57,765 nt of DNA, from the IMG/VR virus record IMGVR_UViG_3300009151_000002. One strand, 5' to 3'. The notes below the pieces were generated by a model, which was given only the letters and a program-made list of their open reading frames with translations, ran no database searches and had not been told where the DNA came from. This stretch comes from an uncultured virus (IMG/VR IMGVR_UViG_3300009151_000002). Lineage: Duplodnaviria > Heunggongvirae > Uroviricota > Caudoviricetes. The translations under genes and the position numbers were made by a program. The first letter of the stretch is position 1. Every line of letters begins with the position of its first letter. This document shows positions 1 through 57,765 of this stretch, one piece after another.

Positions 1-2328
1 ATTAAATTTTCTTTTTGTTTCTACATCTTGTGCTATTAAATCATCTTCTCCTTGTGTATCTTTTGTATTAAGAACAGTTTCTTTAAATTTATTTGGATCT
101 AATATATCGGGTAATGCAGAATCATCATCATTTTCATCAGCTGGTGCTAACATAGGTGCGCGCCAATCTTCTTTTTTTGCAGATGAAACTAATGGAGGCA
201 TAGCTAACGGACCAGTTCCAGGTTTCATAACTGTTGCATCAGATGCAGGATTTAACATATTTGTAGGAGATTTAACACCTATTTGAGCTTTTGGTAAACC
301 ACCATATCTTTTTTCATACTCAGCTTCTGTACCTTCTTCTTGCATTTGTTTTCTTGCTTCCTCTTCTTCTTTTCTTTTTTTAATAGTTTCAGGATCTTCA
401 AAAAACTTTTTAAGATCAGGTTTAAAATCTCTTGCTTTAGCAAATTGATTATAAGCTCTATCTCTAGTTTTAGCATAATTTACAGCAAGATCTCCATCAG
501 TATAATCACCTAATCCAATACGTCTATCAGTATTACCTTCAGGATAATTTAGATAAAAAAGTGAAGCTTGTTTTTTTCTTTGAGCTTCTGCTTCATTAGC
601 AGCCTCATTCTCTGCAGTATATTTTTCTAAAATAGCATCTCTTTCAAGATTTGATTGAGCCATAGCTTCCTCTTCTTCTGCAGTTAATCCATCAGGTAAA
701 GGTTGTTCTTTATATCCATTATTATAAAAATCAGCATTATCCATATTCATTCTTTTTTCATATGATAATTCTGGTTTTAATTCTTTTGAAATTCCAACTA
801 GCTTAGGTGTTTCTAATCTATTACCATTTGCATCATTGATTTGTTGCATGTAACCATCATTTTGTTGCATAAGATTAGGATTAGACATAAATTCTTTATC
901 TTCATTCTCTAACTTAGCCCATTTTCTTTCTTGTCTTTTTTCTCTTCTAGACAATTTTTCATATTGGTCATCAGGTATGTTATACTCACGTTTTTTTGAA
1001 TCAGCTTTTACATCTTTTTTAGATACACTTTCTCCTGGAACATTAATGTTACCACTTTTAGAATAGTAATCCGTATATTTTTTAGGTCTTCCTAATATAC
1101 CTCTTTTATGTACAGTTCTTGCTACAGGAGTTAAACCTGTCAAAGGATCTTTATACAAAGCACCAGTCTTAGCATTATATGGATTATTAGCTGTAGTATA
1201 TTTTTCTCCTAACAAGAAGTCACCAAGTTTTTGCATTCCTCCTTTTTGTGCTTGAGGCATATCAAAACCACCTTGACTAAACATGTCAGGCTGATCTTCT
1301 CCTATATAACCACCTTGTTGAGCAACTGGTTCAAAACTTCCCATTTGACTTGACTTCTGTCTGTTCTGAGCAAGTTCTTGTGCAGATTGCATTAACTCAG
1401 GATCATTAGACTTCATCATCTTATCATAGATAGAATCTATAGCAGCTTTACTAGATACTTCTTTTAGTTTATCAGTAAATGAAGATTTAATTTTAGAAAC
1501 ATCATTTGTTAAAGTATCTTTTTTATTACCTCTACCTATTTCAGTAGACTCTTCTGCATCACCACCTTCTTGTTTTTTGATAAGAGATAATACATTTTTT
1601 GTAAAGTTCTTTTTAGAACCTCCTTTTTTATAGTAACCATAGCCATCTCCTAATGTATCCCATTCAATAGGTGTATAATTACCTTCATACTCACTGATGT
1701 CTTTTCCAAAATTCTTAAAGTCATCATCTTCAGTTTTACCTACAAAGTCTTCAAGTGAAGCTAATCTGTCATTTAAATCATCACCAGTATCTTCTTCTTC
1801 ACCTTCATTAGCTGATAATTGTTCATATGATAAAATTGGTCCACCATCTTGAAATTCTTCTTCACTGTTAGCAATAACATTTGAGTCTTCTTCATCAGCA
1901 TATGAATTATCATAATTCATACCATCACTTGCAGCATCTTCTTCTTCAGTCTCTTGATTCTCTTGACCTACAGGTTGAAACTCAGACTGACCAATTTTAG
2001 ATTCTTCAGCAGATCCTTCTTTAGTTTCTGGTTGCTCTTCTTCTTCTGGAGCTTCCATTTCTTGCATAACTTGAGTTAAAATAGGATATGCTATTTCTTT
2101 AGGAACACCTTTAGAAACTAATAATCTATATATTTCTTCTGGCTCCATTTGATTATCTAAAGCCCCAGTTACATATTGTTTTAATGCTTCTATTTGTTTT
2201 TCCTGCATGACTTCCTCACTTCTTGTTTCAACACCCATTTGTGCTTTCTTCAAAAACTGACCTGTCTTATTTATATATTCACCTTGTCCGTTGGGAGCTT
2301 TGTAAATTCTAACTGTTCTTCTTTCCAT
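1..2328 (-). CDS. Large acidic putative virion cargo/ejection protein, 3'-truncated by window edge (>776 aa); not in supplied ORF track
   Basis: Manual translation from ATG at 2328 (MERRTVRIYKAPNGQGEYINKTGQFLKKAQMG...) stays open to position 1 (...QDVETKRKFN). It carries many xQxGG/xKxGG motifs and lies downstream of the muzzle gene, where crAss-like phages encode cargo proteins. Confidence 0.8.
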   Translation of the reverse strand, partial: MERRTVRIYKAPNGQGEYINKTGQFLKKAQMGVETRSEEVMQEKQIEALKQYVTGALDNQMEPEEIYRLLVSKGVPKEIAYPILTQVMQEMEAPEEEEQPETKEGSAEESKIGQSEFQPVGQENQETEEEDAASDGMNYDNSYADEEDSNVIANSEEEFQDGGPILSYEQLSANEGEEEDTGDDLNDRLASLEDFVGKTEDDDFKNFGKDISEYEGNYTPIEWDTLGDGYGYYKKGGSKKNFTKNVLSLIKKQEGGDAEESTEIGRGNKKDTLTNDVSKIKSSFTDKLKEVSSKAAIDSIYDKMMKSNDPELMQSAQELAQNRQKSSQMGSFEPVAQQGGYIGEDQPDMFSQGGFDMPQAQKGGMQKLGDFLLGEKYTTANNPYNAKTGALYKDPLTGLTPVARTVHKRGILGRPKKYTDYYSKSGNINVPGESVSKKDVKADSKKREYNIPDDQYEKLSRREKRQERKWAKLENEDKEFMSNPNLMQQNDGYMQQINDANGNRLETPKLVGISKELKPELSYEKRMNMDNADFYNNGYKEQPLPDGLTAEEEEAMAQSNLERDAILEKYTAENEAANEAEAQRKKQASLFYLNYPEGNTDRRIGLGDYTDGDLAVNYAKTRDRAYNQFAKARDFKPDLKKFFEDPETIKKRKEEEEARKQMQEEGTEAEYEKRYGGLPKAQIGVKSPTNMLNPASDATVMKPGTGPLAMPPLVSSAKKEDWRAPMLAPADENDDDSALPDILDPNKFKETVLNTKDTQGEDDLIAQDVETKRKFN

Positions 2329-2345
2329 TTGTAAAGATTATAATT

Positions 2346-2353
2346 TAATATAC
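2346..2353 (-). promoter_or_regulatory. Putative late promoter box (GTATATTA)
   Basis: T-tract followed by GTATATTA, 18 nt upstream of ATG 2328; the same motif recurs in many intergenic gaps. Confidence 0.5.
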
Positions 2354-2386
2354 TAAAAATAAATTTATTGTTTAAACTTTAAAAAT

Positions 2387-5300
2387 TTAGTCTACATCTT
2401 CAACAATGTAACCTTGTTTAATATAGTCTTGAATTTCTGCATGAGTTAAATCAGCAACAATACCACCTTTCTTCATTTGTTTAGATTTTTGAGGTTTAGG
2501 CATATAATTTACTGCAGCTCCAGCAGGTATTATTGCAGGTAACATTTTAATAAGTTTTCTTTTTTGATCATTTGATATACCATCCTTAAAAAATCTATTT
2601 AATGAACCTTCTTTAATAATCTCATCTGCTAAAGTATTATCAGGATTTCTTAAATATCTTAAAGCATCCATTTTATTCATTCCTTTTTTAATAAACTCTC
2701 TATAGATTTTATCTTTAGCAGCCATTGCTTCTGAATGAACTTCTAATGGACTTGCTTCCCATAAGTACTGTTTTTCTTTTGGAAAAACTTGAGCATTTCT
2801 AAATTCTTTACCAAATTTAGTATTTTCATTTGCAATATCATATGGATATTTAGGATCATACATAGACAAACTATTCCGAATTGTGTTACTTCCATAACCC
2901 AATTGTTGCATACTGTGTCCTGCTTCATGAACTGTCACATTTCTTATAGCTTCAGGGCTTTCATAGTAAACTCCTTTATTTCTTAAAGTAATACTTTTAG
3001 GATGCCAATTAACACCTCTTATTTTATGTTTATTTCTTCTTATATAATCTACAGTTTTAGCATCCAAAGTACCATTATTAAGTGCTTTTACTAATTCTTT
3101 TTCATCAGCATTTGCTAAATGATGTTGAGCATTACCATAAGGACCTATTAAATTATGAGTAATATCAAATTTTCTTTTAAAAGCATCTAATGTAGGATCT
3201 TCTAAATCCGTTATTTTATCTATTTTTGATCTAACATCAGGATGTATTTCACCATAATGTGGTACACCATCATGAATACGATAAAGATAATCATTCATAA
3301 ATTCAAGTCCTCCTTTATGAGCTTGATCTTGCAAATATTCTATTTTAGCTTTTTGCTTTTTTGTTATAGGAAATGTTTCAGAAAACTTTCTTCCTTTTAT
3401 AATATCATTCATTCCATAGTTTAAACCATTTAAAAAACTAACTACTCTTGGAAGTCCTGGTATTTTATTTTTATTAGCAGAAGCTTGAGGTTGTTGTCCA
3501 GATATTTTTTTATGTCCTTTTAACCAATTAGCAGAACCTTCATAAACATCTATATCAGATGCTGGAATTTCTGTAAGAGTTTTTCCAGTTTGAGGATCAA
3601 TAACTCTATGAGCATAATGTCTACCCTTTATTTTTTCTCCAGTAACAGGATTAAGTTGACCTCTTTTAAAAGTTGGCAAACTTGTTTCAAAAACTACTCC
3701 TCCATTTTCAGGTAAATAGCTTAGGTCAGCATAATTTTTTTGAAATGAAGGAAATGCTGTAGGTCTTTTTTCCATCCTATCTAAAATAGTTGCCTTTTCA
3801 GGTAAGTTAGTTTTTGAACGCAATAAACCTGATTCAGTAAAATCAGCATGTGCATCATGACCAGCAACTCTATATGATTTACCTTTTGTTTTAAGTTTAG
3901 AATAATTCTTAAATGTACCTTCAGGTAATACTTTGTATGTATTTTTTAAAGGTGTTTGTGTTGTAGCATATTTACCTAATTGTTTTACACCTTTGCCTAC
4001 ATTAAGTCCTGAAAAGTTGAGTGCATTCCAGGTATTTTCACCTACAGCATCTACAACATTATCAAGTGTAGGATCATCATAAGCATTTTTAGTTGCTCTT
4101 CTTACATCACTATTTTGATCTATATAGTTATTTATACCACTTGTAGTAAAATATGAATTAACTAAATTCTTTAAATTAGATCCAGGTAAACTTTTAATTA
4201 AACTTTGATTAAAACCTTGCTTTGTTGCTTGTACTAATGATGACTTAGCAGCATTACGTCCAAGAGAAGTTAAACCTTTTGCTAAACCTATTGTACCCCT
4301 AACTCCTGCGCTACTCATACCAATAGGTAATGTCCAAAAGTCATCTACTGATTGCATTGGTCCATCATTCATTTCAATCTGTCTAGGATCAGGTTTATAA
4401 TTTTCCGGAACTACAGAATTATTTTTTGGATAAGTTGTTGAAGCATCTTGTTTATAAAATACTTTACCATCTTTTGTTTTTACTTTATAATGTGTTATAC
4501 CTTTTGAATCCTGTACTTTAGTTGTGATAGTACCATTCTTATCAGTATGTACATTTGTACTTCCTACAGTACCATCATCACCAATATGAGTAGCATATTT
4601 ATCTTTAGCACCACCTTTCTGAGCTTGATTAAGTTCTGGTACAGATATGTCTTCTACTATGTAACCACCTTTTCTGTATTCTTCAATCTCATCTGGAGTA
4701 AGCTCCATTTCAATTCCATACTGAGCTGTTTGCAAATCATCATTAGTATTTTGTTTATTGTTATTTTGAGCAATATTATTCATTAACCATATGATATCTT
4801 TATCATCATATAATCTAAACATTCTGTTATGAAACTTATCATAATTTTCTTCAGAAGAATTTCTTAATTTTTTATATTCTTTAAGATGATCTTTAGTAAA
4901 TTCTTTAGTTTTTGTAGAATCAAATAAACCTGCCTCTTGAAGTTGTTGTCTTAACTGTAACAAATCTGCTCTATTTTCTTGAGGAGCTTTATCATGTTCT
5001 GCGTGCCCTTCGTCCTTATTTACATTGTCTATTTTAAGTCTATTAATAAAGGCATCTTGCTCTCCTTGTTTGAGAGGGCTTTGTCCTGATTCTACTCCGA
5101 CATGCCCCCACTCATGTCCTGCAATTGAGTCATAGTTTGCCCAATCTCCTTGATCCATAACATTATAAGTTATAAATTCTTTACCAGTTTCAGGATCACC
5201 ACCAACCCAGCTAGGTCCATTATCTGTGTAATTAAAATCTGAAATCCCTGTAACTGAAGCAATTCTATTTTTTATTTCTTCAGGTGTGTAACCTTGTTTT

Positions 5301-6763
5301 TCTAGTAATCTTTTATAATTTTCAGATTCAGCATAAGTTTTATTAAAGTCTTGAGCTTTTTTATTTGATTGTTCAACTTTATATCTTTGCTTCATATAAG
5401 CATCTGTAAATTCAGGAATAGTTTGTTCTTCTTCATATTCATCCATATATTGTCTAGGACCAGATGTATTTTGCGGACCACCTTCTTGTTTTTTACTGTA
5501 AGGATCCACCCATTTATTATGAAAAGGATGTTCTTCTCCATAACCATCAGGTAACTCATAGTTTAAAGATCTATCTTTTAAGTTTTGTGTTTTATCTTTA
5601 TTAGATTTATCAGATAAACCTTGATTAACACCTACACCATTATTATAAATATCTTCACCAGCTTCTCTTAGCTTTACTCCCCAAGGTCTTTTATCTTGAA
5701 ATATTGTACTTAGTTCATGACCAACTCCTAATGCATTAGCTGTTAACCATGATGTTGCTTTATTTACAGCATCTGGAAAAGGAATATAACCTTCTCTGGC
5801 ATTTTTTAATAAACCTTCTGCAGCATATCTTCCAGCTGTTGCATGTCTTAAATTATCTTGAGGATCTTCTCCATTTGTACGAAGACCTTCTACATAATCA
5901 TAAGCTCTGTCCATTGGGTTTCCAATACTTTTACTTACTGCTGCTTCAAAACCTTTAGCACGGGTAACTGTTGGAATTTCTTTTTCATAGTATTTTCCAT
6001 CTTTACTTTTAACTTGCAAAAATGTTTTACCATCTCTCCTTACTTTATTGGTAATTGTTCCATCTTTAGATTTACTTGTAGATAATGTTTTTGCACCACC
6101 TTCTTGAAAACTTTTAGTAAAGTTTACACCTGTATAATCAGGCTGAAAATCAAAACTTAAATTTCTGTCTTTACCTAAGTCTACTGCTAAATTTACATAG
6201 GGATTAAAATTACTTTGAGGATCGGTTGTCATCATTGGAAAATAATTTCCTGCAGAAGCACTTATTTTACCTTTAGAAACTGTTGCTCCAAGATCTTTAT
6301 ACTTATCTCCTAACCACATATTTTCATCTTGGTATCCTTCTACTGAAGCTTTCTTATCACCACCATCTTGAAAGTAGTTTACATTTGGATCATACATTTT
6401 TTTTGAGTAGTCTTCAAATAAAGGACCTTTTTGCATGAGTTTATTAATACCCATTATACTCTTAGTCTTTCTTTTCTTTTTTGTACCTCCTTTTTTCATC
6501 TGTGGGTATTCATCCACATAGTCTGCTCCAGGAAAAGTATAGTCCGCTCCCGGAAGCATTATCTTTCTCTGACCATTATTGGCTACACCTAATACAGGAT
6601 AACCCACTCCTTTCATGGTAATATCATTACCAGGAATTCTAGTAGGTAAACCAGGATACTTCCACTGACCCATTGGATCAGTGATTATATCTTTAGGTTT
6701 CTTAGGAGCTTTAGCTTTGTCCAACTCAGCTGTAGCTTTAGATAGAGTCTTCTTGTTATACAT
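2387..6763 (-). CDS. Multidomain putative cargo protein with two zincin-like HExxH metallopeptidase domains
   Basis: 1458 aa. AGHEWGH and VHEAGH...E motifs, an LRH..GHE..EDIYNN domain, internal repeats and seven GG-type motifs; directly after the muzzle gene. Confidence 0.6.
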   Translation of the reverse strand: MYNKKTLSKATAELDKAKAPKKPKDIITDPMGQWKYPGLPTRIPGNDITMKGVGYPVLGVANNGQRKIMLPGADYTFPGADYVDEYPQMKKGGTKKKRKTKSIMGINKLMQKGPLFEDYSKKMYDPNVNYFQDGGDKKASVEGYQDENMWLGDKYKDLGATVSKGKISASAGNYFPMMTTDPQSNFNPYVNLAVDLGKDRNLSFDFQPDYTGVNFTKSFQEGGAKTLSTSKSKDGTITNKVRRDGKTFLQVKSKDGKYYEKEIPTVTRAKGFEAAVSKSIGNPMDRAYDYVEGLRTNGEDPQDNLRHATAGRYAAEGLLKNAREGYIPFPDAVNKATSWLTANALGVGHELSTIFQDKRPWGVKLREAGEDIYNNGVGVNQGLSDKSNKDKTQNLKDRSLNYELPDGYGEEHPFHNKWVDPYSKKQEGGPQNTSGPRQYMDEYEEEQTIPEFTDAYMKQRYKVEQSNKKAQDFNKTYAESENYKRLLEKQGYTPEEIKNRIASVTGISDFNYTDNGPSWVGGDPETGKEFITYNVMDQGDWANYDSIAGHEWGHVGVESGQSPLKQGEQDAFINRLKIDNVNKDEGHAEHDKAPQENRADLLQLRQQLQEAGLFDSTKTKEFTKDHLKEYKKLRNSSEENYDKFHNRMFRLYDDKDIIWLMNNIAQNNNKQNTNDDLQTAQYGIEMELTPDEIEEYRKGGYIVEDISVPELNQAQKGGAKDKYATHIGDDGTVGSTNVHTDKNGTITTKVQDSKGITHYKVKTKDGKVFYKQDASTTYPKNNSVVPENYKPDPRQIEMNDGPMQSVDDFWTLPIGMSSAGVRGTIGLAKGLTSLGRNAAKSSLVQATKQGFNQSLIKSLPGSNLKNLVNSYFTTSGINNYIDQNSDVRRATKNAYDDPTLDNVVDAVGENTWNALNFSGLNVGKGVKQLGKYATTQTPLKNTYKVLPEGTFKNYSKLKTKGKSYRVAGHDAHADFTESGLLRSKTNLPEKATILDRMEKRPTAFPSFQKNYADLSYLPENGGVVFETSLPTFKRGQLNPVTGEKIKGRHYAHRVIDPQTGKTLTEIPASDIDVYEGSANWLKGHKKISGQQPQASANKNKIPGLPRVVSFLNGLNYGMNDIIKGRKFSETFPITKKQKAKIEYLQDQAHKGGLEFMNDYLYRIHDGVPHYGEIHPDVRSKIDKITDLEDPTLDAFKRKFDITHNLIGPYGNAQHHLANADEKELVKALNNGTLDAKTVDYIRRNKHKIRGVNWHPKSITLRNKGVYYESPEAIRNVTVHEAGHSMQQLGYGSNTIRNSLSMYDPKYPYDIANENTKFGKEFRNAQVFPKEKQYLWEASPLEVHSEAMAAKDKIYREFIKKGMNKMDALRYLRNPDNTLADEIIKEGSLNRFFKDGISNDQKRKLIKMLPAIIPAGAAVNYMPKPQKSKQMKKGGIVADLTHAEIQDYIKQGYIVEDVD

Positions 6764-9700
6764 TATCTTAGAGAAATTTCATTTTTACTATTATCAATTT
6801 TTAAAACAATATTTGTATTACCAGATATATTTTTCTTGAAGTTAATAAAACTCATGTAATGTCTGAATTTTTTTCTTTGTAATTCTGGCTTAGCATAGTT
6901 AAGATTATTTTGATTTAATACTCTTCTAAAACCATCTGGTTCTGTAATCCATGTATTTAAATTGCTATAATTACCTAACAATGTTGTAGTTCCAGATACA
7001 TATGGTCCTTGTCCAGCAGGGTAAGCTGTACCAATTGGAAACTCACCTCTATCTTTTGTAATATCCCAGAACTGATTAAATCTATATTTGTTTTCTTCTT
7101 TTGAAAATAAAATATCAAATGAAGTTAAGGTAACTGGATTCAATCTTGGGAATTGTCTTGTAAGAGCAAGATCATTCTTAGGATATATATTAAGATTTAA
7201 GTAACCCGATACTTGTTCTGAGTTATATACAACAGCCGTATCAAAGTTATAATCTAGTACATGATAAGAATCTACACAGTTATCTGTTTTTCTATATGCT
7301 TCCATTATGTATTCAACAGATCTTGTAGTAGTAACTGATTGACCAGTTGTAATTGGAACATCAATCTCACATGCATAATCAATACCATAATAATTACAAT
7401 ACTTATCACAGATCCAGTTATGTCTCCAACCACCGGTACCTTTTGTAGATATAAATACATCTTTAGTAGGCATGAATAGATCTGGATGCCAGTCATGGAA
7501 ACTAATCCAGAACTGATTTTTAGGGTCATAACTTATAGTCCATGATGCATCTCTAAATAAGATTGGATCACCAAGTTTGAATTTAGCTGTAGTATTACCA
7601 TTAATCATAAAGTAATCACCTGTGCTATCACCTTTAAGTGGAATGTATGTTACTTTTCCTTTGTACTTATCTTTAAGTTCATAATCTTTCTTACAGAAGT
7701 ATAAAATAGTATTTGTATTATCAAACACTGCTTGACATCCAATACCTGCTACTGGATTATCTTGATAAGGATACAATGGGAAGTCTTGTGTTAATTTGTA
7801 CGGTAAGAACACAGTGAACCACCATTTCATTCCTTGCTGAGAAATCTCTTGAAGTCCTTCTCCAATTGAGAATACTTTACCTGCAGCTTGAGACATGTAG
7901 TATATACCTACTGGTGTAGATATTACAGACAATCTATTTTGTGATGCTCCATATTCATATGGTTTATCCGCATTAGATAACTGCTGTGGTGCTTGACTAA
8001 ATAAACCTCCATCACCTAAAGTAACTTTAGTTCCTAAATCAGTTTGTAAAGTATCCACACCCTGATACATTATAGGGCTATCATTTTTAAATGTGATTAC
8101 TAAACCAGATTTATTTATTGACTTAACACCACTTACATGAGACTTAAATGCTTTGTAATTATTTACTAAATAAACAAACCAGCTATCTTTTATTGCTTCA
8201 TCTTGTTGAGGTAATGAGTAAATAATTCTATTTGGATAATATGTATAACATAAGTCAGCTACATTAGGATTATAGTATCTACTTTGCACACTACCTAATG
8301 AGAAATATTGATTATATAACTTAGATACACTTAATGAATAATCATATTGATTAAAACTATTTACTCCAAGTATAAGAGGATTAGTATCAAACATTGCATT
8401 ATAATCTGTAAAGTTATACGGATTGTAATACTTTCTTGCAATCTCTTCAGGTTGTGTTCTAAAATCAACTAATACTTCTGACTCAACAAAAAAGTCTCTT
8501 ATTGAAGATACAGATATATAAAAATAAGAATCTTTACAAGTAAAGAATCCTGGATAGTTTCCTGCTTTATCATTATTGTAATTATATTTTTTAGAATCTT
8601 TAACATAATCTAAATTATAAAAATCAGTTGGTAATATACCTTCACCAGGTGGAAAATTACTAACACCTGTAATAATACTAATTATACTATTTATAACAGT
8701 AGGTAAGTTAGCTACATTAAGTACATTAAATGCTTGTGCAAAATCTTGTGCATCATAAAATCTACTATTTAATCTAAACCTTGGATTAGGAATCATACTT
8801 CTCAAGTAATAATTATATTCAAAACCGTTAGGTTGATTATATAACCAATCAAAGAAGAAACACATACTATCTTTTTCAGTATATCTATTAATGTAAGTAT
8901 CACCACCAAACATTAGAGTAGTTCTAAAAATTGTATTTTTTATTATGTTAACAGAATCACAAACTATAGTTGATGGATTAATATTATAATCAGAAAGCTT
9001 TTGCTCACATGTTCCAACCGGTAATTGTTTGATAGAATCTAATTGACCATATTGGTTTCTTACTCTACCTCTTATAGCACCATAGTGACTTTGAATAGGT
9101 AATGAAAAAGTTCTATCAATATTACCTTCAAAATCTGGTAAACTTGTTCCAATAGGAAGTAAAGAAGTAGGGTTTGTTTGTATTAATGTACCTAATGTAG
9201 TTAATGATTTATCACCAGATAATAGTTTAGGACCTATGTTTTGATTATTACCGGCTTTAGTTCTTACAATTACTTTAGGTGATCTTTTTATATTATTAAT
9301 ATTATAAGATCTCCATGTACCATTATTGTCTTGATATCTAGATACAGATTGTATATTATCTCTTAGATAAAAACCATCTTCCATTTTAAATCTTGTAGTA
9401 TCAGTATTTAAGTTTTTTTCAATGTTAGCATAAAAACCGTATGCTTTTTGTTGTAATGCATATTGTTTGTATGCTGTTAAAACATAAATAAGATCTAAAG
9501 TTACTCTCATTCCTTCTGAGAAATAATAAGCAAATCTACCTGTATTATTTACCCCTTTTAAACTTGTAGGTAAATATCTTGAATCATTCCATTCAGAATG
9601 TATTTCTTGAGCTGTATATATACCACCTAGTACATCTTTAGCACTTTTGGCAGCATCTTCATATGTATCTTCATAATTACCACCACCAGCTCCAATATTT

Positions 9701-12318
9701 GCTATAATAGATGGAAGAGTACTTTGAGCATTTAATGTACCAAATGTACCAATGAAACTATTTAATTTTGTATCAAAATCACCAGGTTTACTTACTTGAA
9801 TACCTTCTTGTTCTGTTGTAATTTTACCACTTTCACCATAAAAATCACCACCATTTAAGGGTTTAAAAGTTACACTTCCTGTAAATGTATCACCAGATCC
9901 TGCTGCTAAGACACCCGGTTCAAGAAAATTTCCAAAACTAGTTACAAAACCACCAATTTCATGATTTTTTAATTCTTTACCTCTAACATCTGGAACTTCA
10001 AGATCTTGATATGCAGGACCTTTAGATACAGCAGTTCTTTTGCCAACAGATGAAATAATTGCTTCGACAAATCCTGCAAGTAACATTGGTACAATAATAA
10101 CATCTGATAACAATTTAAATTTAGGATGATCTGATGGAGTATTAAAATTTTGTTGACTGTATCCTGATAATTGACCATAAGTTTTAAATTCTGTTGTTGA
10201 TAAAAAAGGTGTAGTCATCATAGTATCCGGTGAGTGAAAACTAAAGATATCATCAGGTACACTTTGAGTATATACAAAATTTGGATCATTACTTATACCG
10301 GCTCTAATAAATGGATCATTATAATTAGCAACATGACCCCCTAGTGCAGCACTAAGAGGTTGTATAGTATTAAATGGATAATTAGGATATAAACCTGTAG
10401 TACTAATATTACCTGAGCCAGGAACCTGATAAGTTCTTAAATTGTTTACCATTCCTTTAGCAACAATTGTTTTGTTACCTTCTCTTGAACCTCTAAGAAT
10501 TTCAAAACCTACAATACCTGGTATATCATTACCATCATTATCTTTTGGTAAAGCAACATTTTCAAAATAAACACCCATTAGTCTAATAAAAAACTGATTA
10601 GTATTATTTTGAGGAGAAGGATTTCTTCTGAAATGTGTTACTGTATCTGCTGTACTTCCAGCTGCATAATCTTCTGGAAATTTATGATGTCTAATGTGTT
10701 TACCACATAAATCAAACTCTTCCGGATTTACAGTTGCATCTTGACCTGTCCAACAGTGTGCAGATGGATTCCATATGTCTGGTCTATTATCAGGATACTT
10801 CTCTGTTGATTCCCAATATCCCATGTCTCCTGTTGCTATAACAGTTCCCCCGTCATCAGTATTAGTACCGACTAGTGAGGATGAATTGTCTATTGTAGCA
10901 GTATTATAAACTTCAAATACTTTATCATCTGAGTATAATGTATTTTGATTACCAATTAAAATAGCATTTTCAATTAAACTTGCTCCGTTAGGAACATTAA
11001 AGTTTCTAGGTGGTCTTCCTGGGATATGATAAGTAGAAGTTTTATCTCCTGTATTATATACCCATCTAATAAAAAATGAATATACTTCATCTCTCATATA
11101 GTTAGTTTTGTTACCACCTTTTATGTAGTAATCTGCAGGGTATTCTACAGAAGCCCACTTAGTTCTAATTAAGTTAGCTAATGGTTGATAATTAAAATCA
11201 AACTTACTTCTTGGTCCAACTCTTAGCAAATAATTATTTACTTCTGCTATCTGATTTGAAGTTTCAAATACTGGAGTTTGTAAAGGAAGTTGTTCTAGAG
11301 GTATTGTTATGTTAGCTCCATTATCAATTTGATCAATACTTACGGTAGATGTATTAGTGGAGTATATACCCATTAACTGCGCTACAGTTTGTTGGTTAAC
11401 ACACTTCACCATTACTAATTGAAACTCATCAAAGTTTACATTATCTGCAGATATGTTTAAAGTAAGTGATCCTTGAAGATCTTGAGGTGAGTAAATAAAC
11501 TGATAATTACTTTGTGCAAAATAATCAGTTACTTTCTGTCCTTTTATAGTATATGCTATAAGAGCAAAATATGTCCCGTTAGCCAGTGTACCCCCTTGTT
11601 GTCCTCTTGTTAAGTTTAAACAAGGTGTAGTCATAAGTCTAGCTAATCTAATATGCTCACAATCTAATTTGTTTGTGTTTTCACATATGTTACAGTCATT
11701 AACAACTTCACATTTTTTTATCCATTGTACATTTGGCCAAAGTATTTTAGTTCCTCCAGGTCCTTGGTAGTAATTTGCATTAGCTCCTATAGATGTTATG
11801 TAGGAATAATCTGGTCCAGGCCATGTATGTGGATCTCCAACATTTAAATATCTATCTGGATTTAAACCATCACCCCAATATACTTGCCATGTACAATCTT
11901 CTTTCAATCTTGATACACCAGATATTAAATATCTTTTATCAAAATTTAAACAAGCATCAATTACAATAGGTTTATAATTACATTGTTCTTCTTCAAATAA
12001 ACCAATTTCAGAACTTACAGGCTGACCATTTGTATTATGACCCGCTGTAAATATTATCCACTTATCTGAAAAAAGATATACAGTCCCTATTACTAATTTT
12101 TCTACAGCAATACTAGGCATAAATGCACCAGCATTAAAACAAATATAATTAGCAGCTTCATTAGATATTGAACCTACTTTACCTGTCTTAGAGTTATTCA
12201 CCATGTTGACAGCATGTGTCCACATACCGTCTGTAACATATGAAGAATCTGAATCTTTATTAAGCCCCTTTATAAAACTATCCGTTATAGTCTGGGAAGT
12301 ATCTTGCATATCTGCCAT
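6763..12318 (-). CDS. Tail stabilisation/muzzle protein (crAss-like Tstab, beta-propeller)
   Basis: 1851 aa. N-terminus SFIKGLNKDSD...AVN, YWGDGLNP.RY, YMRDEVYSFFIRW and C-terminal WISFHDW are typical of crAss-like stabilisation proteins; synteny after IHF and ring genes. Confidence 0.8.
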   Translation of the reverse strand: MADMQDTSQTITDSFIKGLNKDSDSSYVTDGMWTHAVNMVNNSKTGKVGSISNEAANYICFNAGAFMPSIAVEKLVIGTVYLFSDKWIIFTAGHNTNGQPVSSEIGLFEEEQCNYKPIVIDACLNFDKRYLISGVSRLKEDCTWQVYWGDGLNPDRYLNVGDPHTWPGPDYSYITSIGANANYYQGPGGTKILWPNVQWIKKCEVVNDCNICENTNKLDCEHIRLARLMTTPCLNLTRGQQGGTLANGTYFALIAYTIKGQKVTDYFAQSNYQFIYSPQDLQGSLTLNISADNVNFDEFQLVMVKCVNQQTVAQLMGIYSTNTSTVSIDQIDNGANITIPLEQLPLQTPVFETSNQIAEVNNYLLRVGPRSKFDFNYQPLANLIRTKWASVEYPADYYIKGGNKTNYMRDEVYSFFIRWVYNTGDKTSTYHIPGRPPRNFNVPNGASLIENAILIGNQNTLYSDDKVFEVYNTATIDNSSSLVGTNTDDGGTVIATGDMGYWESTEKYPDNRPDIWNPSAHCWTGQDATVNPEEFDLCGKHIRHHKFPEDYAAGSTADTVTHFRRNPSPQNNTNQFFIRLMGVYFENVALPKDNDGNDIPGIVGFEILRGSREGNKTIVAKGMVNNLRTYQVPGSGNISTTGLYPNYPFNTIQPLSAALGGHVANYNDPFIRAGISNDPNFVYTQSVPDDIFSFHSPDTMMTTPFLSTTEFKTYGQLSGYSQQNFNTPSDHPKFKLLSDVIIVPMLLAGFVEAIISSVGKRTAVSKGPAYQDLEVPDVRGKELKNHEIGGFVTSFGNFLEPGVLAAGSGDTFTGSVTFKPLNGGDFYGESGKITTEQEGIQVSKPGDFDTKLNSFIGTFGTLNAQSTLPSIIANIGAGGGNYEDTYEDAAKSAKDVLGGIYTAQEIHSEWNDSRYLPTSLKGVNNTGRFAYYFSEGMRVTLDLIYVLTAYKQYALQQKAYGFYANIEKNLNTDTTRFKMEDGFYLRDNIQSVSRYQDNNGTWRSYNINNIKRSPKVIVRTKAGNNQNIGPKLLSGDKSLTTLGTLIQTNPTSLLPIGTSLPDFEGNIDRTFSLPIQSHYGAIRGRVRNQYGQLDSIKQLPVGTCEQKLSDYNINPSTIVCDSVNIIKNTIFRTTLMFGGDTYINRYTEKDSMCFFFDWLYNQPNGFEYNYYLRSMIPNPRFRLNSRFYDAQDFAQAFNVLNVANLPTVINSIISIITGVSNFPPGEGILPTDFYNLDYVKDSKKYNYNNDKAGNYPGFFTCKDSYFYISVSSIRDFFVESEVLVDFRTQPEEIARKYYNPYNFTDYNAMFDTNPLILGVNSFNQYDYSLSVSKLYNQYFSLGSVQSRYYNPNVADLCYTYYPNRIIYSLPQQDEAIKDSWFVYLVNNYKAFKSHVSGVKSINKSGLVITFKNDSPIMYQGVDTLQTDLGTKVTLGDGGLFSQAPQQLSNADKPYEYGASQNRLSVISTPVGIYYMSQAAGKVFSIGEGLQEISQQGMKWWFTVFLPYKLTQDFPLYPYQDNPVAGIGCQAVFDNTNTILYFCKKDYELKDKYKGKVTYIPLKGDSTGDYFMINGNTTAKFKLGDPILFRDASWTISYDPKNQFWISFHDWHPDLFMPTKDVFISTKGTGGWRHNWICDKYCNYYGIDYACEIDVPITTGQSVTTTRSVEYIMEAYRKTDNCVDSYHVLDYNFDTAVVYNSEQVSGYLNLNIYPKNDLALTRQFPRLNPVTLTSFDILFSKEENKYRFNQFWDITKDRGEFPIGTAYPAGQGPYVSGTTTLLGNYSNLNTWITEPDGFRRVLNQNNLNYAKPELQRKKFRHYMSFINFKKNISGNTNIVLKIDNSKNEISLR

Positions 12319-12319
12319 C

Positions 12320-13372
12320 TTAGATTACTTTAGTATTATAATTTAACCTAGCATAATTACCAAATGTTGGAGCTTTAAACATGTCATAGTATTTAGAATA
12401 CTGAGCTCTTCTATTAGTCCACCATAGTTGCTCCATCTCTCTGAAGTTTGGAGTGTTAACTAAACTAAGAGCATTATTTCTAGCATCTTTTAGTTCAGGT
12501 AAAATGATTTGTAATCTTTGAGCTACATCCTCTCCATTCAAATATAAGTTTTCAAGAATTCTTTTCTTGAATGCATATTCATAGTAATCATTAAGTCTTG
12601 GATGATCAGGAACCATTAAGTTTCCATTCTCATCTTGTAGTTCTCCTTGGTAATTTACATAAACATGACCATCTTGGAAAGTAGTAAAAAGAAAACCATC
12701 TTTAAGCCAACCTTCATCTGGACCATTATAATACAAGTTAGGACATTCACATTCTATGTTCTGACTTGGTTTCATTCTTAACTGAACAAGTGTATTATAT
12801 TTTCTTGTAAGTCCTGAGTGAACTACTTGGATTAATTCATATGACTCTCCTTTACAATTCATAAATACTCTTGGAGCTACACATGTATCTCCATAAGGAT
12901 TCTCTGGATCATAAGTTGGTGTTGTATTTGTGATAGGTGTATTAAGTCCACAAGCAGCTGTGTGGTTGCATGGATTAGAATTACAGGTTCTACAGTTAAC
13001 TGTTGCTACAGCACAACTATCTACACCACCAGGAAATTCTTGATATTTTACAGTTCCTAATGGAACCTCTTGTATATTAGTTCCACCAACTCTTCCATCA
13101 AAACCAACATGCTCTGTTCTTTCATGGCAGGACATACCAAAATTCCATACATAGAAGTCGTCTGGGAGCTTAACTCTTCCATGACAGATATCTAGTACCA
13201 CTTCTTTAGTTTGATTGATTCTAAGACCTAAATCATAATTGATCTTTCTAGCAAGTTTAATTAATTGCTGTGGCTCAATCATGTTCTCTAAAGCAAAGCT
13301 TGGTAAATCAATCTGAACATCTTCCATCAATTGGTCAAATGTTCTGTATTTGAGTGTATAATTAAAGTCCAT
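12320..13372 (-). CDS. Tail ring/tubular protein (crAss-like Ttub)
   Basis: 350 aa. VKLPDDF and GHVYVNYQG...DENGNLMVPD motifs; located immediately before the muzzle gene. Confidence 0.65.
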   Translation of the reverse strand: MDFNYTLKYRTFDQLMEDVQIDLPSFALENMIEPQQLIKLARKINYDLGLRINQTKEVVLDICHGRVKLPDDFYVWNFGMSCHERTEHVGFDGRVGGTNIQEVPLGTVKYQEFPGGVDSCAVATVNCRTCNSNPCNHTAACGLNTPITNTTPTYDPENPYGDTCVAPRVFMNCKGESYELIQVVHSGLTRKYNTLVQLRMKPSQNIECECPNLYYNGPDEGWLKDGFLFTTFQDGHVYVNYQGELQDENGNLMVPDHPRLNDYYEYAFKKRILENLYLNGEDVAQRLQIILPELKDARNNALSLVNTPNFREMEQLWWTNRRAQYSKYYDMFKAPTFGNYARLNYNTKVI

Positions 13373-14043
13373 TATCTTAAAATATTTTGACCGTCATCAG
13401 TACCGTCAACTGGTATTTGAGCAATCATGGTTAATTCTTTTAGTGCATACTGTTCTATTTCTGAAAATAAATAATCAGGAAATGGAAATGGTTGATCTTG
13501 TTTAAGTTTACATTGATCTTCTGGATCACATTGATAAGCTGTGATATCACCATCAAATATAGCTTCTATTCTTATGGCCTCCCAATCAACATTAGGTAGA
13601 TACAAATAGCCATTTAAAAACCAAAAATATTTTCTTGTGTTATATTTAAAAGTAGTTGATCTTGTTATAGAAACCCAAGTACCAGGATTTGTTCTAAACA
13701 TAATATCACTACCATCTATTGAAGATACAGTACGTATAATAGGACCTAGTACACCATTTAATATAGAAGGAATTTTTTCTTTAGTCCTTTTAAAGTAGCA
13801 TCCTGAATATACTCCTGTACATCCAGCTTCAATCTTATCTACATCTATAAGTTCTACAAAAGGTAATACAGAAAATATAGAACTTATTTTCATAAGTCTA
13901 TACTGGTTGTCTTCTCTTTTAAGTAATGTTTGACCATACTTTAAAAGAGATAAATAAATCACTCTATCAGTTAAGAATGGATCTTCTTTTACTGCTTTAA
14001 GAGTGTTTCTCATTCTTGATATTGCTTCACCAACTGTTGTCAT
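13372..14043 (-). CDS. Tail ring/neck structural protein
   Basis: 223 aa. KYFWFLNGYLY...IRIEAIF...DQPFPFP pattern resembles crAss-like ring proteins; synteny. Confidence 0.6.
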   Translation of the reverse strand: MTTVGEAISRMRNTLKAVKEDPFLTDRVIYLSLLKYGQTLLKREDNQYRLMKISSIFSVLPFVELIDVDKIEAGCTGVYSGCYFKRTKEKIPSILNGVLGPIIRTVSSIDGSDIMFRTNPGTWVSITRSTTFKYNTRKYFWFLNGYLYLPNVDWEAIRIEAIFDGDITAYQCDPEDQCKLKQDQPFPFPDYLFSEIEQYALKELTMIAQIPVDGTDDGQNILR

Positions 14044-14621
14044 AATTCAAATTCATTATATGTTTTAAGAGCATTTTGGGTAAGTGCCGCTTCCTTTCCC
14101 GCATAGTATACTTGTTGATATAGTTTTTTGATTTTTTTATTATTCTCTACTACTCTGTACATATTCCAATTTTCAGGATATGATTTAGCAACAAGTCTTT
14201 TAAAATCTCTACATGCAACAAAAGTCCAATACTCTCTATTTTTCATTTTATGTTTTAGTGCATTGCTTGTAAAGAATATCTTTGCTAACTTTCCATCCGT
14301 AGCAAAATTATTATTATTCACTTCTACACCATACTGTCTAGATTTAGAAAAATCAACATTTCTTTTCTTACTTTGTTGACATGTTCCTACAAAAAGCCAT
14401 CCAATTTGATCAGGTAGTTGAACACCATCTCTACTATCAACAACCATATTATACACTGTTCTATTAAATGTCTTTGTTATATTCTTTAACATGCTGTTTT
14501 CATACTTAGCATATCTAGGATACTTTTTTTTAAATCCATCAAAGAACTCTTTGTCTAAAAGATTAGATACTTCAGGTCTATATCTCGGTGCTGATAAATC
14601 AGGTGTCTTAAACTCTCTCAT
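14040..14621 (-). CDS. IHF/HU-like protein of crAss-like tail module
   Basis: Basic 193 aa with helix then GVQLPDQIGWLFV and ...FVACRDFKRLV, an IHF-like pattern; conserved position before ring and muzzle genes. Confidence 0.6.
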   Translation of the reverse strand: MREFKTPDLSAPRYRPEVSNLLDKEFFDGFKKKYPRYAKYENSMLKNITKTFNRTVYNMVVDSRDGVQLPDQIGWLFVGTCQQSKKRNVDFSKSRQYGVEVNNNNFATDGKLAKIFFTSNALKHKMKNREYWTFVACRDFKRLVAKSYPENWNMYRVVENNKKIKKLYQQVYYAGKEAALTQNALKTYNEFEL

Positions 14622-14623
14622 AA

Positions 14624-14658
14624 TAATATAGTAAAAATTAGTTATATTAGCAAATATA
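14624..14658 (-). promoter_or_regulatory. Putative promoter (TATATTTG at 14651-14658; CTATATTA at 14624-14631)
   Basis: Bacteroidota -7 box TAnnTTTG plus a late-type box, directly after a terminator. Confidence 0.45.
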
Positions 14659-14662
14659 GCTA

Positions 14663-14691
14663 TAAAACAAAACCCCTACAAGTGCAGGGGT
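14663..14691 (-). terminator. Rho-independent terminator
   Basis: Minus strand ACCCCTGCA-CT-TGTAGGGGT followed by TTTGTTTTA. Confidence 0.8.
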
Positions 14692-14738
14692 CTGTCCGTA
14701 GTTGTAAGAATAAACCAACAAACTTCAACTAACTAATA
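14663..14738 (-). ncRNA. Candidate 3'-UTR-derived small RNA: hairpin with UUUGUUGGUUU loop plus terminator
   Basis: UAGUUG/CAACUA stem (14699-14731) encloses a loop complementary to the AAACCAACAA leader motif found before four start codons. Confidence 0.4.
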
Positions 14739-15383
14739 TCAAGGAATATTAAATGGTGTTAAAGGATGATTACCTGTAGCAGTCATAATTTTTTTAAGTT
14801 GTTGCATCATTAATCCCAGTACTGTTCTAAATTCTAAATAATGACTATACTCAGGAGTTTGATAATTTGTAAAATCTATAGTGTATGTATATGGTTGATC
14901 TGGTACATTTGGTCCTACTGGAATATTTATTGTGATTGTTTCCACACCTGTTTTTTTATTAGGGTCTCCCAAAGGCAATAATGAATTTTGCATCTGCTCT
15001 CTTTTAGATCTAAAATTTATAGATTTTATAATAAAACCATCAGGTTGTCCATAATATAAATCACACATTGCAGTTAAATTACTTAAAGAATTACATTTTT
15101 CATTAAGTAAACCTTCAGGTATAATTATATCTCCTGTAATAGGATCTTGATAACCAGGATCATAATAAAAAGCATATGAAGATAAAAAGTATTCATTAAC
15201 AGCATTTAACCAAGCATCATATGTTGCTCTTGCTGTTGTAAATAAATCTATTGTATCAGGAAAACCTGTATTTTCAGTACAAGTATTACCTATTGCACCA
15301 TTAAGACAATAATCTTCCAAATCAACATTACAAACTCTAGGTATGTAATTATTCCAAATTTCTATGTTCTTTATAAAACTCAT
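14739..15383 (-). CDS. Hypothetical protein (tail/fibre module)
   Basis: 214 aa ORF, tightly coupled to the upstream gene. Confidence 0.6.
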   Translation of the reverse strand: MSFIKNIEIWNNYIPRVCNVDLEDYCLNGAIGNTCTENTGFPDTIDLFTTARATYDAWLNAVNEYFLSSYAFYYDPGYQDPITGDIIIPEGLLNEKCNSLSNLTAMCDLYYGQPDGFIIKSINFRSKREQMQNSLLPLGDPNKKTGVETITINIPVGPNVPDQPYTYTIDFTNYQTPEYSHYLEFRTVLGLMMQQLKKIMTATGNHPLTPFNIP

Positions 15384-15385
15384 AA

Positions 15386-16750
15386 TTAAACTGGATATTT
15401 TAATTCATATTTAAATCTATGAAACATTACGTAATCATTAGCCCAAATAAAAGGTGCATTTGCTAATGTAAGTGCATTAAATGATGCTAACCAAGCATTT
15501 CTTCTTGATCTGTTTATTTGACCTATGCTAACTATTATATTACCTAATGTTACACTCCACATATTTGTAACAGGATCCCATGCATATTCACCAAATAAAG
15601 TTGGATCTAATGGATCAGTTGCCCATTTTACTAATTGACCGGGCTGTCCAGTGGGAGGTGTATTTCCAAAAGGTACAGCATCTATCCAATAAAATTTTGT
15701 ACAATCTTCAGGATCTAACATTGAGAATCTTTCAGCTAATGTTTGATTAGATAATTCAGGCCAAGAAATTTCATTCCATACTCTAAATGTACATTCCGGA
15801 CATCCCCATAAAATATTATAATTCATGAGACCTCCTTTATAAAATATTAATTGATCACCTAAATTACCTGGTTCCCATTGTGTGTAATCTAATATTTCAG
15901 GTGTTATAACATTTTGTGTACCTACATTTTCACTTAATGAATTTTCATTAAGATTTTTTAAATATTCATCTCTATTAGCTCTATACTCACTTGCAGCATC
16001 TTCATATGATGGATAACCTTCAATACAACAAATATTTTTTAATTCCGTACATGTAGGCATGTAATCTGGATCATCCATAAAATCCATTGGAGTTAAAGCA
16101 AATGGAGTTTCATATCCATTGTTGTTAAATATCCTACCTCCTAAAAATGCTTGTCTTAATTGAGGTGGATCAACTATTATAGAATAACAGTCTGATGCAT
16201 AAAGAAAATGAACTGTTTCTTTACATCCTCTTGAATCTTTAACTGTAAGTTGAATATTACTTACTTTAATATTTTTATCTATGTTACCTGTTATAATTGC
16301 ATTACCTGCAATACAAGTTAAATTCAAAGTAGGTAATGTTGTTGAGCCAGAAACAAAATGACCAACAAAATCTCCTTGAGCAATTTCCCATTTATATGTA
16401 TAAGGTGCTTGACCATTTGTTACACTAGCAGTTAATGTTGGAGTATCCTCATCATCTGGATTTGGAACAATATTAACTTCTAGAGCACATCTTGGAGGTG
16501 TTTGACAAATAATATCAAGTATGCTTTGTAAAGCTGATTCTAAATTTTCAAACTTATTAATTACTACAAAGGTGGTTCCACAATATAATATATTGTTATT
16601 TGTGTATTGTATACATGCTGAATCAAGTATCTCAGAACATGCATATGATTCTGGACAAGTTCCTGGATCAGGACAAATTGTATATGATTTAGGTATGTAG
16701 TTTAAAATTACTTTTTTATTGCTACCACCACAGTTTCTACAAATAGGCAT
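15386..16750 (-). CDS. Cys-rich structural protein with Ig/SprB-like domain
   Basis: 454 aa. N-terminal C-x-E-x(2)-DSAC-x-x-YT module shared with neighbours; TASVTNGQAPYTYKW Ig-like repeat. Confidence 0.5.
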   Translation of the reverse strand: MPICRNCGGSNKKVILNYIPKSYTICPDPGTCPESYACSEILDSACIQYTNNNILYCGTTFVVINKFENLESALQSILDIICQTPPRCALEVNIVPNPDDEDTPTLTASVTNGQAPYTYKWEIAQGDFVGHFVSGSTTLPTLNLTCIAGNAIITGNIDKNIKVSNIQLTVKDSRGCKETVHFLYASDCYSIIVDPPQLRQAFLGGRIFNNNGYETPFALTPMDFMDDPDYMPTCTELKNICCIEGYPSYEDAASEYRANRDEYLKNLNENSLSENVGTQNVITPEILDYTQWEPGNLGDQLIFYKGGLMNYNILWGCPECTFRVWNEISWPELSNQTLAERFSMLDPEDCTKFYWIDAVPFGNTPPTGQPGQLVKWATDPLDPTLFGEYAWDPVTNMWSVTLGNIIVSIGQINRSRRNAWLASFNALTLANAPFIWANDYVMFHRFKYELKYPV

Positions 16751-16752
16751 AA

Positions 16753-17301
16753 TTAAACTAAATTAGCAAATGTATAATATCTTGTTGCTTTATTTAAAGC
16801 ACCATCAGTTACATCTAATCTTATATGAGACATATTAACAGCACCAGTTGCACCACTTATTCCACCTACCTGAAATGTATTACCTACTATAGGTGAAAGA
16901 ATAACAGATGAAAAATTAGCACCACCGGTTATTGTATGACCAATAAATGTTCCTTGTGCTATAGACCATAAAAATTGATAAGGTGCAGTACCACCAGATA
17001 CACTTGCAGCTAACCCACCTTCATTATCAGTAATTTCAACTACTAGAGTTCCACTTGTAATTTCACAAACTTTGTCAACTATATTTTGTAATGCTTGATC
17101 TATAGTTGTATTAGTTGCAACAACAGTATCTTCACCACAGTCTAAATTTAAACCTGTGTATACAACACATGCTGAATCAAATGTCTCTTCACACTTCTGT
17201 GGTGTAGGGCATTCAGCTGGATCCGAGCATGGTGCTACAGGTAAGAAAGTATCTTTACATCCACAATCTTTACATCCACAATTTGTACAATTAGTTTCCA
17301 T
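16753..17301 (-). CDS. Cys-rich structural protein, paralogue of the N-terminal part of 15386-16750
   Basis: 182 aa. CEETFDSACVVYTG and ASVSGGTAPYQFLWSIAQGTFIGH align with the downstream gene. Confidence 0.5.
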   Translation of the reverse strand: METNCTNCGCKDCGCKDTFLPVAPCSDPAECPTPQKCEETFDSACVVYTGLNLDCGEDTVVATNTTIDQALQNIVDKVCEITSGTLVVEITDNEGGLAASVSGGTAPYQFLWSIAQGTFIGHTITGGANFSSVILSPIVGNTFQVGGISGATGAVNMSHIRLDVTDGALNKATRYYTFANLV

Positions 17302-17312
17302 GGTTTAATATT

Positions 17313-19235
17313 TTATAAGTTTATTGTTGGAAGTAAATCTTCAGATAATTTTACAATTTGCAATGATATTCCATCACTACCATTTAAATGATTTGCAGTA
17401 TAGGTTCTACCTGTAATATTTAAAACATTTATACCAAGTTGTGTATTTGCGAATAGATATACAGTTCTTGTTGTTGTAAGATCAATTTGTGTTGTTTTAT
17501 TTGCAATTACAGGTTGAAAGTTACCACAAAAAATATCTGTAGTATTACCTGCATTAACAATACCTAATCCAATATTACCATCTACTGTGTCCCAAAAATA
17601 TTGACCTTCTAATGGAGCACTACTTGCATTACAGTTAGTTTTTAAATGCATGTGTGCTGATATTGTATAAACACCAGCTTGAGTAATTGTAAATATTCCT
17701 GAATCAGAATCTAGTATACCAAATGTATTACCATAATTTTGAAAGTCTGTAGTAGTTAAATATGTAGCCACACCATAATGTGTAACAGTTACATTTTTAT
17801 TTGCATAAGCACCAACAGATCCAGTTGTTTGAATAAAGTTAGGTTTTAACATTCTTTGTCCGCCACCAGTTACAGGTATACTATAACCAGTATTGGTACT
17901 AGGTGTATAACATGAATTAGCTACCGAACCTTGCGTTACAGGTAGTATATCTGTCCAACTACAATATTTGTCACTTCTCATACTCCATCCCATAACAAAT
18001 GAATCTAAACCATACTTACTATATACTTCATATGTTGTATCATTAGTTGTAGGATTTGTTGATGCAGTTACAGAAACTGTATTAGTTGTATCTAAAGATG
18101 CTTGAACAATTGCTTCCTTACTATTAACAGTGTAAATTGTATTTACCGGATCTAATGTATTTACATCAACAGTAACATTAGTTCCTGCAGCAACAGTAGT
18201 TCCTCTTGCATTTACTGTATACTCAGTATTGAGATCTACTACATTTGTAGTAACACTAGCAATATTTGTACCACCAGCAACTGAAGAACTTTTAGCTTTG
18301 ATAGCAAATGAAACTTCTGGTCCACATGTTCCAGGAGTTGTTGTAGTAGTAACTATTACATTAGAGTTACCTGCAGTTACATTATATCTTTTATATGCAT
18401 CTCTAATATCTTGAACAGTTAACCACAAATCAATAAAGCTTTCACTTAAATTAGTTGGTGTTGTGATCCATGTAGTAGAGAATAATTGATCTAATGTTAA
18501 AGCACAGTTAGATAAAGCACCATCTGTACCTGATACAGTTTGTGAATTAAAAGCTACTGTTATATCTGATGGTTGACCTGTTGTTCCAAGTAACGCACAG
18601 TATCCATGATTATCATCATTAATAAGTGCTCTAAGAATTATATTTAGAGGGTATGATACTCCGGCAACAACACTACCATTTGCTAATGTACAATCTGGTA
18701 TAACAGAAGGAAGTACGTATGGAGGTGTAGGTGGAATAGATTCTAATGCTATTACTCTATTTGTTATATTGGTAATAGAATTATTTATTGTAGTAATATC
18801 ATCTATAATAGAACAGATAGTATTACCAATCATTTGTACATAGTCTAACAGCTTCATTGTAGTTTGAGTACCTGTTTGTAAACAAGCAGGTACGGGTACA
18901 ATACAATCTGTAGGACATGAACTATTTCCTCCACGGGTCGGAAAAGCACTAGGTGCTGGTATACTATTTGTTTCACAAATCTTATTAATTAAAATTTGTA
19001 GTAATTGATTAATGTTAGTAGGTTTACCTGTTGTAATTTTTAAACAAGTTAAATCAAGTGTAGAAATATTTACAGCATCTACAATGTCACATAGCTGCAT
19101 AGCTAATGCATATACTACATCTGTAATAGTATCTCCTGTACATAATTTTATACATGGAATATTTGGACCTTGCCAAATAACACAGTTACTTGATATAGGA
19201 CTACAAGGGCTGTTATCTAAATTAAGTGGTTTCAT
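17313..19235 (-). CDS. Putative tail fibre/spike with Cys-rich N-terminus and C1q/TNF-like C-terminal domain
   Basis: 640 aa. Short coiled coil, Thr/Val-rich repeats, and GIFTITQAGVYTISA, a C1q/BclA-like motif. Confidence 0.5.
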   Translation of the reverse strand: MKPLNLDNSPCSPISSNCVIWQGPNIPCIKLCTGDTITDVVYALAMQLCDIVDAVNISTLDLTCLKITTGKPTNINQLLQILINKICETNSIPAPSAFPTRGGNSSCPTDCIVPVPACLQTGTQTTMKLLDYVQMIGNTICSIIDDITTINNSITNITNRVIALESIPPTPPYVLPSVIPDCTLANGSVVAGVSYPLNIILRALINDDNHGYCALLGTTGQPSDITVAFNSQTVSGTDGALSNCALTLDQLFSTTWITTPTNLSESFIDLWLTVQDIRDAYKRYNVTAGNSNVIVTTTTTPGTCGPEVSFAIKAKSSSVAGGTNIASVTTNVVDLNTEYTVNARGTTVAAGTNVTVDVNTLDPVNTIYTVNSKEAIVQASLDTTNTVSVTASTNPTTNDTTYEVYSKYGLDSFVMGWSMRSDKYCSWTDILPVTQGSVANSCYTPSTNTGYSIPVTGGGQRMLKPNFIQTTGSVGAYANKNVTVTHYGVATYLTTTDFQNYGNTFGILDSDSGIFTITQAGVYTISAHMHLKTNCNASSAPLEGQYFWDTVDGNIGLGIVNAGNTTDIFCGNFQPVIANKTTQIDLTTTRTVYLFANTQLGINVLNITGRTYTANHLNGSDGISLQIVKLSEDLLPTINL

Positions 19236-19253
19236 ATCTTTTACTTCTTATTT

Positions 19254-19261
19254 TAATATAC
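19254..19261 (-). promoter_or_regulatory. Putative late promoter box (GTATATTA)
   Basis: TTTTGTATATTA upstream of ATG 19235. Confidence 0.5.
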
Positions 19262-19267
19262 AAAATA

Positions 19268-20833
19268 TTATTGACTTATACAATTTCCACAGCCGCATTC
19301 TGCAGGTGCGCAGCAAGACAATGCTTGAGTGCAATTAAAGTCAGGATCATTTAAAGCCTGTAAATCAATGACTTCTTTATTAACTATTAATCTTTCATCA
19401 TCATCAGGACAACAGTTACTTATACCATATCTTTGTTGTAAAACTTGTCTGTATAATACTTCAGCAGTTTCACAAGTTATTTTTTCAAATCTCTCAGGAT
19501 CACAATTCGGAGTTGTATAACCTGGTCTCATCATTCTACCAGTAATATCTACAGGACATATTTTATTTAAAATATTATTAGGATCCTCAACACAATCACC
19601 ATATTCAGTTACTATATCTGTGTTAAGATGAATAAGTATCCATTGATTAACACAACGCTTAGTACTAGTTGCACCTGGAGCTAATGTAAAAGTTTGTTCT
19701 ACTTCTAAACAATCCTTATAAGTATAAGTTAATGTTTCACTTGTTGTATTTTTAACTTTTGTACAAGTACATTCTACAACTGCCAAACATGTTGGACAAT
19801 CCTCATATTGTTGAGTAACGGATACTCCTACAGCATTTTCATAATCTGGAGTAGGTGAAGTTTGTACTGACCAACAACTTGGGTAACCGGCTAACTTTAA
19901 TATGTCAGACCCATATGAAGTCATATCAGTAAATGTTGTAATTGGTGCTAACTCACCTCCACAATCATAGAGTATAAAATATGCTCTTGAACATTGCTCA
20001 CATGAATCATATGCATTTTCAACAACAAAAGTTTGTGTATTAGGAGGTCTAAAATCTATTTGTTCTACAAACCAACAATCTCCACAATCTAAAGAAACTA
20101 TTTTTCCAACATACTCAGATAAATCTTCTTCAGAATATTTTACTAATGATAAGTTTTCACAATTAGTAAGAGTATAAGCTACAATTGGTAAACATGTTTC
20201 ACAAGAACTATATATAAGATTTATACTTACATCTTCAAAACATTCACATTCAACTCCTAAGTCTATAGTCCAGCAACCATCAAGTTCATTTAAAGTAATT
20301 GTGCTACCATTTGCATAAGCTGCAAATAAACTTTGATTATTAGAATGAATAATTTGACCTGTTGCACAATTAGTTAATTCATAACATGAAATATTACAAC
20401 CACCAACTATTTCACAACCTTCACTAATAACATTAATTAGTGGGTTTTGTATTGAAACATATGGTTTTGTTTTAGTACATATATTAGCTGGCAAAGATGT
20501 AGTAGTCTCAACATCATTATAGTTAATATATCTTACAGTACCAATTCCACCACCTATAGTAATACAAGAAGCTATACATGGATCACAACTTGCACCATCA
20601 TATGTAAGGCCATTATTTATAACTGCAAATGTAGGAGGTGTTCCTGAAAATAATTTTACAGTAAAACAACCTAAATTTTCAAGAAAAATATTATCATATA
20701 CTTCAATTGTAGTATTCAAATATGCATTGAATAAAATTGCTTGTGTAAAAATTACAGGTTGGTTTGAATCATAGCAAGGATATAAAATATACCATTGATT
20801 TCCTCTCACAGATGTAAAACTTTCTTGTGCCAT
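19268..20833 (-). CDS. Cys-rich repeat structural protein
   Basis: 521 aa. Four ~70-aa repeats Y-x-L-x-x-C...C-[WF]-x-[VI]...CxxC. Confidence 0.55.
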   Translation of the reverse strand: MAQESFTSVRGNQWYILYPCYDSNQPVIFTQAILFNAYLNTTIEVYDNIFLENLGCFTVKLFSGTPPTFAVINNGLTYDGASCDPCIASCITIGGGIGTVRYINYNDVETTTSLPANICTKTKPYVSIQNPLINVISEGCEIVGGCNISCYELTNCATGQIIHSNNQSLFAAYANGSTITLNELDGCWTIDLGVECECFEDVSINLIYSSCETCLPIVAYTLTNCENLSLVKYSEEDLSEYVGKIVSLDCGDCWFVEQIDFRPPNTQTFVVENAYDSCEQCSRAYFILYDCGGELAPITTFTDMTSYGSDILKLAGYPSCWSVQTSPTPDYENAVGVSVTQQYEDCPTCLAVVECTCTKVKNTTSETLTYTYKDCLEVEQTFTLAPGATSTKRCVNQWILIHLNTDIVTEYGDCVEDPNNILNKICPVDITGRMMRPGYTTPNCDPERFEKITCETAEVLYRQVLQQRYGISNCCPDDDERLIVNKEVIDLQALNDPDFNCTQALSCCAPAECGCGNCISQ

Positions 20834-20840
20834 GTTTTAT

Positions 20841-21035
20841 TTATTTATTTGCTGTGTATCTATCAGCACCCCAAACATTTTTGTTTACTGTTGGTGCTGT
20901 AGGAACTATTTGTTTTTTATCTTGTAATCCTTTTTCATAAAAGGCTAAACAACTTGAACAACAAGATGTTCCATTACTTGCTCTTCTCTTTTGACATCCG
21001 CAAGACATTTTTGCATTACAATTACTACAATTCAT
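20841..21035 (-). CDS. Small Cys-rich (metallothionein/Zn-finger-like) protein
   Basis: Start moved to ATG 21035 because it is preceded by the AAACCAACAAAA leader and avoids overlap: MNCSNCNAKMSCGCQ...SCCSSC. Confidence 0.55.
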   Translation of the reverse strand: MNCSNCNAKMSCGCQKRRASNGTSCCSSCLAFYEKGLQDKKQIVPTAPTVNKNVWGADRYTANK

Positions 21036-21054
21036 TTTTGTTGGTTTTAAAGGT

Positions 21055-21624
21055 TTAACAATTATTACATTCAAATTTATTCAAAAGTTTTAATGCATAG
21101 TTATATAAACTCATTCCTTTTTGTGGTTCATGACAAAATTCTACTTTTGACTTAGCAGATTCTAAATACATTTTTATTAATCTAAGTCTTTCTAGTTTTG
21201 TTTTTATCTTAGCTGGAGGATCACAGGCAGCTAAATCAACATTACATAAAACTTTATAATATTTATTTAAGGCTTGAGAAATTCTCAAATAATTATATTC
21301 TACAAATAGTAAATTGTTTGGTGAAACACTGTATCTAATTGCATAAATACCATCTGGTATATTTGCTAGTATAGTATCACAATTTTCTTTTTGTAATCCA
21401 AGATCACATGCTGTTAAATTGATATGCCCACCCTCAACAAAATTTATCATCTTGTCACCAATAATTTCAGTTGAGTAACCAAAACCAGGAACTGTAATTG
21501 TTAGTGTAGGACATATAATAGGAATATTAGGTGATGTAGTTTGATACACACTAGTATCAAAAATTTTCATCACACAGGTATTTAATACCGTAGGTATATC
21601 TAAACTTAATATATGATTTGCCAT
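21055..21624 (-). CDS. Putative tail hub/structural protein
   Basis: 189 aa. IFDTSVY...LTITVPGF...IPDGIYAIRYSVSP pattern seen in crAss-like structural modules. Confidence 0.5.
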   Translation of the reverse strand: MANHILSLDIPTVLNTCVMKIFDTSVYQTTSPNIPIICPTLTITVPGFGYSTEIIGDKMINFVEGGHINLTACDLGLQKENCDTILANIPDGIYAIRYSVSPNNLLFVEYNYLRISQALNKYYKVLCNVDLAACDPPAKIKTKLERLRLIKMYLESAKSKVEFCHEPQKGMSLYNYALKLLNKFECNNC

Positions 21625-21635
21625 AGTTCCTTAAA

Positions 21636-21678
21636 ATAAAAAAAGGAGAGAAGAGTTTGAAACTCTCACTCTCCTTTT
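21636..21678 (-). terminator. Rho-independent terminator
   Basis: AAAAGGAGAG...CTCTCCTTTT long stem followed by a T-run on the minus strand. Confidence 0.8.
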
Positions 21679-21700
21679 AAAGTTATTATTTTTTTTCCTA

Positions 21701-23287
21701 TTAAATTAATGCAGGAATATCTACAACTGGTGTACAGTCTGAACCACATTCAAATGTTTCTAAACCACCACAGTTATTTCCACAAGCGTTTAACCATGTA
21801 TCAACAAATAGTGTGAAAGATTGTCCTTGAGCACCATCAGTTGGAGTTACAGTAGAAGCAACAATAATTTCTAATAAGTATTGATCATTGTCAAAAGTAC
21901 TAGATGCATTATTGAAACGTGGAACATGATGTTGGATATAAAATCTATTGTAAGATGAATTTCTATCAATAACATTCAACATTTGGTTTCCTTGTGTAAT
22001 CTCACGGATACGGAAATCAGAATGGAAGAAGTTTTGTCTGTATCTTTCTGAAAGAATTACATCTCTCAATACAGTTTCACCTAAACCATTTGCTTGTCTT
22101 CCTTGACACTCAGTAACTATACACAATCCTTGAAATTCACATGGATCACCGTTTAAATCAGTTTCAGAAGCATACAATCTTACTGGTTCTTTTTCATAGA
22201 AGTCAGAAACTTGGAATGTACAATCACCAAATTTAGTATCTACATAAGCACCAAATAATGTTATACCTGCATATTGACCAGCACTATGTCCTGGAGATAC
22301 ATAATGATCCCAAGTACCACCAATTGAATAACCAGCTGGAGCAGCTAATACAGAAGTATCAGTTCCTGGTTTGTACCATAATGTATTATTCTCAGCAGTA
22401 ACTACTGGATAAACAAATGGAGAAATCAATGGAGAAGCAACAATTTGTTGAGCCCATTTAATAAATACTTCAGTACTATCTACTGGAGTTGGAACAATAC
22501 TTCCTGTTGGACAACATCCAGTGTAAGCAGTTAATGTCAAGTAAGCATTGTGATTTAAAAATCTTAATGCTGGAGAACCTTTAATATCTAAACGTAAGTT
22601 ATATGTCTCACCACATAAGAAATCTTTTTTACAAGCTTCTTTAGCACCAGCTGTATCAACAGTTAATACAACTTGAGTGATACCACTTCCGTTATCAAGT
22701 AATTGACCAGCAATTGAAGTTAATGAATCACTTGCTGCATAACCTGTACCACCATTAACAATTTCTACTACAGTAGCTTGTCCACCTACAACAGTAACTT
22801 TAGCAATAAATCCAGCACCTGAACCACCTGAGAATTCAACTTCATTATAAACACCATCTACAATGTTGTTACCATTATTACTGATTGTAAGTGTTAACAC
22901 TTGGTCATCAGTAAATGGAGTGTATCCAACGTGAAGGACATTTTGTGAAGCAGGACATGCAGGAGCAAAATAAAATTTGCTTACATATTTTGGGTTGATT
23001 TCTTTAGACTTGTTAGACTCTAAATATCCACCGTGAAAAGGTCCAATTTTATCTTTTGAAAATAAAGAACCTGAAGCCAAAATTAATGGGCAACATCCTG
23101 AACCAGAAAAAGAAGTTGGTTGAACCAACCAAGTTTTAGGATTAACAAAAGCATACTGTCCAGCTGCTAAAATGTTTCCTGTAGTTCCTAATACACCTTG
23201 ATTTAACGCGGTGTAACCTTGTGTACCTGGAGATAAAGCGTTAACTCCAACAAAGGCTTTTTGAAAAGCATGATTAAAATAACTCAT
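21701..23287 (-). CDS. Abundant virion structural protein (possible auxiliary capsid protein)
   Basis: 528 aa with its own promoter box and terminator; position equivalent to the conserved crAss-like structural gene after the ring protein. Function is inferred from synteny. Confidence 0.45.
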   Translation of the reverse strand: MSYFNHAFQKAFVGVNALSPGTQGYTALNQGVLGTTGNILAAGQYAFVNPKTWLVQPTSFSGSGCCPLILASGSLFSKDKIGPFHGGYLESNKSKEINPKYVSKFYFAPACPASQNVLHVGYTPFTDDQVLTLTISNNGNNIVDGVYNEVEFSGGSGAGFIAKVTVVGGQATVVEIVNGGTGYAASDSLTSIAGQLLDNGSGITQVVLTVDTAGAKEACKKDFLCGETYNLRLDIKGSPALRFLNHNAYLTLTAYTGCCPTGSIVPTPVDSTEVFIKWAQQIVASPLISPFVYPVVTAENNTLWYKPGTDTSVLAAPAGYSIGGTWDHYVSPGHSAGQYAGITLFGAYVDTKFGDCTFQVSDFYEKEPVRLYASETDLNGDPCEFQGLCIVTECQGRQANGLGETVLRDVILSERYRQNFFHSDFRIREITQGNQMLNVIDRNSSYNRFYIQHHVPRFNNASSTFDNDQYLLEIIVASTVTPTDGAQGQSFTLFVDTWLNACGNNCGGLETFECGSDCTPVVDIPALI

Positions 23288-23323
23288 TGTTTTTTTGTTT
23301 TAATTAATAAATAACACTAATTA

Positions 23324-23331
23324 TAATATAC
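23324..23331 (-). promoter_or_regulatory. Putative late promoter box (GTATATTA)
   Basis: CTTTTAGTATATTA upstream of ATG 23287. Confidence 0.5.
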
Positions 23332-23354
23332 TAAAAGATTTTATAATATCAAAA

Positions 23355-23807
23355 TTATTTCAAGAAAAGTAATTTATATTTTGCAGAATTCATACTTGAT
23401 TTGACTAAGTCAAGATCATTTACAATTTCTGAGTAAGGCATTTTGTCTTGTAACTTACAAACCATATCACACATATCTTTTAAATAATCAATACCGTCAG
23501 CAACAGTATTTAATTTTCTAGGAGCAACTTCTTCATAAGATAATAATTTTTCACTAGCTCCTTGGAAACCTTCTGCTAAATCATCAGCATGTCCAGGTAA
23601 TGCATCATACAACTCATTAAGAGCTTTGTGAGCAGCAAAAGATCCAGCCCCAGTTACTTTTAAATGTAACTTGTGGAAACTAGTTGCAGCATTCATTAAT
23701 TCACTTACACAAGCTGCAGTAAGGGATTCTACATTACCATTAGCTGGAGCAGTAGCATATTCACTACTTGCTTTAACTGCACCCGGTCTCTTTAACATTC
23801 TTTGCAT
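23355..23807 (-). CDS. Dps/ferritin-like protein
   Basis: HKLHLKVTGAGSFAAHKALNELYD...DDLAE matches the Dps signature H-x-x-H-W-x-V-x-G...H-x-x-x-x-E-x-Y...D-x-x-AE. Confidence 0.75.
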   Translation of the reverse strand: MQRMLKRPGAVKASSEYATAPANGNVESLTAACVSELMNAATSFHKLHLKVTGAGSFAAHKALNELYDALPGHADDLAEGFQGASEKLLSYEEVAPRKLNTVADGIDYLKDMCDMVCKLQDKMPYSEIVNDLDLVKSSMNSAKYKLLFLK

Positions 23808-23812
23808 ATCTA

Positions 23813-24511
23813 TTAGTTATTTCTTTCTGATGCCTGTGAGTTTCTAGAGTATTGATTTGTTGATTCAATATCTCCTGCTATTATAGCTACAGCATCATCA
23901 ATTATTAGTTCTACTATATCATCTTTGAATTCACATAATACATCTGCTGTAGAAGCAACTCCGGTATATGGGTCTGAGCAGTTTAAAAACTGGACCCTTA
24001 CTGGTTGTCTATAGTAAGTTAATGATGCATTAGGAATTTCAAATTTATCATTGGTATATATTTTAACACCATTATCCATTAGAGTAGCAAATGTTTCAGC
24101 CCATTCAAAACTAGGTTCTTTAGCCTTATCTCTTAAAAGTAAACTCAAGTCATCTTCTTCAGCCAAGTATACCACCATCTTTCTCTTATCGCAGCATTCT
24201 TTATTTGCATACACATCTACTCTCTTCCACTGTAAATAATTACCCGGTAAAGATGCTTCATAATATAAATCTCTTTTTCCTAAAGTAAGATTTTCTAATA
24301 CAAGTAATCTTTGAAGATCATCTTTTCTTCTGTTACTAGATTCATCTCCTTCTTTAAAAGCATTAGTACCATGTAGCTGTCTTCTTACCCATTCTACCTG
24401 AGCTTTATTAAATGCCTCAACTATTTGCCAACATTGAATGTTGTCATAGTCTTGAGAATCTAATTTATTCAGCCTTTGTTTTACTTTTATTTCAATAGTG
24501 CTATTTAACAT
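23813..24511 (-). CDS. Tail ring/head-tail connector protein (crAss-like conserved)
   Basis: 232 aa. AFNKAQ.EW...ESS.RRKDDLQRL...LTYYRQP...ELIIDDAV pattern typical of crAss-like ring proteins. Confidence 0.65.
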   Translation of the reverse strand: MLNSTIEIKVKQRLNKLDSQDYDNIQCWQIVEAFNKAQVEWVRRQLHGTNAFKEGDESSNRRKDDLQRLLVLENLTLGKRDLYYEASLPGNYLQWKRVDVYANKECCDKRKMVVYLAEEDDLSLLLRDKAKEPSFEWAETFATLMDNGVKIYTNDKFEIPNASLTYYRQPVRVQFLNCSDPYTGVASTADVLCEFKDDIVELIIDDAVAIIAGDIESTNQYSRNSQASERNN

Positions 24512-24513
24512 TA

Positions 24514-25008
24514 CTAGTCATTTAAAGTTCTTCTTGGGCGGTTAGTATATTTGATTCCTGCAGCTGCGGCAGCTGTACCAACAACTACTGCTTGTTTAAT
24601 TCTTTTTTTCTTTTGAGGTGACATTGGTTTTTTGCCGGAAGTTGTTTTATTTGTTTTTTGTGAATTTAAATCATCCATCAATCTTTTTTCTTCTGATACT
24701 AATTTAGCTTTATCAACTTTAGCTTTATCAGCAACTACTCTTTCAGCAGCTTTAATTTTTTCAGCTTTCATTTCAGATTTGACACCTCTAGCAAAACCTT
24801 TTCCTGCAGCTTTAATACCTTTACCTCCAGCTTTAACAAATGATACAGGACCCTTAATTGCAGGAGCATTTCCAACAGCCTTATAATATGCTTTACCACC
24901 TCTAACAGTTGCTTTACCAGCAACTTTACCAGTTGCTACCATAGCACGAACCATAGGTTTAATCATTTTACCCATCATTGCTTTCGGAAGTTCTTTTTTC
25001 TTTGCCAT
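24514..25008 (-). CDS. Lys/Ala-rich basic protein
   Basis: 164 aa starting MAKKKELPKAMMG; C-terminal hydrophobic stretch AVVVGTAAAAAGI. Confidence 0.6.
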   Translation of the reverse strand: MAKKKELPKAMMGKMIKPMVRAMVATGKVAGKATVRGGKAYYKAVGNAPAIKGPVSFVKAGGKGIKAAGKGFARGVKSEMKAEKIKAAERVVADKAKVDKAKLVSEEKRLMDDLNSQKTNKTTSGKKPMSPQKKKRIKQAVVVGTAAAAAGIKYTNRPRRTLND

Positions 25009-25010
25009 AA

Positions 25011-25361
25011 TTATTTCTTTTTATATATGTCACAAATTAATTTATAATTACATGTAAGTTCTTCACCAACTTTAATATCTTTTAATGCTATACATGTTCC
25101 ATCTTCCATGTCAATACAATTTGGATTATCTGAATGATTCATAAATCTCATATTATCAAAATATGTTTGATATATATCTCCTTGTTTTGAATTATAAAAA
25201 TTAAAAAAATTTATATACCCTTTTGGTATATCAGTTGCTTTAACTTTAATATCAAATTTATTTAATTTAGCAATCACATCATTTTTTGATATTGATTGTA
25301 AAGTAAATAAACCCAAACCATGGATTTCAGATACATCAACTTTTGTATTTATAAGAAGCAT
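25011..25361 (-). CDS. SET-domain protein-lysine methyltransferase
   Basis: 116 aa with all SET motifs: SEIHGLGLF, RFMNHSDNPN, ALKDIKVGEELTCNY. Confidence 0.9.
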   Translation of the reverse strand: MLLINTKVDVSEIHGLGLFTLQSISKNDVIAKLNKFDIKVKATDIPKGYINFFNFYNSKQGDIYQTYFDNMRFMNHSDNPNCIDMEDGTCIALKDIKVGEELTCNYKLICDIYKKK

Positions 25362-25363
25362 AA

Positions 25364-25510
25364 TTATTTCTTTTTTGCCATTGCTTTAAATGTCTTAGCC
25401 AAAGCTTTTCTCTTTGGTGTACAAGTAGGTTTAGACATTGGAGTGCAGTAACCCTTATGTTTAGGGTTAACTGCTTTTTGTATCCAATTTTTATCCTTCT
25501 TCTCAGCCAT
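25364..25510 (-). CDS. Small basic protein (48 aa), not in ORF track
   Basis: MAEKKDKNWIQKAVNPKHKGYCTPMSKPTCTPKRKALAKTFKAMAKKK*; fills the gap with 2-nt spacing to both neighbours. Confidence 0.75.
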   Translation of the reverse strand: MAEKKDKNWIQKAVNPKHKGYCTPMSKPTCTPKRKALAKTFKAMAKKK

Positions 25511-25512
25511 AA

Positions 25513-26232
25513 TTAACAATTATTTTTCTTAACCATTCCTCCTTTTTTAGCAAACATTGGTTTAAACGCTGGTCTAGAAGGTCCTTTCATTGGAACAGGA
25601 CTATCAATCATTTTGTTTTTTAGAGTTGTTGTTTTCTTTGGTGCAACTGTTTTATTAACTATAGGTTTTTTAGGAGCTGTAGTTGTTCCACCTGTTTGCA
25701 TTTTACCTTTACCTTTGTCAATATCTTGTAACATTTTTTTTAGTCTTGCTCTTTCAGCAAGTTTAAATGCATCTGATACATCTGATTTAGTAGCCGCCTT
25801 TCTAAAATCTAATACAGGTTTAGCTGCTTTTTTAACAGTCTTACCAGCATTAGCAACTTTTTTAACTGTGTTACCAGCTTCAAGTGCTTTACCAACAAAT
25901 TTTACAATCTTACCTAATTGAGCTTTTGGTTTAACAACACCACCATTCTTATAATTGATTTTATCAAAATCTACAGGTACTGTGGCAGGTTTTTTAAGTG
26001 TATCAGATGACTTTTTTTTCCACCCTTGTTTTTCCAAATAGTCTCTATCAAATGGTGAAACAGCTGGTTTTTGTTTACTAGTAGTATCACTTTTTACAGG
26101 TGGTATATAACCTGATCCATTCTTTCTTACATACTTCAATGTTTCTTTAGTTGAAGTAGGTTTTTGACCCATTGCTTTCTGCATTGCCTCTGCAGGTCCG
26201 CCTGATTGATATTTTTTCTTTATTGTTGCCAT
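25513..26232 (-). CDS. Lys-rich low-complexity protein with five GG-type motifs
   Basis: 239 aa; YQSGG, YKNGG, AQLG, MQTGG, AKKGG. Confidence 0.65.
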   Translation of the reverse strand: MATIKKKYQSGGPAEAMQKAMGQKPTSTKETLKYVRKNGSGYIPPVKSDTTSKQKPAVSPFDRDYLEKQGWKKKSSDTLKKPATVPVDFDKINYKNGGVVKPKAQLGKIVKFVGKALEAGNTVKKVANAGKTVKKAAKPVLDFRKAATKSDVSDAFKLAERARLKKMLQDIDKGKGKMQTGGTTTAPKKPIVNKTVAPKKTTTLKNKMIDSPVPMKGPSRPAFKPMFAKKGGMVKKNNC

Positions 26233-26251
26233 TGTATTTAGATTTTATAAA

Positions 26252-26590
26252 TTACTTTTTCTTATTCATTTTTGCACCAGCAATTCTATCTGCTGCAGTA
26301 GCTCTAGGGTTTTTATCTATACCAGCTTTAACAGATAGCATACCAAAAGTAGAACCACCTTTTTTAAAGCTTGGTCTTTCAGATACACATCCACCAGTAG
26401 CAGATCTAACTTTACCCGGAGGGCAAGAATGTTTAACAGCAGTTACTTTAGAACCACCTTTTTGCATACTTAAATTTCCTGTAGTACCTGTTTGAGGAAT
26501 ACCAAAGATTCCCATTTTTGCATTACTTCCTCCTATTGTAGCTCCACCAGATTTCATCTTAGCTCCACCACATTTCATACACTTTGCCAT
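26252..26590 (-). CDS. Small basic protein with four GG-type motifs
   Basis: 112 aa; MKCGG, MKSGG, MQKGG, FKKGG. Confidence 0.65.
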   Translation of the reverse strand: MAKCMKCGGAKMKSGGATIGGSNAKMGIFGIPQTGTTGNLSMQKGGSKVTAVKHSCPPGKVRSATGGCVSERPSFKKGGSTFGMLSVKAGIDKNPRATAADRIAGAKMNKKK

Positions 26591-26615
26591 ATTATATAAG
26601 TTTTAACAATATTTA

Positions 26616-26948
26616 CTAATTATTAATCATACTTTTAACTTTACTTCTTGACACTGGTTTTTTAGTAACCTTTTTATTTCCGTTTGTTATTGATATTGCT
26701 GGAAAACTTTGTTTACCTTTTGCATAACCATTAGTATCAACTATTGTAGTTTTATTGTGTAAGTTTAAATTTGAAAATGGTAAACCTCCTTTATTATTAG
26801 TGATTTTTAAACCTTTTTCTTTTTCAACAAGCTTACCACCTTTTATTGGTTTTACTGCTTTATTACCTGTGTATAATGTTTTTGAATCTGTTCTTAATAA
26901 ACTAGATTTTTTATAATCAACTTTACCACCTGTTTGCATTTTTTTCAT
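26616..26948 (-). CDS. Small basic protein with N-terminal MQTGG motif
   Basis: 110 aa starting MKKMQTGG. Confidence 0.6.
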   Translation of the reverse strand: MKKMQTGGKVDYKKSSLLRTDSKTLYTGNKAVKPIKGGKLVEKEKGLKITNNKGGLPFSNLNLHNKTTIVDTNGYAKGKQSFPAISITNGNKKVTKKPVSRSKVKSMINN

Positions 26949-26960
26949 GATATATATGTT

Positions 26961-27533
26961 TTAACAATTCCATTTTCTTAAATATTCTTCTGCTTCAGAA
27001 GACTCTTTATTATAATATAGTAAATAAATCCGTGCAAACTCTAATAGAAATGGATCATCTTTAAAGTGACCTAAACCCATATTACAGTTATTGCAAAGCA
27101 TTCCCCTTACTATATTTGTAGTATGACAGTGATCAACTACAAGTTTTTCTTCAGATCCACATATAATACAACTTTCAGTTTTAATTAATTCTTTTAAATC
27201 TTCATCACTAATCATTGATCTATACTGACCTCTTCTTATTTCACTTCTATAATTTCCTCTACATGTTTTACACCAACTGTCAAAACCATCTAATGTTCTT
27301 TTATGTGCTGTAAAGAATTCATTTGTTCTTGGATTTTCTATGTTACATTTTTTACATGTTTTGTTTTCTGAAAAACCCTTTTCTAATTGTATTTTATTAT
27401 TATACTCTTTTGAACATGAAATACTACAAAAAACAGTATTATTCTTTTTTAAAGTTTTTTCAATATCTGACTTACCTCTTATAAAAAGAGTATTACAATG
27501 TGTACAATTATATTCTATTTTCTTTGATGGCAT
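26961..27533 (-). mobile_element. Free-standing endonuclease VII-like (His-Me) homing endonuclease
   Basis: CIICG...LVVDHCHTTNIVRGMLCNNCNMGLGHFKDD endo VII signature with N-terminal Zn fingers; flanked by 14-bp direct repeats. Confidence 0.8.
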
Positions 27534-27534
27534 A

Positions 27535-27813
27535 TCAACAATTCCATTTTTTCCTTGCTAATCTTAATCTACTATTTGGGTCTTTAGCTGCTTTTGGAAA
27601 ATTAGCCATTTGCCCTGCAGATCTAGCACAAAAACTTTTTCTTCTCTTAGCATCTTTGCTATCTGGATCAAGCTTTGATGGCTTAGTAGTCACAGCTGTC
27701 TTCATATTTCCCCCAGTAGCATTATTGTATTTAGCTACCCCTTTTGCTGTAAGACCTCCAGACTTTGATTTTTCACCCCTAGAAATTGATAGTGACACAC
27801 TTTTCTTGCTCAT
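27535..27813 (-). CDS. Conserved small basic phage protein (DUF6321-like)
   Basis: GGLTAKGVAKYN...KRRKSFCARS.GQ...KDPNSRLRLARKKWNC family pattern. Confidence 0.7.
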   Translation of the reverse strand: MSKKSVSLSISRGEKSKSGGLTAKGVAKYNNATGGNMKTAVTTKPSKLDPDSKDAKRRKSFCARSAGQMANFPKAAKDPNSRLRLARKKWNC

Positions 27814-28507
27814 AATCTTTTAAATATTTAAAATTATATTTATCACTTGTTCTTTTTCCAGTGCAAACCATGCTTATAAATGAATGACTAATGTTATATA
27901 CTTGTTTTGCTTCATTTATACAAGAATAAACAATATTAGTATTTAAATCTATAACTTTTTTTGCAAAACCATTATTACCTAATGTTTGGCTAATACTCAT
28001 TTTTTGTTTTGATAAGTCACTAGTTTTCTTTCCGTAATTCCAATGTCTATCACTTCTTGGTCTATCTGTTCTTTCAGATGCTAACTTACTCATTACTTTT
28101 TTAGTTTCTTCTGAATGTTTTTTTCCTTTTCTTGGGTCTGGATTATTTAATCTATAAAGTCTATTTTTTTCTTTTATTTTTTCAATAGTTGCTATTGTAT
28201 GTTTTACAGAATAGTCACCACCTTTTGTTCTATTATATCCATTTGGAACCATAGAGTTTAGTTCTTGAATAAACTGTACTTCAAATAGTTTTGCATCTTC
28301 TAAAGTTAAATTATCTTTTAGTATTTCAAATTTAAATTTTTCAAACCCATACTTTTTAATAGCCAAACAAAAAACAACTGCTCTGCTTCTCATTCCTTTA
28401 TGTTGCTTAAATCTTCTTTTTACATCAGAAGTAATACCAATATACTTTTTATTATTAATATTATTTGTAAAACAATACATTGAATAAAGTGCAGCTGTCT
28501 TTGCCAT
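27779..28507 (-). mobile_element. GIY-YIG homing endonuclease with NUMOD3/NUMOD1-like DNA-binding repeats
   Basis: SMYCFTNNINNKKYIGIT...R...H...E...GYNRTKGG, then KGKKHSEETKKVMS. Start moved to 28507 (MAKTAA) to avoid overlap with the upstream gene. Confidence 0.85.
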
Positions 28508-28518
28508 AGTTATTAATT

Positions 28519-29466
28519 TTATAAACCTGCTAAAAATTGTGTAGTTAAATCTACCCATCCTCCAACACTATTATATTTTTTAAATGATGTAACATTAATG
28601 TAAGCATTGTATCCATCATCTGTATTAATAAATGTTCCTGAACAATAAAATACATCAATTCCTGTTCCAACATTAGCACCAATTATTCCTGATGCACCTG
28701 TTAAAAAAGCATCTGAAGCTAATCTTATTTTTTCAGTAGCATAATCCATTTGAGCACCATAAGTTGGTATAGCTGCAAGAGCTGCTTTAAATGGAAATAG
28801 TATAGCACATAGAGTATAGTTTTGATAATCATTTGGAAAGTTTGTTACAACTGGAGCAACAGCATTTGCTGCTACCCATGTAATTGCTGTAGCAACTGCA
28901 CCACAAGTATTATCTGTTAAAGATTGTGCTTCACTTTTTCCTCTTCTCCAAATCCTTCCTACATTACCAGATCTTGATATTCCAATATGAGGAGTATTAA
29001 TCATAAATAAAGCACCATCTGTAGTTGTTGTAACATGTGATCCCCAAGCTTGTATACCTAATATACCTGTGTGAGGATAACCAGCTAAACCACCTGCCAT
29101 GAATGCACCTAAAAACTGATTCTGAGATGCAGGAGTCTGACCAATGTTTGAAATATCTGAATAAATAGGACCATCTATATCATCAGAACAAATTGAATCT
29201 GATAAAACTATATTATCTGGAGAGTAACCTTTTTCTTGTATAAAAGATTTAGCATAATCACCAAATCTTTGAACATTAACTGCTCCAGGATAAGTTACTT
29301 TAACTGTAGTATCATAGTCTACAGGGTTAGTTGTGTTTCTTTCAATACCTTCTACAACAGGAAACCAATCTCCTGATACAGGTTTAATACTAGAAAGAAT
29401 TAAAGCACCAGGTACAACAGTATCTGTTTTTGGATTTTTTAATGCATATGGAGTTAATTTTGCCAT
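28519..29466 (-). CDS. LCIB/LCIC-family (beta-type) carbonic anhydrase-like protein with N-terminal extension
   Basis: YPGA, SICSDD, AFMAGGLAGYPHTG..G..A...H, PHIGIS..G.VG...R.G and TCGA match LCIB/C conserved blocks, including the Cys/His/Cys Zn ligands. Confidence 0.8.
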   Translation of the reverse strand: MAKLTPYALKNPKTDTVVPGALILSSIKPVSGDWFPVVEGIERNTTNPVDYDTTVKVTYPGAVNVQRFGDYAKSFIQEKGYSPDNIVLSDSICSDDIDGPIYSDISNIGQTPASQNQFLGAFMAGGLAGYPHTGILGIQAWGSHVTTTTDGALFMINTPHIGISRSGNVGRIWRRGKSEAQSLTDNTCGAVATAITWVAANAVAPVVTNFPNDYQNYTLCAILFPFKAALAAIPTYGAQMDYATEKIRLASDAFLTGASGIIGANVGTGIDVFYCSGTFINTDDGYNAYINVTSFKKYNSVGGWVDLTTQFLAGL

Positions 29467-29468
29467 GA

Positions 29469-29621
29469 CTATTTCTTTTTTGTTGTTGCTTTAATCTTCT
29501 TCTCTTGTTTTAGCATTGCCGCTGTAGGTTTCTTTCCAGAACCTTCATTAGCACGGATGGCATCCCAGAGACCTCTCTGGGAAACACTACCGTCTTTTCT
29601 TTTCAGCATTTGCTTTTTCAT
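29469..29621 (-). CDS. Small basic protein (50 aa), not in ORF track
   Basis: MKKQMLKRKDGSVSQRGLWDAIRANEGSGKKPTAAMLKQEKKIKATTKKK*; ATGA overlap with the upstream stop. Confidence 0.75.
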   Translation of the reverse strand: MKKQMLKRKDGSVSQRGLWDAIRANEGSGKKPTAAMLKQEKKIKATTKKK

Positions 29622-30130
29622 TTCTTTTTAGCTACTATTTTCTTTTTAACTACTCCTCCTTTTTTAAGAATTCTTGGTGGCCCATAAGTTTTTTTAGGTG
29701 CAGATTCCATTTGAGAATTACTAGTATTACCTGTCATACTATCAGCACTTTGAAAACCTGAAGGTTTAGATTGCATAATAGAAGATGGTCTATTAGATGT
29801 ATTATAACTATCTCTATTGTAAGAATCTTTATTATAACTATCTGTAGTATTACCAGCGTTATTACCACTATTGTTCATAACTCTTGCTTTACTTCTACCA
29901 GTACCAAGTACTTTAGAAACTCTATTAGCCCTTGAATCTCTTTTTGAAGCAACACTACCTTCACCTTCAATATCTGCTACAGTAGCTTTTCTTTTTGCTC
30001 TAGCTATTTTTCTTTGTTGTCTTTCTTCAAAATTAGGTAGACCCAAAGGTCCACTACCCATTCCAAATTGTGCTTTTGCTAAAGGTTTTTTAGCTGTAGT
30101 AGTTTTCTTGATAGGTTTACTTGTTGCCAT
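29618..30130 (-). CDS. Basic low-complexity protein with AQFG and LKKGG motifs
   Basis: 170 aa with Lys-rich termini and a short DSYN tandem repeat. Confidence 0.65.
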   Translation of the reverse strand: MATSKPIKKTTTAKKPLAKAQFGMGSGPLGLPNFEERQQRKIARAKRKATVADIEGEGSVASKRDSRANRVSKVLGTGRSKARVMNNSGNNAGNTTDSYNKDSYNRDSYNTSNRPSSIMQSKPSGFQSADSMTGNTSNSQMESAPKKTYGPPRILKKGGVVKKKIVAKKK

Positions 30131-30132
30131 GG

Positions 30133-30375
30133 TTATTTTCTTTTTAATGTTCTTACAGGAGGTTTAACTAAAGTTCTAGCTGGAGCTTTACCTGCAGTAA
30201 CAATTCCTCCTAGTGCTTTAATTTGTTCTTGTGCATGCTTTGCAACATGAGCCATCATCTTAGGATCTTTTCTAATCTCATCAGCTCTCTTCAAAGTAGA
30301 TAAGGCAGATTCAATTTCCCATCTGTCCATTTCTTTTTTTGCAGGAGAAGCAATTGGTTTAGTTACTTTAGCCAT
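30133..30375 (-). CDS. Small phage protein
   Basis: 80 aa; WEIESALSTLKRADEIRKDPKMM helical core with basic tails. Confidence 0.65.
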   Translation of the reverse strand: MAKVTKPIASPAKKEMDRWEIESALSTLKRADEIRKDPKMMAHVAKHAQEQIKALGGIVTAGKAPARTLVKPPVRTLKRK

Positions 30376-30377
30376 GA

Positions 30378-30659
30378 CTATTTCTTTTTAAATAAATTTT
30401 TAAAAAAAGATTTAACTTTAGTAGATAATGATACTGACTCAACAACTTTTTCTTCAACTTCTTTAACTAATTCTTCTAAAGATTCTTTGTGTTCAGAAAT
30501 AATTTTAGTTGTTTCATATACAGCATTTTCAACTACAGGTAAAATTTCTTCTACTGTTGCTTCAACTTCTTTAACTACTTTTTTTACAACTTTTTTTCTT
30601 GGAGCTCTTGGAGTCTTTACTTTCTCAACAACAGCTGCTTCTACTTTTTTCTTTGCCAT
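30378..30659 (-). CDS. Small protein with basic termini and Glu/Val-rich core
   Basis: 93 aa, MAKKK...KKK*. Confidence 0.6.
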   Translation of the reverse strand: MAKKKVEAAVVEKVKTPRAPRKKVVKKVVKEVEATVEEILPVVENAVYETTKIISEHKESLEELVKEVEEKVVESVSLSTKVKSFFKNLFKKK

Positions 30660-30662
30660 AAT

Positions 30663-30701
30663 ATTAAAATAAAATTAAGCAGTACCCTATCTAGGTACTG
30701 C
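30663..30701 (-). terminator. Hairpin/possible terminator overlapping the stop of 30687-30863
   Basis: GCAGTACC-7nt-GGTACTGC perfect inverted repeat followed by TTAATTTTATTTT. Confidence 0.55.
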
Positions 30702-30863
30702 AGTTTTAGGAGCTTTAGATGTTCCACCTACTCTTCCTTTTGCTACTTTTTGTACGGTTGCTTTTGGATTAACTCCAGATTTAACACCTTTACTTCCAGC
30801 AACTTTAGAAGCTGTAACTTTTGCATTTGGGTTATTCATTTTCCCAGTTGTGTAATTTGCCAT
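30687..30863 (-). CDS. Small Lys/Ala/Gly-rich protein (58 aa), not in ORF track
   Basis: MANYTTGKMNNPNAKVTASKVAGSKGVKSGVNPKATVQKVAKGRVGGTSKAPKTAVPR*; A-rich leader. Confidence 0.7.
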   Translation of the reverse strand: MANYTTGKMNNPNAKVTASKVAGSKGVKSGVNPKATVQKVAKGRVGGTSKAPKTAVPR

Positions 30864-30875
30864 TTTATTTTATTT

Positions 30876-31892
30876 TTAAGAGTTCCAATATTTTTCACAA
30901 GCCATGTTCAAGTCTTTCAAAATATCCTCATTTAAAGGATTTTTTAAGTGCTCTAATACATCAGAAACATTCCTACCTAACAATGCGTTAGTTTTGGTAT
31001 GATAGATATAACCATCGCCCTTAGTAACAATATACTTAAAAAATACGGAATCTCTAACAATTGATTTAATTTTTAATGTTTCCATATCTAAAGTAGCTAT
31101 ATCCATAAATGTTTTAGCAGCTCTTTCTTTGTTGCTTTCACCACCTAAACCAGAAATGTAGTTATCCATGTTTTCATAGATTACATCATTTGGTGTAGAT
31201 TTTCTATATTGTGTACTGTTGATATCTACAACTTTTGCAATGTAGAATAACTTAGTACTGTTTTTGTCAAATAATTTTTGTAATTCAGATAGAGCTTTGT
31301 TACGTAATTTTTTATACTCTGTTCTTACCATTACAGTTTCCTCTTCTTTATCTAAGTAAAACTTTGGTGGAACAGCTTTTGCTCTTGCATCTTCCAAACT
31401 TTTTGAAACTAATGAGAATCCTCCAGCTTCAATTGCATATAATTTAATTCTGTCATAAGGGTCTTTTGGATCTAAGAACGTAGGTTCATTACCGCAAGAA
31501 ATAAAAATTCTATTCCAGAATTCAGAATTGTTTGGTCTTAGTAAAGTAACTTTAGCCCAAAATTCTTTATCATCAACATCAATAACATTAGCTGCTAGTT
31601 CTTGTTCTAACTCTGCAACTGCTGCTCTGATCTCTCTTACTCTAGCTTCTTTCTCTGCTGTAGGAAGTAATTTGATTTCCGGAGCAAACTCATTTAATCC
31701 AGTTACATATCTTACTACACCATTGTTATCTAAACAAGCTAGTTGTTCATTATGTGTTACCCCATCAAATAAACTCATACCATAGTCTTCTAATCCCATG
31801 TTAGAAGCAGAGTTATCAAAGTAAGGTCTTACAGCAATAGCTGTTTTTTTAACTGAGCCTTTTCCGGTCTCAACCATTGTGAAATTTTCCAT
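30876..31892 (-). CDS. Conserved crAss-like protein following the major capsid gene
   Basis: 338 aa. NSEFW...FLDPKDPYDRIKL...KFYL pattern; conserved post-MCP position. Confidence 0.6.
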   Translation of the reverse strand: MENFTMVETGKGSVKKTAIAVRPYFDNSASNMGLEDYGMSLFDGVTHNEQLACLDNNGVVRYVTGLNEFAPEIKLLPTAEKEARVREIRAAVAELEQELAANVIDVDDKEFWAKVTLLRPNNSEFWNRIFISCGNEPTFLDPKDPYDRIKLYAIEAGGFSLVSKSLEDARAKAVPPKFYLDKEEETVMVRTEYKKLRNKALSELQKLFDKNSTKLFYIAKVVDINSTQYRKSTPNDVIYENMDNYISGLGGESNKERAAKTFMDIATLDMETLKIKSIVRDSVFFKYIVTKGDGYIYHTKTNALLGRNVSDVLEHLKNPLNEDILKDLNMACEKYWNS

Positions 31893-31925
31893 TGTTTTGT
31901 TGGTTTTTGTTTTTGTAAAATTAAT

Positions 31926-31964
31926 TAAAAAAAATAGGTAGAGGAAATTAATCCCCTACCTATT
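31926..31964 (-). terminator. Rho-independent terminator after the capsid gene
   Basis: AATAGGTAGGGG...CCTCTACCTATT stem plus a long T-run. Confidence 0.8.
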
Positions 31965-31974
31965 CTAGGTATTA

Positions 31975-33594
31975 TTAGAAGGATCCGCCAGTGATTGGAT
32001 TTCTCATAACAATTTTCAATACTTTAGTTGGATCTTTAACCCAAATAGCTGGCATTGTTTGAGACATCATTACACGGTATCCATTGAATTGACCTGAAGA
32101 TTGGAACCCTTGAGTTCTACCCATGTAATCCATAGTACCATTTTGATACCACCATTTCAATTGATTATCCCAAGATAATTTCAATAAGAAGATGTTATCA
32201 TTAGTATTATCAGTGATATCAAAGATAATGAATGAATAAGAAGATAATGGGAAACCATCAATGATTGGGTTTTCAATATCATTTGTGTGAACATTATCAA
32301 ATGCTGGATTCAATACAAATTTCACGTTAGCCAAGAATGGGATAACATATGAAGTGTATGCAAATCCAAAGTTTAAGTCCATACCTTTACCAGTGATTGC
32401 ACCGATATCAGCAGCTTGGATTAATAAACCTGAAGATACTGCTTCACGTTTGATAGCCTCATTTACCATTCTCATACCACCCATACCAGTTTGTACAACT
32501 AGAGAGCGTTTTGGATCTGGACCTTGGAATTCAACTTTACCATTGAAGAAGTTGTAGATCTCACCACGGAATAAATCCAATGTGAAGTTATTCTTGTTGT
32601 AGATTCTTTTGAAAGAGTTATCCAACTGTTTCCAAAGACCCACTGACAATCTTAAATCATCTGGACCATCTTGTTTGATTCTACCACCTTGTCCCCACAT
32701 TAAGTAAGTCTCAATATCTTGAGCTATCTTAGACAAGTGAGCCGCTTCCATAGTAGTTAAGAAAGTTCTAGATAAATCTCCATTGTCAAAAGCTTTTTTA
32801 ACTTTGTCTTTACCTAATGTCTTAACCATATCATCTAAGCTACTGATTGAAGGATCATTTAAGTTTGTATCAAATGTTCTCCAGATCTCAGTTACAGGAA
32901 CTGTACCATCTGCATTCATACCACCTTTGATCATCAAATCTGCTCTAGAAGAAATAGAGTAGTGAACGTGAGCTTCTGCACCTCCTACAAAGTTGTAGAA
33001 TTCACGGAAACCAGCTCTAGTTTGGATGTCAGAGAATCTCTCTCCATACTCACCACGCGCAGAACCTTTACGGAATACTTTAGTACCATTAGATAAGTAC
33101 TTGTTATCCAAGAACTTGAAGTTATCATTGTTTACTAACTGTACGGTATAGATAAATCCATCACCTACAGGTAAGATATCTTCAGCTGTTACATAAAGTT
33201 CAACACCGTTGTATTTGTCATAGGTGAACATATCACCATGTCCAAACTCACGTCTGTTTAATTTAATTCTGAATGTTGATCCCTCAATTCCTTTGAACTC
33301 ATTATCCGGTTCAATGTCTTCAATAATGTAAGGAAGATCAATAGATACAGGAGTCTGCCATCTATATTCACCTCTTGCATTGTCTACCATAATTACATTC
33401 TTTCCACCGAAAGAAGACATTTGGTACAAAGGCATTTCAACTTTTTGGGACATAGCCCATAAGTCAACCGGACCTAAATCCATTGGTTGAGCATCTTTCA
33501 ACATGTTTACTAAGTGGTAGGAATCTACGTGTGAACTTGCATTGTATGCAGTATCACGCAGAAATATACCATTGTTTAAAACTGGAGTTGCCAT
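31975..33594 (-). CDS. Major capsid protein (HK97 fold, crAss-like)
   Basis: 539 aa; portal-scaffold-MCP synteny; GLWKQL, VQTGMGGM and MPAIWVKDPTK motifs resemble crAss-like MCPs; C-ending codon bias of a highly expressed gene; followed by a terminator. Confidence 0.85.
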   Translation of the reverse strand: MATPVLNNGIFLRDTAYNASSHVDSYHLVNMLKDAQPMDLGPVDLWAMSQKVEMPLYQMSSFGGKNVIMVDNARGEYRWQTPVSIDLPYIIEDIEPDNEFKGIEGSTFRIKLNRREFGHGDMFTYDKYNGVELYVTAEDILPVGDGFIYTVQLVNNDNFKFLDNKYLSNGTKVFRKGSARGEYGERFSDIQTRAGFREFYNFVGGAEAHVHYSISSRADLMIKGGMNADGTVPVTEIWRTFDTNLNDPSISSLDDMVKTLGKDKVKKAFDNGDLSRTFLTTMEAAHLSKIAQDIETYLMWGQGGRIKQDGPDDLRLSVGLWKQLDNSFKRIYNKNNFTLDLFRGEIYNFFNGKVEFQGPDPKRSLVVQTGMGGMRMVNEAIKREAVSSGLLIQAADIGAITGKGMDLNFGFAYTSYVIPFLANVKFVLNPAFDNVHTNDIENPIIDGFPLSSYSFIIFDITDNTNDNIFLLKLSWDNQLKWWYQNGTMDYMGRTQGFQSSGQFNGYRVMMSQTMPAIWVKDPTKVLKIVMRNPITGGSF

Positions 33595-33618
33595 TTATAT
33601 TTATTTATTAGTTACTAA

Positions 33619-34890
33619 TTAAAAAGTACGTCTGAAAATATTAGTATTCTGACGCTGTATTGTTTTTTGTGGTTTGCTAGAAGGTCTATCTTCTCCTAAA
33701 CCGGTATTAGTTGAAGAACTAGATAATTTTCTAGACTCTTCAGTTTTTAAGCTTCTTACTGTTTTTTCTACAGCAGCCTTAGAACCTTGTTCTTTTATTC
33801 TACTTCTGTATCCTTCTGGATCTTGAAGTAACCAAAGTGCTTCAGCAATTAAACCATGATTTGGTTCAACAAACTGATACTTTTCTAACAAGTGTCCTAA
33901 CAAGTTTGTATTCTTACCAGATATAGAAGGGTAGTTTGGTTGTACTAATCCTGAGTAAAGAACACTTTGTGTTTTTTTATCAAGTTTAACTCCCGCAATT
34001 TCTCCTGCTGCAAGTGTATTGTATACACTATCTGTATAAGCTCTTGCTTGTTTTGTTTGTTGTTCTTTTTTATGTTCTTGCTCTGCTAATTGTCTTGCAA
34101 CAATTTCTTCTTGCATTCTGTCTAACTTAGGTTTAAACTGATTAGCTTTTTGTTCAAGCTTATTCATGTCTGCCCAGTCTTGAATCTCTGATTCAATTTC
34201 TTCAGCATTTCCAAAGTTAGTAGCCCAAAGATATTGTCTAGCAATTTCTTCTTGGTCATGTTCATTAGTAGGATCTAAATCAATGATCTCTTCTACATGA
34301 GCAAGAGTTCTGAAAAGACCTTTTAAATCTTGTCCACCATCAGCTACATACTTAGCCGCAATTTGAAGTTCTTCAGGAAGAGCATTAAAAAATTCTTTAG
34401 GAACTTTTGCTTTTACAGCATTTTCTCTTTCTTGGAAGTTTGCTTCAAACAATTCTCTGAAGTCTTTAGTACTATACTCTTCTAATGATTTTTCATCATC
34501 AAAAGGAATAAGTGTACCTTCCTCAATCATCTTTTGAGCTAGATCATAAAGACCATCTTTATCTACTTTTGGTCTTCCATTCTTAGTACTAGCTTCTTCA
34601 TTCTGACTAATAAGATTATCTAACTCAGCAATAGTTTCTTCAACTTCTGCTTTGTCTTCTACAGCTTGAGCTTTTTCTTGAGCTGTTGTAGGTTTATTGT
34701 CAAGGAACGAGGTGTCAATGTTTTCAGCACTGAACATAGTTTTTGGTTTTTCCTCTGCTTTACCATCTTCTGGTGTCATGATGTTTGCAGCTCCTGGATT
34801 ACCAAATAGTTCATCAATGTTAACATCAACTTGTTCTACCGTTGTAGAGTCTTGAATTTGATCTTCAAGATTAGTTGCTTCTTTATTCAT
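33619..34890 (-). CDS. Putative scaffold/prohead core protein
   Basis: 423 aa acidic, helical/coiled-coil, between portal and MCP. Confidence 0.6.
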   Translation of the reverse strand: MNKEATNLEDQIQDSTTVEQVDVNIDELFGNPGAANIMTPEDGKAEEKPKTMFSAENIDTSFLDNKPTTAQEKAQAVEDKAEVEETIAELDNLISQNEEASTKNGRPKVDKDGLYDLAQKMIEEGTLIPFDDEKSLEEYSTKDFRELFEANFQERENAVKAKVPKEFFNALPEELQIAAKYVADGGQDLKGLFRTLAHVEEIIDLDPTNEHDQEEIARQYLWATNFGNAEEIESEIQDWADMNKLEQKANQFKPKLDRMQEEIVARQLAEQEHKKEQQTKQARAYTDSVYNTLAAGEIAGVKLDKKTQSVLYSGLVQPNYPSISGKNTNLLGHLLEKYQFVEPNHGLIAEALWLLQDPEGYRSRIKEQGSKAAVEKTVRSLKTEESRKLSSSSTNTGLGEDRPSSKPQKTIQRQNTNIFRRTF

Positions 34891-34913
34891 CTTGTTGGTT
34901 TTAGTTTATAATT

Positions 34914-34921
34914 TAATATAA
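34914..34921 (-). promoter_or_regulatory. Putative late promoter box (TTATATTA)
   Basis: Upstream of the scaffold gene, followed by the AAACCAACAA leader. Confidence 0.45.
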
Positions 34922-34980
34922 GCAATAAACTTGAAAAATTTAAACACTCTTAAAAATTTTTGGGCACTATATAGCTAACC

Positions 34981-37710
34981 CTATTCTTTTTTATCATATT
35001 TGTTTTTATTCTCTCTTGCAATTGCTAGTTGTTTATCTGCTATTTCTTTCTGAGCTTGTATTTTTTCTCTTTCAATTTGAGTTTTTGTAGAATCATTATT
35101 CATTCTATTTACTTCTTTTTCTCTTTGTAGATTCATTTGATCTTGGAACTGTTCAGAATTTCTGATATCTTTCATTGCATCTATATAATCAGATTGCATA
35201 TTTTTATCAATATCAGTCATTGCTCCCATACCAGCAGCTCTAATTTCAGCAACAAGAATATCTCTTTGTCTATTCTTCTCATCTCTTAATTCATTTGCAT
35301 CAAGCTCCATTTTCTTTTGTCTTTCTTGAGACTCCATTTGTTGTTGTTGCATTTGTTGTTGTTGCTGTTGTTCTTCTTGTTTTTGTTTGTTTTGTTTTTC
35401 TTCTGCTGCTTTAAGAGTATTGTTTACTTCAGATACTGTATCTGCTTGCACAAGTTTCCCTAAATCATATATTGTTGCACCAGTAGTATTATTAGTCATA
35501 GCCATTTGTTTTAATTGCTCTAGGACGGCTCTATGATTTGCTGTGGTACTACAAAAGATATTAAGATCTCTCATTAATAAATCTGTACCATTTATTTCAA
35601 AGTTTACTTTCTCATCATCAGAAGTCATGTATGAAAGTCTAGCTGATGGTTTTGTTGAGTGATAATACTGTGCAAGGTCTGTTCTCATTGTATGCACGCG
35701 AGGCATTAAGTAATCACAGTGTTGCATAAAGAATATTTCTGTCTGAGCATAAGATGCTGAAGCAGCTTGCTCAACTCCAGTAGCAGTCATTTGTGATAAC
35801 TGTTGACCCATCCTTTGAGGATTAACACCAATTACATCATAAGCTTGTTGCTTAAAGTGCTCAGCTAATTTAATTCTTGACATTAACCTTTCTGTTTGTG
35901 AAAGATCTAGTTTTTGAAAGTGCTGGAAGTTAAGAGGGTTTTCTGTATTGCTTATTGATGTATCCAATGGAAGCATCTGGAAATTCTTCATTGCCACATA
36001 GGCTTTTGCTAAGTTATTCTTACCCCAGTCTTCACCCATTGAATGTCTTGGTAATGAATTCTGATCAAGTAAAATTACTGTTCCTAACTCATCTACTAGT
36101 ATATCTGCAATCTGATTATTTACAATATTGTATCCAATCTGATATGGTTTCATTAAGTCTAGTAATGCAGTAGACTTTGTATTTCTATCAGAGAATACTG
36201 CTCCTTCTACTGGAAGTTTACAACCATACAAACTATTATCTCCTTTAAATTGAAATCTTAAAGGTCCAATATGGTTTTTATCTACACCAATATAAACCGG
36301 AGAGAAACCTCCAGGATTATTCATACCCCAGAATGAAGGAATATTTGGTCCAATTTTTACACCACCCCAAACTTCATTAATCCAAATCCAGTCAATATGT
36401 TCTCCATATACAAGATTCTCTTTAGTTTTGTTTTTAAATAATCTATTATCATAAATTGGATTATCAGTTATCTTATAATCTTCAGTTATTATTTCATTAA
36501 TAACTTCACCATTATCTTTTATTTTAGTCAAATGTCCAACTTTTCTCTGAGACTTCCAGTAACCTGTAGTTACTCTTAATAAGTATGCAGTACCTTGATC
36601 ATAGTAATCTTCACCTTCAGAAAGAATCTGATTAATAATATCTCCACCATCATATACAGATCCGGCCATCATTGTAGTATACTGTCTATATGCTAATGAA
36701 GGCATATTAGTATTCCATTCATGTGACTTAGTAGCATCATAAAAAGTACCATCATTTTGACCTCCTATTGCATAACCTGCAGATCTAATTGGGTAAACAG
36801 CTTCTAATGCTTCATGTTGTTCTTCAGTAAGGACATATCCGTACTTATCAATTACATCAGCAACAGTTAACATATCTACTTTACCTACCCAGTTACCTTG
36901 AGATATATATCTTGCATCTGGAGATTTGTGATAGAAAGTTACAGGTGGATTCCAAAGTTCTACATCATAATCATCCTCCATCATTCTAAAATGCCAGAAC
37001 TCTCTATCTGTAATAAGCATATCTCTGAATCCTCTTTCTTCAAGTTCATCCATATGGAATCTTTCTACGTCTACTTTATGTTGATGAGAAGCCCATTGTT
37101 CTACAAGTGATTTGTAATCCTTCTTAAAGAACTGCTCAATTTGTGGTAATGATTTTAAATTTTCTGGCGCTAGTTGTTGCTGTGCTTCAGGGGATTCTGG
37201 ATTCATACCTTGTTCCATTAAAGCAGCTTGTATTTGAGTACTTGCTTCAGCCATTAATGTATCTTCAACCATTTTTCTTTTTTGCTCCATCATCTCATTA
37301 TATGAGAATTCATCAATAGCTCTATAAGTAAGTTTGGTAGATCTTTTAGCAAATTCAGCTACAAGAACATTAATAACATTTGGGATAATTGGATAGAATT
37401 TTAACTCTAAGGCAGACCAGTCTTCTCTAGTTAATACATCAACAATATCTCTCATCTCATTGTTTTCCTCAACTATATAATCTGACTTATCTATAATACC
37501 TTTTGCAAGCTTATAGTTCTTCATTAGTCTGCGCGCATTTCTACGGATTTGCTTTAAACCATTCCATTCAAGCCAATCAAGATTCCAAGCTGCCCACTCA
37601 TCATCTTTTTCTTTTTTAGGAATAAATTGCAACGGTTGGGTAATACTACCCATCCTATTATGAGAAGCCTTGGCTCCCTTTTTAAGCTGCATTGCGTTAA
37701 ATACTTGCAT
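34981..37710 (-). CDS. Portal protein (crAss-like)
   Basis: 909 aa. YPIIPNVINVLVAE, WINEVWGG.KIG, MKPYQI.YN, GVNPQRMGQ and C-terminal Q-rich barrel; follows terminase. Confidence 0.9.
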   Translation of the reverse strand: MQVFNAMQLKKGAKASHNRMGSITQPLQFIPKKEKDDEWAAWNLDWLEWNGLKQIRRNARRLMKNYKLAKGIIDKSDYIVEENNEMRDIVDVLTREDWSALELKFYPIIPNVINVLVAEFAKRSTKLTYRAIDEFSYNEMMEQKRKMVEDTLMAEASTQIQAALMEQGMNPESPEAQQQLAPENLKSLPQIEQFFKKDYKSLVEQWASHQHKVDVERFHMDELEERGFRDMLITDREFWHFRMMEDDYDVELWNPPVTFYHKSPDARYISQGNWVGKVDMLTVADVIDKYGYVLTEEQHEALEAVYPIRSAGYAIGGQNDGTFYDATKSHEWNTNMPSLAYRQYTTMMAGSVYDGGDIINQILSEGEDYYDQGTAYLLRVTTGYWKSQRKVGHLTKIKDNGEVINEIITEDYKITDNPIYDNRLFKNKTKENLVYGEHIDWIWINEVWGGVKIGPNIPSFWGMNNPGGFSPVYIGVDKNHIGPLRFQFKGDNSLYGCKLPVEGAVFSDRNTKSTALLDLMKPYQIGYNIVNNQIADILVDELGTVILLDQNSLPRHSMGEDWGKNNLAKAYVAMKNFQMLPLDTSISNTENPLNFQHFQKLDLSQTERLMSRIKLAEHFKQQAYDVIGVNPQRMGQQLSQMTATGVEQAASASYAQTEIFFMQHCDYLMPRVHTMRTDLAQYYHSTKPSARLSYMTSDDEKVNFEINGTDLLMRDLNIFCSTTANHRAVLEQLKQMAMTNNTTGATIYDLGKLVQADTVSEVNNTLKAAEEKQNKQKQEEQQQQQQMQQQQMESQERQKKMELDANELRDEKNRQRDILVAEIRAAGMGAMTDIDKNMQSDYIDAMKDIRNSEQFQDQMNLQREKEVNRMNNDSTKTQIEREKIQAQKEIADKQLAIARENKNKYDKKE

Positions 37711-37712
37711 AA

Positions 37713-38504
37713 CTATATTAATTTAAATACTGTTTTATTTTTTGTAACTCCGTTAAGTTGTCTATTCAAAGTAGAATTATTAAATCCATATTTTTTACAT
37801 ACATCAGATATTGAACTGAAAATTTCTTTTGTTTCCAAGTTAATAACTTTTTTTTGAACAAATGAATAATCTTTATTTATGTTTATAAGAGACTTATCTG
37901 ATAAGTCATAAACTATTTTATTTTTTAATTCTTCAATTTCTTGTTTGCTAATTATATTTCCAAACTTTAAATAATAATCATTTATAGATTTGCTTACAAC
38001 ACAAGCTCTTCTTACTCTTGATGAACTAGTATTTAAAAATAAAGCTGCTTCTACCAATGTATTAAACTTATATATAATATACGTTTTTAAATTGATAAGT
38101 ACAACCTTTCTACTGTTCCTATTAACAAATACACCACCTTTTCTACAATGAGGCTTATCTTTAAATCTACTTTTTGCAGCAGTTGATATTTTTAATTTTG
38201 TTTCTGGAGAATGTTTTAAATTTAATATACCTTCACCACCATCTGTTAAATTGCATAATGTACCTGCGTATATATCAGATCTTCCATATTGTTCAATATA
38301 CTGTTTTTCTTTTTGACAAGCTTCTTCCCATGTAATATCAGAATGTAATATTTCAACTAAAAATTCAGTATTGTTTTTGTGTACAATATTTTTCCAATAC
38401 TTATTACGACTACATCTTGCATAGGCTCTATTTAAAGTTTTACCAATACCTATATAAAATACATCTTGAGTATCAATTCTTATATGTTTATATACACAGG
38501 CCAT
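37713..38504 (-). mobile_element. Free-standing GIY-YIG homing endonuclease between terminase and portal
   Basis: CVYKHIRIDTQDVFYIGIG...RA...E...LCNLTDGGEG, plus KHSPETKLKIS (NUMOD3) and NUMOD1-like C-terminal repeats. Confidence 0.85.
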
Positions 38505-40711
38505 TATTTTATATTTTTAAAAGGACTTCTCATTTTATTACCTCCTTGTGATGATCTAATACTACCCATATTCTTAAATAAACTTTTTTGTGTACGGTAC
38601 AAATTTTCTGACTTTTGCAAGTTTTTAGCCGTATCATCCATGATAACTCTTTTAGAATAACCTCTATTAGCTTGCTGAATTCTCATGAAAGCAACCATTG
38701 CACAAAAAGCAACAAGTCTATCCACATTGACTCCATCTGAATATGCAGCCATTTCTTTTAATAACATGATATCAGGTATTCTTTCAATACCATATTTAGT
38801 TCTTACAATAGTACCATCAGATTTAGTTTCAACATCAAGTTCTTCTTTTGTGTACTCAATAGCATAACTCAGTAAGTGAGCTTTAAATAATGTTCCTGTA
38901 TTCTTCCAACCATACTCCTGATACACTGAATTATTAGATCCCAGGTCTTTTAAGAACATTATTTGACTTTTTGGTACTAAGTACTTCTGCTTCTTTCTAG
39001 AGATCATATACTGAATAAATAATGAGATGTTATTCTCAATTACTGTCCAGGCATTATACCATTCAATAATTGTTTCCAGTCTTTGATGTGTTTTATTAAT
39101 ATCATCAAACCTTCCGCACCATGCAGCTACAATCTTATCTGGTTCTATGTATGTTTCAGTTTCTATACCGGTAACCTTTGTTACTTCTACAGGAGCTTTC
39201 ATAATATAGATAGAACATAAAGATTCAGATGTAGTTGTTTTACCTTCAGCCACGGGGTCAATACTAGCATAGTACATTCCGAATGTAGGATTCTCAACAG
39301 GTCTTTCCCATACTACAAGAACTCCTGTTTTATCTTCAGTATTTTTTGTAATTGGAAATTCTGTAATAGGTCTTTTGTTACTGTGCTCAGGAAGTATTTT
39401 ACCATTAGCATCTCTACCTAATTCTAAGAATTCATATGCATATTCTTTATCTTCAATTCTTCTTTGTTGTGCTGTTACAAGATGCATTGGGAACTTAGAT
39501 ATAGTTCTGTTAGCAAAAGCTTCTTCAATGTTTCTTGGGTGCTGAGAAATCCTTAACTGATATGTTTCTGGAGCAAGTTCTTTTTTCCATTTTTCAAACT
39601 GATCATCTAATGCTTCTAAGGCTTCTGCTACTTGAGAATTACCAAAGTTATCAATGTATGGTGGCATAGACCATTGTTCAGGAATGAATAACCCAGATCT
39701 TCCTACAGAACCTTTATTATCTAGTAAGTCTGTTTCTACAGAATAAATATCATTTTCATTTGGATATAGAATCATTTTTCTCAATGGTTCACACTGAGAT
39801 AAATCCCCTACAGATCCTGCTGCTATAAACACACCAGTAGTAGTTAAACCAGATCTCATGGCTGGACGCATATACTCATAAGTATTATCCATCCTTGGAG
39901 CAATCCCTGCTTCTTCATGAAAGAAGTATTTAACCGGACCCCCTACACCATTTGTTGGATCTTTCTCAAATGACATACCTTGGATAGTACCTTTAAGACC
40001 TACTTCTGTTTTTCTATCTCCTCTTCTTACCTCAATTTTCTGTTGCCACATCATTACCTTGTCTGGAGACATAGGTCTATACCATGCTGTATGTTCATTA
40101 AGAAAAGCCGCGTACTCTTGTAAAAACTTCCAGGATCCTTTCTCATTGATGTAATCTTTAAGACTAGCACCAATCTTTAGAGTAACCCCTTCTTCAAACC
40201 ATTGTTGGTTAAGAAGCTTAGCCATGTGGTAATAAGAAGAAGCTATCTGTCTTTTCTTAAGAATAGCAATGTGATTATAGTTTAGTTCTGCTAGTATCTC
40301 ATATAGAGCCATGTGATATTGAGCATCCCGGATATCAGCAAAACCAAACTTTTGTATTTCTTTGTTGAAGATAGGTAGAAAGTTTAACCACATATAGTAG
40401 TCTCTGGTCATATACCAGACTTTACCTTTTTCTTTAATCAAGAGTCCTCTTCTGCATTTTGCTTTCTGATCATCCCAATAACTTATAAAATCTTTGGATT
40501 TAAAAGGAGCTGTACAATAAACTTTGTCTTTATTAAACTTTGCAGATTCTTGTGTAAATAAATTTGCTGTAGTATCATTAAACTCATACTTACCTGGTTC
40601 TTTAAAAACATTGGTTAATAAGTAATCATAGAATTCTTCTCTGGAATTAAAGTCAGTAGAAGTCCATGTACCATTATCCCATGTAGGTATGTCTTGATAT
40701 ATTTCTCTCAT
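38504..40711 (-). CDS. terL: Terminase large subunit
   Basis: 735 aa. Walker A variant LKKRQIASSY, Walker B FFHEEAG, nuclease YASIDP, IENN and NVDRL motifs as in crAss-like TerL. Confidence 0.92.
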   Translation of the reverse strand: MREIYQDIPTWDNGTWTSTDFNSREEFYDYLLTNVFKEPGKYEFNDTTANLFTQESAKFNKDKVYCTAPFKSKDFISYWDDQKAKCRRGLLIKEKGKVWYMTRDYYMWLNFLPIFNKEIQKFGFADIRDAQYHMALYEILAELNYNHIAILKKRQIASSYYHMAKLLNQQWFEEGVTLKIGASLKDYINEKGSWKFLQEYAAFLNEHTAWYRPMSPDKVMMWQQKIEVRRGDRKTEVGLKGTIQGMSFEKDPTNGVGGPVKYFFHEEAGIAPRMDNTYEYMRPAMRSGLTTTGVFIAAGSVGDLSQCEPLRKMILYPNENDIYSVETDLLDNKGSVGRSGLFIPEQWSMPPYIDNFGNSQVAEALEALDDQFEKWKKELAPETYQLRISQHPRNIEEAFANRTISKFPMHLVTAQQRRIEDKEYAYEFLELGRDANGKILPEHSNKRPITEFPITKNTEDKTGVLVVWERPVENPTFGMYYASIDPVAEGKTTTSESLCSIYIMKAPVEVTKVTGIETETYIEPDKIVAAWCGRFDDINKTHQRLETIIEWYNAWTVIENNISLFIQYMISRKKQKYLVPKSQIMFLKDLGSNNSVYQEYGWKNTGTLFKAHLLSYAIEYTKEELDVETKSDGTIVRTKYGIERIPDIMLLKEMAAYSDGVNVDRLVAFCAMVAFMRIQQANRGYSKRVIMDDTAKNLQKSENLYRTQKSLFKNMGSIRSSQGGNKMRSPFKNIK

Positions 40712-40713
40712 AA

Positions 40714-41229
40714 TTATTGATCATATCCTAAACCAATTCCTCCGCGCACTTTGCTGGATTGTTCTTCTTGTAAATCTTTGTAGACTCCTTTAAATGAAGC
40801 TCTGATATCATTAAAACTTTTAGCTGCAGCAATAATAGAATTCATGTTACCGTCCCTACCTGTAGTAAGTGTTGATGTTTCCATAAACTTTGCCAATCTA
40901 TCTAGCATAGATGCAATACCTTTATATGCTCTTGATGTTGGTGTTTCATACATTCTTTGACAGAATAGCAAACCAATAGCAATGTCATCATCTTCAGTAG
41001 AAAATTCTGCTTCTATCTCTTGAAGAATTAAAGATTCTTTATCTATCTCCGGAGTATGAAAAAATGGATTCATATCTGGATTAGGACATGTCATGTAAAA
41101 CAAGTACTGATAAATCTTTAAGTAATCATCCGGATAATTATCCATGATATCTTTTAAAGCTTTCAGTGTATAGCAATGCTCTGTAGGAATCACCGCACCA
41201 TTTTGTACATCAAATAATCTTACTAACAT
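40714..41229 (-). CDS. Conserved protein upstream of terminase (possible small subunit)
   Basis: 171 aa helical, ending SKVRGG.GLGYDQ; conserved crAss-like pre-TerL position. Confidence 0.45.
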   Translation of the reverse strand: MLVRLFDVQNGAVIPTEHCYTLKALKDIMDNYPDDYLKIYQYLFYMTCPNPDMNPFFHTPEIDKESLILQEIEAEFSTEDDDIAIGLLFCQRMYETPTSRAYKGIASMLDRLAKFMETSTLTTGRDGNMNSIIAAAKSFNDIRASFKGVYKDLQEEQSSKVRGGIGLGYDQ

Positions 41230-41230
41230 A

Positions 41231-42070
41231 CTATTTCTTTTTAATTACTATTTTGTTGTCTTTGATATAATGCATTAAAGCATTAACCTCATCTACAAGA
41301 TACGGAATTACCATGGGAATTACATCTTTTATTACAGGATCTCCATTGTGATCTAGTTTAATAACTGGATATCCATACTCATCTTCTGAGTCAACTTCAA
41401 ATAAAACATGGTGAATAAACATTTTTCCTGGTTTCAATTTAGGATTATGTTTAAGCATAATATACATGTAGATACTTAACTGAATTGCATAGTGATTAAA
41501 GTTACAATCATCTAAGCTATCTAATGGAAATTGTAATTTATCTGAAGCTCCTTCCCAGTTTACAAATGATTCTTTCTTGATCTCTTTGTTTGTCTTATAG
41601 TCAATAATATTTATTTTACCATTCACTACCTCAACTAAATCTGATTGACCACATATACCTGCAGATTTAAGATATACCATATGTTCAGGATACACTCCTT
41701 CTTCTAGCTTCTGACTAGGTGCAAGTTTTATACCACTTTCTGTTGTTTCATTAGGAATGAAAATTGGTATATTCTTCCCGTCAACTTCAAGAGATGATAA
41801 TGCACAAAGATCTGCTTCTCTCTGATTGTGGTAATAAGTTCCCATAGTAACAGCTCTATCTGATTCAGTTTCCCAAATCTCTTGTATTTTCTTTGGATCA
41901 ATACCAAACCATTTAGATCTCTTATTTTTAGAAACTTTTGCAGCAATAGACTTAGCATCAAAAGGTTTTTTAAAGTGAGCAACTAATGTTGTTACACTTA
42001 TCCAATTAACTTTATCTTCAGCTTCTAAGCTTTTGTAAGTATGATCTGTTGCACTAAAGTATATACTCAT
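41231..42070 (-). CDS. PD-(D/E)xK exonuclease
   Basis: HTY...SVTTLV...GTYYH...E...GICGQSDL...IIDYKTN...HYAIQLSIY. Confidence 0.85.
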   Translation of the reverse strand: MSIYFSATDHTYKSLEAEDKVNWISVTTLVAHFKKPFDAKSIAAKVSKNKRSKWFGIDPKKIQEIWETESDRAVTMGTYYHNQREADLCALSSLEVDGKNIPIFIPNETTESGIKLAPSQKLEEGVYPEHMVYLKSAGICGQSDLVEVVNGKINIIDYKTNKEIKKESFVNWEGASDKLQFPLDSLDDCNFNHYAIQLSIYMYIMLKHNPKLKPGKMFIHHVLFEVDSEDEYGYPVIKLDHNGDPVIKDVIPMVIPYLVDEVNALMHYIKDNKIVIKKK

Positions 42071-42071
42071 C

Positions 42072-42377
42072 TTATTTAAGTTTATCTAGTTTGTCTTCAT
42101 CTTCTTCTGATACTACAGCTTTCCATCTTAAATCAGGACAATCTGATGAAAGAGATCTTAGTTTAAATTTTAATGAACATCCACATAATTGACAACATGG
42201 TTGTGATCCTGTTAAAGCACAAGAATCACCTTTATCATCTTTTCTTACACAGGCATTACAATGTTGCATTCTAGCTGCAGCTATTTCCTCAACAAATCTA
42301 TCTCTTATAATGGAATTCTTAACACCTTCCATGATTTGGGTTCTATTCTTCCAAATCTCCTTTAAGTTTGGTTTCAT
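42072..42377 (-). CDS. Zn-binding Cys-rich protein
   Basis: RMQHCNAC...CQLCGC...K.RS...CP...W; likely start at MKPNLKEIW (42377). Confidence 0.6.
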   Translation of the reverse strand: MKPNLKEIWKNRTQIMEGVKNSIIRDRFVEEIAAARMQHCNACVRKDDKGDSCALTGSQPCCQLCGCSLKFKLRSLSSDCPDLRWKAVVSEEDEDKLDKLK

Positions 42378-42732
42378 CTTTAGATTTTTTAAAGTTAATT
42401 TTTCTTTCTTCTTCTTTAACAATCATCTCATGTAGATTCTTCATAGCTTCAACTTTTATTTCTAAAACTTTTTTATGTTGATATGCAGCAAATGTAGATG
42501 TATCATGTGTGATTAATTTTGTTTCAATAGTTTCAATACCTTTTTTAACAGCATATGGTTTAGCAACAAATTGCCCTAAACCATCTACATTAATTCTAGG
42601 ATGGGATAAGTTAGTAAGATTTTTCCTTAATGTTTTATATACATATTCAATTAAGTCTTCTACTAAATTATGATCAACTTCTAATTCCTCAGAAATTGTT
42701 TTATAGAGGCTGGCTGCTTTTTTCGGATTCAT
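42343..42732 (-). CDS. IHF/HU-like DNA-binding protein
   Basis: Helix-helix then RINVDGLGQF, an HU/IHF-like beta motif. Confidence 0.55.
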   Translation of the reverse strand: MNPKKAASLYKTISEELEVDHNLVEDLIEYVYKTLRKNLTNLSHPRINVDGLGQFVAKPYAVKKGIETIETKLITHDTSTFAAYQHKKVLEIKVEAMKNLHEMIVKEEERKINFKKSKDETKLKGDLEE

Positions 42733-43090
42733 AACCTAATAATTTATAATCAAGTAAAATTGTACCTGCTGTTTGTATTTTCAATGCTGGATTTAACATC
42801 ACTTGTTTTTTATTACTTGGATCTTTTACTATCAATCCATTCTTCTCAGCTTTGTTTATGCAATTTCTAACAGTTTGTGAAGACTTGAATATCCAGTCTT
42901 CATCAGAAGATGCATCATAACAAAAATGAGTAAGCTCTATTGGTTGGTTAAAACTTAATAGAGTTAAACAGTTTAAATCAGACTCACTCATTACTATACG
43001 GTTAATATAGCAATGAGTTAGTATCTGAAATTTAACCACATCCCACTTAGGCATCTTAACCTTTTTCTGAACTTGGTTAACTGTTGCCAT
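42701..43090 (-). CDS. Winged-helix DNA-binding protein
   Basis: MSESDLNCL...SSQTVRNCINKAEKNGLI...LNP. Confidence 0.6.
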   Translation of the reverse strand: MATVNQVQKKVKMPKWDVVKFQILTHCYINRIVMSESDLNCLTLLSFNQPIELTHFCYDASSDEDWIFKSSQTVRNCINKAEKNGLIVKDPSNKKQVMLNPALKIQTAGTILLDYKLLGYESEKSSQPL

Positions 43091-43092
43091 AC

Positions 43093-43398
43093 TTATGATC
43101 TTTTAAGTTTTCTTTCTGCTGTAGGAGAAGTTTGTTCCGCAGTTTCTTTTTCCTCTTTCTTTTCTTCAGGTTCACGGTCACTAGTATCTTGCTCTTGCTG
43201 AGCTGCCATAATATTAGCCCACTGGATTTGAATAGTTGCTCTTCTAAATCTTGCTTCCTCAATTTCAGTTAAGAACTTTTCATACTTACTTTGTGATTCT
43301 AAATAAGGTAATGAATCATCATAGAATGCTTTCATTTCTTCTTTTCTTGCAGCTAACTCCTCTTGAGTTAATTCTTGCTCTTCATGTTGGTTTGACAT
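43093..43398 (-). CDS. Hypothetical coiled-coil protein
   Basis: 101 aa, Glu/Gln-rich. Confidence 0.6.
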   Translation of the reverse strand: MSNQHEEQELTQEELAARKEEMKAFYDDSLPYLESQSKYEKFLTEIEEARFRRATIQIQWANIMAAQQEQDTSDREPEEKKEEKETAEQTSPTAERKLKRS

Positions 43399-43421
43399 AT
43401 TTTATACTTTTTAAGTTTAAA

Positions 43422-43430
43422 CAAATATAC
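43422..43430 (-). promoter_or_regulatory. Bacteroidota-type -7 promoter box (GTATATTTG)
   Basis: TAnnTTTG directly downstream of a terminator and upstream of ATG 43398. Confidence 0.55.
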
Positions 43431-43460
43431 ACATAAAGTTTAAATCTCTGATGTTTAAAT

Positions 43461-43492
43461 TAAAAAATCCAGATACTTAGAGCACCTGGATT
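43461..43492 (-). terminator. Rho-independent terminator
   Basis: AATCCAGGTG...TATCTGGATT stem followed by a T-run. Confidence 0.7.
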
Positions 43493-43520
43493 ATAGTAAT
43501 GTGTGTTACGGTAATGAGTA

Positions 43521-43679
43521 TTACCTATTCTTAATTGTAAAATTTAATATTGTAAGTGAATAAAACACTCTAGTAACATCTATCTCTACACTAAATAAAT
43601 CTAGACTTGATAGTCTTAATTTTAAAATTAATTTATCCCACTGTTTAGTTGGAGATTTCCAATTGTTTCTAAATTTCAT
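43521..43679 (-). CDS. Small protein (52 aa) after the endolysin, not in ORF track
   Basis: MKFRNNWKSPTKQWDKLILKLRLSSLDLFSVEIDVTRVFYSLTILNFTIKNR*; ATGA overlap with the upstream stop. Confidence 0.65.
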   Translation of the reverse strand: MKFRNNWKSPTKQWDKLILKLRLSSLDLFSVEIDVTRVFYSLTILNFTIKNR

Positions 43680-44269
43680 ACTTCAAATTCATTTAATAAA
43701 ACATAAGTAATTTTTTTCTGAGGTTTTAATAATTTGATCCATTCTAAATGTTTCTGCTTATCATTAACAACCTGACAACCAGCAGACCAATCACCTATAT
43801 TTTCCTGAAGACCTTTAAAGTTATTGTCATAAGTAGCAGCATGAAAGTTAATACCATAACCAGCACCTTTAATCGGAGTGCCAATTTCTTCTGATTTTCC
43901 ATCCATATCTCCATCACGGAATACAATAAAGTTTCCTACTTGTTTTAATGCAGGCATCTTACCCATGTGAAGACCATAAGCCCACACATCATAATACCAT
44001 TCATCTGATTTAACTATTGCTGCTCCTACTTTATTGTATTTTAAAAAACCTCCTTCTAAAATTGGAGTACCAGGATTTGTTGTACCAGATGTAACACCAA
44101 TAAATGAAGCTTCATTAAACAAATAAAATTTATCATCAAATTTGTTTGGTGCATCTTCATTTGATCTTATACCCAGTATCCAATATCCTTTTGGAAGAGC
44201 TGTAAATGATTTTAATGACTTAACTTTATTTAAAAGTTGTACATCATTATATGTTCTTACATTAATCAT
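43676..44269 (-). CDS. Putative endolysin with L,D-transpeptidase-like (YkuD) catalytic motif
   Basis: GINFH-x16-WSAGCQV His/Cys motif; follows holin-like genes. Confidence 0.6.
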   Translation of the reverse strand: MINVRTYNDVQLLNKVKSLKSFTALPKGYWILGIRSNEDAPNKFDDKFYLFNEASFIGVTSGTTNPGTPILEGGFLKYNKVGAAIVKSDEWYYDVWAYGLHMGKMPALKQVGNFIVFRDGDMDGKSEEIGTPIKGAGYGINFHAATYDNNFKGLQENIGDWSAGCQVVNDKQKHLEWIKLLKPQKKITYVLLNEFEV

Positions 44270-44275
44270 AAAATT

Positions 44276-44506
44276 CTATTTTATTTCTGTTGATGAATCA
44301 TCAACTGTAAACTGAGACATTGCTGCTAATAAACCTCCGCCAAATGCTGCATAACCACCTGCTGTTATGATTGCTGCTGGTAATGCTACTGGAGCTGTAG
44401 CTAATACTGTTCCTATAGCAGTTAAGATCAAACCTACTCTTTGTACTTTCTTCCAAAATTTAGGAGTAGGTGCATTAAATCTTTCTTTTAAACTTAACTC
44501 TTTCAT
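44276..44506 (-). CDS. Putative holin
   Basis: 76 aa; TPKFWKKV followed by two hydrophobic segments. Confidence 0.65.
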   Translation of the reverse strand: MKELSLKERFNAPTPKFWKKVQRVGLILTAIGTVLATAPVALPAAIITAGGYAAFGGGLLAAMSQFTVDDSSTEIK

Positions 44507-44510
44507 ATGT

Positions 44511-44810
44511 TTATTTATTGATTACAAATTGTCTTACAGCATCTGAAAGCTCACTTACATTTCTTGCAAGATTCTTTATCTCTAACTGTGTTTGTTCTTG
44601 GATTGCTTGATATTTAAGTCTTGCTTCTTGTTCTACAAGTTCAATCTTTCCTTTTAATTTACCAAGTTCTTCTGCTTGATGTCTAGCACCAAGTAATAAA
44701 ACTTCAATGTCTTTTCTTGTATCATTATAGGCATTCTTTAAAAAGAAACCAAAAGCAGTAATCAATGTTGCTGCTATAAATAATACAATTGTTAGTGTAC
44801 TTAAATCCAT
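44511..44810 (-). CDS. Membrane protein with coiled coil (lysis cassette)
   Basis: N-terminal TM helix plus coiled coil. Confidence 0.55.
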   Translation of the reverse strand: MDLSTLTIVLFIAATLITAFGFFLKNAYNDTRKDIEVLLLGARHQAEELGKLKGKIELVEQEARLKYQAIQEQTQLEIKNLARNVSELSDAVRQFVINK

Positions 44811-44838
44811 GTTTAATAAGTTTATAAAATGTATATAA

Positions 44839-44846
44839 TAATATAC
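44839..44846 (-). promoter_or_regulatory. Putative late promoter box (GTATATTA)
   Basis: TTTTTTGTATATTA upstream of the lysis cassette. Confidence 0.5.
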
Positions 44847-44865
44847 AAAAAATTTTAAAATAAAC

Positions 44866-45360
44866 CTATAAAAAATACTGTTCTCTGACCTCTACAGGAA
44901 CATTATCCATAGCTTGAAACATCTCAAATAAGATAGGTCTCTGAGTAATAGCTAATTCATAAATTTCATCTAATGCAGCTTGCTCATTAGGAAAAGTAAA
45001 ATTGCTTGCAAGGTAATCTGATATTTCAGGATCAGATGGTCTTAAACAAACAGTAGCCTGTAAATCGGGCTCAATAAAATAACTTGTTTCTAATGTAAAT
45101 TGTTTTTTCTCTATAGGAAATTGAATTACAACAGGATTATGGTCAATTTCAGGGAATGTTATTGTAAATTCAATTGGTGTGCCTAAAACATTTTCTAATC
45201 CAGTAGTATATACAATATAATATATATTATCTAAATCTGAATAGTCATAATTTACCCAGTAAAGTGTATCACCTTGAGGGTTTGGCAATCCTTTATATGT
45301 AGCACATAATGTACGTGCATTTATTGCTTGTTCTTCAGTTGTATATGTATAGCCTAACAT
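44866..45360 (-). CDS. Hypothetical protein (tail fibre accessory)
   Basis: 164 aa, TAATG-coupled to the upstream lectin-like gene. Confidence 0.55.
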   Translation of the reverse strand: MLGYTYTTEEQAINARTLCATYKGLPNPQGDTLYWVNYDYSDLDNIYYIVYTTGLENVLGTPIEFTITFPEIDHNPVVIQFPIEKKQFTLETSYFIEPDLQATVCLRPSDPEISDYLASNFTFPNEQAALDEIYELAITQRPILFEMFQAMDNVPVEVREQYFL

Positions 45361-46283
45361 TAGTATATAGAATAAAATGAATTGATATTACTTGAAATTC
45401 CAGCTCTATTGCTTGATTGGTCTGTATTGTAAATAATTAATTGACTTACACCACCATCATAATAACTAAATTTTGCAGTTCCACTTTTTGACCCTATTGT
45501 CAAATCAGCAGTTGCATTTGCCGTTGAAGGTGAATTTGTTAGCACGTTTAAACTTAAAGCACTTCCATTATTTACATATATTTTACTCCTATTTAACGCA
45601 GTTGCATTTCCATTATCAGTATCATCGTTAATTAAAAACAGTGAATTAGTAGTTAATGGATTTGTTACAGTTTGATTTGACACGGTAGCTAAAGCTAAAC
45701 CAGCATTTCCATTTGTAGTAAAATTTCTAACATTACTTGTATTTAATGTTGTTAAAAAATAACCAATATTAGCAGACGTACCATTATTATTACATAATAT
45801 AAATCCTTCATTTGCAACCCTATTATATCCAACAGCACTAATAAAAGATTTGCCAGTTTTATGAAGAAAAGAAAAACTACTTAAACTTGATGGTACTGAC
45901 ATAAAATCTGAAAGTCCATCAAAAACAACGGTTGGTTTAGAATTCTTAGTTAATAAAGAACCAGCACTAACTATTCCAGGTTGATAGTCTAATGTTGTCT
46001 GTTCAAAATTATAAGCATTCCCACTTTGGTCGTACCAAATAGAAACAAATCCATAGTTTGCACCAACAAATGATAATAAAGATGTTGTATCTAACACGTT
46101 GTTAACAAAACCAATATCTTGAGAAGTGTTATCAGAAGACCTTCTAACTCTAACGGCATACCCAGTGTATGCACTTCTTAATTTACACAAAGAATAAGCT
46201 CCGATTGCATTTGGATAAACATCTAAAAGTAATTGAGAAGAACCGCCTTTGCTCATTGAACTTATTAAACTATAGTAATTCAT
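45360..46283 (-). CDS. Concanavalin/LamG-like (arabinofuranosidase-B-like N-terminus) tail fibre tip protein
   Basis: AYSL.KLRSAYTG.AVRVRRSSDN...DIGF...VSIWYDQSGN; likely start 46283 (TAATG overlap). Confidence 0.65.
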   Translation of the reverse strand: MNYYSLISSMSKGGSSQLLLDVYPNAIGAYSLCKLRSAYTGYAVRVRRSSDNTSQDIGFVNNVLDTTSLLSFVGANYGFVSIWYDQSGNAYNFEQTTLDYQPGIVSAGSLLTKNSKPTVVFDGLSDFMSVPSSLSSFSFLHKTGKSFISAVGYNRVANEGFILCNNNGTSANIGYFLTTLNTSNVRNFTTNGNAGLALATVSNQTVTNPLTTNSLFLINDDTDNGNATALNRSKIYVNNGSALSLNVLTNSPSTANATADLTIGSKSGTAKFSYYDGGVSQLIIYNTDQSSNRAGISSNINSFYSIY

Positions 46284-48715
46284 TATGCTTGTTGATTTAA
46301 ACCTAAAATATCCCATTTACCATCCGTAGAATTGTATATAATTCCAAGGTACATTGTTTTACTAATTACCGTAGTAGAAGGTAAAGTTATTCCTATTGCT
46401 CTATAGTTAGTTCCAAAAGTAATTGCTCTAGCTGTTCCATTATCTTTAATTCTAATCATTAATGATTGGCCTTCTGCAAAAGTACCAGTAGGATTAGCTA
46501 AAGTAAGTCCAACCGCTTGTGCTGTAATAATTACTAAATCATTTGTTGATACTGGTGTAACTGTTGCTGAACTTGTAACTGTTTGAACTCTTGGATTAAG
46601 TGGTGATTTAGCATCTAATTGCGTTTGAATACTACTAGTTACTCCTTTACCATAACTTAGTTCAGTTAAACTTGGATAAGTTGCTGTACTTAATGATTTA
46701 ATGTTTTTTGAAGCATCAAAACTAGCAATTGTATTTGCAGTTTCAGAACTTAAAATAACCGCTGGAGAAGTAACTGTACCAGTAAATGTTGGAGAAGCTA
46801 TAGGTGATTTAGCATCTAAGCTAGTTTGTAATGAAGTAACGTCTGAAATAGCAAGTGTAGCCCATTGTGATTTACCATCTGCAGTTATTGATTTTAAGAA
46901 TTTACCTATAGACTCTGTTCCATCTTGTAACCATAATGAGTAAACATCTGTAGTATTGTTTCCATTTGAAGCAAAAAATCTCCCACCTACATAAACTGAA
47001 CCTACAAAAGAACTACCATTATCAGTACTTGCACCAAAAACACCTGTAAAAGTACCTGGTCCATCGTTTACACTAGAACCGTGTAATCCATATTTACCAT
47101 TACCTGTAGTATTTCCACGTATAGCTGTATTGGCAACTCCATCAACAGTAACTCTAACACCTGTTACAGGAGCAGTTGAAATACCTAAATATGTTCCATT
47201 ATCTTGAATTAAACTATTACCTATTGTACCAGAAGCAGTAAACTTAGAAACATAATTTGCTGTACCTGAACCACCTATCTTAGCAGATGTATTCCCGTCA
47301 AGTTTTTGTATTGCTCCTAAAATAGAATCTGTAGCAGCTACTGTTCCTGCTCCAGAAACAAATCCAGTAATTAATTTTCCTGTAACTGTAGTAGCAGATA
47401 TACTAGTTGTAATACCTGTAGCTCCACTACCTGTAACATCACCACTTAATGTAACTGTTTGGTTTCCTGTAAGATATGTGTTAGTATCTAAAGCAAATGT
47501 ATTAACACCAGTCATTTTTATAAATGGTGTACCACTTGCATAAGATAATGCAGACACGTTTGTTAATATAGTACTACCTGCTTGTTTAGAATTCCATGTA
47601 GTAGCAGAACTAATATAAGTATCTCCTATTGTACCAATATCTCCAGAACCTAATAAATTTACACCAGCAACAGTTTTAATATTTGTACCTGATACAAGTG
47701 TTGCTTGTTTAGTTCCGATATTACCATCTAACTTATTAACAGCTGTCAAAATACTATCTGCTGCAGTAAGTGTTCCAGCACCTGATACAAAGCCTGTAAT
47801 AAGTTTACCTGTAACAGTTGATGCTGATATACTTGTAGAGATAGATGTAGATCCAGATCCCGATATATCACCACTAAGTGTTATATTTTGATTTGCTGTA
47901 AGATAAGTTGAGTTATCATAGTTTATGGTTGTACCAGAAATTTTTACAAATCCCGTTCCAGATAATGCATTTTGTTTTCCGTTAAATGTTGACCAATCAG
48001 TTGATGTTAAATACCCATCTGTAGAACTACTTGCAGCACCCAACTTAGTTTTAATTGTTGCTGTAGTTTCATCTCCAGTATTTGTTCCAGATAAAGTTAA
48101 TCCAGAATCTTTAATAATTTTTCCAGTAACACCATCAAAAAATACTACATTATTGTTTACTGAAGAAGAAGGTCCTGTAACAGCACCTATAATATTTTTT
48201 TGTATTATATTCCAATATTGACCTACAGTAGCTTGATTACCTGATACAGTTCCATCTGTATTACAAATAATCATATCTCCTACCTCAACATCTGTACCGC
48301 TTGCTCCACCTATTTTACCAGCAATACTTGCAATGTACATCCAACCTGCATCTGCTGCTGGATAGTTAGGATTAGTTGAACAATCAATCACTCCTTTGTA
48401 AATTAATGCATTTGCATTACCTAATAAATTATCAGCATATACTTTAACTGCATTTTGTGTTGGATATAATATATTTGATGTACCTAATGAAGTATTTGAA
48501 GATTTGTTAGCTTGATCTTCCGGAGTATATCCTAAAGCAGTAGCTAATATATTCCAAGATGTTCCATCTGAATAATAGTAACTACCATTATAATAAGCAA
48601 TTCTTTTAGTATTAGCACTTGCTAAATTAGATGTAATATCTAATGTATCTGCTCTTAAATTATTGATGTTATTACCTTGCATGTTAACATCAATAAAAAA
48701 CTTCTTGTCTGCCAT
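46283..48715 (-). CDS. Tail fibre protein
   Basis: Thr/Ser/Gly-rich fibre modules (SSSTDGYLTSTDWSTFNGKQ, SPTFTG) with two ~66-aa internal repeats. Likely start MADKKFFIDVN at 48715; the longer start lies within a terminator. Confidence 0.8.
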   Translation of the reverse strand: MADKKFFIDVNMQGNNINNLRADTLDITSNLASANTKRIAYYNGSYYYSDGTSWNILATALGYTPEDQANKSSNTSLGTSNILYPTQNAVKVYADNLLGNANALIYKGVIDCSTNPNYPAADAGWMYIASIAGKIGGASGTDVEVGDMIICNTDGTVSGNQATVGQYWNIIQKNIIGAVTGPSSSVNNNVVFFDGVTGKIIKDSGLTLSGTNTGDETTATIKTKLGAASSSTDGYLTSTDWSTFNGKQNALSGTGFVKISGTTINYDNSTYLTANQNITLSGDISGSGSTSISTSISASTVTGKLITGFVSGAGTLTAADSILTAVNKLDGNIGTKQATLVSGTNIKTVAGVNLLGSGDIGTIGDTYISSATTWNSKQAGSTILTNVSALSYASGTPFIKMTGVNTFALDTNTYLTGNQTVTLSGDVTGSGATGITTSISATTVTGKLITGFVSGAGTVAATDSILGAIQKLDGNTSAKIGGSGTANYVSKFTASGTIGNSLIQDNGTYLGISTAPVTGVRVTVDGVANTAIRGNTTGNGKYGLHGSSVNDGPGTFTGVFGASTDNGSSFVGSVYVGGRFFASNGNNTTDVYSLWLQDGTESIGKFLKSITADGKSQWATLAISDVTSLQTSLDAKSPIASPTFTGTVTSPAVILSSETANTIASFDASKNIKSLSTATYPSLTELSYGKGVTSSIQTQLDAKSPLNPRVQTVTSSATVTPVSTNDLVIITAQAVGLTLANPTGTFAEGQSLMIRIKDNGTARAITFGTNYRAIGITLPSTTVISKTMYLGIIYNSTDGKWDILGLNQQA

Positions 48716-48744
48716 ATTATTATTTTTTACAAATATAGTGTATT

Positions 48745-48778
48745 TAAAAAAACCCACCCCTATTATGGAGTGGGTTTT
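48745..48778 (-). terminator. Rho-independent terminator
   Basis: AAAACCCACTCC...GGGGTGGGTTTTTTT; followed by a CTATATTTG promoter box at 48730-48738. Confidence 0.75.
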
Positions 48779-48799
48779 AAGTTTATTACATTTTATTTT

Positions 48800-50197
48800 T
48801 TATTGTGAAACTTCCATAATATTAACTCGAACTTGCTCTGTTGGTAAAACATTTGAATAAAGATAAATTGTACCGTTACTGTCATAGAACTCAAATTCAG
48901 CAGGTCTATTTCCACAAACTGTATTTATTATCAAATTACCATTAAGAGTATTTTGTATTGTATATATATAAGTAGTTCCGTCCAAAATCCAATCTTCAGT
49001 ATTAACAAATACTGCTGTTGACTTACTATCAGTATAAGCATTAGCGTTAGATTCAGCTGTTGCAGCAGTAGTATCAACATACAATTTGTTAGCAGCATCA
49101 CCATCAGCAGTTGGTGCTGGTAGGTTGATGATAGGTGATACATTATTAGCATTAAATGGTGATTGTAAATATACTTCTCCTCCTATTGCTTTTGATGCAA
49201 TACCGTTAGTATAAAAATCGTTAGCAGTTAATACTGATACATTATAAATTTGATGTTCAGCCATATCAATTTGACCACTCATTGTACCACCAGCTAAATC
49301 TAATTTAGCAGCAAGTCCAGTATCAGTATAAGAATTAGCATCAGTTAATGCTTGAGCAGCAGAACCAGCAGCGTCATAGTTAGGAGCTAATGAATCAGCG
49401 TAAGCTTCAGCGTTAGCTTGTGCAGTTGAAGCAGCATTGTCAACATACTCTTTGTTTGTAGCGTCACCAGTACTTGTTGGTGCTGGTACATTTGTAATTT
49501 TATTAAAATTTGCATCAAGGTCACCGGCATTTATAATAGCACCAGTAGCAAGATTAATTTTATTAGCACCTTCACCAGTAATAAAACTAACACTTTGAAT
49601 ATCCGAACCACCCATATTAAGGGTTCCAGTCATAGTTCCACCAGCAAGAGGTAATTTGCTAGAAATCTCAGGAGTAATTTGAGCATCAATTTTACCTTGT
49701 AATGTAGCTGGAGTAATAACAACTGCACCACCTTCTGTACCATCATTAGCTTCTGTTTGTGTAGCTAAACGAGAGATACCATCAACTGAATCAGTAGCAA
49801 TAACTATGTTACCTTGTAAAATCAACCAATCAGAAAGAGTAGCACCAGCATTATCAACTTTAGCAACAATTGAATCACCAACTTGTACAGACTCTCCTAA
49901 GAAAGTACCTGCTGCAGTTGCTGCCCAAAAGTAACCTTTTAATGCTGTTCCGTCTGTAATATCAGGAGTATCCGTTGTTGGATCATATCCACCTTGGAAG
50001 ATCAAACCACCTGTTACTGCAGCAATATCTGATAAGTTAGCCACATCTTTGATAGCTGTACCATCAAAATACTTTAATCTTGTTCCGTCAAATCCAAATG
50101 AACCAGCTTTGGTTAAGCTTGAATTTGTACCAATTGTTGCATTTGTTAATGCACTACCTTGTAGATTAATGTCTACAAAAAACTTTTTTTCTGCCAT
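48800..50197 (-). CDS. Tail fibre protein
   Basis: LAGGTMTG and PAPT..GDA.NK.YVD repeats; N-terminus paralogous to 46283-48715. Confidence 0.8.
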   Translation of the reverse strand: MAEKKFFVDINLQGSALTNATIGTNSSLTKAGSFGFDGTRLKYFDGTAIKDVANLSDIAAVTGGLIFQGGYDPTTDTPDITDGTALKGYFWAATAAGTFLGESVQVGDSIVAKVDNAGATLSDWLILQGNIVIATDSVDGISRLATQTEANDGTEGGAVVITPATLQGKIDAQITPEISSKLPLAGGTMTGTLNMGGSDIQSVSFITGEGANKINLATGAIINAGDLDANFNKITNVPAPTSTGDATNKEYVDNAASTAQANAEAYADSLAPNYDAAGSAAQALTDANSYTDTGLAAKLDLAGGTMSGQIDMAEHQIYNVSVLTANDFYTNGIASKAIGGEVYLQSPFNANNVSPIINLPAPTADGDAANKLYVDTTAATAESNANAYTDSKSTAVFVNTEDWILDGTTYIYTIQNTLNGNLIINTVCGNRPAEFEFYDSNGTIYLYSNVLPTEQVRVNIMEVSQ

Positions 50198-50253
50198 TTT
50201 GTTTTGTTTTTAGTTTAAATTTAAGTTATAATATAATATACAATTTTATTTTA

Positions 50254-50505
50254 TTAATTACAATAAACATATCCAGTAATTGGAATATTTAATGTTATAT
50301 TAACAGTGTTATTATCTATCCAATCAATCTGAGCAATAATTTCATTCTTATCTTCATCAACTACTTGTACTGCACATTTAGTATTTAAATTATGAATAAC
50401 AACCCAAGTAGTTGCTGGAACAGATTGAGTATGTACATAGCTTATGTCTTGAAGTGAATTTACAAGATCAAACTCACCGGATACTGGGTTGTATTTATTT
50501 TTCAT
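50254..50505 (-). CDS. Small fibre-associated protein
   Basis: YVHTQSVPATTWVVIHNLN beta-domain motif common in phage fibre modules. Confidence 0.55.
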   Translation of the reverse strand: MKNKYNPVSGEFDLVNSLQDISYVHTQSVPATTWVVIHNLNTKCAVQVVDEDKNEIIAQIDWIDNNTVNITLNIPITGYVYCN

Positions 50506-50507
50506 AA

Positions 50508-50873
50508 TTATGAATATTGAATTTGTGTAACATTTCTATTTACATCATAAGTAAGAGTTTCTATAATAGTTTCTACACCATATTCAGTAGTTCCTGTATG
50601 AGTAATATCAGTTACATCATTGTTACCATTATATGATAAAACTCTATTATAATTTGCTGATCCTTGAATCCTACCTATCTTAGATATAGAATTCTTTTTA
50701 ATTATTTCTACAAATGCTTCAACTATTAAGAGAGTTGTTTCTGTAGCAGCCCCACCAGGAGGCGCAATACCAGAAATATTATCTGCTATTTGTTGAAGAC
50801 CTAGTAAGGTTTTCATTTGATAAGGAAAATTATTCCCTTGATTTCCTGTATCTTTTAAATTTCCTATTGACAT
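50508..50873 (-). CDS. Small structural protein
   Basis: 121 aa; GGAATETTL fibre-type motif; GTATATTA box at 50899-50906 upstream. Confidence 0.5.
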   Translation of the reverse strand: MSIGNLKDTGNQGNNFPYQMKTLLGLQQIADNISGIAPPGGAATETTLLIVEAFVEIIKKNSISKIGRIQGSANYNRVLSYNGNNDVTDITHTGTTEYGVETIIETLTYDVNRNVTQIQYS

Positions 50874-50920
50874 GAGATAAATATTTAGACTATAATATTA
50901 ATATACTTAAAAAAATCCAC

Positions 50921-50956
50921 AAAAACAAAAAACCCTAGAAGTTAATCCAGGGTTTT
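50921..50956 (-). terminator. Rho-independent terminator
   Basis: AAAACCCTGGA...TCTAGGGTTTTTTGTTTTT. Confidence 0.75.
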
Positions 50957-50977
50957 AATAAAGGAGTCAAGCAATGA

Positions 50978-51142
50978 CTATTCTGATACTACTTCTAAAG
51001 TAGGTTCAGTAGCTGGAACTAAACTGTGTAATACATTTAATGCTACCAATATTTGGTTGGTATCTGCTAATGTATAAACACCTTTTAATGTAGCAGCATT
51101 CAATGCTTGCTCAATAGTTTTAACTGCATCAGTTGGATTCAT
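50978..51142 (-). CDS. Small protein (54 aa), not in ORF track
   Basis: MNPTDAVKTIEQALNAATLKGVYTLADTNQILVALNVLHSLVPATEPTLEVVSE*; A-rich leader, terminator downstream. Confidence 0.7.
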   Translation of the reverse strand: MNPTDAVKTIEQALNAATLKGVYTLADTNQILVALNVLHSLVPATEPTLEVVSE

Positions 51143-51192
51143 AGTTTAAATTTTTTAGGTTTATATTTTTTGTAAATATAATAAATTTAAAC

Positions 51193-51429
51193 TTACTTGA
51201 TAGCTTCCAACTCAGTTTTTTGTGCTGGAGTTAATGCAGTTGCAAACCATTCTTTACCTAACATAATAGCAATGTGATCTACATTACGTTTTACTGTTGC
51301 TGTTTCTTCTTCAGATAGTATTCTTTTTCTTTTTAATTCTGCAATTAAGTTTACACTATCATAAGCTGCTAATACAGACTTTGCTGCTTGTTCAGCTGTT
51401 ACTTCTTCTTTTAAAATTTCTACTGACAT
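51193..51429 (-). CDS. Small helical protein, possible fibre chaperone
   Basis: 78 aa following the beta-roll fibre gene. Confidence 0.5.
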   Translation of the reverse strand: MSVEILKEEVTAEQAAKSVLAAYDSVNLIAELKRKRILSEEETATVKRNVDHIAIMLGKEWFATALTPAQKTELEAIK

Positions 51430-51453
51430 TTTATTTTGATTTTAAATTAATTA

Positions 51454-52248
51454 CTAAGCTAATAAAATTTTTCGACCTACTCCATTGATTCTAACATTCC
51501 AAACATTAGCTGAAGTATTTTCTTCACTAGTTACAGAACCTGCTGGATTTTCAACTGAACCTACTGAAAATTGATTATCACCTGTAGCAGTAGCTCTTCT
51601 ACCTAATAATACACAAGAACTGTAATTTCCAGCATATGTTTCAAAACCCACTCCTGTATTATATGAACCGGTAGTTAAACCACCTAAAGCACCTAAACCT
51701 ACTGCAACATTATCGCGACCAGTAGTAATATCAAATAATGCAAATGATCCAATAGCAACATTGTTTTTACTGGTAGTGCTAAATAACATTGATACTACAC
51801 CGATTCCTATATTATTTTCACCAGTAGTATTAAAATACAGTGTACTATTACCGATAGCTATATTTTGAACACCAGTAGTATTATTATACAGTGTATCTAA
51901 ACCAATACCAACATTTTGATCAGCTGTTGTAGTATTTCTTAAAGCCCTTTTTCCTATCGCAATATTTACAGAACCTGTTGTAATAGTATTAAGAGAATTA
52001 TCACCAAGAGCAATATTATTAGCTCCCGTTGTAATACTAGATAAAGCATTTTCACCAAATTTAATATTACCATTTGTAAACGTAGGAGTAACTAAACTTG
52101 CAAAATCAGCTACTGAAATAGCTCCGGCTAAATAACCATCATCTCTCTTAGGATCTTTAAGACCTACTGGTAATAAAGTGTGAGAGGCATCAACGGTAGA
52201 AACTGTTCTACCGTTTTTTGTCCATGATATAAAATTTAAAATATCCAT
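51454..52248 (-). CDS. Trimeric beta-roll (YadA-head/Hep_Hag-like) fibre protein
   Basis: 18-residue repeats N[IV]A[IV]G..[AS]L...TTG. Confidence 0.75.
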   Translation of the reverse strand: MDILNFISWTKNGRTVSTVDASHTLLPVGLKDPKRDDGYLAGAISVADFASLVTPTFTNGNIKFGENALSSITTGANNIALGDNSLNTITTGSVNIAIGKRALRNTTTADQNVGIGLDTLYNNTTGVQNIAIGNSTLYFNTTGENNIGIGVVSMLFSTTSKNNVAIGSFALFDITTGRDNVAVGLGALGGLTTGSYNTGVGFETYAGNYSSCVLLGRRATATGDNQFSVGSVENPAGSVTSEENTSANVWNVRINGVGRKILLA

Positions 52249-52249
52249 C

Positions 52250-52408
52250 TTATTTTTTGTATTTAGTTTCTAATGCAGCTTTCATTTCAACTACTTTAGC
52301 TTCAATTCTAGCTCTGTTAGGTTCAACTTCTACACTCATTGCCATTGCTCTTAGTTGAGGTTTAGGCCCCCAGTTTTCTGGTTTCTGTAATAAAGATTTA
52401 TTTGCCAT
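52250..52408 (-). CDS. Small protein (52 aa), not in ORF track
   Basis: MANKSLLQKPENWGPKPQLRAMAMSVEVEPNRARIEAKVVEMKAALETKYKK* fills the gap exactly. Confidence 0.65.
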   Translation of the reverse strand: MANKSLLQKPENWGPKPQLRAMAMSVEVEPNRARIEAKVVEMKAALETKYKK

Positions 52409-52419
52409 GATAATTAGTA

Positions 52420-53100
52420 TTAATATAAAGTAAATTTAAGTGGTGTTCCTTCTACTGTTAAGAATTCAAAATTGAATGATGCATCACCATATATTTTATA
52501 TACAGCAGTTTGTGACACAGCAACTAAATAAATATCTGCACCATCTGGAGCATATTGATCAATTGCAATTGTCATAATTTCTGCAGGAACTAGATCATCA
52601 TTATCATCACTGATAGATGCTCCGTTTGCAAATGCACATACAATCGGTGTTGGCATAGGTGCATTAGGAGTAGATGTAACTGTTCCGCTTGTTTGCCATG
52701 GGAATATACTTAGATAACTTCCATCAGTAGTTTCTACAGTACCTAAATACTCAATTATGAATGTATCATTTGCAGATCCAAGTTCATATACACCAGCAAC
52801 TTTATATCCTACAAGATTTCCTTGATAGAAAGTAGGTGCGGCAGGAGTATCTTCTATTTTAGTAGAAGTTGGTATCATATAAGGTGTTACAGGAAAAGGA
52901 TACTGATCATATATACCAGTCTTATATGTATTATTTTCTTGTGCTCCAGAAGCAACTGCATCTGCAACTGTTACTGCATTTACAAGATAGCCATCATCTC
53001 TTCTTGCTGTAGGTGTACCAACTGCAAGTAAAGAACCTTTTGGTGTTGCTGTGATTACACGTTTTTCCTTAATCCAGGAAATAAAATTTAAAATATCCAT
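52420..53100 (-). CDS. Fibre/decoration protein sharing its N-terminal anchor with 51454-52248
   Basis: Both begin MDILNFISW.K..R...LL.VG....RDDGYL..A..VAD. Confidence 0.6.
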   Translation of the reverse strand: MDILNFISWIKEKRVITATPKGSLLAVGTPTARRDDGYLVNAVTVADAVASGAQENNTYKTGIYDQYPFPVTPYMIPTSTKIEDTPAAPTFYQGNLVGYKVAGVYELGSANDTFIIEYLGTVETTDGSYLSIFPWQTSGTVTSTPNAPMPTPIVCAFANGASISDDNDDLVPAEIMTIAIDQYAPDGADIYLVAVSQTAVYKIYGDASFNFEFLTVEGTPLKFTLY

Positions 53101-53111
53101 TGTTATAAAAA

Positions 53112-54674
53112 TTAAATTGCTAGTAAAGGTATTTTGTAGTTAGCTCCATTGATTCTAACTGTCCAAGTTCTATTAGGTGTGATAGTTTCTGTTGTTACAG
53201 CTCCTGCATTATAAGATGTACTACCTACTACAAATTGATTGTTAGCTGTAGCATAAGCACCATGTCCAATTACAATTGTACCAGAATAATTTATAGGAGT
53301 TGCATTTTGACCTATCGCAATATTATTAGAACCTGTATAACATTGTTGTAATACAGTTTTTCCAATACCAATATTGTTTTGTCCTGTAGTTATATTTCTA
53401 AATGAATCATTCCCTATAGCAATATTGTCACTTGCTGCTGAAAAACCAGGGTATAAAGCACTATTTCCAATTGCTATATTTCCAGATCCCTCATTAAACT
53501 GAGCTGCAGAATAACCAATTGCAGTATTACCATTACCTGTACCACGTTCTAATGCTGACCGACCTACTGCCGTATTAAGAGAACTAACTGTACTATCACG
53601 CATTGCACCATCACCGATTACAGTATTATTACTACCCGTTGTATTATTACCTAATGTACCAAATCCAATTCCAACATTTGATTGTCCAGTTGTATTATAT
53701 CTTAATGATTGATTACCAACAGCTATATTTTGTGTACCTGTAGTATTAGTTCGTAATGAATCATTACCAATTGATGTATTGTTATTAGCAGTAGTATTAG
53801 ATAATAAAGCACTAACACCAATAGCAATATTATTTTCACCACTTATATTACTTTGTAATGCACTTAATCCAACTGCTGTATTTAATATTCCTGTGGTATT
53901 ACTTAAAAGTGCATTTGCAGCAATAGCTACGTTGCCATAACCTGTTGTATTTGTATACAAGGATGCATAACCAACAGCTACATTTGAGTTACCTGTAGTA
54001 TTAGACCGTAATGTTAAATATCCTACACCAGTATTATTATTACCATTTGTTACACGTAATGCTTCATTACCTACTGCAGTATTACCCGTTGCTGTTGTAG
54101 TATTATATAATGCTTGAAGACCAATACCAATGTTATTATTACCTGTTGTATTTGCAAGTAATGCTCCTGATCCTACAGCTATATTTTTAAAACCTGTAGT
54201 GTTTTCTCTTAAAGCTTCATAACCTATACTAGTATTGTTTGTACCTGAAGTGTTACTTCTTAAAGCATTATCACCATATGTTGTGTTTGTTAAAACATCA
54301 CCTTTACCATTAGACCATACTGTTTTATCAGTAGTATTATACTCAATAAAACTTGGTAATCCAACTGTTAAATCTCCAGAACCTAATATACTAGAACCAT
54401 TAATAGTTTTAATATTACTACCTGAAAATAATAAAGGTTGTTTACCATTAATTATGTTCATTAAATCATTCTGATCATTAATGTTTCCTATAATAGTTCC
54501 CCATACAGGAATACTACTAACTTGAGATTTTAAATCTGCAAAAGTTACACCTAATGTATTACCTTGTAAACTGCTTCCTATTGATAAAGGTAACACAGCT
54601 TCATCTGGAATTGTTGTTATTATATTATTGGATGTCAATGGATATCCAAAATTTATTTGTCCTGTAAAACTCAT
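53112..54674 (-). CDS. Long trimeric beta-roll (YadA-head-like) tail fibre
   Basis: About 19 tandem repeats of N[TIV]A[IV]G..AL..NTTG; GTATATTA box at 54707-54714 upstream. Confidence 0.8.
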   Translation of the reverse strand: MSFTGQINFGYPLTSNNIITTIPDEAVLPLSIGSSLQGNTLGVTFADLKSQVSSIPVWGTIIGNINDQNDLMNIINGKQPLLFSGSNIKTINGSSILGSGDLTVGLPSFIEYNTTDKTVWSNGKGDVLTNTTYGDNALRSNTSGTNNTSIGYEALRENTTGFKNIAVGSGALLANTTGNNNIGIGLQALYNTTTATGNTAVGNEALRVTNGNNNTGVGYLTLRSNTTGNSNVAVGYASLYTNTTGYGNVAIAANALLSNTTGILNTAVGLSALQSNISGENNIAIGVSALLSNTTANNNTSIGNDSLRTNTTGTQNIAVGNQSLRYNTTGQSNVGIGFGTLGNNTTGSNNTVIGDGAMRDSTVSSLNTAVGRSALERGTGNGNTAIGYSAAQFNEGSGNIAIGNSALYPGFSAASDNIAIGNDSFRNITTGQNNIGIGKTVLQQCYTGSNNIAIGQNATPINYSGTIVIGHGAYATANNQFVVGSTSYNAGAVTTETITPNRTWTVRINGANYKIPLLAI

Positions 54675-54726
54675 AGATTTTTTATTTTAACTATAAATAC
54701 TATTAATAATATACAAAAAAAATTTC

Positions 54727-54756
54727 ATAAAAAAAAGCCCTAGTAAAAACCAGGGC
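54727..54756 (-). terminator. Rho-independent terminator
   Basis: GCCCTGGT-TTTT-ACTAGGGC followed by a run of T. Confidence 0.8.
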
Positions 54757-54777
54757 CCTTTTATATAAATAAAAAAT

Positions 54778-54984
54778 TTAATTAATCATCATGTTAGAAA
54801 TAACACCTAGAAGAAATGATATAAAACACATTATAATTATTGCTAAGTTAGCTTTAGTTACTTTCTCGGTATCTTCTTGCCACATGTTATATACTTTATT
54901 GTATATAGGCATACGCCAAGAATTTTGTAATCCATACAGTATATATATAATAATTACACCAATAAGTAAACAAACAATAATCAT
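54778..54984 (-). CDS. Small two-TM membrane protein
   Basis: 68 aa with two hydrophobic segments; ATGA-coupled to the upstream gene. Confidence 0.55.
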   Translation of the reverse strand: MIIVCLLIGVIIIYILYGLQNSWRMPIYNKVYNMWQEDTEKVTKANLAIIIMCFISFLLGVISNMMIN

Positions 54985-55358
54985 AAACTATCAATTCTAC
55001 GCTGTAAATATACTAAAGCTTTTTGTAAATCCTCTTTTTCTTTTGCAGAATTTTTTTTACCAGCTCTTGCAACATACTTAATAACATTACCTAAATAAAA
55101 ATCTTTATCAAGATTCCAAGCTTCTAATACTTTAAATACTTCATACGTACTATCAGCTCCACCGTAATGCTCAGGTCTTAATGCATCTGGTTGTTCTATA
55201 GGAGAAGTTGTTGGTGTCCATTTACGGGAAAATTTATCAAATTCTTTCTTATTGTACTCCTGTGGATCAACCCATTTAGGCTCTGTAGACATACTTACAT
55301 TTTTATTGAGATCTTTCATAACACATTTATTATACTGTTCGTAACGCAATTCATTCAT
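54981..55358 (-). CDS. DUF3310 protein (T7 gp1.7-like putative nucleotide kinase family)
   Basis: PEHY...E....FYLGNVIKYVARAGKK...EDLQKALVYL. Confidence 0.8.
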   Translation of the reverse strand: MNELRYEQYNKCVMKDLNKNVSMSTEPKWVDPQEYNKKEFDKFSRKWTPTTSPIEQPDALRPEHYGGADSTYEVFKVLEAWNLDKDFYLGNVIKYVARAGKKNSAKEKEDLQKALVYLQRRIDSL

Positions 55359-55359
55359 C

Positions 55360-55635
55360 TCAGTATACTATTGCAATATCAAACTCTTTTACTAACAATT
55401 TAATCTGACCATCTAGATCAATTTTCTCAGCTCCTTCTAAAGCAAATGTTTGTACATATACTTTGTCTCCAGCTTTTACTTTTTCTACTTCATCTCCTAC
55501 AGAGTGAATTTCTAACTGTGTCCATTTTTTAACTGCTTCTTTTTCGCGCTCTGCTTCTTGCATAGGGCTTAACTCAATTACTGCTTTGTCAATAACTGGA
55601 ATGTTAATCAAGATTCTTTTTCCTAATAGTCTCAT
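55360..55635 (-). CDS. groES: GroES-like co-chaperonin
   Basis: MRLLGKRILI...IHSVGDEVEKVKAGDKVY...LLVKEFDIAIVY. Confidence 0.75.
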   Translation of the reverse strand: MRLLGKRILINIPVIDKAVIELSPMQEAEREKEAVKKWTQLEIHSVGDEVEKVKAGDKVYVQTFALEGAEKIDLDGQIKLLVKEFDIAIVY

Positions 55636-55647
55636 CTTTTCTTTTAT

Positions 55648-55983
55648 TTATTGTTTATTAAATCCTTCTACCTGTCTTCTTTGACGGTCTCTTGTTCTTG
55701 CATCTTGCCAGTGAATAGCTTCTTCAATTTTAGTAATAGACAAAGCATTTTCTCTACAAGGAAAAGCTTCATTCAGACTTTCAAATAAACACTTGACATA
55801 TTTCAACATGTCTAATGCTTGTACTCCATTTACACCTACTTCAGAAATCGGGTCTGATTGAATTGTAAATTTAACAATAGGAGCAACACCTTTAATATCT
55901 TCTGTATTTTCAATTTGAATGAACTGTGTCCATTTCTCATTCTCTTCATTGTATTTTAACAATGCTTTTTCTACGTGTCTCAT
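55648..55983 (-). CDS. tad1: Tad1-like anti-Thoeris/anti-CBASS nucleotide-signal sponge
   Basis: F.IQ..P..E.GVNGV...D...L...FPCRENALSITKIEEAIHW...RT.DR..R.VEG matches the Tad1 C-terminal signature (F..RENA.A.T..EEA..W...R..DR..R.V.G). Confidence 0.75.
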   Translation of the reverse strand: MRHVEKALLKYNEENEKWTQFIQIENTEDIKGVAPIVKFTIQSDPISEVGVNGVQALDMLKYVKCLFESLNEAFPCRENALSITKIEEAIHWQDARTRDRQRRQVEGFNKQ

Positions 55984-55988
55984 GTTTT

Positions 55989-56264
55989 TTATTTAAATGT
56001 AATTACTTTTACTACTGCCATCTGGGCACTTATTAATTCACCAACTGCGTGGTCAAACAATAAACTTTTAACTGGGTTTCCTGGTCCTTCTTGGTAGGAA
56101 TCTTTTAGAATGTTAGCTGCTTCTGCAAATAATTCTTTTACTTTAGCTACACCAGCATCATTAGATGGATTGAACTCAATCCCTACTAACTGTTCACCAA
56201 ATGAAAGCACCTTAGTTTCATTCATTCCAATTACTTCCGGAATACTTACTACTGTTTCACTCAT
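55989..56264 (-). CDS. Acb2-like helical-hairpin sponge protein
   Basis: FGEQLVGIEFNPS....V.KVK...A....AQMAVVKVITF resembles the Acb2/Tad1 hairpin family. Confidence 0.6.
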   Translation of the reverse strand: MSETVVSIPEVIGMNETKVLSFGEQLVGIEFNPSNDAGVAKVKELFAEAANILKDSYQEGPGNPVKSLLFDHAVGELISAQMAVVKVITFK

Positions 56265-56347
56265 TACTTTTTGTTTTTAGTTATTGTTAACCATTGAAGC
56301 CATCCTTTCAATGCTTCAATCTTTTGCTTGTTACTTGTCTTACTCAT
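56264..56347 (-). CDS. 27-aa micro-ORF, not in ORF track
   Basis: MSKTSNKQKIEALKGWLQWLTITKNKK*; ATGA overlap upstream and TAATG overlap downstream. Confidence 0.6.
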   Translation of the reverse strand: MSKTSNKQKIEALKGWLQWLTITKNKK

Positions 56348-56631
56348 ATTAATTTACTTTCTGTTTTTTTTACTTTTAAGAAACTATTCTCTAATTGCTC
56401 TTCTGTTATTACACTCAAGTTACCTTCAGTATCCTTTACAATATACTCATCAGGATTACATCTCTTAGGACCTAGATCAGTATGCACATATAATGTTAAC
56501 TGTTTTGTATTTGCTGGCATAATAAACTCAGCTTTTCCATTTGTAAATTCAAAGACAAAATTTCTGTTATCATCTACATATTTCAATACATCAACATATG
56601 CAGGCTTAGTCATATATCTTTCAATCATCAC
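56344..56631 (-). CDS. Small phage protein of the KYRKKPV...TLEG...GDYII family (possibly Acb4-like sponge)
   Basis: RYMTKPAYVDVLKY...VHTDLG....PDEYIVKDTEG is a divergent version of that family pattern; the link to Acb4 is from recall only. Confidence 0.45.
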   Translation of the reverse strand: MMIERYMTKPAYVDVLKYVDDNRNFVFEFTNGKAEFIMPANTKQLTLYVHTDLGPKRCNPDEYIVKDTEGNLSVITEEQLENSFLKVKKTESKLI

Positions 56632-56855
56632 GCATCATATTTATTATTTATAATATTCACAGACGGCAATTCTTCAGCTGCACCATCCTCATCATAGTCT
56701 CTTGCTAGTAAATCAAACTTTACTTTTTCTAATAACCCTACTATAACTGGAATAGTAGATTTATCAACCTTCTGGAGTCTGATCTCAAACTTATCTTCTA
56801 AATTAATACTGATTTCTACAAGGACTATAGGTTCCCTTTTTTTACTCTTACTCAT
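56628..56855 (-). CDS. Hypothetical protein
   Basis: 75 aa; preceded by TATATTTG (56875-56882) and the AAACCAACAAAC leader. Confidence 0.6.
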   Translation of the reverse strand: MSKSKKREPIVLVEISINLEDKFEIRLQKVDKSTIPVIVGLLEKVKFDLLARDYDEDGAAEELPSVNIINNKYDA

Positions 56856-56894
56856 ACTTAGTTTGTTGGTTTCACAAATATATGAATTATTTTA

Positions 56895-57060
56895 AATAAA
56901 AAAACCCAGGAAGTAATTCTTGATCAGAGAAACTTTCCTGGGTGTTGCTAACAGTTATACTTTACAGCTTTCCTGCGCAGAGAAGACCAGAGATAGTGAG
57001 CAGATCTTACGGTATGCTTACCTGGTACTGAACCTGCAGATCCTATCTACAGGGGAGTAT
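56895..57060 (-). ncRNA. Candidate structured ncRNA ending in a terminator
   Basis: GC-enriched region with no credible ORF. Hairpins CCUGUAGAU/AUCUGCAGG, ACCAG..CUGGU enclosing AGCA/UGCU, and terminator ACCCAGGAA...UUCCUGGGU plus U-run. Confidence 0.45.
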
Positions 57061-57088
57061 ATATTGTTGTTCTCTAAGAACAGGTTGT

Positions 57089-57165
57089 TAAAACAAAACC
57101 CTGGCTTTTTACACCAGGGCTTCACAACATACTAGGCTTTGCGGAAACAGCACCTAAACGACAGA
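57089..57165 (-). ncRNA. Candidate ~70-nt small RNA
   Basis: TATATTTG promoter box at 57167-57174, hairpin UAGGU/GCCUA, terminator GCCCUGG..CCAGGGU-UUUGUUUU; no ORF. Confidence 0.45.
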
Positions 57166-57179
57166 ACAAATATATACAA

Positions 57180-57420
57180 CTTTTCTTACCCCACATATAA
57201 TCTAAAAAAAATTTTTTATAAAAATTTCATGATGTGTAATAACCCCCCACTCATGTTACCACATGGTAACTTACCCCATGGTAATATCTCTCTGAGAGAT
57301 TCACTAATATATATTTACGGTATTTGGGGCCTGTATATGTAGTGAGATGTGGTTACCCCCTAGTGGAGCAACCCCCCGCCCCGCGCGTCAGGCCCCTACC
57401 CCCGGTGCTTGCTCAACCAC
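57180..57420. other. Strand-switch region with palindromes and GC-rich C-tracts (candidate packaging/terminus or origin element)
   Basis: GTTACCA-CA-TGGTAAC, TTACC-CCAT-GGTAA and ATCTCTC-T-GAGAGAT in tandem; four C-runs at 57372-57403 in an otherwise very AT-rich window. Confidence 0.4.
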
Positions 57421-57501
57421 ATATTGCATATGTAATATAACTATAACATTTTTTCTAGTGAAAAAATGATCAACCCTACATACATAATAAAATTATTTAT
57501 T

Positions 57502-57738
57502 ATGGAATCTAAATTTATTCAAACACAAACCTTTCTGGTGAAAGTTTTGTCTTCAAAGAAATTTGATAAAATGTTTGTTCTCAAACTTGTCAATAGTGAC
57601 AAGTTCTTACCCAGAACATTTGTATCCAATCTACCTGCAGGTACCAAGTCTGGTGACTTGATGTACCTTGACGGCAGATTGTACACTAATAAAGCTGGCT
57701 ATGAAGCCATCTATATTAGTTCAGCAAGACCAGCTTAG
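57502..57738 (+). CDS. Small hypothetical protein (possible OB-fold), first gene of divergent module
   Basis: 78 aa from MESKF, A-rich leader, followed by a terminator. Confidence 0.65.
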   Translation: MESKFIQTQTFLVKVLSSKKFDKMFVLKLVNSDKFLPRTFVSNLPAGTKSGDLMYLDGRLYTNKAGYEAIYISSARPA

Positions 57739-57760
57739 GCTGGTTTTGCTTTTCTTTTTT
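57723..57760 (+). terminator. Rho-independent terminator
   Basis: AGCAAGACCAGC-TTAG-GCTGGTTTTGCT followed by TTCTTTTTT. Confidence 0.8.
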
Positions 57761-57765
57761 CCCTC

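What the first reader, a model, noticed from the sequence alone, without database searches (positions are those of the whole stretch)
14663..14738. 3'-UTR hairpin displays the antisense of a leader motif found upstream of several start codons
Seen: on the minus-strand transcript, UAGUUGAAG-UUUGUUGGUUUAUU-CUUACAACUA forms a hairpin just before a terminator. Its loop is complementary to AAACCAACAA(A), which lies 1-5 nt upstream of the ATGs at 21035 (21037-21047), 31892 (31896-31906), 34890 (34892-34901, scaffold) and 56855 (56860-56872, a 13-nt match). A 9-nt version lies just inside the start of 43093-43398. Inference: a phage trans-acting sRNA or 3'-UTR element that pairs with translation-initiation regions to coordinate a regulon, acting as a repressor or as a substitute for SD pairing in a host lacking SD.
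Basis: partly seen in the sequence, partly recalled or inferred. Interest (0 to 1): 0.8.

Follow-up and report, generated by a model that had tools for sequence, protein, structure and literature searches.

The report
Conserved phage anti-leader RNA hairpin
A large group of uncultured crAss-like phages keeps a small RNA hairpin behind its tail-fibre genes whose unchanging loop mirrors a short tag placed just before the start codons of a few virion genes, so it is probably an undescribed phage RNA that controls their translation by base pairing.

Summary
The hairpin (14699-14731, minus strand) lies between a stop codon and an intrinsic terminator. Its loop is the exact complement of AAACCAACAA. 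All four sense-strand copies of that 10-mer in the window lie 1-7 nt before ATGs.

Hairpin plus terminator occurs in all 79 loci of one relative set and all 49 of a more distant set. The stem covaries, while the loop core GUUGGUU is unchanged in all but one fragment.

Across eight genomes AAACCAAC is the most enriched of all 8-mers in the 35 nt before start codons (40 of 87 copies, 1.39 expected). It stands almost always in sense, before the same orthologous genes: the two genes flanking the capsid gene and a small zinc-ribbon gene.

No Rfam family matches, and six literature searches found no description.

Best reading (about 0.6): a 3'-end RNA element that pairs with these initiation regions, most likely blocking ribosome binding. 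It would act in trans, and possibly in cis on its own operon.

Not shown here are the transcript itself, the pairing, or its effect. Loop-flank variants are not compensated in the leaders. A role as a Shine-Dalgarno substitute has no support.

The parts
14699..14731 (-). RNA hairpin: 5' arm 14731-14723, 14-nt loop 14722-14709 (core GUUGGUUU, complement of AAACCAAC), 3' arm 14708-14699
   Evidence: Sequence. Fold. Covariance-model hit at window 14690-14741, 48.6 bits. Stem covariation in relatives.
14660..14693 (-). Intrinsic terminator (stem 14693-14670, then U-run) directly after the hairpin
   Evidence: the only terminator-like site in 14000-22000. RNAalifold finds the stem with compensatory changes. 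The U-run is on the minus strand only.
14622..14658 (-). Promoter-like region of the downstream tail operon: TATATTTG (14658-14651), TTGCTA-N17-TATATT (14653-14625), with the ATG at 14621 only 3 nt after TATATT
   Evidence: Sequence. One search lists TTGCTA/TATATT. TATATTTG is enriched before genes (rank 16). An RNA contig of run X1 ends at 14622, which is a weak hint only.
14739..15383 (-). 214-aa gene whose 3' UTR holds the hairpin. Its C-terminal part differs among relatives. It is the last gene of the tail-fibre-like block.
   Evidence: SprB-repeat hits in the two genes upstream of it (below the Pfam cut-off).
21037..21047 (-). Leader box AAACCAACAAA, 1 nt before the ATG of the 64-aa Cys-rich (zinc-ribbon-like) gene 20841-21035. 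This is the first box-bearing gene upstream of the hairpin on the same strand.
   Evidence: No terminator-like site between it and the hairpin.
31896..31906 (-). Leader box AAACCAACAAA before the 338-aa gene 30876-31892 (immediately after the capsid gene and its terminator)
   Evidence: The box is present in 78 of 80 orthologous leaders and 8 of 8 genomes.
34892..34901 (-). Leader box AAACCAACAA, 1 nt before the ATG of the 423-aa gene 33619-34890 (between portal and capsid genes)
   Evidence: 8 of 8 genomes.
56860..56872 (-). Leader box AAACCAACAAACU (13-nt match to the loop and the top of the stem), 2 nt after a TATATTTG box and 4 nt before the ATG of the 75-aa gene 56628-56855
   Evidence: Strongest predicted duplex, -16.3 kcal/mol. 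Kept in G005.
43385..43393 (-). 9-nt copy AAACCAACA inside codons 2-5 of gene 43093-43398 (possible fifth target, or chance)
   Evidence: Similar in-CDS copies at orthologues in G005 and G006.

Best explanation
The hairpin is the business end of a regulatory RNA made as the 3' end of the tail-fibre operon transcript. The unit is hairpin plus terminator, about 70 nt, possibly trimmed to a small RNA.

Its exposed loop (core GUUGGUUU, usually UUUGUUGGUUU) base-pairs with the box AAACCAAC(AAA), which lies 0-15 nt before the AUG of a small, conserved set of virion-module genes. These are the two genes flanking the capsid gene, a small zinc-ribbon gene and a few others.

The box lies inside the ribosome's footprint on mRNAs that have no Shine-Dalgarno sequence and little structure. 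The 8-13 bp duplex would therefore most likely block 30S binding and lower translation of these genes once the tail-fibre operon is transcribed.

The first box-bearing gene (the zinc-ribbon gene) lies upstream on the same strand, with no terminator-like site in between. The same pairing could therefore also act in cis, 5' UTR to 3' UTR of one long mRNA.

Shown here: the structure, its conservation, the complementarity, and the position and strand bias of the box. Inferred: that the RNA accumulates, that the two pair, and that the effect is repression.
For: 1) Structure under selection. The stem covaries: GUUACAG/CUGUGAC, GUCGCAG/CUGUGGC, AGUCUGG/CUGGACU, UCAGAAU/AUUCUGA, GUCUGAAG/CUUCUGAC and others. 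On A2, 87.4% of cells pair and 0 of 500 shuffles reach the covariation score. On the more distant, model-fitted A8, 93.3% pair, 5 of 7 pairs change on both sides, and the score is 0.469 against 0.287 (0 of 500). RNAalifold finds hairpin and terminator on its own, with 12 of 16 pairs showing compensatory changes.

2) Invariant loop. GTTGGTT lies within 200 nt upstream of the 193-aa gene in 78 of 79 loci, and the 79th has it 1.5 kb upstream. In the second set 49 of 49 loci have it: 40 by the model and 9 by motif plus fold. There is one strong model hit per genome in 9 of 9 genomes.

3) The spacer is better kept than the coding DNA beside it: 111 of 121 columns against 451 of 596, window versus G005.

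4) The complement is the top start-site motif. AAACCAAC ranks 1 of 11,360 observed 8-mers for enrichment at -35..-1 in 8 genomes (40 of 87 copies, 1.39 expected). It is first of the 56 A5C3 permutations (25 of 60 copies, median permutation 1 of 24). Orientation at start sites is 47 sense to 1 antisense.

5) A conserved target set. The 338-aa gene leader carries the box in 78 of 80 loci, often in 2-3 tandem copies.

6) Spacing of box to AUG is 0-15 nt, with 24 of 40 copies at 3-6 nt. Box-bearing start regions are no more structured than others (median -1.9 against -2.4 kcal/mol, p = 0.19), so there is nothing for an activator to open.

7) The U-run of the terminator is on the gene strand only, so the hairpin is transcribed in sense.

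8) No Rfam family matches.
Against: - No transcript ends, no discrete small RNA and no pairing were observed. The three metatranscriptome runs are low-depth contigs. One contig (X3) simply bridges hairpin, terminator and promoter.
- No compensatory covariation between loop and leaders. Loop flanks differ in G006 (UUAAGUUGGUUUA), G016 (UUUGGUUGGUUUCC), G017 (UUUAGUUGGUUUA) and G018 (UUAGUUGGUUU). Leaders there still read AAACCAAC followed mostly by A. Support therefore rests on conserved complementarity of an 8-nt core.
- The capsid gene itself lacks the box, so the logic of the target set is unexplained.
- Predicted duplexes are moderate (-11 to -16 kcal/mol), and in some genomes unrelated genes score as well.
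- Gene calls used for the counts are crude: longest ATG ORFs of 50 aa or more.
- The box could have a function of its own, as a translational enhancer, independent of the hairpin.
Confidence: 0.6

Rival explanations
1. The hairpin is a protein-binding site: an operator, antitermination or processing signal next to the terminator, as boxB is for lambda N. Its loop is constant because a phage or host protein reads it. The complementarity to the leader box is coincidence, or both simply reflect separate factors.
For: A covarying stem with an invariant loop is the usual signature of a protein-recognised hairpin. The hairpin always sits 4-15 nt before a terminator. No loop/leader covariation was found.
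Against: The loop core is the exact reverse complement of the single most enriched of all 8-mers before start codons (rank 1 of 11,360). My rough estimate for such a coincidence is under 1 in 1000. No candidate RNA-binding protein turned up among the 63 window ORFs scanned in Pfam, but the window is only part of the genome.
Confidence: 0.12
2. The hairpin only stabilises or marks the 3' end of the operon transcript. The spacer is conserved because it is a terminator-promoter cassette and a recombination boundary next to a mosaic tail-fibre gene. The AAACCAAC box is an independent A/C-rich translational enhancer for a host that ignores Shine-Dalgarno sequences.
For: Conservation starts a few bases before the hairpin, while the gene upstream is swapped among close relatives. 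Leaders are A-rich throughout. Flavobacterium translation depends on upstream A residues and lack of structure (PMC6847099, abstract seen). The box has an SD-like spacing and tandem copies.
Against: A mere stabiliser needs no invariant 8-11 nt loop across stems that were completely replaced. This rival also leaves the exact complementarity unexplained. The capsid gene, presumably the most expressed, lacks the supposed enhancer.
Confidence: 0.1
3. The box is read as double-stranded DNA by a phage regulator or recombinase. The hairpin copy is just one site in the opposite orientation. One version: inverted repeats bracketing the tail-fibre block, as in invertible host-range segments.
For: The zinc-ribbon-gene box and the hairpin copy form an inverted repeat around the tail-fibre-like genes in 10 of 10 genomes where both were seen, 4-15 kb apart.
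Against: Orientation at start sites is 47 sense to 1 antisense, and the distance to the promoter box varies (2-26 nt). Stem covariation points to a single-stranded fold. There are no ORFs on the other strand that an inversion could switch on. No recombinase was found among the window ORFs.
Confidence: 0.04
4. The box pairs with a host RNA (ribosomal RNA, or a tRNA D-loop), and the phage hairpin mimics or competes with that host site.
For: SD-like spacing of the box. GTTGGTT occurs in the D-loop of the tRNA-Ile gene of the rRNA spacer in many Bacteroidota.
Against: No conserved GTTGGTTT or GTTGGTT site was found in 16S or 23S rRNA sense strands of 80 Bacteroidota rRNA loci. Not all of those loci hold a full 23S, and the true host is unknown. 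D-loops are buried in tRNA tertiary structure (general knowledge).
Confidence: 0.03

Closest known systems
c4 antisense RNA of phages P1 and P7 (recalled from my own knowledge; no paper read here)
   Same: A phage-encoded, structured RNA whose exposed loops pair with short complementary sites at the ribosome-binding region of phage genes. It is made from the same transcript as a target.
   Different: c4 controls a single immunity/antirepressor operon, and its loops and targets co-vary between P1 and P7. Here one loop faces boxes at several unlinked virion genes. No covariation was seen, and the host group apparently does not use SD.
3'-UTR-derived base-pairing small RNAs of enterobacteria (CpxQ, SroC, DapZ type; GlnZ/SucA example PMC9731577, search listing and abstract only)
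   Same: A conserved seed just upstream of the mRNA's own intrinsic terminator, with no promoter of its own. Multiple targets are hit at initiation regions.
   Different: Those need Hfq and RNase E, and the seed is usually single-stranded rather than presented in a hairpin loop. This element is phage-borne, and processing is unknown.
icaR mRNA 5'-3' UTR pairing and C-rich loop sRNAs (RNAIII, RsaE) of Staphylococcus aureus
   Same: A motif in a 3' UTR or in hairpin loops is complementary to the shared ribosome-binding motif and blocks initiation. The cis option fits the zinc-ribbon leader and the hairpin lying on one putative transcript.
   Different: In those cases the target is the universal SD sequence. 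Here it is a private box carried by only a few genes.
Trans-acting sRNAs of Bacteroides such as GibS
   Same: Hfq-independent base-pairing regulators in Bacteroidota acting at initiation regions.
   Different: Those are chromosomal, with their own promoters and no relation in sequence. No Rfam family matches this element.

Membership tests
Any Rfam 15 family | Score at or above the family's gathering threshold | tested here: not met
   cmscan of the whole window, both strands: 0 matches.
3'-UTR-derived base-pairing sRNA (functional class) | Lies between a stop codon and the mRNA's own intrinsic terminator, without a conserved promoter of its own | tested here: met
   Stop at 14741-14739, hairpin 14731-14699, terminator 14693-14660. 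Sequences upstream of the hairpin are unrelated among relatives.
3'-UTR-derived base-pairing sRNA (functional class) | Conserved seed complementary to several mRNAs at their initiation regions | tested here: met
   Loop core invariant in 78+1 of 79 and 49 of 49 loci. The complement ranks first before start codons.
3'-UTR-derived base-pairing sRNA (functional class) | A stable processed RNA species accumulates | tested here: inconclusive
   Only low-depth RNA contigs were available. One bridges the element and one ends at 14690. Contigs cannot show ends.
3'-UTR-derived base-pairing sRNA (functional class) | Pairing changes target translation or stability, shown by compensatory mutations | not testable with these tools
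   Needs reporters or infection experiments.
P1/P7 c4-type phage antisense RNA | Loop and target sites co-vary between related phages | tested here: not met
   Loop-flank variants in G006, G016, G017 and G018 are not mirrored in the leaders. The 8-nt core never varies in a record that also holds targets.
Lambda-type nut/boxB antitermination hairpin | Short stem with a GNRA-like pentaloop, downstream of an early promoter, read by an N-like protein | tested here: not met
   The loop is 10-15 nt and U/G-rich. The position is at the end of a late operon. No N-like protein was identified.
Intrinsic (rho-independent) terminator | G+C-rich stem followed by a U-run on the transcribed strand | tested here: met
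   This applies to the second hairpin only. The first hairpin has no U-run after it.
crAss-like phages (Crassvirales-like) | Crassvirus capsid, muzzle and tail-ring protein families in a syntenic virion module | tested here: met
   Pfam Crass_capsid (1.3e-28), crAss_MUZ (3.3e-30), CrAss_Ring_2 (1.2e-19) and CrAss_Ring_1 (1.1e-07). PHROG portal and head hits.

The most novel reading that the evidence does not exclude
The hairpin RNA and the AAACCAAC box form a phage-private start-site code for ribosomes that ignore Shine-Dalgarno sequences. The box sits at SD-like spacing. The hairpin loop is its only perfect complement found. The RNA would act as a trans-supplied 'anti-leader' adaptor that recruits or licenses ribosomes on tagged messages, rather than a simple repressor.
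Probability: 0.06. Interest if true: 0.95.

Novelty: new variant of a known kind. Interest (0 to 1): 0.72.

Why it matters
crAss-like phages are among the most abundant phages known, yet almost nothing is known about their post-transcriptional control, and no regulatory RNA of theirs turned up in my searches. Here a single 8-11 nt loop and its complementary tag are held constant across hundreds of environmental contigs whose proteins have drifted to about 40% identity. That points to a core regulatory circuit of the virion module.

It also bears on an open question: how start sites are chosen and tuned in Bacteroidota-type hosts that do not use Shine-Dalgarno pairing. The box and hairpin give a compact, testable pair. 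It needs only reporters, toeprints and compensatory mutants, with no requirement to culture the phage first.

Tried and rejected
- DNA and protein searches of the phage collection with the region and the 423-aa protein found nothing. The capsid protein finds only distant isolates: Leptolyngbya phage Lbo-JY46 at 28% identity, gut crAss-like phages and Cellulophaga phages at 22-26%. Lbo-JY46 has no AAACCAAC box around its capsid gene, so it gives no cultured model.
- No whole genome is held for the window.
- A scan of bacterial genomes with the 193-aa protein profile found no relative, so there is no host clue.
- rRNA-mimic idea: no conserved complementary site in 80 Bacteroidota rRNA loci.
- Identity of the two main target proteins: no PHROG, Pfam or PDB-sequence match, either singly or as profiles.
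- Metatranscriptomes: three freshwater RNA runs hold parts of the region at depth 3-7 as contigs. They show no ends and no level. Contig ends at 14622 and 14690 are hints only.
- Presence/absence co-occurrence test: impossible, because no record examined lacks the hairpin. Lineages that seemed to lack it carry it 1.4-1.5 kb further upstream, behind an inserted gene.
- Covariation of loop flanks with leaders: looked for in G006, G016, G017 and G018 and not found. G017 has four genes whose leaders carry U after the core, matching its loop's A, but G016 has the same leaders without that loop.
- A pseudoknot between the loop (UUGUUG) and the CAACAA that often follows the 3' arm: rejected on geometry, because there is no linker. 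It remains possible as a competing fold.
- tRNA or tmRNA reading: ARAGORN finds none in the window.

Full report
**What is in the window.**
Nearly all genes run on the minus strand. Pfam identifies a crAss-like virion module:
- Crassvirus capsid protein (31975-33594)
- muzzle protein (6763-12318)
- tail ring proteins 1 and 2 (12320-13372 and 13372-14043)

PHROGs add a portal protein (34981-37710).

The finding lies in the 117-nt spacer between a 214-aa gene (14739-15383) and a 193-aa gene (14040-14621). The 214-aa gene is the last of a block of tail-fibre-like genes. The 193-aa gene heads the ring/muzzle operon.

Read on the minus strand, the spacer holds, in order:
- the TGA stop
- a hairpin (14731-14699: 6 bp, a bulged A, 3 bp, and a 14-nt loop UUUGUUGGUUUAUU)
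- an intrinsic terminator (14693-14660), the only terminator-like site in 14000-22000
- a promoter-like stretch: TATATTTG, then TTGCTA-N17-TATATT
- the ATG at 14621

The hairpin appears in both the MFE and centroid folds (z = -3.56).

**The observation.**
AAACCAACAA occurs six times exactly in the window against 0.36 expected.
- The four minus-strand copies all end 1-7 nt before the ATGs at 21035, 31892, 34890 and 56855.
- A 9-nt copy lies in codons 2-5 of gene 43093-43398.
- Of the two plus-strand copies, one is the loop. The other (20069) lies inside a CDS and has no counterpart in the 56%-identity relative G005, so I treat it as chance.
- Loop-to-start-region duplex energies rank exactly these five genes first among 67 crude gene calls.

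**Relatives.**
The 214-aa protein finds four viral contigs.
- In one relative (83% identity) the spacer is identical to the window's.
- In a 56%-identity relative the upstream gene carries an extra C-terminal domain, yet the spacer is 111 of 121 columns identical. The downstream CDS is 451 of 596.
- The terminator differs there by two changes that keep its stem.
- A pattern made of the two stem arms finds the element in 10 of 19 matched contigs, behind at least four unrelated gene ends. The other 9 matches are unrelated coding sequence.

A profile of the downstream 193-aa protein returned 79 loci at 39-100% identity.
- 78 carry GTTGGTT within 200 nt upstream of the gene, in a hairpin followed by a terminator.
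- The 79th (G011) has hairpin, terminator and promoter 1.5 kb upstream, with a gene inserted in between.

A second scan centred on a distant member gave 49 loci. The covariance model finds the hairpin in 40 of them, and motif plus fold finds it in the other 9. In several lineages it again lies 1.4-1.5 kb upstream, behind an inserted gene.

Each of nine genomes searched whole has exactly one strong model hit.

The profile scans report about 384 relatives of the 193-aa protein and 478 of the 338-aa protein, so the clade is large. It has no cultured member in the phage collection; the nearest capsid hits are at 22-28% identity.

**Structure.**
The stem sequence is replaced many times while pairing is kept.
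- On the MAFFT alignment A2, 87.4% of cells pair, even though the window's subgroup is out of register. No shuffle of 500 reaches the covariation score.
- RNAalifold predicts both hairpin and terminator. 12 of 16 pairs show double changes.
- On the model-fitted alignment of the distant set, 93.3% pair, 5 of 7 pairs change on both sides, and the score is 0.469 against 0.287 in shuffles. That alignment leans towards the structure, but the slid controls fall to 9-53% paired.
- The loop core GUUGGUU does not change in any locus except one 12.5-kb fragment, which reads GUUGGUA.

**The box.**
I counted over eight genomes with crude gene calls (longest ATG ORFs of 50 aa or more).
- AAACCAAC is the most enriched of all 11,360 8-mers seen in the 35 nt before start codons: 40 of its 87 copies against 1.39 expected.
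- It is first among the 56 permutations of its own letters, so A/C-richness alone does not explain it.
- By orientation, 47 copies lie at start sites in sense and 1 in antisense. Another 29 lie inside genes, split evenly between strands. Of 10 in other spacers, 8 are the hairpins.
- The gap from box to AUG is 0-15 nt, and 24 of 40 copies lie at 3-6 nt.
- Distance from the TAnnTTTG promoter box varies from 2 to 26 nt. The box therefore tracks the start codon, not the promoter.

The same genes carry the box across genomes:

| Gene | Genomes with the box |
|---|---|
| 338-aa gene just after the capsid gene | 8 of 8 |
| 406-428-aa gene between portal and capsid | 8 of 8 |
| 53-73-aa Cys-rich gene | 7 of 8 |
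| 123-aa gene | 3 of 8 |

- In 80 orthologous leaders of the 338-aa gene the box is present in 78, often two or three times in tandem.
- The capsid gene itself has no box.

**Link between loop and box.**
The invariant loop core is the exact reverse complement of the top-ranked start-site 8-mer. With four 8-mers in an 11-nt loop and 65,536 possible words, a chance coincidence is of the order of 1e-4. Allowing for composition, I put it under 1e-3 (my estimate, not a tool result).

The box contains only A and C, so wobble pairing cannot help and only GUUGGUUU can pair with it. I found no such conserved site in the sense strand of 80 Bacteroidota rRNA loci. The only recurrent GTTGGTT there is the D-loop of the spacer tRNA-Ile gene.

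**What was not found.**
- No loop/leader covariation. Where the loop's 5' flank differs (G006, G016, G017, G018), the leaders still read AAACCAAC followed mostly by A. The demonstrable pairing is the 8-9 nt core, extended to 10-13 nt in the window's subgroup.
- Two earlier notes of this scan say that loop and tag change together. That claim prompted, and I could not reproduce it in my sample. Those notes otherwise describe the same element in other genomes of this clade and reach the same reading. They are AI notes and not independent evidence.
- No RNA ends. Three freshwater metatranscriptome runs hold parts of the region only as low-depth contigs.

**Mechanism.**
The terminator's U-run is on the gene strand only, and nothing conserved lies upstream of the hairpin that could be its own promoter. 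The hairpin is therefore made as the 3' end of the tail-fibre operon transcript.
- The box lies within the usual 30S footprint.
- The leaders have no SD and are unstructured.
- In Flavobacterium, initiation is tuned by upstream adenines and by lack of structure (PMC6847099, abstract).

A loop-box duplex would therefore most simply occlude the start site. This is inference.

In 10 of 10 genomes where both were seen, the Cys-rich gene with its box lies 4-15 kb upstream of the hairpin on the same strand, with the tail-fibre-like genes between. In the window no terminator-like site intervenes. The pairing could thus also close one long mRNA on itself, as described for icaR (recalled from my own knowledge).

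**Rivals.**
The rivals are a protein-bound hairpin, a plain 3'-end stabiliser plus an independent enhancer box, a DNA-level site, and a host-RNA mimic. I judge each less likely, for the reasons given in their sections.

**Literature.**
The bioRxiv paper on phi14:2 (10.1101/2020.03.07.982082; passages seen by term search) reports host-RNAP middle and late promoters with a tripartite motif and says nothing of such a box or hairpin in those passages.

Six full-text searches found no description of this element. In one search none of the ten papers listed contained 'Crassvirales' at all.

Names of comparable systems (c4, RNAIII/RsaE, CpxQ-type, icaR, GibS) are recalled or taken from notes, and were not tested here.

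**Verdict.**
This is a real, deeply conserved, undescribed structured RNA element with a specific complementary start-site box. The regulatory reading is well motivated but unproven.

Noticed in passing
window 14622-14640, and upstream of 53112-54674, 50508-50873, 48800-50197, 44511-44810, 21701-23287, 17313-19235: A recurrent TTTT-n-GTATATTA(t/a) box lies before many genes. It probably corresponds to the -10-like block of the crAss-like middle/late promoter motif. At the 193-aa gene the ATG follows TATATT by 3 nt, so that mRNA may be leaderless or nearly so. An RNA contig of run X1 ends at 14622.
   Followed up: partly
window 43399-43440 and other leaders; 8 genomes: A second family of enriched start-site words (TAAACTAA, AACTTAAA, AACTAAAA, ACTTAAAA), for example tttaaacttaaaaagtataaaat before ATG 43398. 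It may mark another co-regulated gene set.
   Followed up: no
window 14739-15383; L003/L004/L007, L035-L046: The gene before the hairpin has interchangeable C-terminal parts among close relatives, including a 270-aa extension in G005. Sequence conservation resumes a few bases before the hairpin. This is a mosaic boundary next to a host-range-type gene.
   Followed up: partly
G011 87714-89240; L460, L474, L490 and kin, about 1.4-1.5 kb upstream of the 193-aa gene: Several lineages carry an extra gene between the hairpin-terminator-promoter unit and the 193-aa gene. It is about 400 aa in G011. Others carry a gene ending ...DYWHYHNKF...-like.
   Followed up: no
hairpin 3' flank, e.g. L064-L111 (alignment A2): The 3' arm is usually followed at once by CAACAA, which is complementary to the loop's UUGUUG. 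This could be a competing fold or an internal target mimic. It is absent in the most distant members.
   Followed up: partly
G008 about 119290-119330 (minus strand): A separate hairpin in which AACCAACAATC pairs with GATTGTTGGT, so that box and anti-box lie in one stem.
   Followed up: no
window 28519-29466, 25011-25361, 55648-55983: Unusual cargo genes: an LCIB/C-type beta-carbonic-anhydrase-like protein (9e-27), a SET-domain protein (2e-13), and a weak sub-threshold hit to the Acb2/Tad1 hairpin domain (8e-4).
   Followed up: no
G006 about 16170-16215: What looks like the 3' end of a tRNA gene (GGTTCGATCCTGG...) directly precedes the box of the 338-aa gene. ARAGORN was not run on it.
   Followed up: no
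G023 98200-99542 (minus strand): Three consecutive small genes share the leader taacACCAACgagaaATG, a variant box (CACCAACGAGAA) not matched by that genome's hairpin loop beyond CCAAC.
   Followed up: no

Follow-up and report, generated by a model that had tools for sequence, protein, structure and literature searches.

Phage T4 encodes its internal proteins IPI-III, which are small and basic, at a hypervariable locus among the head genes, and a short peptide signal is common to these proteins and a larger packaged enzyme, Alt, which is injected and modifies proteins. PMC5512222 names Alt and IPI among early-phase effectors. The locus described here resembles this arrangement in its small basic proteins, its variability and a short motif that recurs in larger proteins. 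However, the motif is different from the T4 capsid-targeting sequence, is not confined to the N-terminus and is seen at internal module joints as well; searches for a prohead protease gave no match (PF02902 and PF04586, 0/5 relatives' records each); and the free enzyme is a predicted methyltransferase, not an ADP-ribosyltransferase like Alt.

The enzyme itself is closest to vSET (A612L) of Paramecium bursaria chlorella virus 1 (PBCV-1), a virus that "encodes and packages" vSET, as worded in one statement of PMC7019647. Each is a minimal SET domain that lacks pre- and post-SET parts, and relatives of our phage put SET on a protein at a cargo position, which recalls the packaged vSET; in contrast, our phage infects a bacterium, which has no histone H3, sequence identity is 22-28%, and the enzyme is optional. 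Polyvalent proteins of phages and conjugative elements (main text of PMC5512222; Iyer et al. 2017, where the term "SET domain" does not appear) are giant multi-module proteins that combine unrelated effector domains in a packaging or late-gene context, and phage crAss001 stores and ejects the cargo proteins gp45/gp46 (as stated in PMC10172136). The SET-bearing giant proteins of our relatives share the multi-module build and the late-gene context and are encoded right after the muzzle gene, where crAss001 has gp45, but no MPTase or other peptidase domain was detected in the giant post-muzzle proteins, and the SET described here is free-standing, outside such a protein. Finally, unrelated phages carry free-standing mini-SETs of one family (41-64% identical) as optional cargo genes, whereas the gene described here sits within a polycation island, and its lineage additionally employs SET as a module on the cargo-position protein.

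A variable island of basic proteins among virion genes

The window (the whole 57,765-nt stretch analyzed) represents the virion module of an uncultured crAss-like phage from a freshwater lake, with Pfam matches to Crass_capsid, crAss_MUZ and Ring_1/2 and PHROG matches to portal and terminase. All genes of the region lie on the (−) strand. The island is located downstream of the major capsid protein (MCP) gene (Crassvirus; 31975-33594; PF23898, 1.3e-28) and is bordered on the capsid side by the conserved gene g338 (30876-31892; 68-95% identical in relatives), which has the position of crAss001 gp33. The other border, g232 (23813-24511), encodes a conserved virion structural protein (PHROG 29507, 3.3e-12) and, by gene order, probably corresponds to the crAss001 ring-protein genes gp34/35. 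In Leptolyngbya phage Lbo-JY46, the g338 and g232 homologues are adjacent, and neither this genome nor that of crAss001 has a basic-protein island between these positions. Among 80 MCP-related loci in IMG/VR, 40 cover the whole stretch from g338 to g232 (1.5-4.9 kb), and all 40 of these spanning relatives keep the island; they were chosen by similarity and include many near-identical strains, so counts among them are not counts of independent events. In every relative, the island sits midway along the operon of virion genes, and 271 of the 279 distinct ORF products from the 40 intervals have a pI >9.

An initial annotation had described about 11 small, mostly basic proteins here. We found eleven between 24514 and 30863, with a pI of 9.5-11.4 and 14-27% Lys; most other window proteins have a pI of 4-9. 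Specifically, the first island gene, b58 (30687-30863; pI 11.4; in 33/40 relatives), is followed by the Lys/Glu/Val-rich b93 (30378-30659; pI 9.5; 3/40), b80 of family F2 (30133-30375; 20/40), b170 (29618-30130; C-terminal end ..ILKKGGVVKKKIVAKKK; 0/40) and the small b50 (29469-29621; 26% Lys; 8/40). Beyond b92 (see below) lie b110 (26616-26948; N-terminus MKKMQTGG; 2/40), the Gly/Lys-rich b112 of family F0 (26252-26590; CxxC...C..C and six GG sites; 31/40), b239 (25513-26232), the small b51 (25364-25507; 47 aa from its ATG, 27% Lys; 31/40) and b164 (24514-25008; pI 10.7, 20% Lys; homologue in 2/40). The three small ORFs (<60 aa) that had been annotated as overlooked genes (b58, b51 and b50) proved real, judging by their recurrence in relatives, and differences in b51 show a clear third-position excess (163/126/525 by codon position).

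The most conserved family is that of b92 (27535-27813), a small basic DUF6321 protein (Pfam, 3e-17) present in 35/40 relatives, with 33 invariant columns among 17 sequences. Across many phage morphotypes, 183 records contain a DUF6321 relative, at varied genome positions, a spread that gives no clear sign of a head protein. Pelagibacter phage HTVC023P has its DUF6321 gene three genes downstream of the capsid gene.

Four non-basic genes interrupt the island: SET, an acidic LCIB-like accessory cassette of the beta-carbonic-anhydrase family (28519-29466; Pfam LCIB_C_CA, 9e-27), found in one of the 40 spanning relatives and in L065, and two homing endonucleases. For the GIY-YIG/NUMOD3 gene (27779-28507), the start is given at the internal ATG (Pfam GIY-YIG, 4.6e-11; NUMOD3, 2e-8; PHROG homing endonuclease, 1e-38). 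The Endonuclease VII-type gene (26961-27533; Pfam Endonuclease_7, 1.6e-14; PHROG endonuclease VII, 3.3e-28) is inserted after b92, and its 3′ end duplicates the b92 3′ end (..KWNC*). Compared with the nearest relative (L007), the window has as extras b170, the LCIB-like and GIY-YIG genes, the Endonuclease VII gene, b239 and SET. Contigs from the lake join 26982 to 27622 and 25527 to 26256, i.e., junctions lacking Endonuclease VII and b239, respectively. The MAK.. starts and ..KKK ends that recur in the island are part of a repeated junction sequence, AAAAAGAAATA(A/G)nnATGGC. The island is a hyperplastic region in which single-gene cassettes have been shuffled; they encode small Lys/Gly-rich polycations that are largely disordered, as exemplified by b239 (ESM Atlas model: pLDDT 0.46, pTM 0.14).

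A GG motif common to the island and giant post-muzzle proteins

Two giant proteins are encoded at the cargo positions. The gene for the first (1,458 aa; 2387-6763) follows crAss_MUZ (6763-12318) at the position of crAss001 gp45, and the next (1-2328) is represented in the window by its N-terminal 776 aa; both contain the GG motif. This motif, hydrophobic-(K/Q/R)-x-G-G, is ~15-fold enriched in the island proteins, where it occurs 10 times versus 0.64 in composition-preserving shuffles (0/1000 shuffles reach 10), and it occurs 10 times versus 0.77 expected in the two giant proteins (count reached in 0/1000 shuffles) and twice versus 2.9 expected in 43 other window proteins, with a pattern shaped on the island and widened slightly after sight of the cargo-position proteins. 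GG dipeptides are likewise in excess among 271 island proteins (638 vs 324 expected), and the Gly codons within the motif match general Gly codon use of the same genes. The K-x-G-G tags that had been noted earlier are genuine and act at the protein level. The motif is not confined to protein termini (b239 alone has four copies) and lies at module joints in the giant proteins; a protease able to cut at GG was not found by the searches named above. Enrichment of one motif in both the island and the giant post-muzzle proteins is new here.

The 1,458-aa protein has no Pfam SET match. Some of its counterparts do carry SET: using our own HMM, we found an ultra-minimal SET module in 22 of 76 relatives' post-muzzle ORFs, scanned over the first 832 aa or fewer, with none in the other 54 over the same span. 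Fifteen of 57 non-redundant post-muzzle ORFs pass Pfam SET, and Pfam SET also matches inside giant ORFs in 6/31 relatives' records. At all 21 loci found, the ORF with the fused module begins where the muzzle gene ends. The modules lie at or near the N-terminus and are bounded by ..KKGG, with Lys-rich linkers next. The predicted structure of one (pLDDT 87.9) has vSET (3kma_A) as its top match (TM 0.66/0.64), and profile comparison relates the fused module to the free SET family at 99.3% probability. One giant protein, in G004, combines SET with ART-PolyVal (6.6e-13), the single such case, and two other giant post-muzzle proteins carry a lysozyme domain. An ultra-minimal SET fused to a cargo-position protein and bounded by the GG motif is likewise new here.

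SET116 as an optional cassette

The free-standing protein SET116 (25011-25361; 116 aa), previously annotated as a minimal SET protein, is indeed a predicted protein-lysine methyltransferase (Pfam SET, E=2.1e-13; 51 bits vs a cut-off of 22.4). Residues G15/G17 (GxG), N75-H76-S77 and E101-L102-T103-C104-x-Y106 (ELTCxY) are invariant among 14 homologues of 41-95% identity, and the AlphaFold2 model (mean pLDDT 86.5) has the same top PDB match as the fused module, vSET 3kma_A (TM 0.68/0.74). Sequence and model together indicate intact catalytic motifs and a vSET-like fold.

Within the late operon, the gene has the same orientation as its neighbours and is closely packed with them. It forms a 353-nt cassette bracketed by exact 17-nt repeats (AAAAAGAAATAATTATG), the upstream copy (25359-25375) lying at the b51 end and SET start and the downstream copy (25006-25022) at the SET end and b164 start; allowing ≤2 mismatches, the window contains four matches versus 0.26 expected. 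In L007, a single copy stands in place of the window's two copies and SET, and contigs of three lake DNA runs (X3, X4 and X6) join 25022 to 25359, the SET-less junction. SET was absent from the island in all 40 spanning IMG/VR relatives. One further strain, L182, carries an intact SET (95% identical) at the same site, again directly after b51. SET is an optional cassette that entered the island by recombination at a conserved gene-junction sequence.

Among 80 other viral contigs with mini-SET homologues, the contexts were unrelated: 68 had no basic neighbours, none of the 80 loci had a DUF6321 neighbour, and the sites included positions after DNA polymerase, between RNR subunits, between terminase and portal, and elsewhere, with one homologue between crAss ring-protein genes, beside a GIY-YIG gene. 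A different free SET subfamily (30% identical) occurs in the relative G005, at another genome position, near a b112-like gene, DUF6321 and a 46-aa Lys-rich gene. SET lies beside these basic families twice in the lineage (window/L182 and G005), a pattern that could point to a functional connection and not just to a common home in accessory islands. Counting the free, G005 and fused types, the lineage recruited SET in at least three independent events.

Possible roles of the island and its SET enzyme

The initial annotation proposed a chromatin-like system, in which basic proteins condense packaged DNA and the phage enzyme methylates these neighbours, perhaps at the Lys of K-x-G-G. A packaged, DNA-associated role for the basic proteins is still the most plausible, but the coupling of SET to them is unsupported, and we regard SET as a dedicated writer of such "chromatin" as unlikely. 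Its placement after b51 in two strains, the surroundings of the G005 enzyme, the ..KKGG and Lys-rich linkers right after the fused modules, and its close integration in the late operon would fit this reading. Against it, all 40 spanning relatives have the island without SET, which behaves as a repeat-flanked cassette present or absent among lake contigs, and the 54 post-muzzle ORFs without SET in the scanned region imply that the basic proteins can do without it. A survey of gene neighbourhoods had been suggested, and in it the location of SET in related phages proved largely random; in the 80 other viral contigs, its homologues lie mostly away from basic neighbours and always from DUF6321.

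It is similarly improbable, if marginally less so, that the island proteins are late cytoplasmic polycations (nucleic-acid chaperones, host-nucleoid disruptors or anti-defence factors) and not cargo, with the motif otherwise used and SET an unrelated accessory. The breadth of DUF6321 across morphotypes and positions, the lack of a known protease or capsid-targeting signal for the lineage, the motif's presence away from termini, and a hypervariability that suits an arms race of any kind all agree with this, yet the motif is otherwise enriched only at post-muzzle cargo positions, the island is always embedded among virion genes, and the HTVC023P gene is close to capsid. We consider it quite improbable that SET is a passenger without a role, carried by recombination or by homing-endonuclease-driven gene conversion in a hyperplastic region. 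The two homing endonucleases of the island, the patchy distribution of SET and the homologues at typical endonuclease insertion sites, including the one beside a GIY-YIG gene, speak for such carriage; the invariance of the catalytic motifs among the 14 homologues, the intact L182 copy and the repeated recruitments speak against it.

The reading we prefer, to which we give about an even chance as a whole, is that the island supplies packaged polycationic cargo and that SET is an optional effector module. Gene position and the shared motif suggest that the island proteins, and possibly SET, are packaged. Because the GG motif is common to island and cargo-position proteins, the island proteins may enter the virion along the loading route that the giant cargo takes. 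Inside, they would be internal, DNA-associated and probably co-ejected, resembling the variable internal-protein locus of T4, and the SET gene would have joined them as one more cassette through recombination at junction sequences. Since many relatives carry SET on a cargo-position protein, once with an ADP-ribosyltransferase domain, the likeliest job of the enzyme is to methylate something encountered on delivery or later, most probably a protein of the host, as with the virion-packaged vSET of chloroviruses and the Alt enzyme that T4 injects; the 22 of 76 relatives with such a module make host targets, which the initial annotation offered as an alternative, the better fit.

SET116 contains no GG motif anywhere in its sequence. 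Late infection is the time at which its Lys-rich neighbours are made. If the motif is a loading tag, the untagged SET116 may work in the cytoplasm during the late phase of infection. On balance, a role as an optional, delivered effector is more probable for SET than one as a fixed writer of "phage chromatin", and in this lineage SET activity would have been recruited repeatedly as an effector module.

Gene content of the virion module and the free SET-domain gene

The 57.8-kb window, with all its genes on the (−) strand, represents a crAss-like phage's virion module. It encodes a terminase (38504–40711; PHROG, 1.5e-56), a portal protein (34981–37710; PHROG, 3.3e-95), a Crassvirus major capsid protein (31975–33594; Pfam PF23898, 1.3e-28), ring protein 2 (13372–14043; Pfam CrAss_Ring_2, 1.2e-19), ring protein 1 (12320–13372; Pfam CrAss_Ring_1, 1.1e-7), a muzzle protein (6763–12318; Pfam crAss_MUZ, 3.3e-30), and two giant open reading frames (ORFs) after the muzzle gene (2387–6763 and 1–2328, the latter running off the window). 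According to passages of PMC10172136 and the genome annotation, crAss001 encodes gp45 and gp46, cargo proteins that are packaged and ejected, after the muzzle gene gp44. Deposited phages are all distant: the best capsid match among them was that of Leptolyngbya phage Lbo-JY46 (28% identity), and DNA similarity to deposited phages was confined to two short matches, both within the DUF6321 gene. Sampled words from 24300–26300 were present in freshwater and lake metagenome runs. The overlap of the nearest virus record with the window is in the tail and cargo region (locus L205) and not in 21000–35000, so that record is uninformative about the island of basic proteins described below.

Three free-standing homing endonuclease genes are present in the module on the (−) strand (endonuclease VII, 26961–27533; GIY-YIG/NUMOD3, 27779–28507; and a second GIY-YIG gene, 37713–38504, between the terminase and portal genes). 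A DUF5856 protein (23355–23807, −), the gene for which adjoins g232 (the downstream boundary gene of the island) in most relatives, displayed Dps-like/"starvation-inducible regulator" PHROG matches (phrog_858, 1e-18) and is possibly a DNA-binding ferritin-like protein in a structural operon. The product of 55648–55983 (−) showed weak similarity to the hairpin domain of Acb2/Tad1 (19.9 bits, under the cut-off of 27; E = 8.4e-4) and is a possible anti-CBASS/Thoeris sponge candidate. Two tail-region proteins (15386–17301, −) gave weak SprB-repeat matches (21.5–22.3 bits, under the cut-off of 28), which would fit a Bacteroidota host and are not evidence by themselves.

The free SET-domain protein (SET116; 25011–25361, −) matched Pfam SET (PF00856) over profile positions 1–105, with a score of 51 bits (cut-off, 22.4; E = 2.1e-13). 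Across 14 aligned homologues, G15, G17, N75-H76-S77, and E101-L102-T103-C104-x-Y106 were invariant; we take these to be the canonical SET motifs, i.e., the SAM-binding GxG, NHS, and the ELxx(x)Y that holds the catalytic Tyr. A PDB sequence search aligned the catalytic motifs with RFINHSCEPNC and GEELTYDY of KMT2A/B. The AlphaFold2 model (mean pLDDT, 86.5; pTM, 0.76; last seven residues disordered) had chlorovirus vSET as its top PDB fold match (3kma_A; TM, 0.68/0.74), and 321 PDB fold matches reached E ≤ 0.001, those listed being SET-domain proteins with vSET and MLL1 first. At 116 aa, with a single domain over residues 15–107 and no pre- or post-SET region, the protein has the minimal form of vSET. 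Judged from these motifs and this model, SET116 is an intact vSET-like enzyme with predicted lysine methylation activity, in agreement with the initial annotation, which had called it a minimal SET protein.

The basic-protein island and the SET site

SET116 is embedded in an island (24514–30863) bounded by g338 (30876–31892) and g232 (23813–24511). Its 11 basic neighbors, named here b plus length, have pI values of 9.5–11.4 and contain 14–27% Lys; the initial annotation had described about 11 small, mostly basic proteins here. It had also noted three small ORFs missing from the ORF track, and these proved recurrent: among 40 relatives spanning the island, the ORFs shorter than 60 aa were found in 33 (b58), 31 (b51), and 8 (b50). 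The third-codon-position excess of substitutions was clear in b51 and b92 (DUF6321). Four island genes are not basic, i.e., SET116, an LCIB-like gene (PF18599, 9e-27), and the GIY-YIG and endonuclease VII homing endonucleases. The LCIB-like gene (28519–29466, −), which is also present in two related loci (L045 and L065) at 83–84% identity, encodes an acidic protein of the limiting-CO2-inducible B/C, beta-carbonic-anhydrase family inside an island of polycations. The central part of b170 contains DSYN(K/R) repeats, for which three tandem 15-nt units (29800–29859, −; direct-repeat family D4) code. Contigs from an RNA library (X21) matched parts of b164, b93, b58, g338, and the LCIB-like gene; such a library may hold DNA, and these contigs are silent on transcription.

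Conservation was assessed in a capsid-based scan of IMG/VR, which gave more than 600 related stretches. The best 80, with a capsid identity of at least 90%, were taken; 40 of them span g338 to g232, and all figures on island presence or absence rest on these 40. In every one, small ORFs of the same orientation occupy the g338–g232 interval (1.5–4.9 kb), and 271 of 279 distinct products have a pI above 9. Clustering revealed a backbone of b58-type, 112-aa family, b80, DUF6321, and b112/b51-type proteins plus many singletons; SET116 was one such singleton, found in none of the 40 spanning relatives. Lbo-JY46 has its g338 and g232 homologues side by side, and gp34 directly follows gp33 in crAss001, indicating that the island is specific to this lineage. 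Gene order would make g232 the counterpart of gp34/35, the ring-protein genes of crAss001.

Paralogy among the 11 basic proteins was also considered, but no pair fell below E = 0.2 in a window-internal BLASTP; families among them appear only across genomes. No histone fold, HU/IHF fold, or H1 globular domain was found among the 11 with Pfam, PHROG-annotated, or NCBIfam profiles, and the NCBIfam search gave no meaningful match. One protein, b239, is predicted to be disordered (ESM Atlas model pLDDT, 0.46), and an ESM Atlas search with it returned unnamed viral clusters only, below 0.9. DUF6321 is common among aquatic phages at varied genome positions.

Comparison with L007, the nearest relative, revealed how the SET site is built. 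The flanks are ~90% identical at the nucleotide level, and the window additionally carries b170, the LCIB-like and GIY-YIG genes, endonuclease VII, b239, and SET116, each inserted separately at the boundary between two genes. Gene boundaries share the junction sequence ...AAAAAGAAATA(A/G)nnATGGC..., which accounts for the recurrent MAK starts and KKK ends to which the initial annotation had drawn attention. SET116 is bracketed by exact 17-nt junction repeats (25006–25022 and 25359–25375); with up to two mismatches, this repeat has four matches in the window versus 0.26 expected, and none of 100 shuffles reached four. Likewise, the 3′ end of the endonuclease VII gene repeats that of upstream b92 (..KWNC*). 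Contig joints from three lake DNA runs of three studies omit exactly 25023–25358 (SET116), 25528–26255 (b239), and 26983–27621 (endonuclease VII). As they aligned at 85% likeness with sides of 27–68 letters, these joints come from related strains, and they are used only as agreement with the L007 comparison. A metagenome scan with SET116 returned two loci only: L183 (37% identity) and L182, a contig in which a 95% identical SET gene likewise follows b51 at this site and the island is far shorter and lacks b164.

Free mini-SET genes also occur elsewhere. A search of a large protein database yielded 10 relatives of SET116 (41–95% identity), and the 80 viral contigs found with the family alignment had heterogeneous gene contexts: after DNA polymerase A, amid ribonucleotide reductase subunits, in the terminase/portal gap, in a Mu-type portal/MuF gap, amid crAss ring-protein genes beside GIY-YIG, and within tail-fiber genes. 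No basic Lys-rich neighbor lay within 3 kb at 68 of the 80 loci (versus five in the window), and none of the 80 contigs had a DUF6321 neighbor. These varied contexts, mostly devoid of basic neighbors, mark the free mini-SET as a roaming accessory gene.

A second accessory island was observed in the relative G005 (L173, 7143–9820), upstream of homologues of window genes 54981–56264. It contains a free SET gene (126 aa, 30% identical to that of the window), a b112-like basic protein, a signal-peptide protein, DUF6321, an AlkB-like 2OG-Fe(II) oxygenase (7.9e-12), and a 46-aa Lys-rich ORF.

A shared Gly-Gly motif and SET modules on post-muzzle proteins

Across the island proteins of 41 genomes, GG dipeptides numbered 638 versus 324 predicted from composition (~2-fold). 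At 611 sites, position −3 was Met in 29% (also Tyr, Ala, or Phe), position −2 was Lys in 47% or Gln in 10%, and position −1 was Lys, Thr, or Ala. The resulting motif, [MYFAWLI][KQR]xGG, occurs 10 times in the 11 island proteins (0.64 in shuffles) and 10 times in the two post-muzzle proteins (0.77), with none of 1,000 shuffles reaching 10 in either case, compared with two sites (2.9 in shuffles) in the 43 other proteins. Since the pattern was derived from the island, only the post-muzzle result is an independent test. The motif Gly codons are GGT/GGA in the genes' usual proportions, so a nucleotide-level Shine-Dalgarno artifact (AAAGGAGG) was rejected as the source of KKGG. A purely N- or C-terminal tag was rejected as well, as 313 motifs in 130 of 271 island proteins occur along the whole length, with only mild enrichment in the first 30 aa. 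Free SET116 contains no GG motif. The island and its motif are lineage-wide, and SET116 is an optional cassette.

SET domains recur in this lineage at another position. A Pfam search of the relatives' whole records found SET within giant ORFs in 6 of 31, plus one further free SET, that of G005. These giant ORFs lie immediately after the muzzle gene: a search with the fused module recovered 21 loci, and in every one the ORF starts where the muzzle homologue ends. Of 385 loci related by muzzle, the best 80 were taken; a post-muzzle ORF was readable in 76, and 22 of these carried a SET module within the first ≤832 residues, mostly 0–84 residues from the ORF start and near residue 470–490 in two. 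Out of 57 non-redundant post-muzzle ORFs, 15 passed Pfam SET (E ≤ 1e-4) and 2 had a phage lysozyme domain. The fused module (~85–105 aa) keeps GxG..GLF, NH(S/N/H), and E..(I/L)...Y, aligns with the free family at an hhalign probability of 99.3% while missing ~24 insert residues, and yields a vSET-like model (pLDDT, 87.9). C-terminal to it are ..DF-KKGG, a conserved linker, and ..YYxDGG; ELKKGG in one architecture separates the module from an N-terminal "module A."

The commonest post-muzzle start (L205–L284; in the window, 6487–6763, −, the first 92 aa of a 1,458-aa protein) consists of a leader, MYNKK.L...L.KAKAP, and module A, ~65 aa of the form DPxGQWxxPGxxTRIPxxxITMxGVxYPV...YVDEYP, which has no Pfam match and ends at the ..KKGG joint. 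In the window itself, the post-muzzle protein begins with this leader and module A, MKKGG comes next, and no SET was found.

A complete post-muzzle protein of the relative G004 (L174, 4251–8591; 1,446 aa), encoded directly after the muzzle gene, combines an N-terminal SET (2.3e-8) with a C-terminal ART-PolyVal domain (6.6e-13). As in polyvalent proteins, unrelated effector domains are thus joined in one giant polypeptide in a phage packaging context. The name ART-PolyVal refers to the polyvalent proteins described by Iyer et al. 2017 (PMC5512222), in the main text of which a term search did not find "SET domain." Many, though not all, polyvalent proteins carry a releasing peptidase domain (MPTase or other). 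No peptidase family was detected by Pfam in the window or in 2 complete and 57 partial post-muzzle proteins, most of whose length has no Pfam match. Both families searched for as a GG-specific protease, Peptidase_C48 and Peptidase_S78, were found in none of five relatives' records.

Proposed delivery with the virion versus possible methylation of neighboring proteins

We propose that the island proteins enter the capsid as cargo does and would be internal, DNA-associated, and probably co-ejected polycations, with the motif serving as a putative joint for loading or cutting; SET would then act on a target that it encounters upon delivery or later. Counted against this delivery reading are the free SET without the motif, the C48/S78 protease not found in the five records, the wide distribution of DUF6321, and the G005 island, where a different free SET again neighbors b112-like and DUF6321 genes. 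These points keep alive the model of the initial annotation, in which SET methylates its lysine-rich neighbors. Its parts hold, as the SET enzyme, the basic neighbors, and the motif are all present. The coupling is not supported: SET is missing from the islands of all 40 relatives, and most homologue loci are without basic neighbors. We therefore consider that model unlikely; adjacency more likely reflects shared residence in a cassette island rather than a fixed writer–substrate pair. It is similarly doubtful that the SETs of this lineage, free or fused, methylate the phage's own Gly-Gly-jointed Lys-rich cargo, e.g., at the Lys of hydrophobic-K-x-G-G, and so tune cutting, DNA binding, or ejection. 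If true, this would be a genuine writer–substrate "chromatin mark" inside a bacteriophage particle.

T4 Alt, an ADP-ribosyltransferase, is the classic virion-delivered protein modifier, and Alt and the T4 internal proteins are a nearest functional parallel to delivery of SET; protein-lysine methylation is not known as an established bacteriophage weapon. Like the island proteins, T4-type internal proteins are small and basic and are encoded at a hypervariable locus among head genes. However, they share an N-terminal targeting peptide removed by the prohead protease, whereas the island motif is spread out and no S78 or C48 protease was found in the five records. Chlorovirus vSET acts on a host chromatin protein (H3K27), whereas the presumably bacterial host here would have no H3. 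The vSET of PBCV-1, which a passage of PMC7019647 describes as virion-packaged, is the other nearest parallel. For SET in the present lineage, packaging finds indirect support only in the fusion of SET to the cargo-position protein of relatives. Our literature search turned up no paper on SET enzymes of phages in virions or cargo, and none on DUF6321 or polycation islands of this kind; the one "SET domain" match in the crAss001 paper was actually "C2-set domains." Variable internal-protein loci, polyvalent/cargo proteins, and a packaged viral SET are known kinds in the searched literature. What is new is the use of SET as a module of cargo-position proteins, seen mainly in the relatives, not in the window itself.

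An abundant lake crAss-like lineage carries SET at the post-muzzle position, which in crAss001 is that of a cargo protein thought to exit the virion first. SET on cargo, together with a free SET cassette beside putative internal proteins, offers a testable case of a methyltransferase delivered by a bacterial virus, and a delivered phage SET would be the prokaryotic counterpart of the vSET that chloroviruses package. The hyperplastic, lineage-wide island of polycations and its junction motif may define how proteins are loaded into the capsid or processed, a point left by the crAss001 structure for its unresolved cargo.

Follow-up and report, generated by a model that had tools for sequence, protein, structure and literature searches.

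A Tad1-family gene in a swappable slot beside a fixed Acb2-family gene in a conserved viral gene block

The window analysed here, a 57,765-nucleotide stretch from an uncultured virus that corresponds to positions 62,001-119,765 of a complete 119,765-bp virus record, contains a conserved block of eight genes that is best explained, in our judgement quite probably correctly, as a host-transcribed unit in which a fixed Acb2-family gene is joined by a Tad1 gene occupying a swappable slot, with both products predicted to be hexameric sponges for Thoeris and CBASS signals. An initial annotation of this DNA described an anti-defence operon; two genes of sponge families are indeed present, but that description is overstated, as the GroES-like, DUF3310 and hydrophobic 68-aa genes belong to a near-constant backbone. 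Since the backbone hardly varies while the contents of the slots do, the block is not a pure anti-defence operon but a housekeeping-like one that has swappable slots for anti-signalling genes.

Organization and transcription of the gene block

The GC content is 31.8%. The genome is organized in two arms, with replication-type genes on the plus strand and the terminase, portal and capsid genes on the minus strand together with three giant ORFs of 2,240-3,465 aa, a layout that we take to be crAss-like. The block sits at the 5' head of the minus arm, the one carrying the structural genes, which agrees with its original placement, and all eight genes are on the minus strand. In transcriptional order the features are as follows.

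56890..56960, minus strand: terminator-like hairpin and U-run just upstream of the promoter (RNA fold -17.7 kcal/mol, then the U-run)
56875..56882, minus strand: Bacteroidota-type -7 promoter element TATATTTG, 27 nt before the first ATG
56628..56855, minus strand: 75-aa conserved protein of no known family
56344..56628, minus strand: 94-aa divergent KYRKKPV-family (PGDYG-like) protein (phrog_419, E 3.6e-6)
56264..56347, minus strand: 27-aa basic conserved peptide of no known family
55989..56264, minus strand: 91-aa Acb2-family hairpin, placed by an orthologue in the Acb2 sheet of PMC12393519 Table S1, a transitive PF24729 link and a two-helix model
55987..55995, minus strand: 9-bp AT-rich direct repeat forming the left boundary of the tad1 insert, from alignment of filled and empty sites (second copy at 55642-55650)
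55648..55983, minus strand: Tad1-family gene, 111 aa, on a 345-bp accessory insert
55360..55635, minus strand: 91-aa GroES-like (Cpn10) protein, all matches weak (PF00166 E 0.0046, below the cut-off; phrog_3188 E 0.017; NF001537 E 0.0069)
54981..55358, minus strand: DUF3310 protein, PHROG label nucleotide kinase (PF11753 E 2.9e-13; phrog_236 E 4.4e-17)
54778..54984, minus strand: 68-aa protein with two hydrophobic stretches in its sequence, likely membrane-bound (membrane-family matches sub-threshold only)
54715..54775, minus strand: terminator-like hairpin and U-run closing the block (RNA fold -23.0 kcal/mol)

The ORFs named in the initial annotation are all real and correctly positioned on the minus strand, but the GroES-like gene between tad1 and the DUF3310 gene had been missed, and the 68-aa gene lies almost wholly outside the range given for the cluster (54981..56855). 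The KYRKKPV-type ORF extends from 56344 to 56631 and encodes 95 aa, or 94 aa if started at the ATG at 56628. Conservation extends to all eight genes, for which pN/pS pooled against distinct orthologues is 0.07-0.50, the value for tad1 coming from one pair only; that of the 27-aa peptide, which has a pI of 10.4, is 0.29 (25 orthologues). The 75-, 27- and 68-aa proteins have no family match above threshold in Pfam or PHROGs, and a search of Rfam over positions 54600-57765 returned nothing at E<=1. Among the other families considered, Tad2, Sequestin and RyR-domain gave no Pfam match to the unassigned genes of the window, and PF11195 and PF21825 match nowhere in the genome, the PF21825 search having been run without a positive control; Lockin, Acb5 and TadIV-1 were covered by a fold search with the 94-aa model. 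No anti-defence study was found among the titles listed in the literature on DUF3310.

The host-type promoter noticed initially is supported as a motif. The element TATATTTG is the Bacteroidota -7 consensus (described in the available text of PMC6847099), and the motif is present within 60 nt of the start in all 25 distinct related upstream sequences, albeit in relatives that are not independent of one another; with 198 sites in the genome on both strands, about 0.04 would be expected per stretch of this length. A -33 TTTG partner is not evident by eye, and a scan for sigma-70 promoters showed no excess (26, compared with 29.8 in shuffled sequence). With U-run hairpins bordering it on both sides, the block is likely to be a single transcription unit read by the host polymerase. 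It is solely because of the -7 promoter motif that we infer a Bacteroidota host; the best matches to the capsid protein are distant and mixed, at 28% to a phage recorded on Leptolyngbya and 26% to Cellulophaga phages.

The Tad1-family and Acb2-family genes

The signature first noticed at 55648-55983 is borne out, and this ORF encodes a Tad1-family protein. Its product matches CmTad1 (PDB 8KBB) in a phmmer search (E 5e-13), and CbTad1 (E 3e-6), a profile of 27 sequences gives E 1.1e-22, and the annotated tad1 of SBSphiJ7 was also matched by tblastn, at 42%. Its PF24729 score of 19.9 bits is under the gathering cut-off of 27, but we have kept the Tad1 placement because the PDB match outweighs this low score. 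In the available text of Li et al. (PMC10680739), R90 and T97 of CbTad1 bind cyclic trinucleotides, and F82, N92, R109 and R113 bind gcADPR and cyclic dinucleotides. With numbering counted by hand, the two trinucleotide-pocket residues align to the identical R77 and T84, and in the other pocket N92, R109 and R113 align to the identical N79, R96 and R100, F82 being replaced conservatively by L70; five of the six mutation-tested residues are thus retained. A leucine at the same spacing is found in Tad1 homologue 62, which blocked type I Thoeris and one CBASS, and several of the Tad1 homologues tested were inactive, according to the accessible parts of Hadary et al. (PMC12393519). In the homologue table of that study, as far as it is available, the subclade motif of the window's protein occurs 18 times, never among the tested proteins. 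By comparison with CbTad1, the peripheral pockets of the protein would be expected to take up gcADPR or cyclic dinucleotides, and the central ones cyclic trinucleotides.

The mobility of tad1 is suggested by its one close counterpart at a distinct related locus (L036), where the gene is 96% identical in nucleotide sequence and the seven flanking genes only 55-81%, a disparity that indicates a probable recent transfer of tad1. The insert amounts to 345 bp between two copies of the AT-rich 9-mer, a repeat so short that it could be due to chance. When tad1 itself was used as the query, 67 loci were recovered, mostly with other neighbours, and in three of them (L089, L115 and L116) the gene is also near an Acb2-like gene.

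The initial description of 55989-56264 as Acb2-like is likewise upheld, and membership of the Acb2 family is supported by transitive links. Searched on its own, by phmmer and with profiles, the 91-aa sequence has no match in Pfam, PHROGs or the PDB, and its profile does not align significantly with T4 or JBD67 Acb2 (hhalign probabilities 0.2 and 0.3). The links run through its relatives, to which 459 of 462 candidates belong. An orthologue 81% identical to it, from locus L047, is row 3429 of the Acb2 sheet of Table S1 in PMC12393519, and its subclade motif occurs 95 times in that sheet, with no occurrence in the tested Acb2 proteins; tblastn connects the 91-aa protein to EcP1 gp26 (E 4e-4) and a Pmp11 protein (E 6e-7); in a joint alignment (A6) five of 12 members match PF24729, the best at E 1.3e-13; and among its ESM Atlas neighbours PF24729 is found on 16, 13 and 75% of members. 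The model is a two-helix hairpin (helices 32-56 and 63-88, pLDDT about 90 there) preceded by a disordered N-terminus of 19 residues. The Foldseek search recommended as a check at the outset was not significant for this model, with T4 Acb2 (7UQ2) at rank 36 (E 5.6) and having the highest query TM-score listed, 0.53.

Residue comparisons suggest what this variant may bind. K43, invariant in 41 homologues, aligns with the position of Acb2 K26 in the T4 and JBD67 proteins; the equivalent of Y11, also of the dinucleotide site, may be either F31 or F22, an assignment left uncertain because the spacing differs. At the trinucleotide site T74 is replaced by G75 and the R67 position has no arginine, and close by are an invariant Asp71 and a near-invariant His72. 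R67 and T74 are reported to be less conserved within the Acb2 family, and T4 Acb2 is reported not to bind cA3. We infer that the 91-aa protein binds cyclic dinucleotides and probably does not bind cA3. In the wider FNP-type clade, represented by eight tested proteins picked by eye from the available data of PMC12393519 (2, 8, 12, 15, 24, 36, 41 and 42), six blocked a CBASS, one of these also blocking Thoeris I, and the other two were inactive; of the two whose C-termini look most like that of the 91-aa protein, 24 was inactive and 36 active.

Exchangeable slots and candidate sponge families

The variability of the block was examined in a set of related loci selected by means of the 91-aa gene (the best 80 of 199 relatives, in 42 clusters, some of the loci being truncated), so that the constancy of this gene is partly circular. 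The GroES-like gene is present in 80 of the 80 loci, the DUF3310 gene in 78, a KYRKKPV-like gene in 75 and the 68-aa gene in 71, and the 75-aa-like and 27-aa genes in 60 and 56 respectively. By comparison, tad1 is found in just two, one of which (L001) is identical to the window here, the other being L036. The slot that it occupies, between the Acb2 gene and the GroES-like gene, is empty in 65 of the 80 loci. The 15 fillers comprise tad1 (two loci), a Tad2 fusion (one, L023), an unnamed domain fused to Sequestin (two, L042 and L045), the same unnamed domain of 65-68 aa standing alone (six), a KYRKKPV gene (three) and, in L080, a KYRKKPV gene accompanied by another Acb2-like gene. At a single genomic site, genes for Tad1, Tad2 and Sequestin thus replace one another. 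A second slot follows the 94-aa gene; it is occupied in 21 of 55 loci, four of which have Sequestin there. For the 65-68-aa family a viral scan recovered only the six loci already in the set, and no longer fusions were seen among seven candidates, which is weak evidence.

The assignment of 56344-56631 to a divergent branch of the KYRKKPV family, made initially from the letters, stands: the 94-aa protein and canonical members have five PHROGs in common (419, 1810, 4159, 10664 and 4502), the phrog_419 match covers residues 1-76, and an unbroken range of intermediates connects it with the canonical form. Because the TLEG and YPCKPDIF motifs typical of canonical members are no longer present in the window's copy, its activity may differ from that of the family. 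An orthologue matches PF14083 (PGDYG) at E 6.7e-4, below the cut-off. The model (pLDDT 87) consists of a strand, a helix, five strands and a helix (E-H-E-E-E-E-E-H); it has no PDB match at E<=0.001 in a library in which the presence of an Acb4 chain is unconfirmed, nor was Lockin, Acb5 or TadIV-1 matched at this threshold in the fold search, and a PDB sequence search with the family returned nothing. The suggestion that this gene might be Acb4-like is rejected. Acb4 corresponds to PF13876 and has a dsRBD-like alpha-beta-beta-beta-alpha fold (according to the available text of PMC11722364), the topology of the 94-aa model differs from this, and PF13876 matches neither the 94-aa protein nor anything in the genome even at E<=1.

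With 24,600 clusters at 50% identity, the KYRKKPV family is very large, and its fusions were surveyed among the best 150 hits, 93 of which are at least 115 aa long; 91 were scanned, two giant repeat proteins being left out. Known sponge domains (Tad2, Acb2/Tad1 and Sequestin) are present on three of the 91 and other Pfam families on six (DUF4406, DUF551 twice, WDGH, a zinc ribbon and a weak GAS match); five match the PGDYG model only, and 77 have no match. A family motif also occurs in the tables of Tal et al. (PMC12265669), with four occurrences among the Lockin rows and 10 among the Sequestin rows, whereas the 124-candidate screen in those tables contains no motif of those tried. Moreover, the domain is fused to a nucleotide pyrophosphohydrolase family and forms tandem repeats; its partners therefore include four sponge families but extend well beyond them. 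A motif-based suspicion that it is homologous to the front domain of the Tad2 fusion in L023 was unsupported (hhalign probability 0.6). No described function for KYRKKPV/PGDYG (PF14083) was found in the literature within reach, which mostly excludes subscription journals, the papers returned being all on plants by title; nor did searches for newer sponge families bring up a paper on this family, as judged from titles and the opening of abstracts. Judged solely by its exchange and fusion, the KYRKKPV gene is likely to belong to the same anti-signalling toolkit.

Alternative explanations and relation to known sponges

Might tad1 be the only anti-defence gene, with the 91-aa hairpin having drifted to another job in a housekeeping block and the KYRKKPV gene unrelated to signalling? 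With a pN/pS of 0.24 the 91-aa gene is strongly conserved and resembles a core gene, whereas the proven sponges are patchy in these loci; the Arg and Thr of its cA3 site are replaced, close to the conserved Asp71 and His72; and its direct comparison with characterised Acb2 is not significant. However, the invariant K43 aligns with the dinucleotide-site lysine, T4 Acb2 is a working sponge despite not binding cA3, most of the tested FNP-type relatives are active, and L080 has two Acb2-like copies flanking its KYRKKPV gene, so that we consider this explanation unlikely. Still less probable, and in our view quite doubtful, is the broader proposal that the whole block is an anti-defence operon with an Acb4-type sponge and with new inhibitors among the 75-, 27- and 68-aa genes. 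One promoter and one terminator do enclose all eight genes, and known sponges are inserted at two positions within the block, but the PF13876 searches and the topology of the 94-aa model speak against Acb4, the three small genes match no family, no sponge fusion of them is seen in the loci, nor of the 75-aa motif in the Tal tables, and the GroES-like and DUF3310 genes suggest roles in chaperoning and nucleotide metabolism. Nothing ties the 75-, 27- and 68-aa genes to defence beyond their position; together with the GroES-like and DUF3310 genes they are backbone genes.

Under the preferred explanation, a housekeeping-like block with a fixed Acb2-family gene and Tad1 in a swappable slot, transcription of the block by the host polymerase would begin at the -7 promoter, and the two predicted sponges, Tad1 and the Acb2 variant, would each assemble into hexamers that capture Thoeris and CBASS signals on their way to the effectors, leaving the suicide effectors of the host switched off. 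The fixed Acb2 gene may cover dinucleotides, and through the slot lineages would be able to acquire protection against Thoeris or trinucleotide signals; as the Acb2 variant probably does not bind cA3, the Tad1 insert would add both.

The Tad1 and Acb2 families are already known, being two of the seven sponge families listed in the available text of an October 2026 review (PMC13712596), and both subclades appear in published homologue tables; since such members are widespread and already listed, a pair of sponge genes is in itself unremarkable. What appears to be new is the lead to the KYRKKPV and unnamed 65-68-aa families as candidate sponge families, and the value of the swappable slot is that its other occupants give a short, ranked list of candidates. 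We put forward tentatively, as a possibility that has the odds against it, that KYRKKPV represents an eighth phage family of sponges or signal-cleaving proteins, much larger than any of the others and with a fold absent from the PDB, and that the 65-68-aa family is a second new one; the former because its domain occurs in fusions with Tad2, Acb2/Tad1, Sequestin and Lockin and alternates at one slot with Tad1, Tad2 and Sequestin, the latter because it sits in the same slot and is fused to Sequestin. Should the KYRKKPV proteins prove to bind an immune signal, they could in addition serve as reporters for signals that are still to be identified. The Acb2 subclade with its altered central pocket bears on how sponge specificity changes.

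In comparison with the Tad1 proteins described previously (CmTad1, 8KBB; CbTad1, 7UAV and 8KBE-H; SBSphiJ7), the window's protein has the same beta-strand region and two-helix C-terminal half, but is shorter, has another N-terminus and has Leu in place of Phe82. The 91-aa protein resembles Acb2 (PaMx33, JBD67 and T4 Vs.4; PF24729) in its two-helix hairpin, in keeping the K26 equivalent and in its C-terminal Met-Ala-x-x-Lys/Arg register; it differs in having Gly75 at the T74 position, no Arg at R67, a disordered N-terminus and no direct significant match to a solved Acb2, and its gene behaves as a fixed gene of the clade. With Acb4 (SPO1; PF13876) the 94-aa protein has in common that it is a small phage protein beside sponge genes and nothing more, the sequences being unmatched and a beta-alpha-five beta-alpha arrangement standing against alpha-beta-beta-beta-alpha; with the PGDYG (PF14083)/phrog_419 family it shares the same five PHROGs, but not the canonical motifs. 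The closest parallel in reasoning is the discovery of Sequestin, which was found through domains fused to known sponges (Tal et al., PMC12265669, in the text available). Fusion to known sponges is likewise the argument for both candidate families here, and exchange at one genomic slot is added to it.

Unnamed families in the variable slots

The site between the 91-aa Acb2-family gene and the GroES-like gene, occupied in the window by tad1, is filled in six related viral loci (L027, L028 and L052-L055) by an unnamed family of 65-68 aa, and in two others (L042 and L045) the same family is fused to Sequestin (48% identity over 80 aa, E 3e-20). Searches of Pfam, PHROG and NCBIfam returned no matches to this family, which is a candidate new sponge. 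The second slot, after the 94-aa KYRKKPV-family gene, is occupied in 8-11 loci by two more unnamed genes (68 and 137 aa, as in L033), neither of which has a match in Pfam or PHROG.

L027:4288-4494; L028:3138-3335; L052-L055:4282-4482, unnamed 65-68-aa family, stand-alone
L042/L045:4293-4751, unnamed 65-68-aa family fused to Sequestin
L033:3288-3494, unnamed 68-aa gene
L033:3497-3910, unnamed 137-aa gene

Backbone genes and a second promoter motif

The phage GroES-like gene (window 55360-55635) is kept in 80/80 loci, with a longer version of 131 aa in L050, L051 and L056. The 68-aa gene of the block (window 54778-54984) is 100% identical to its L007 and L017 copies, but in L002 the figure for this gene is 57%, against 84-98% for the remaining genes of that locus, a case of allele swapping.

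A second TATATTTG lies at window 57174; no more than about 90 nt downstream of it come a hairpin and a run of U, the interval being free of ORFs. This may be a small-RNA cassette, judging by its layout; an Rfam search gave no matches, and short blastn against the genome gave no clear target. The structural arm holds a Dps-like gene and three endonuclease genes, one of the latter flanked by terminase and portal.

57085-57174, minus strand, second TATATTTG with hairpin/U-run
23355-23807, 26961-27533, 27779-28558, 37713-38504, four genes of the structural arm (one Dps-like, starvation-inducible; three for endonucleases)

Tandem arrays and fusions

The KYRKKPV domain is able to build long tandem arrays, as is shown by the 3,743-aa protein P0152, which has 31 stretches matching the KYRKKPV profile. 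A Tad2 fusion in L023 carries a front domain for which profile-profile comparison detected no relationship to KYRKKPV.

L023:379-606, Tad2 fusion, front domain

In published homologue tables, a motif of this front-domain type occurs 291 times in that of Sequestin, and is present on Lockin, Acb2 and Tad2 rows too.
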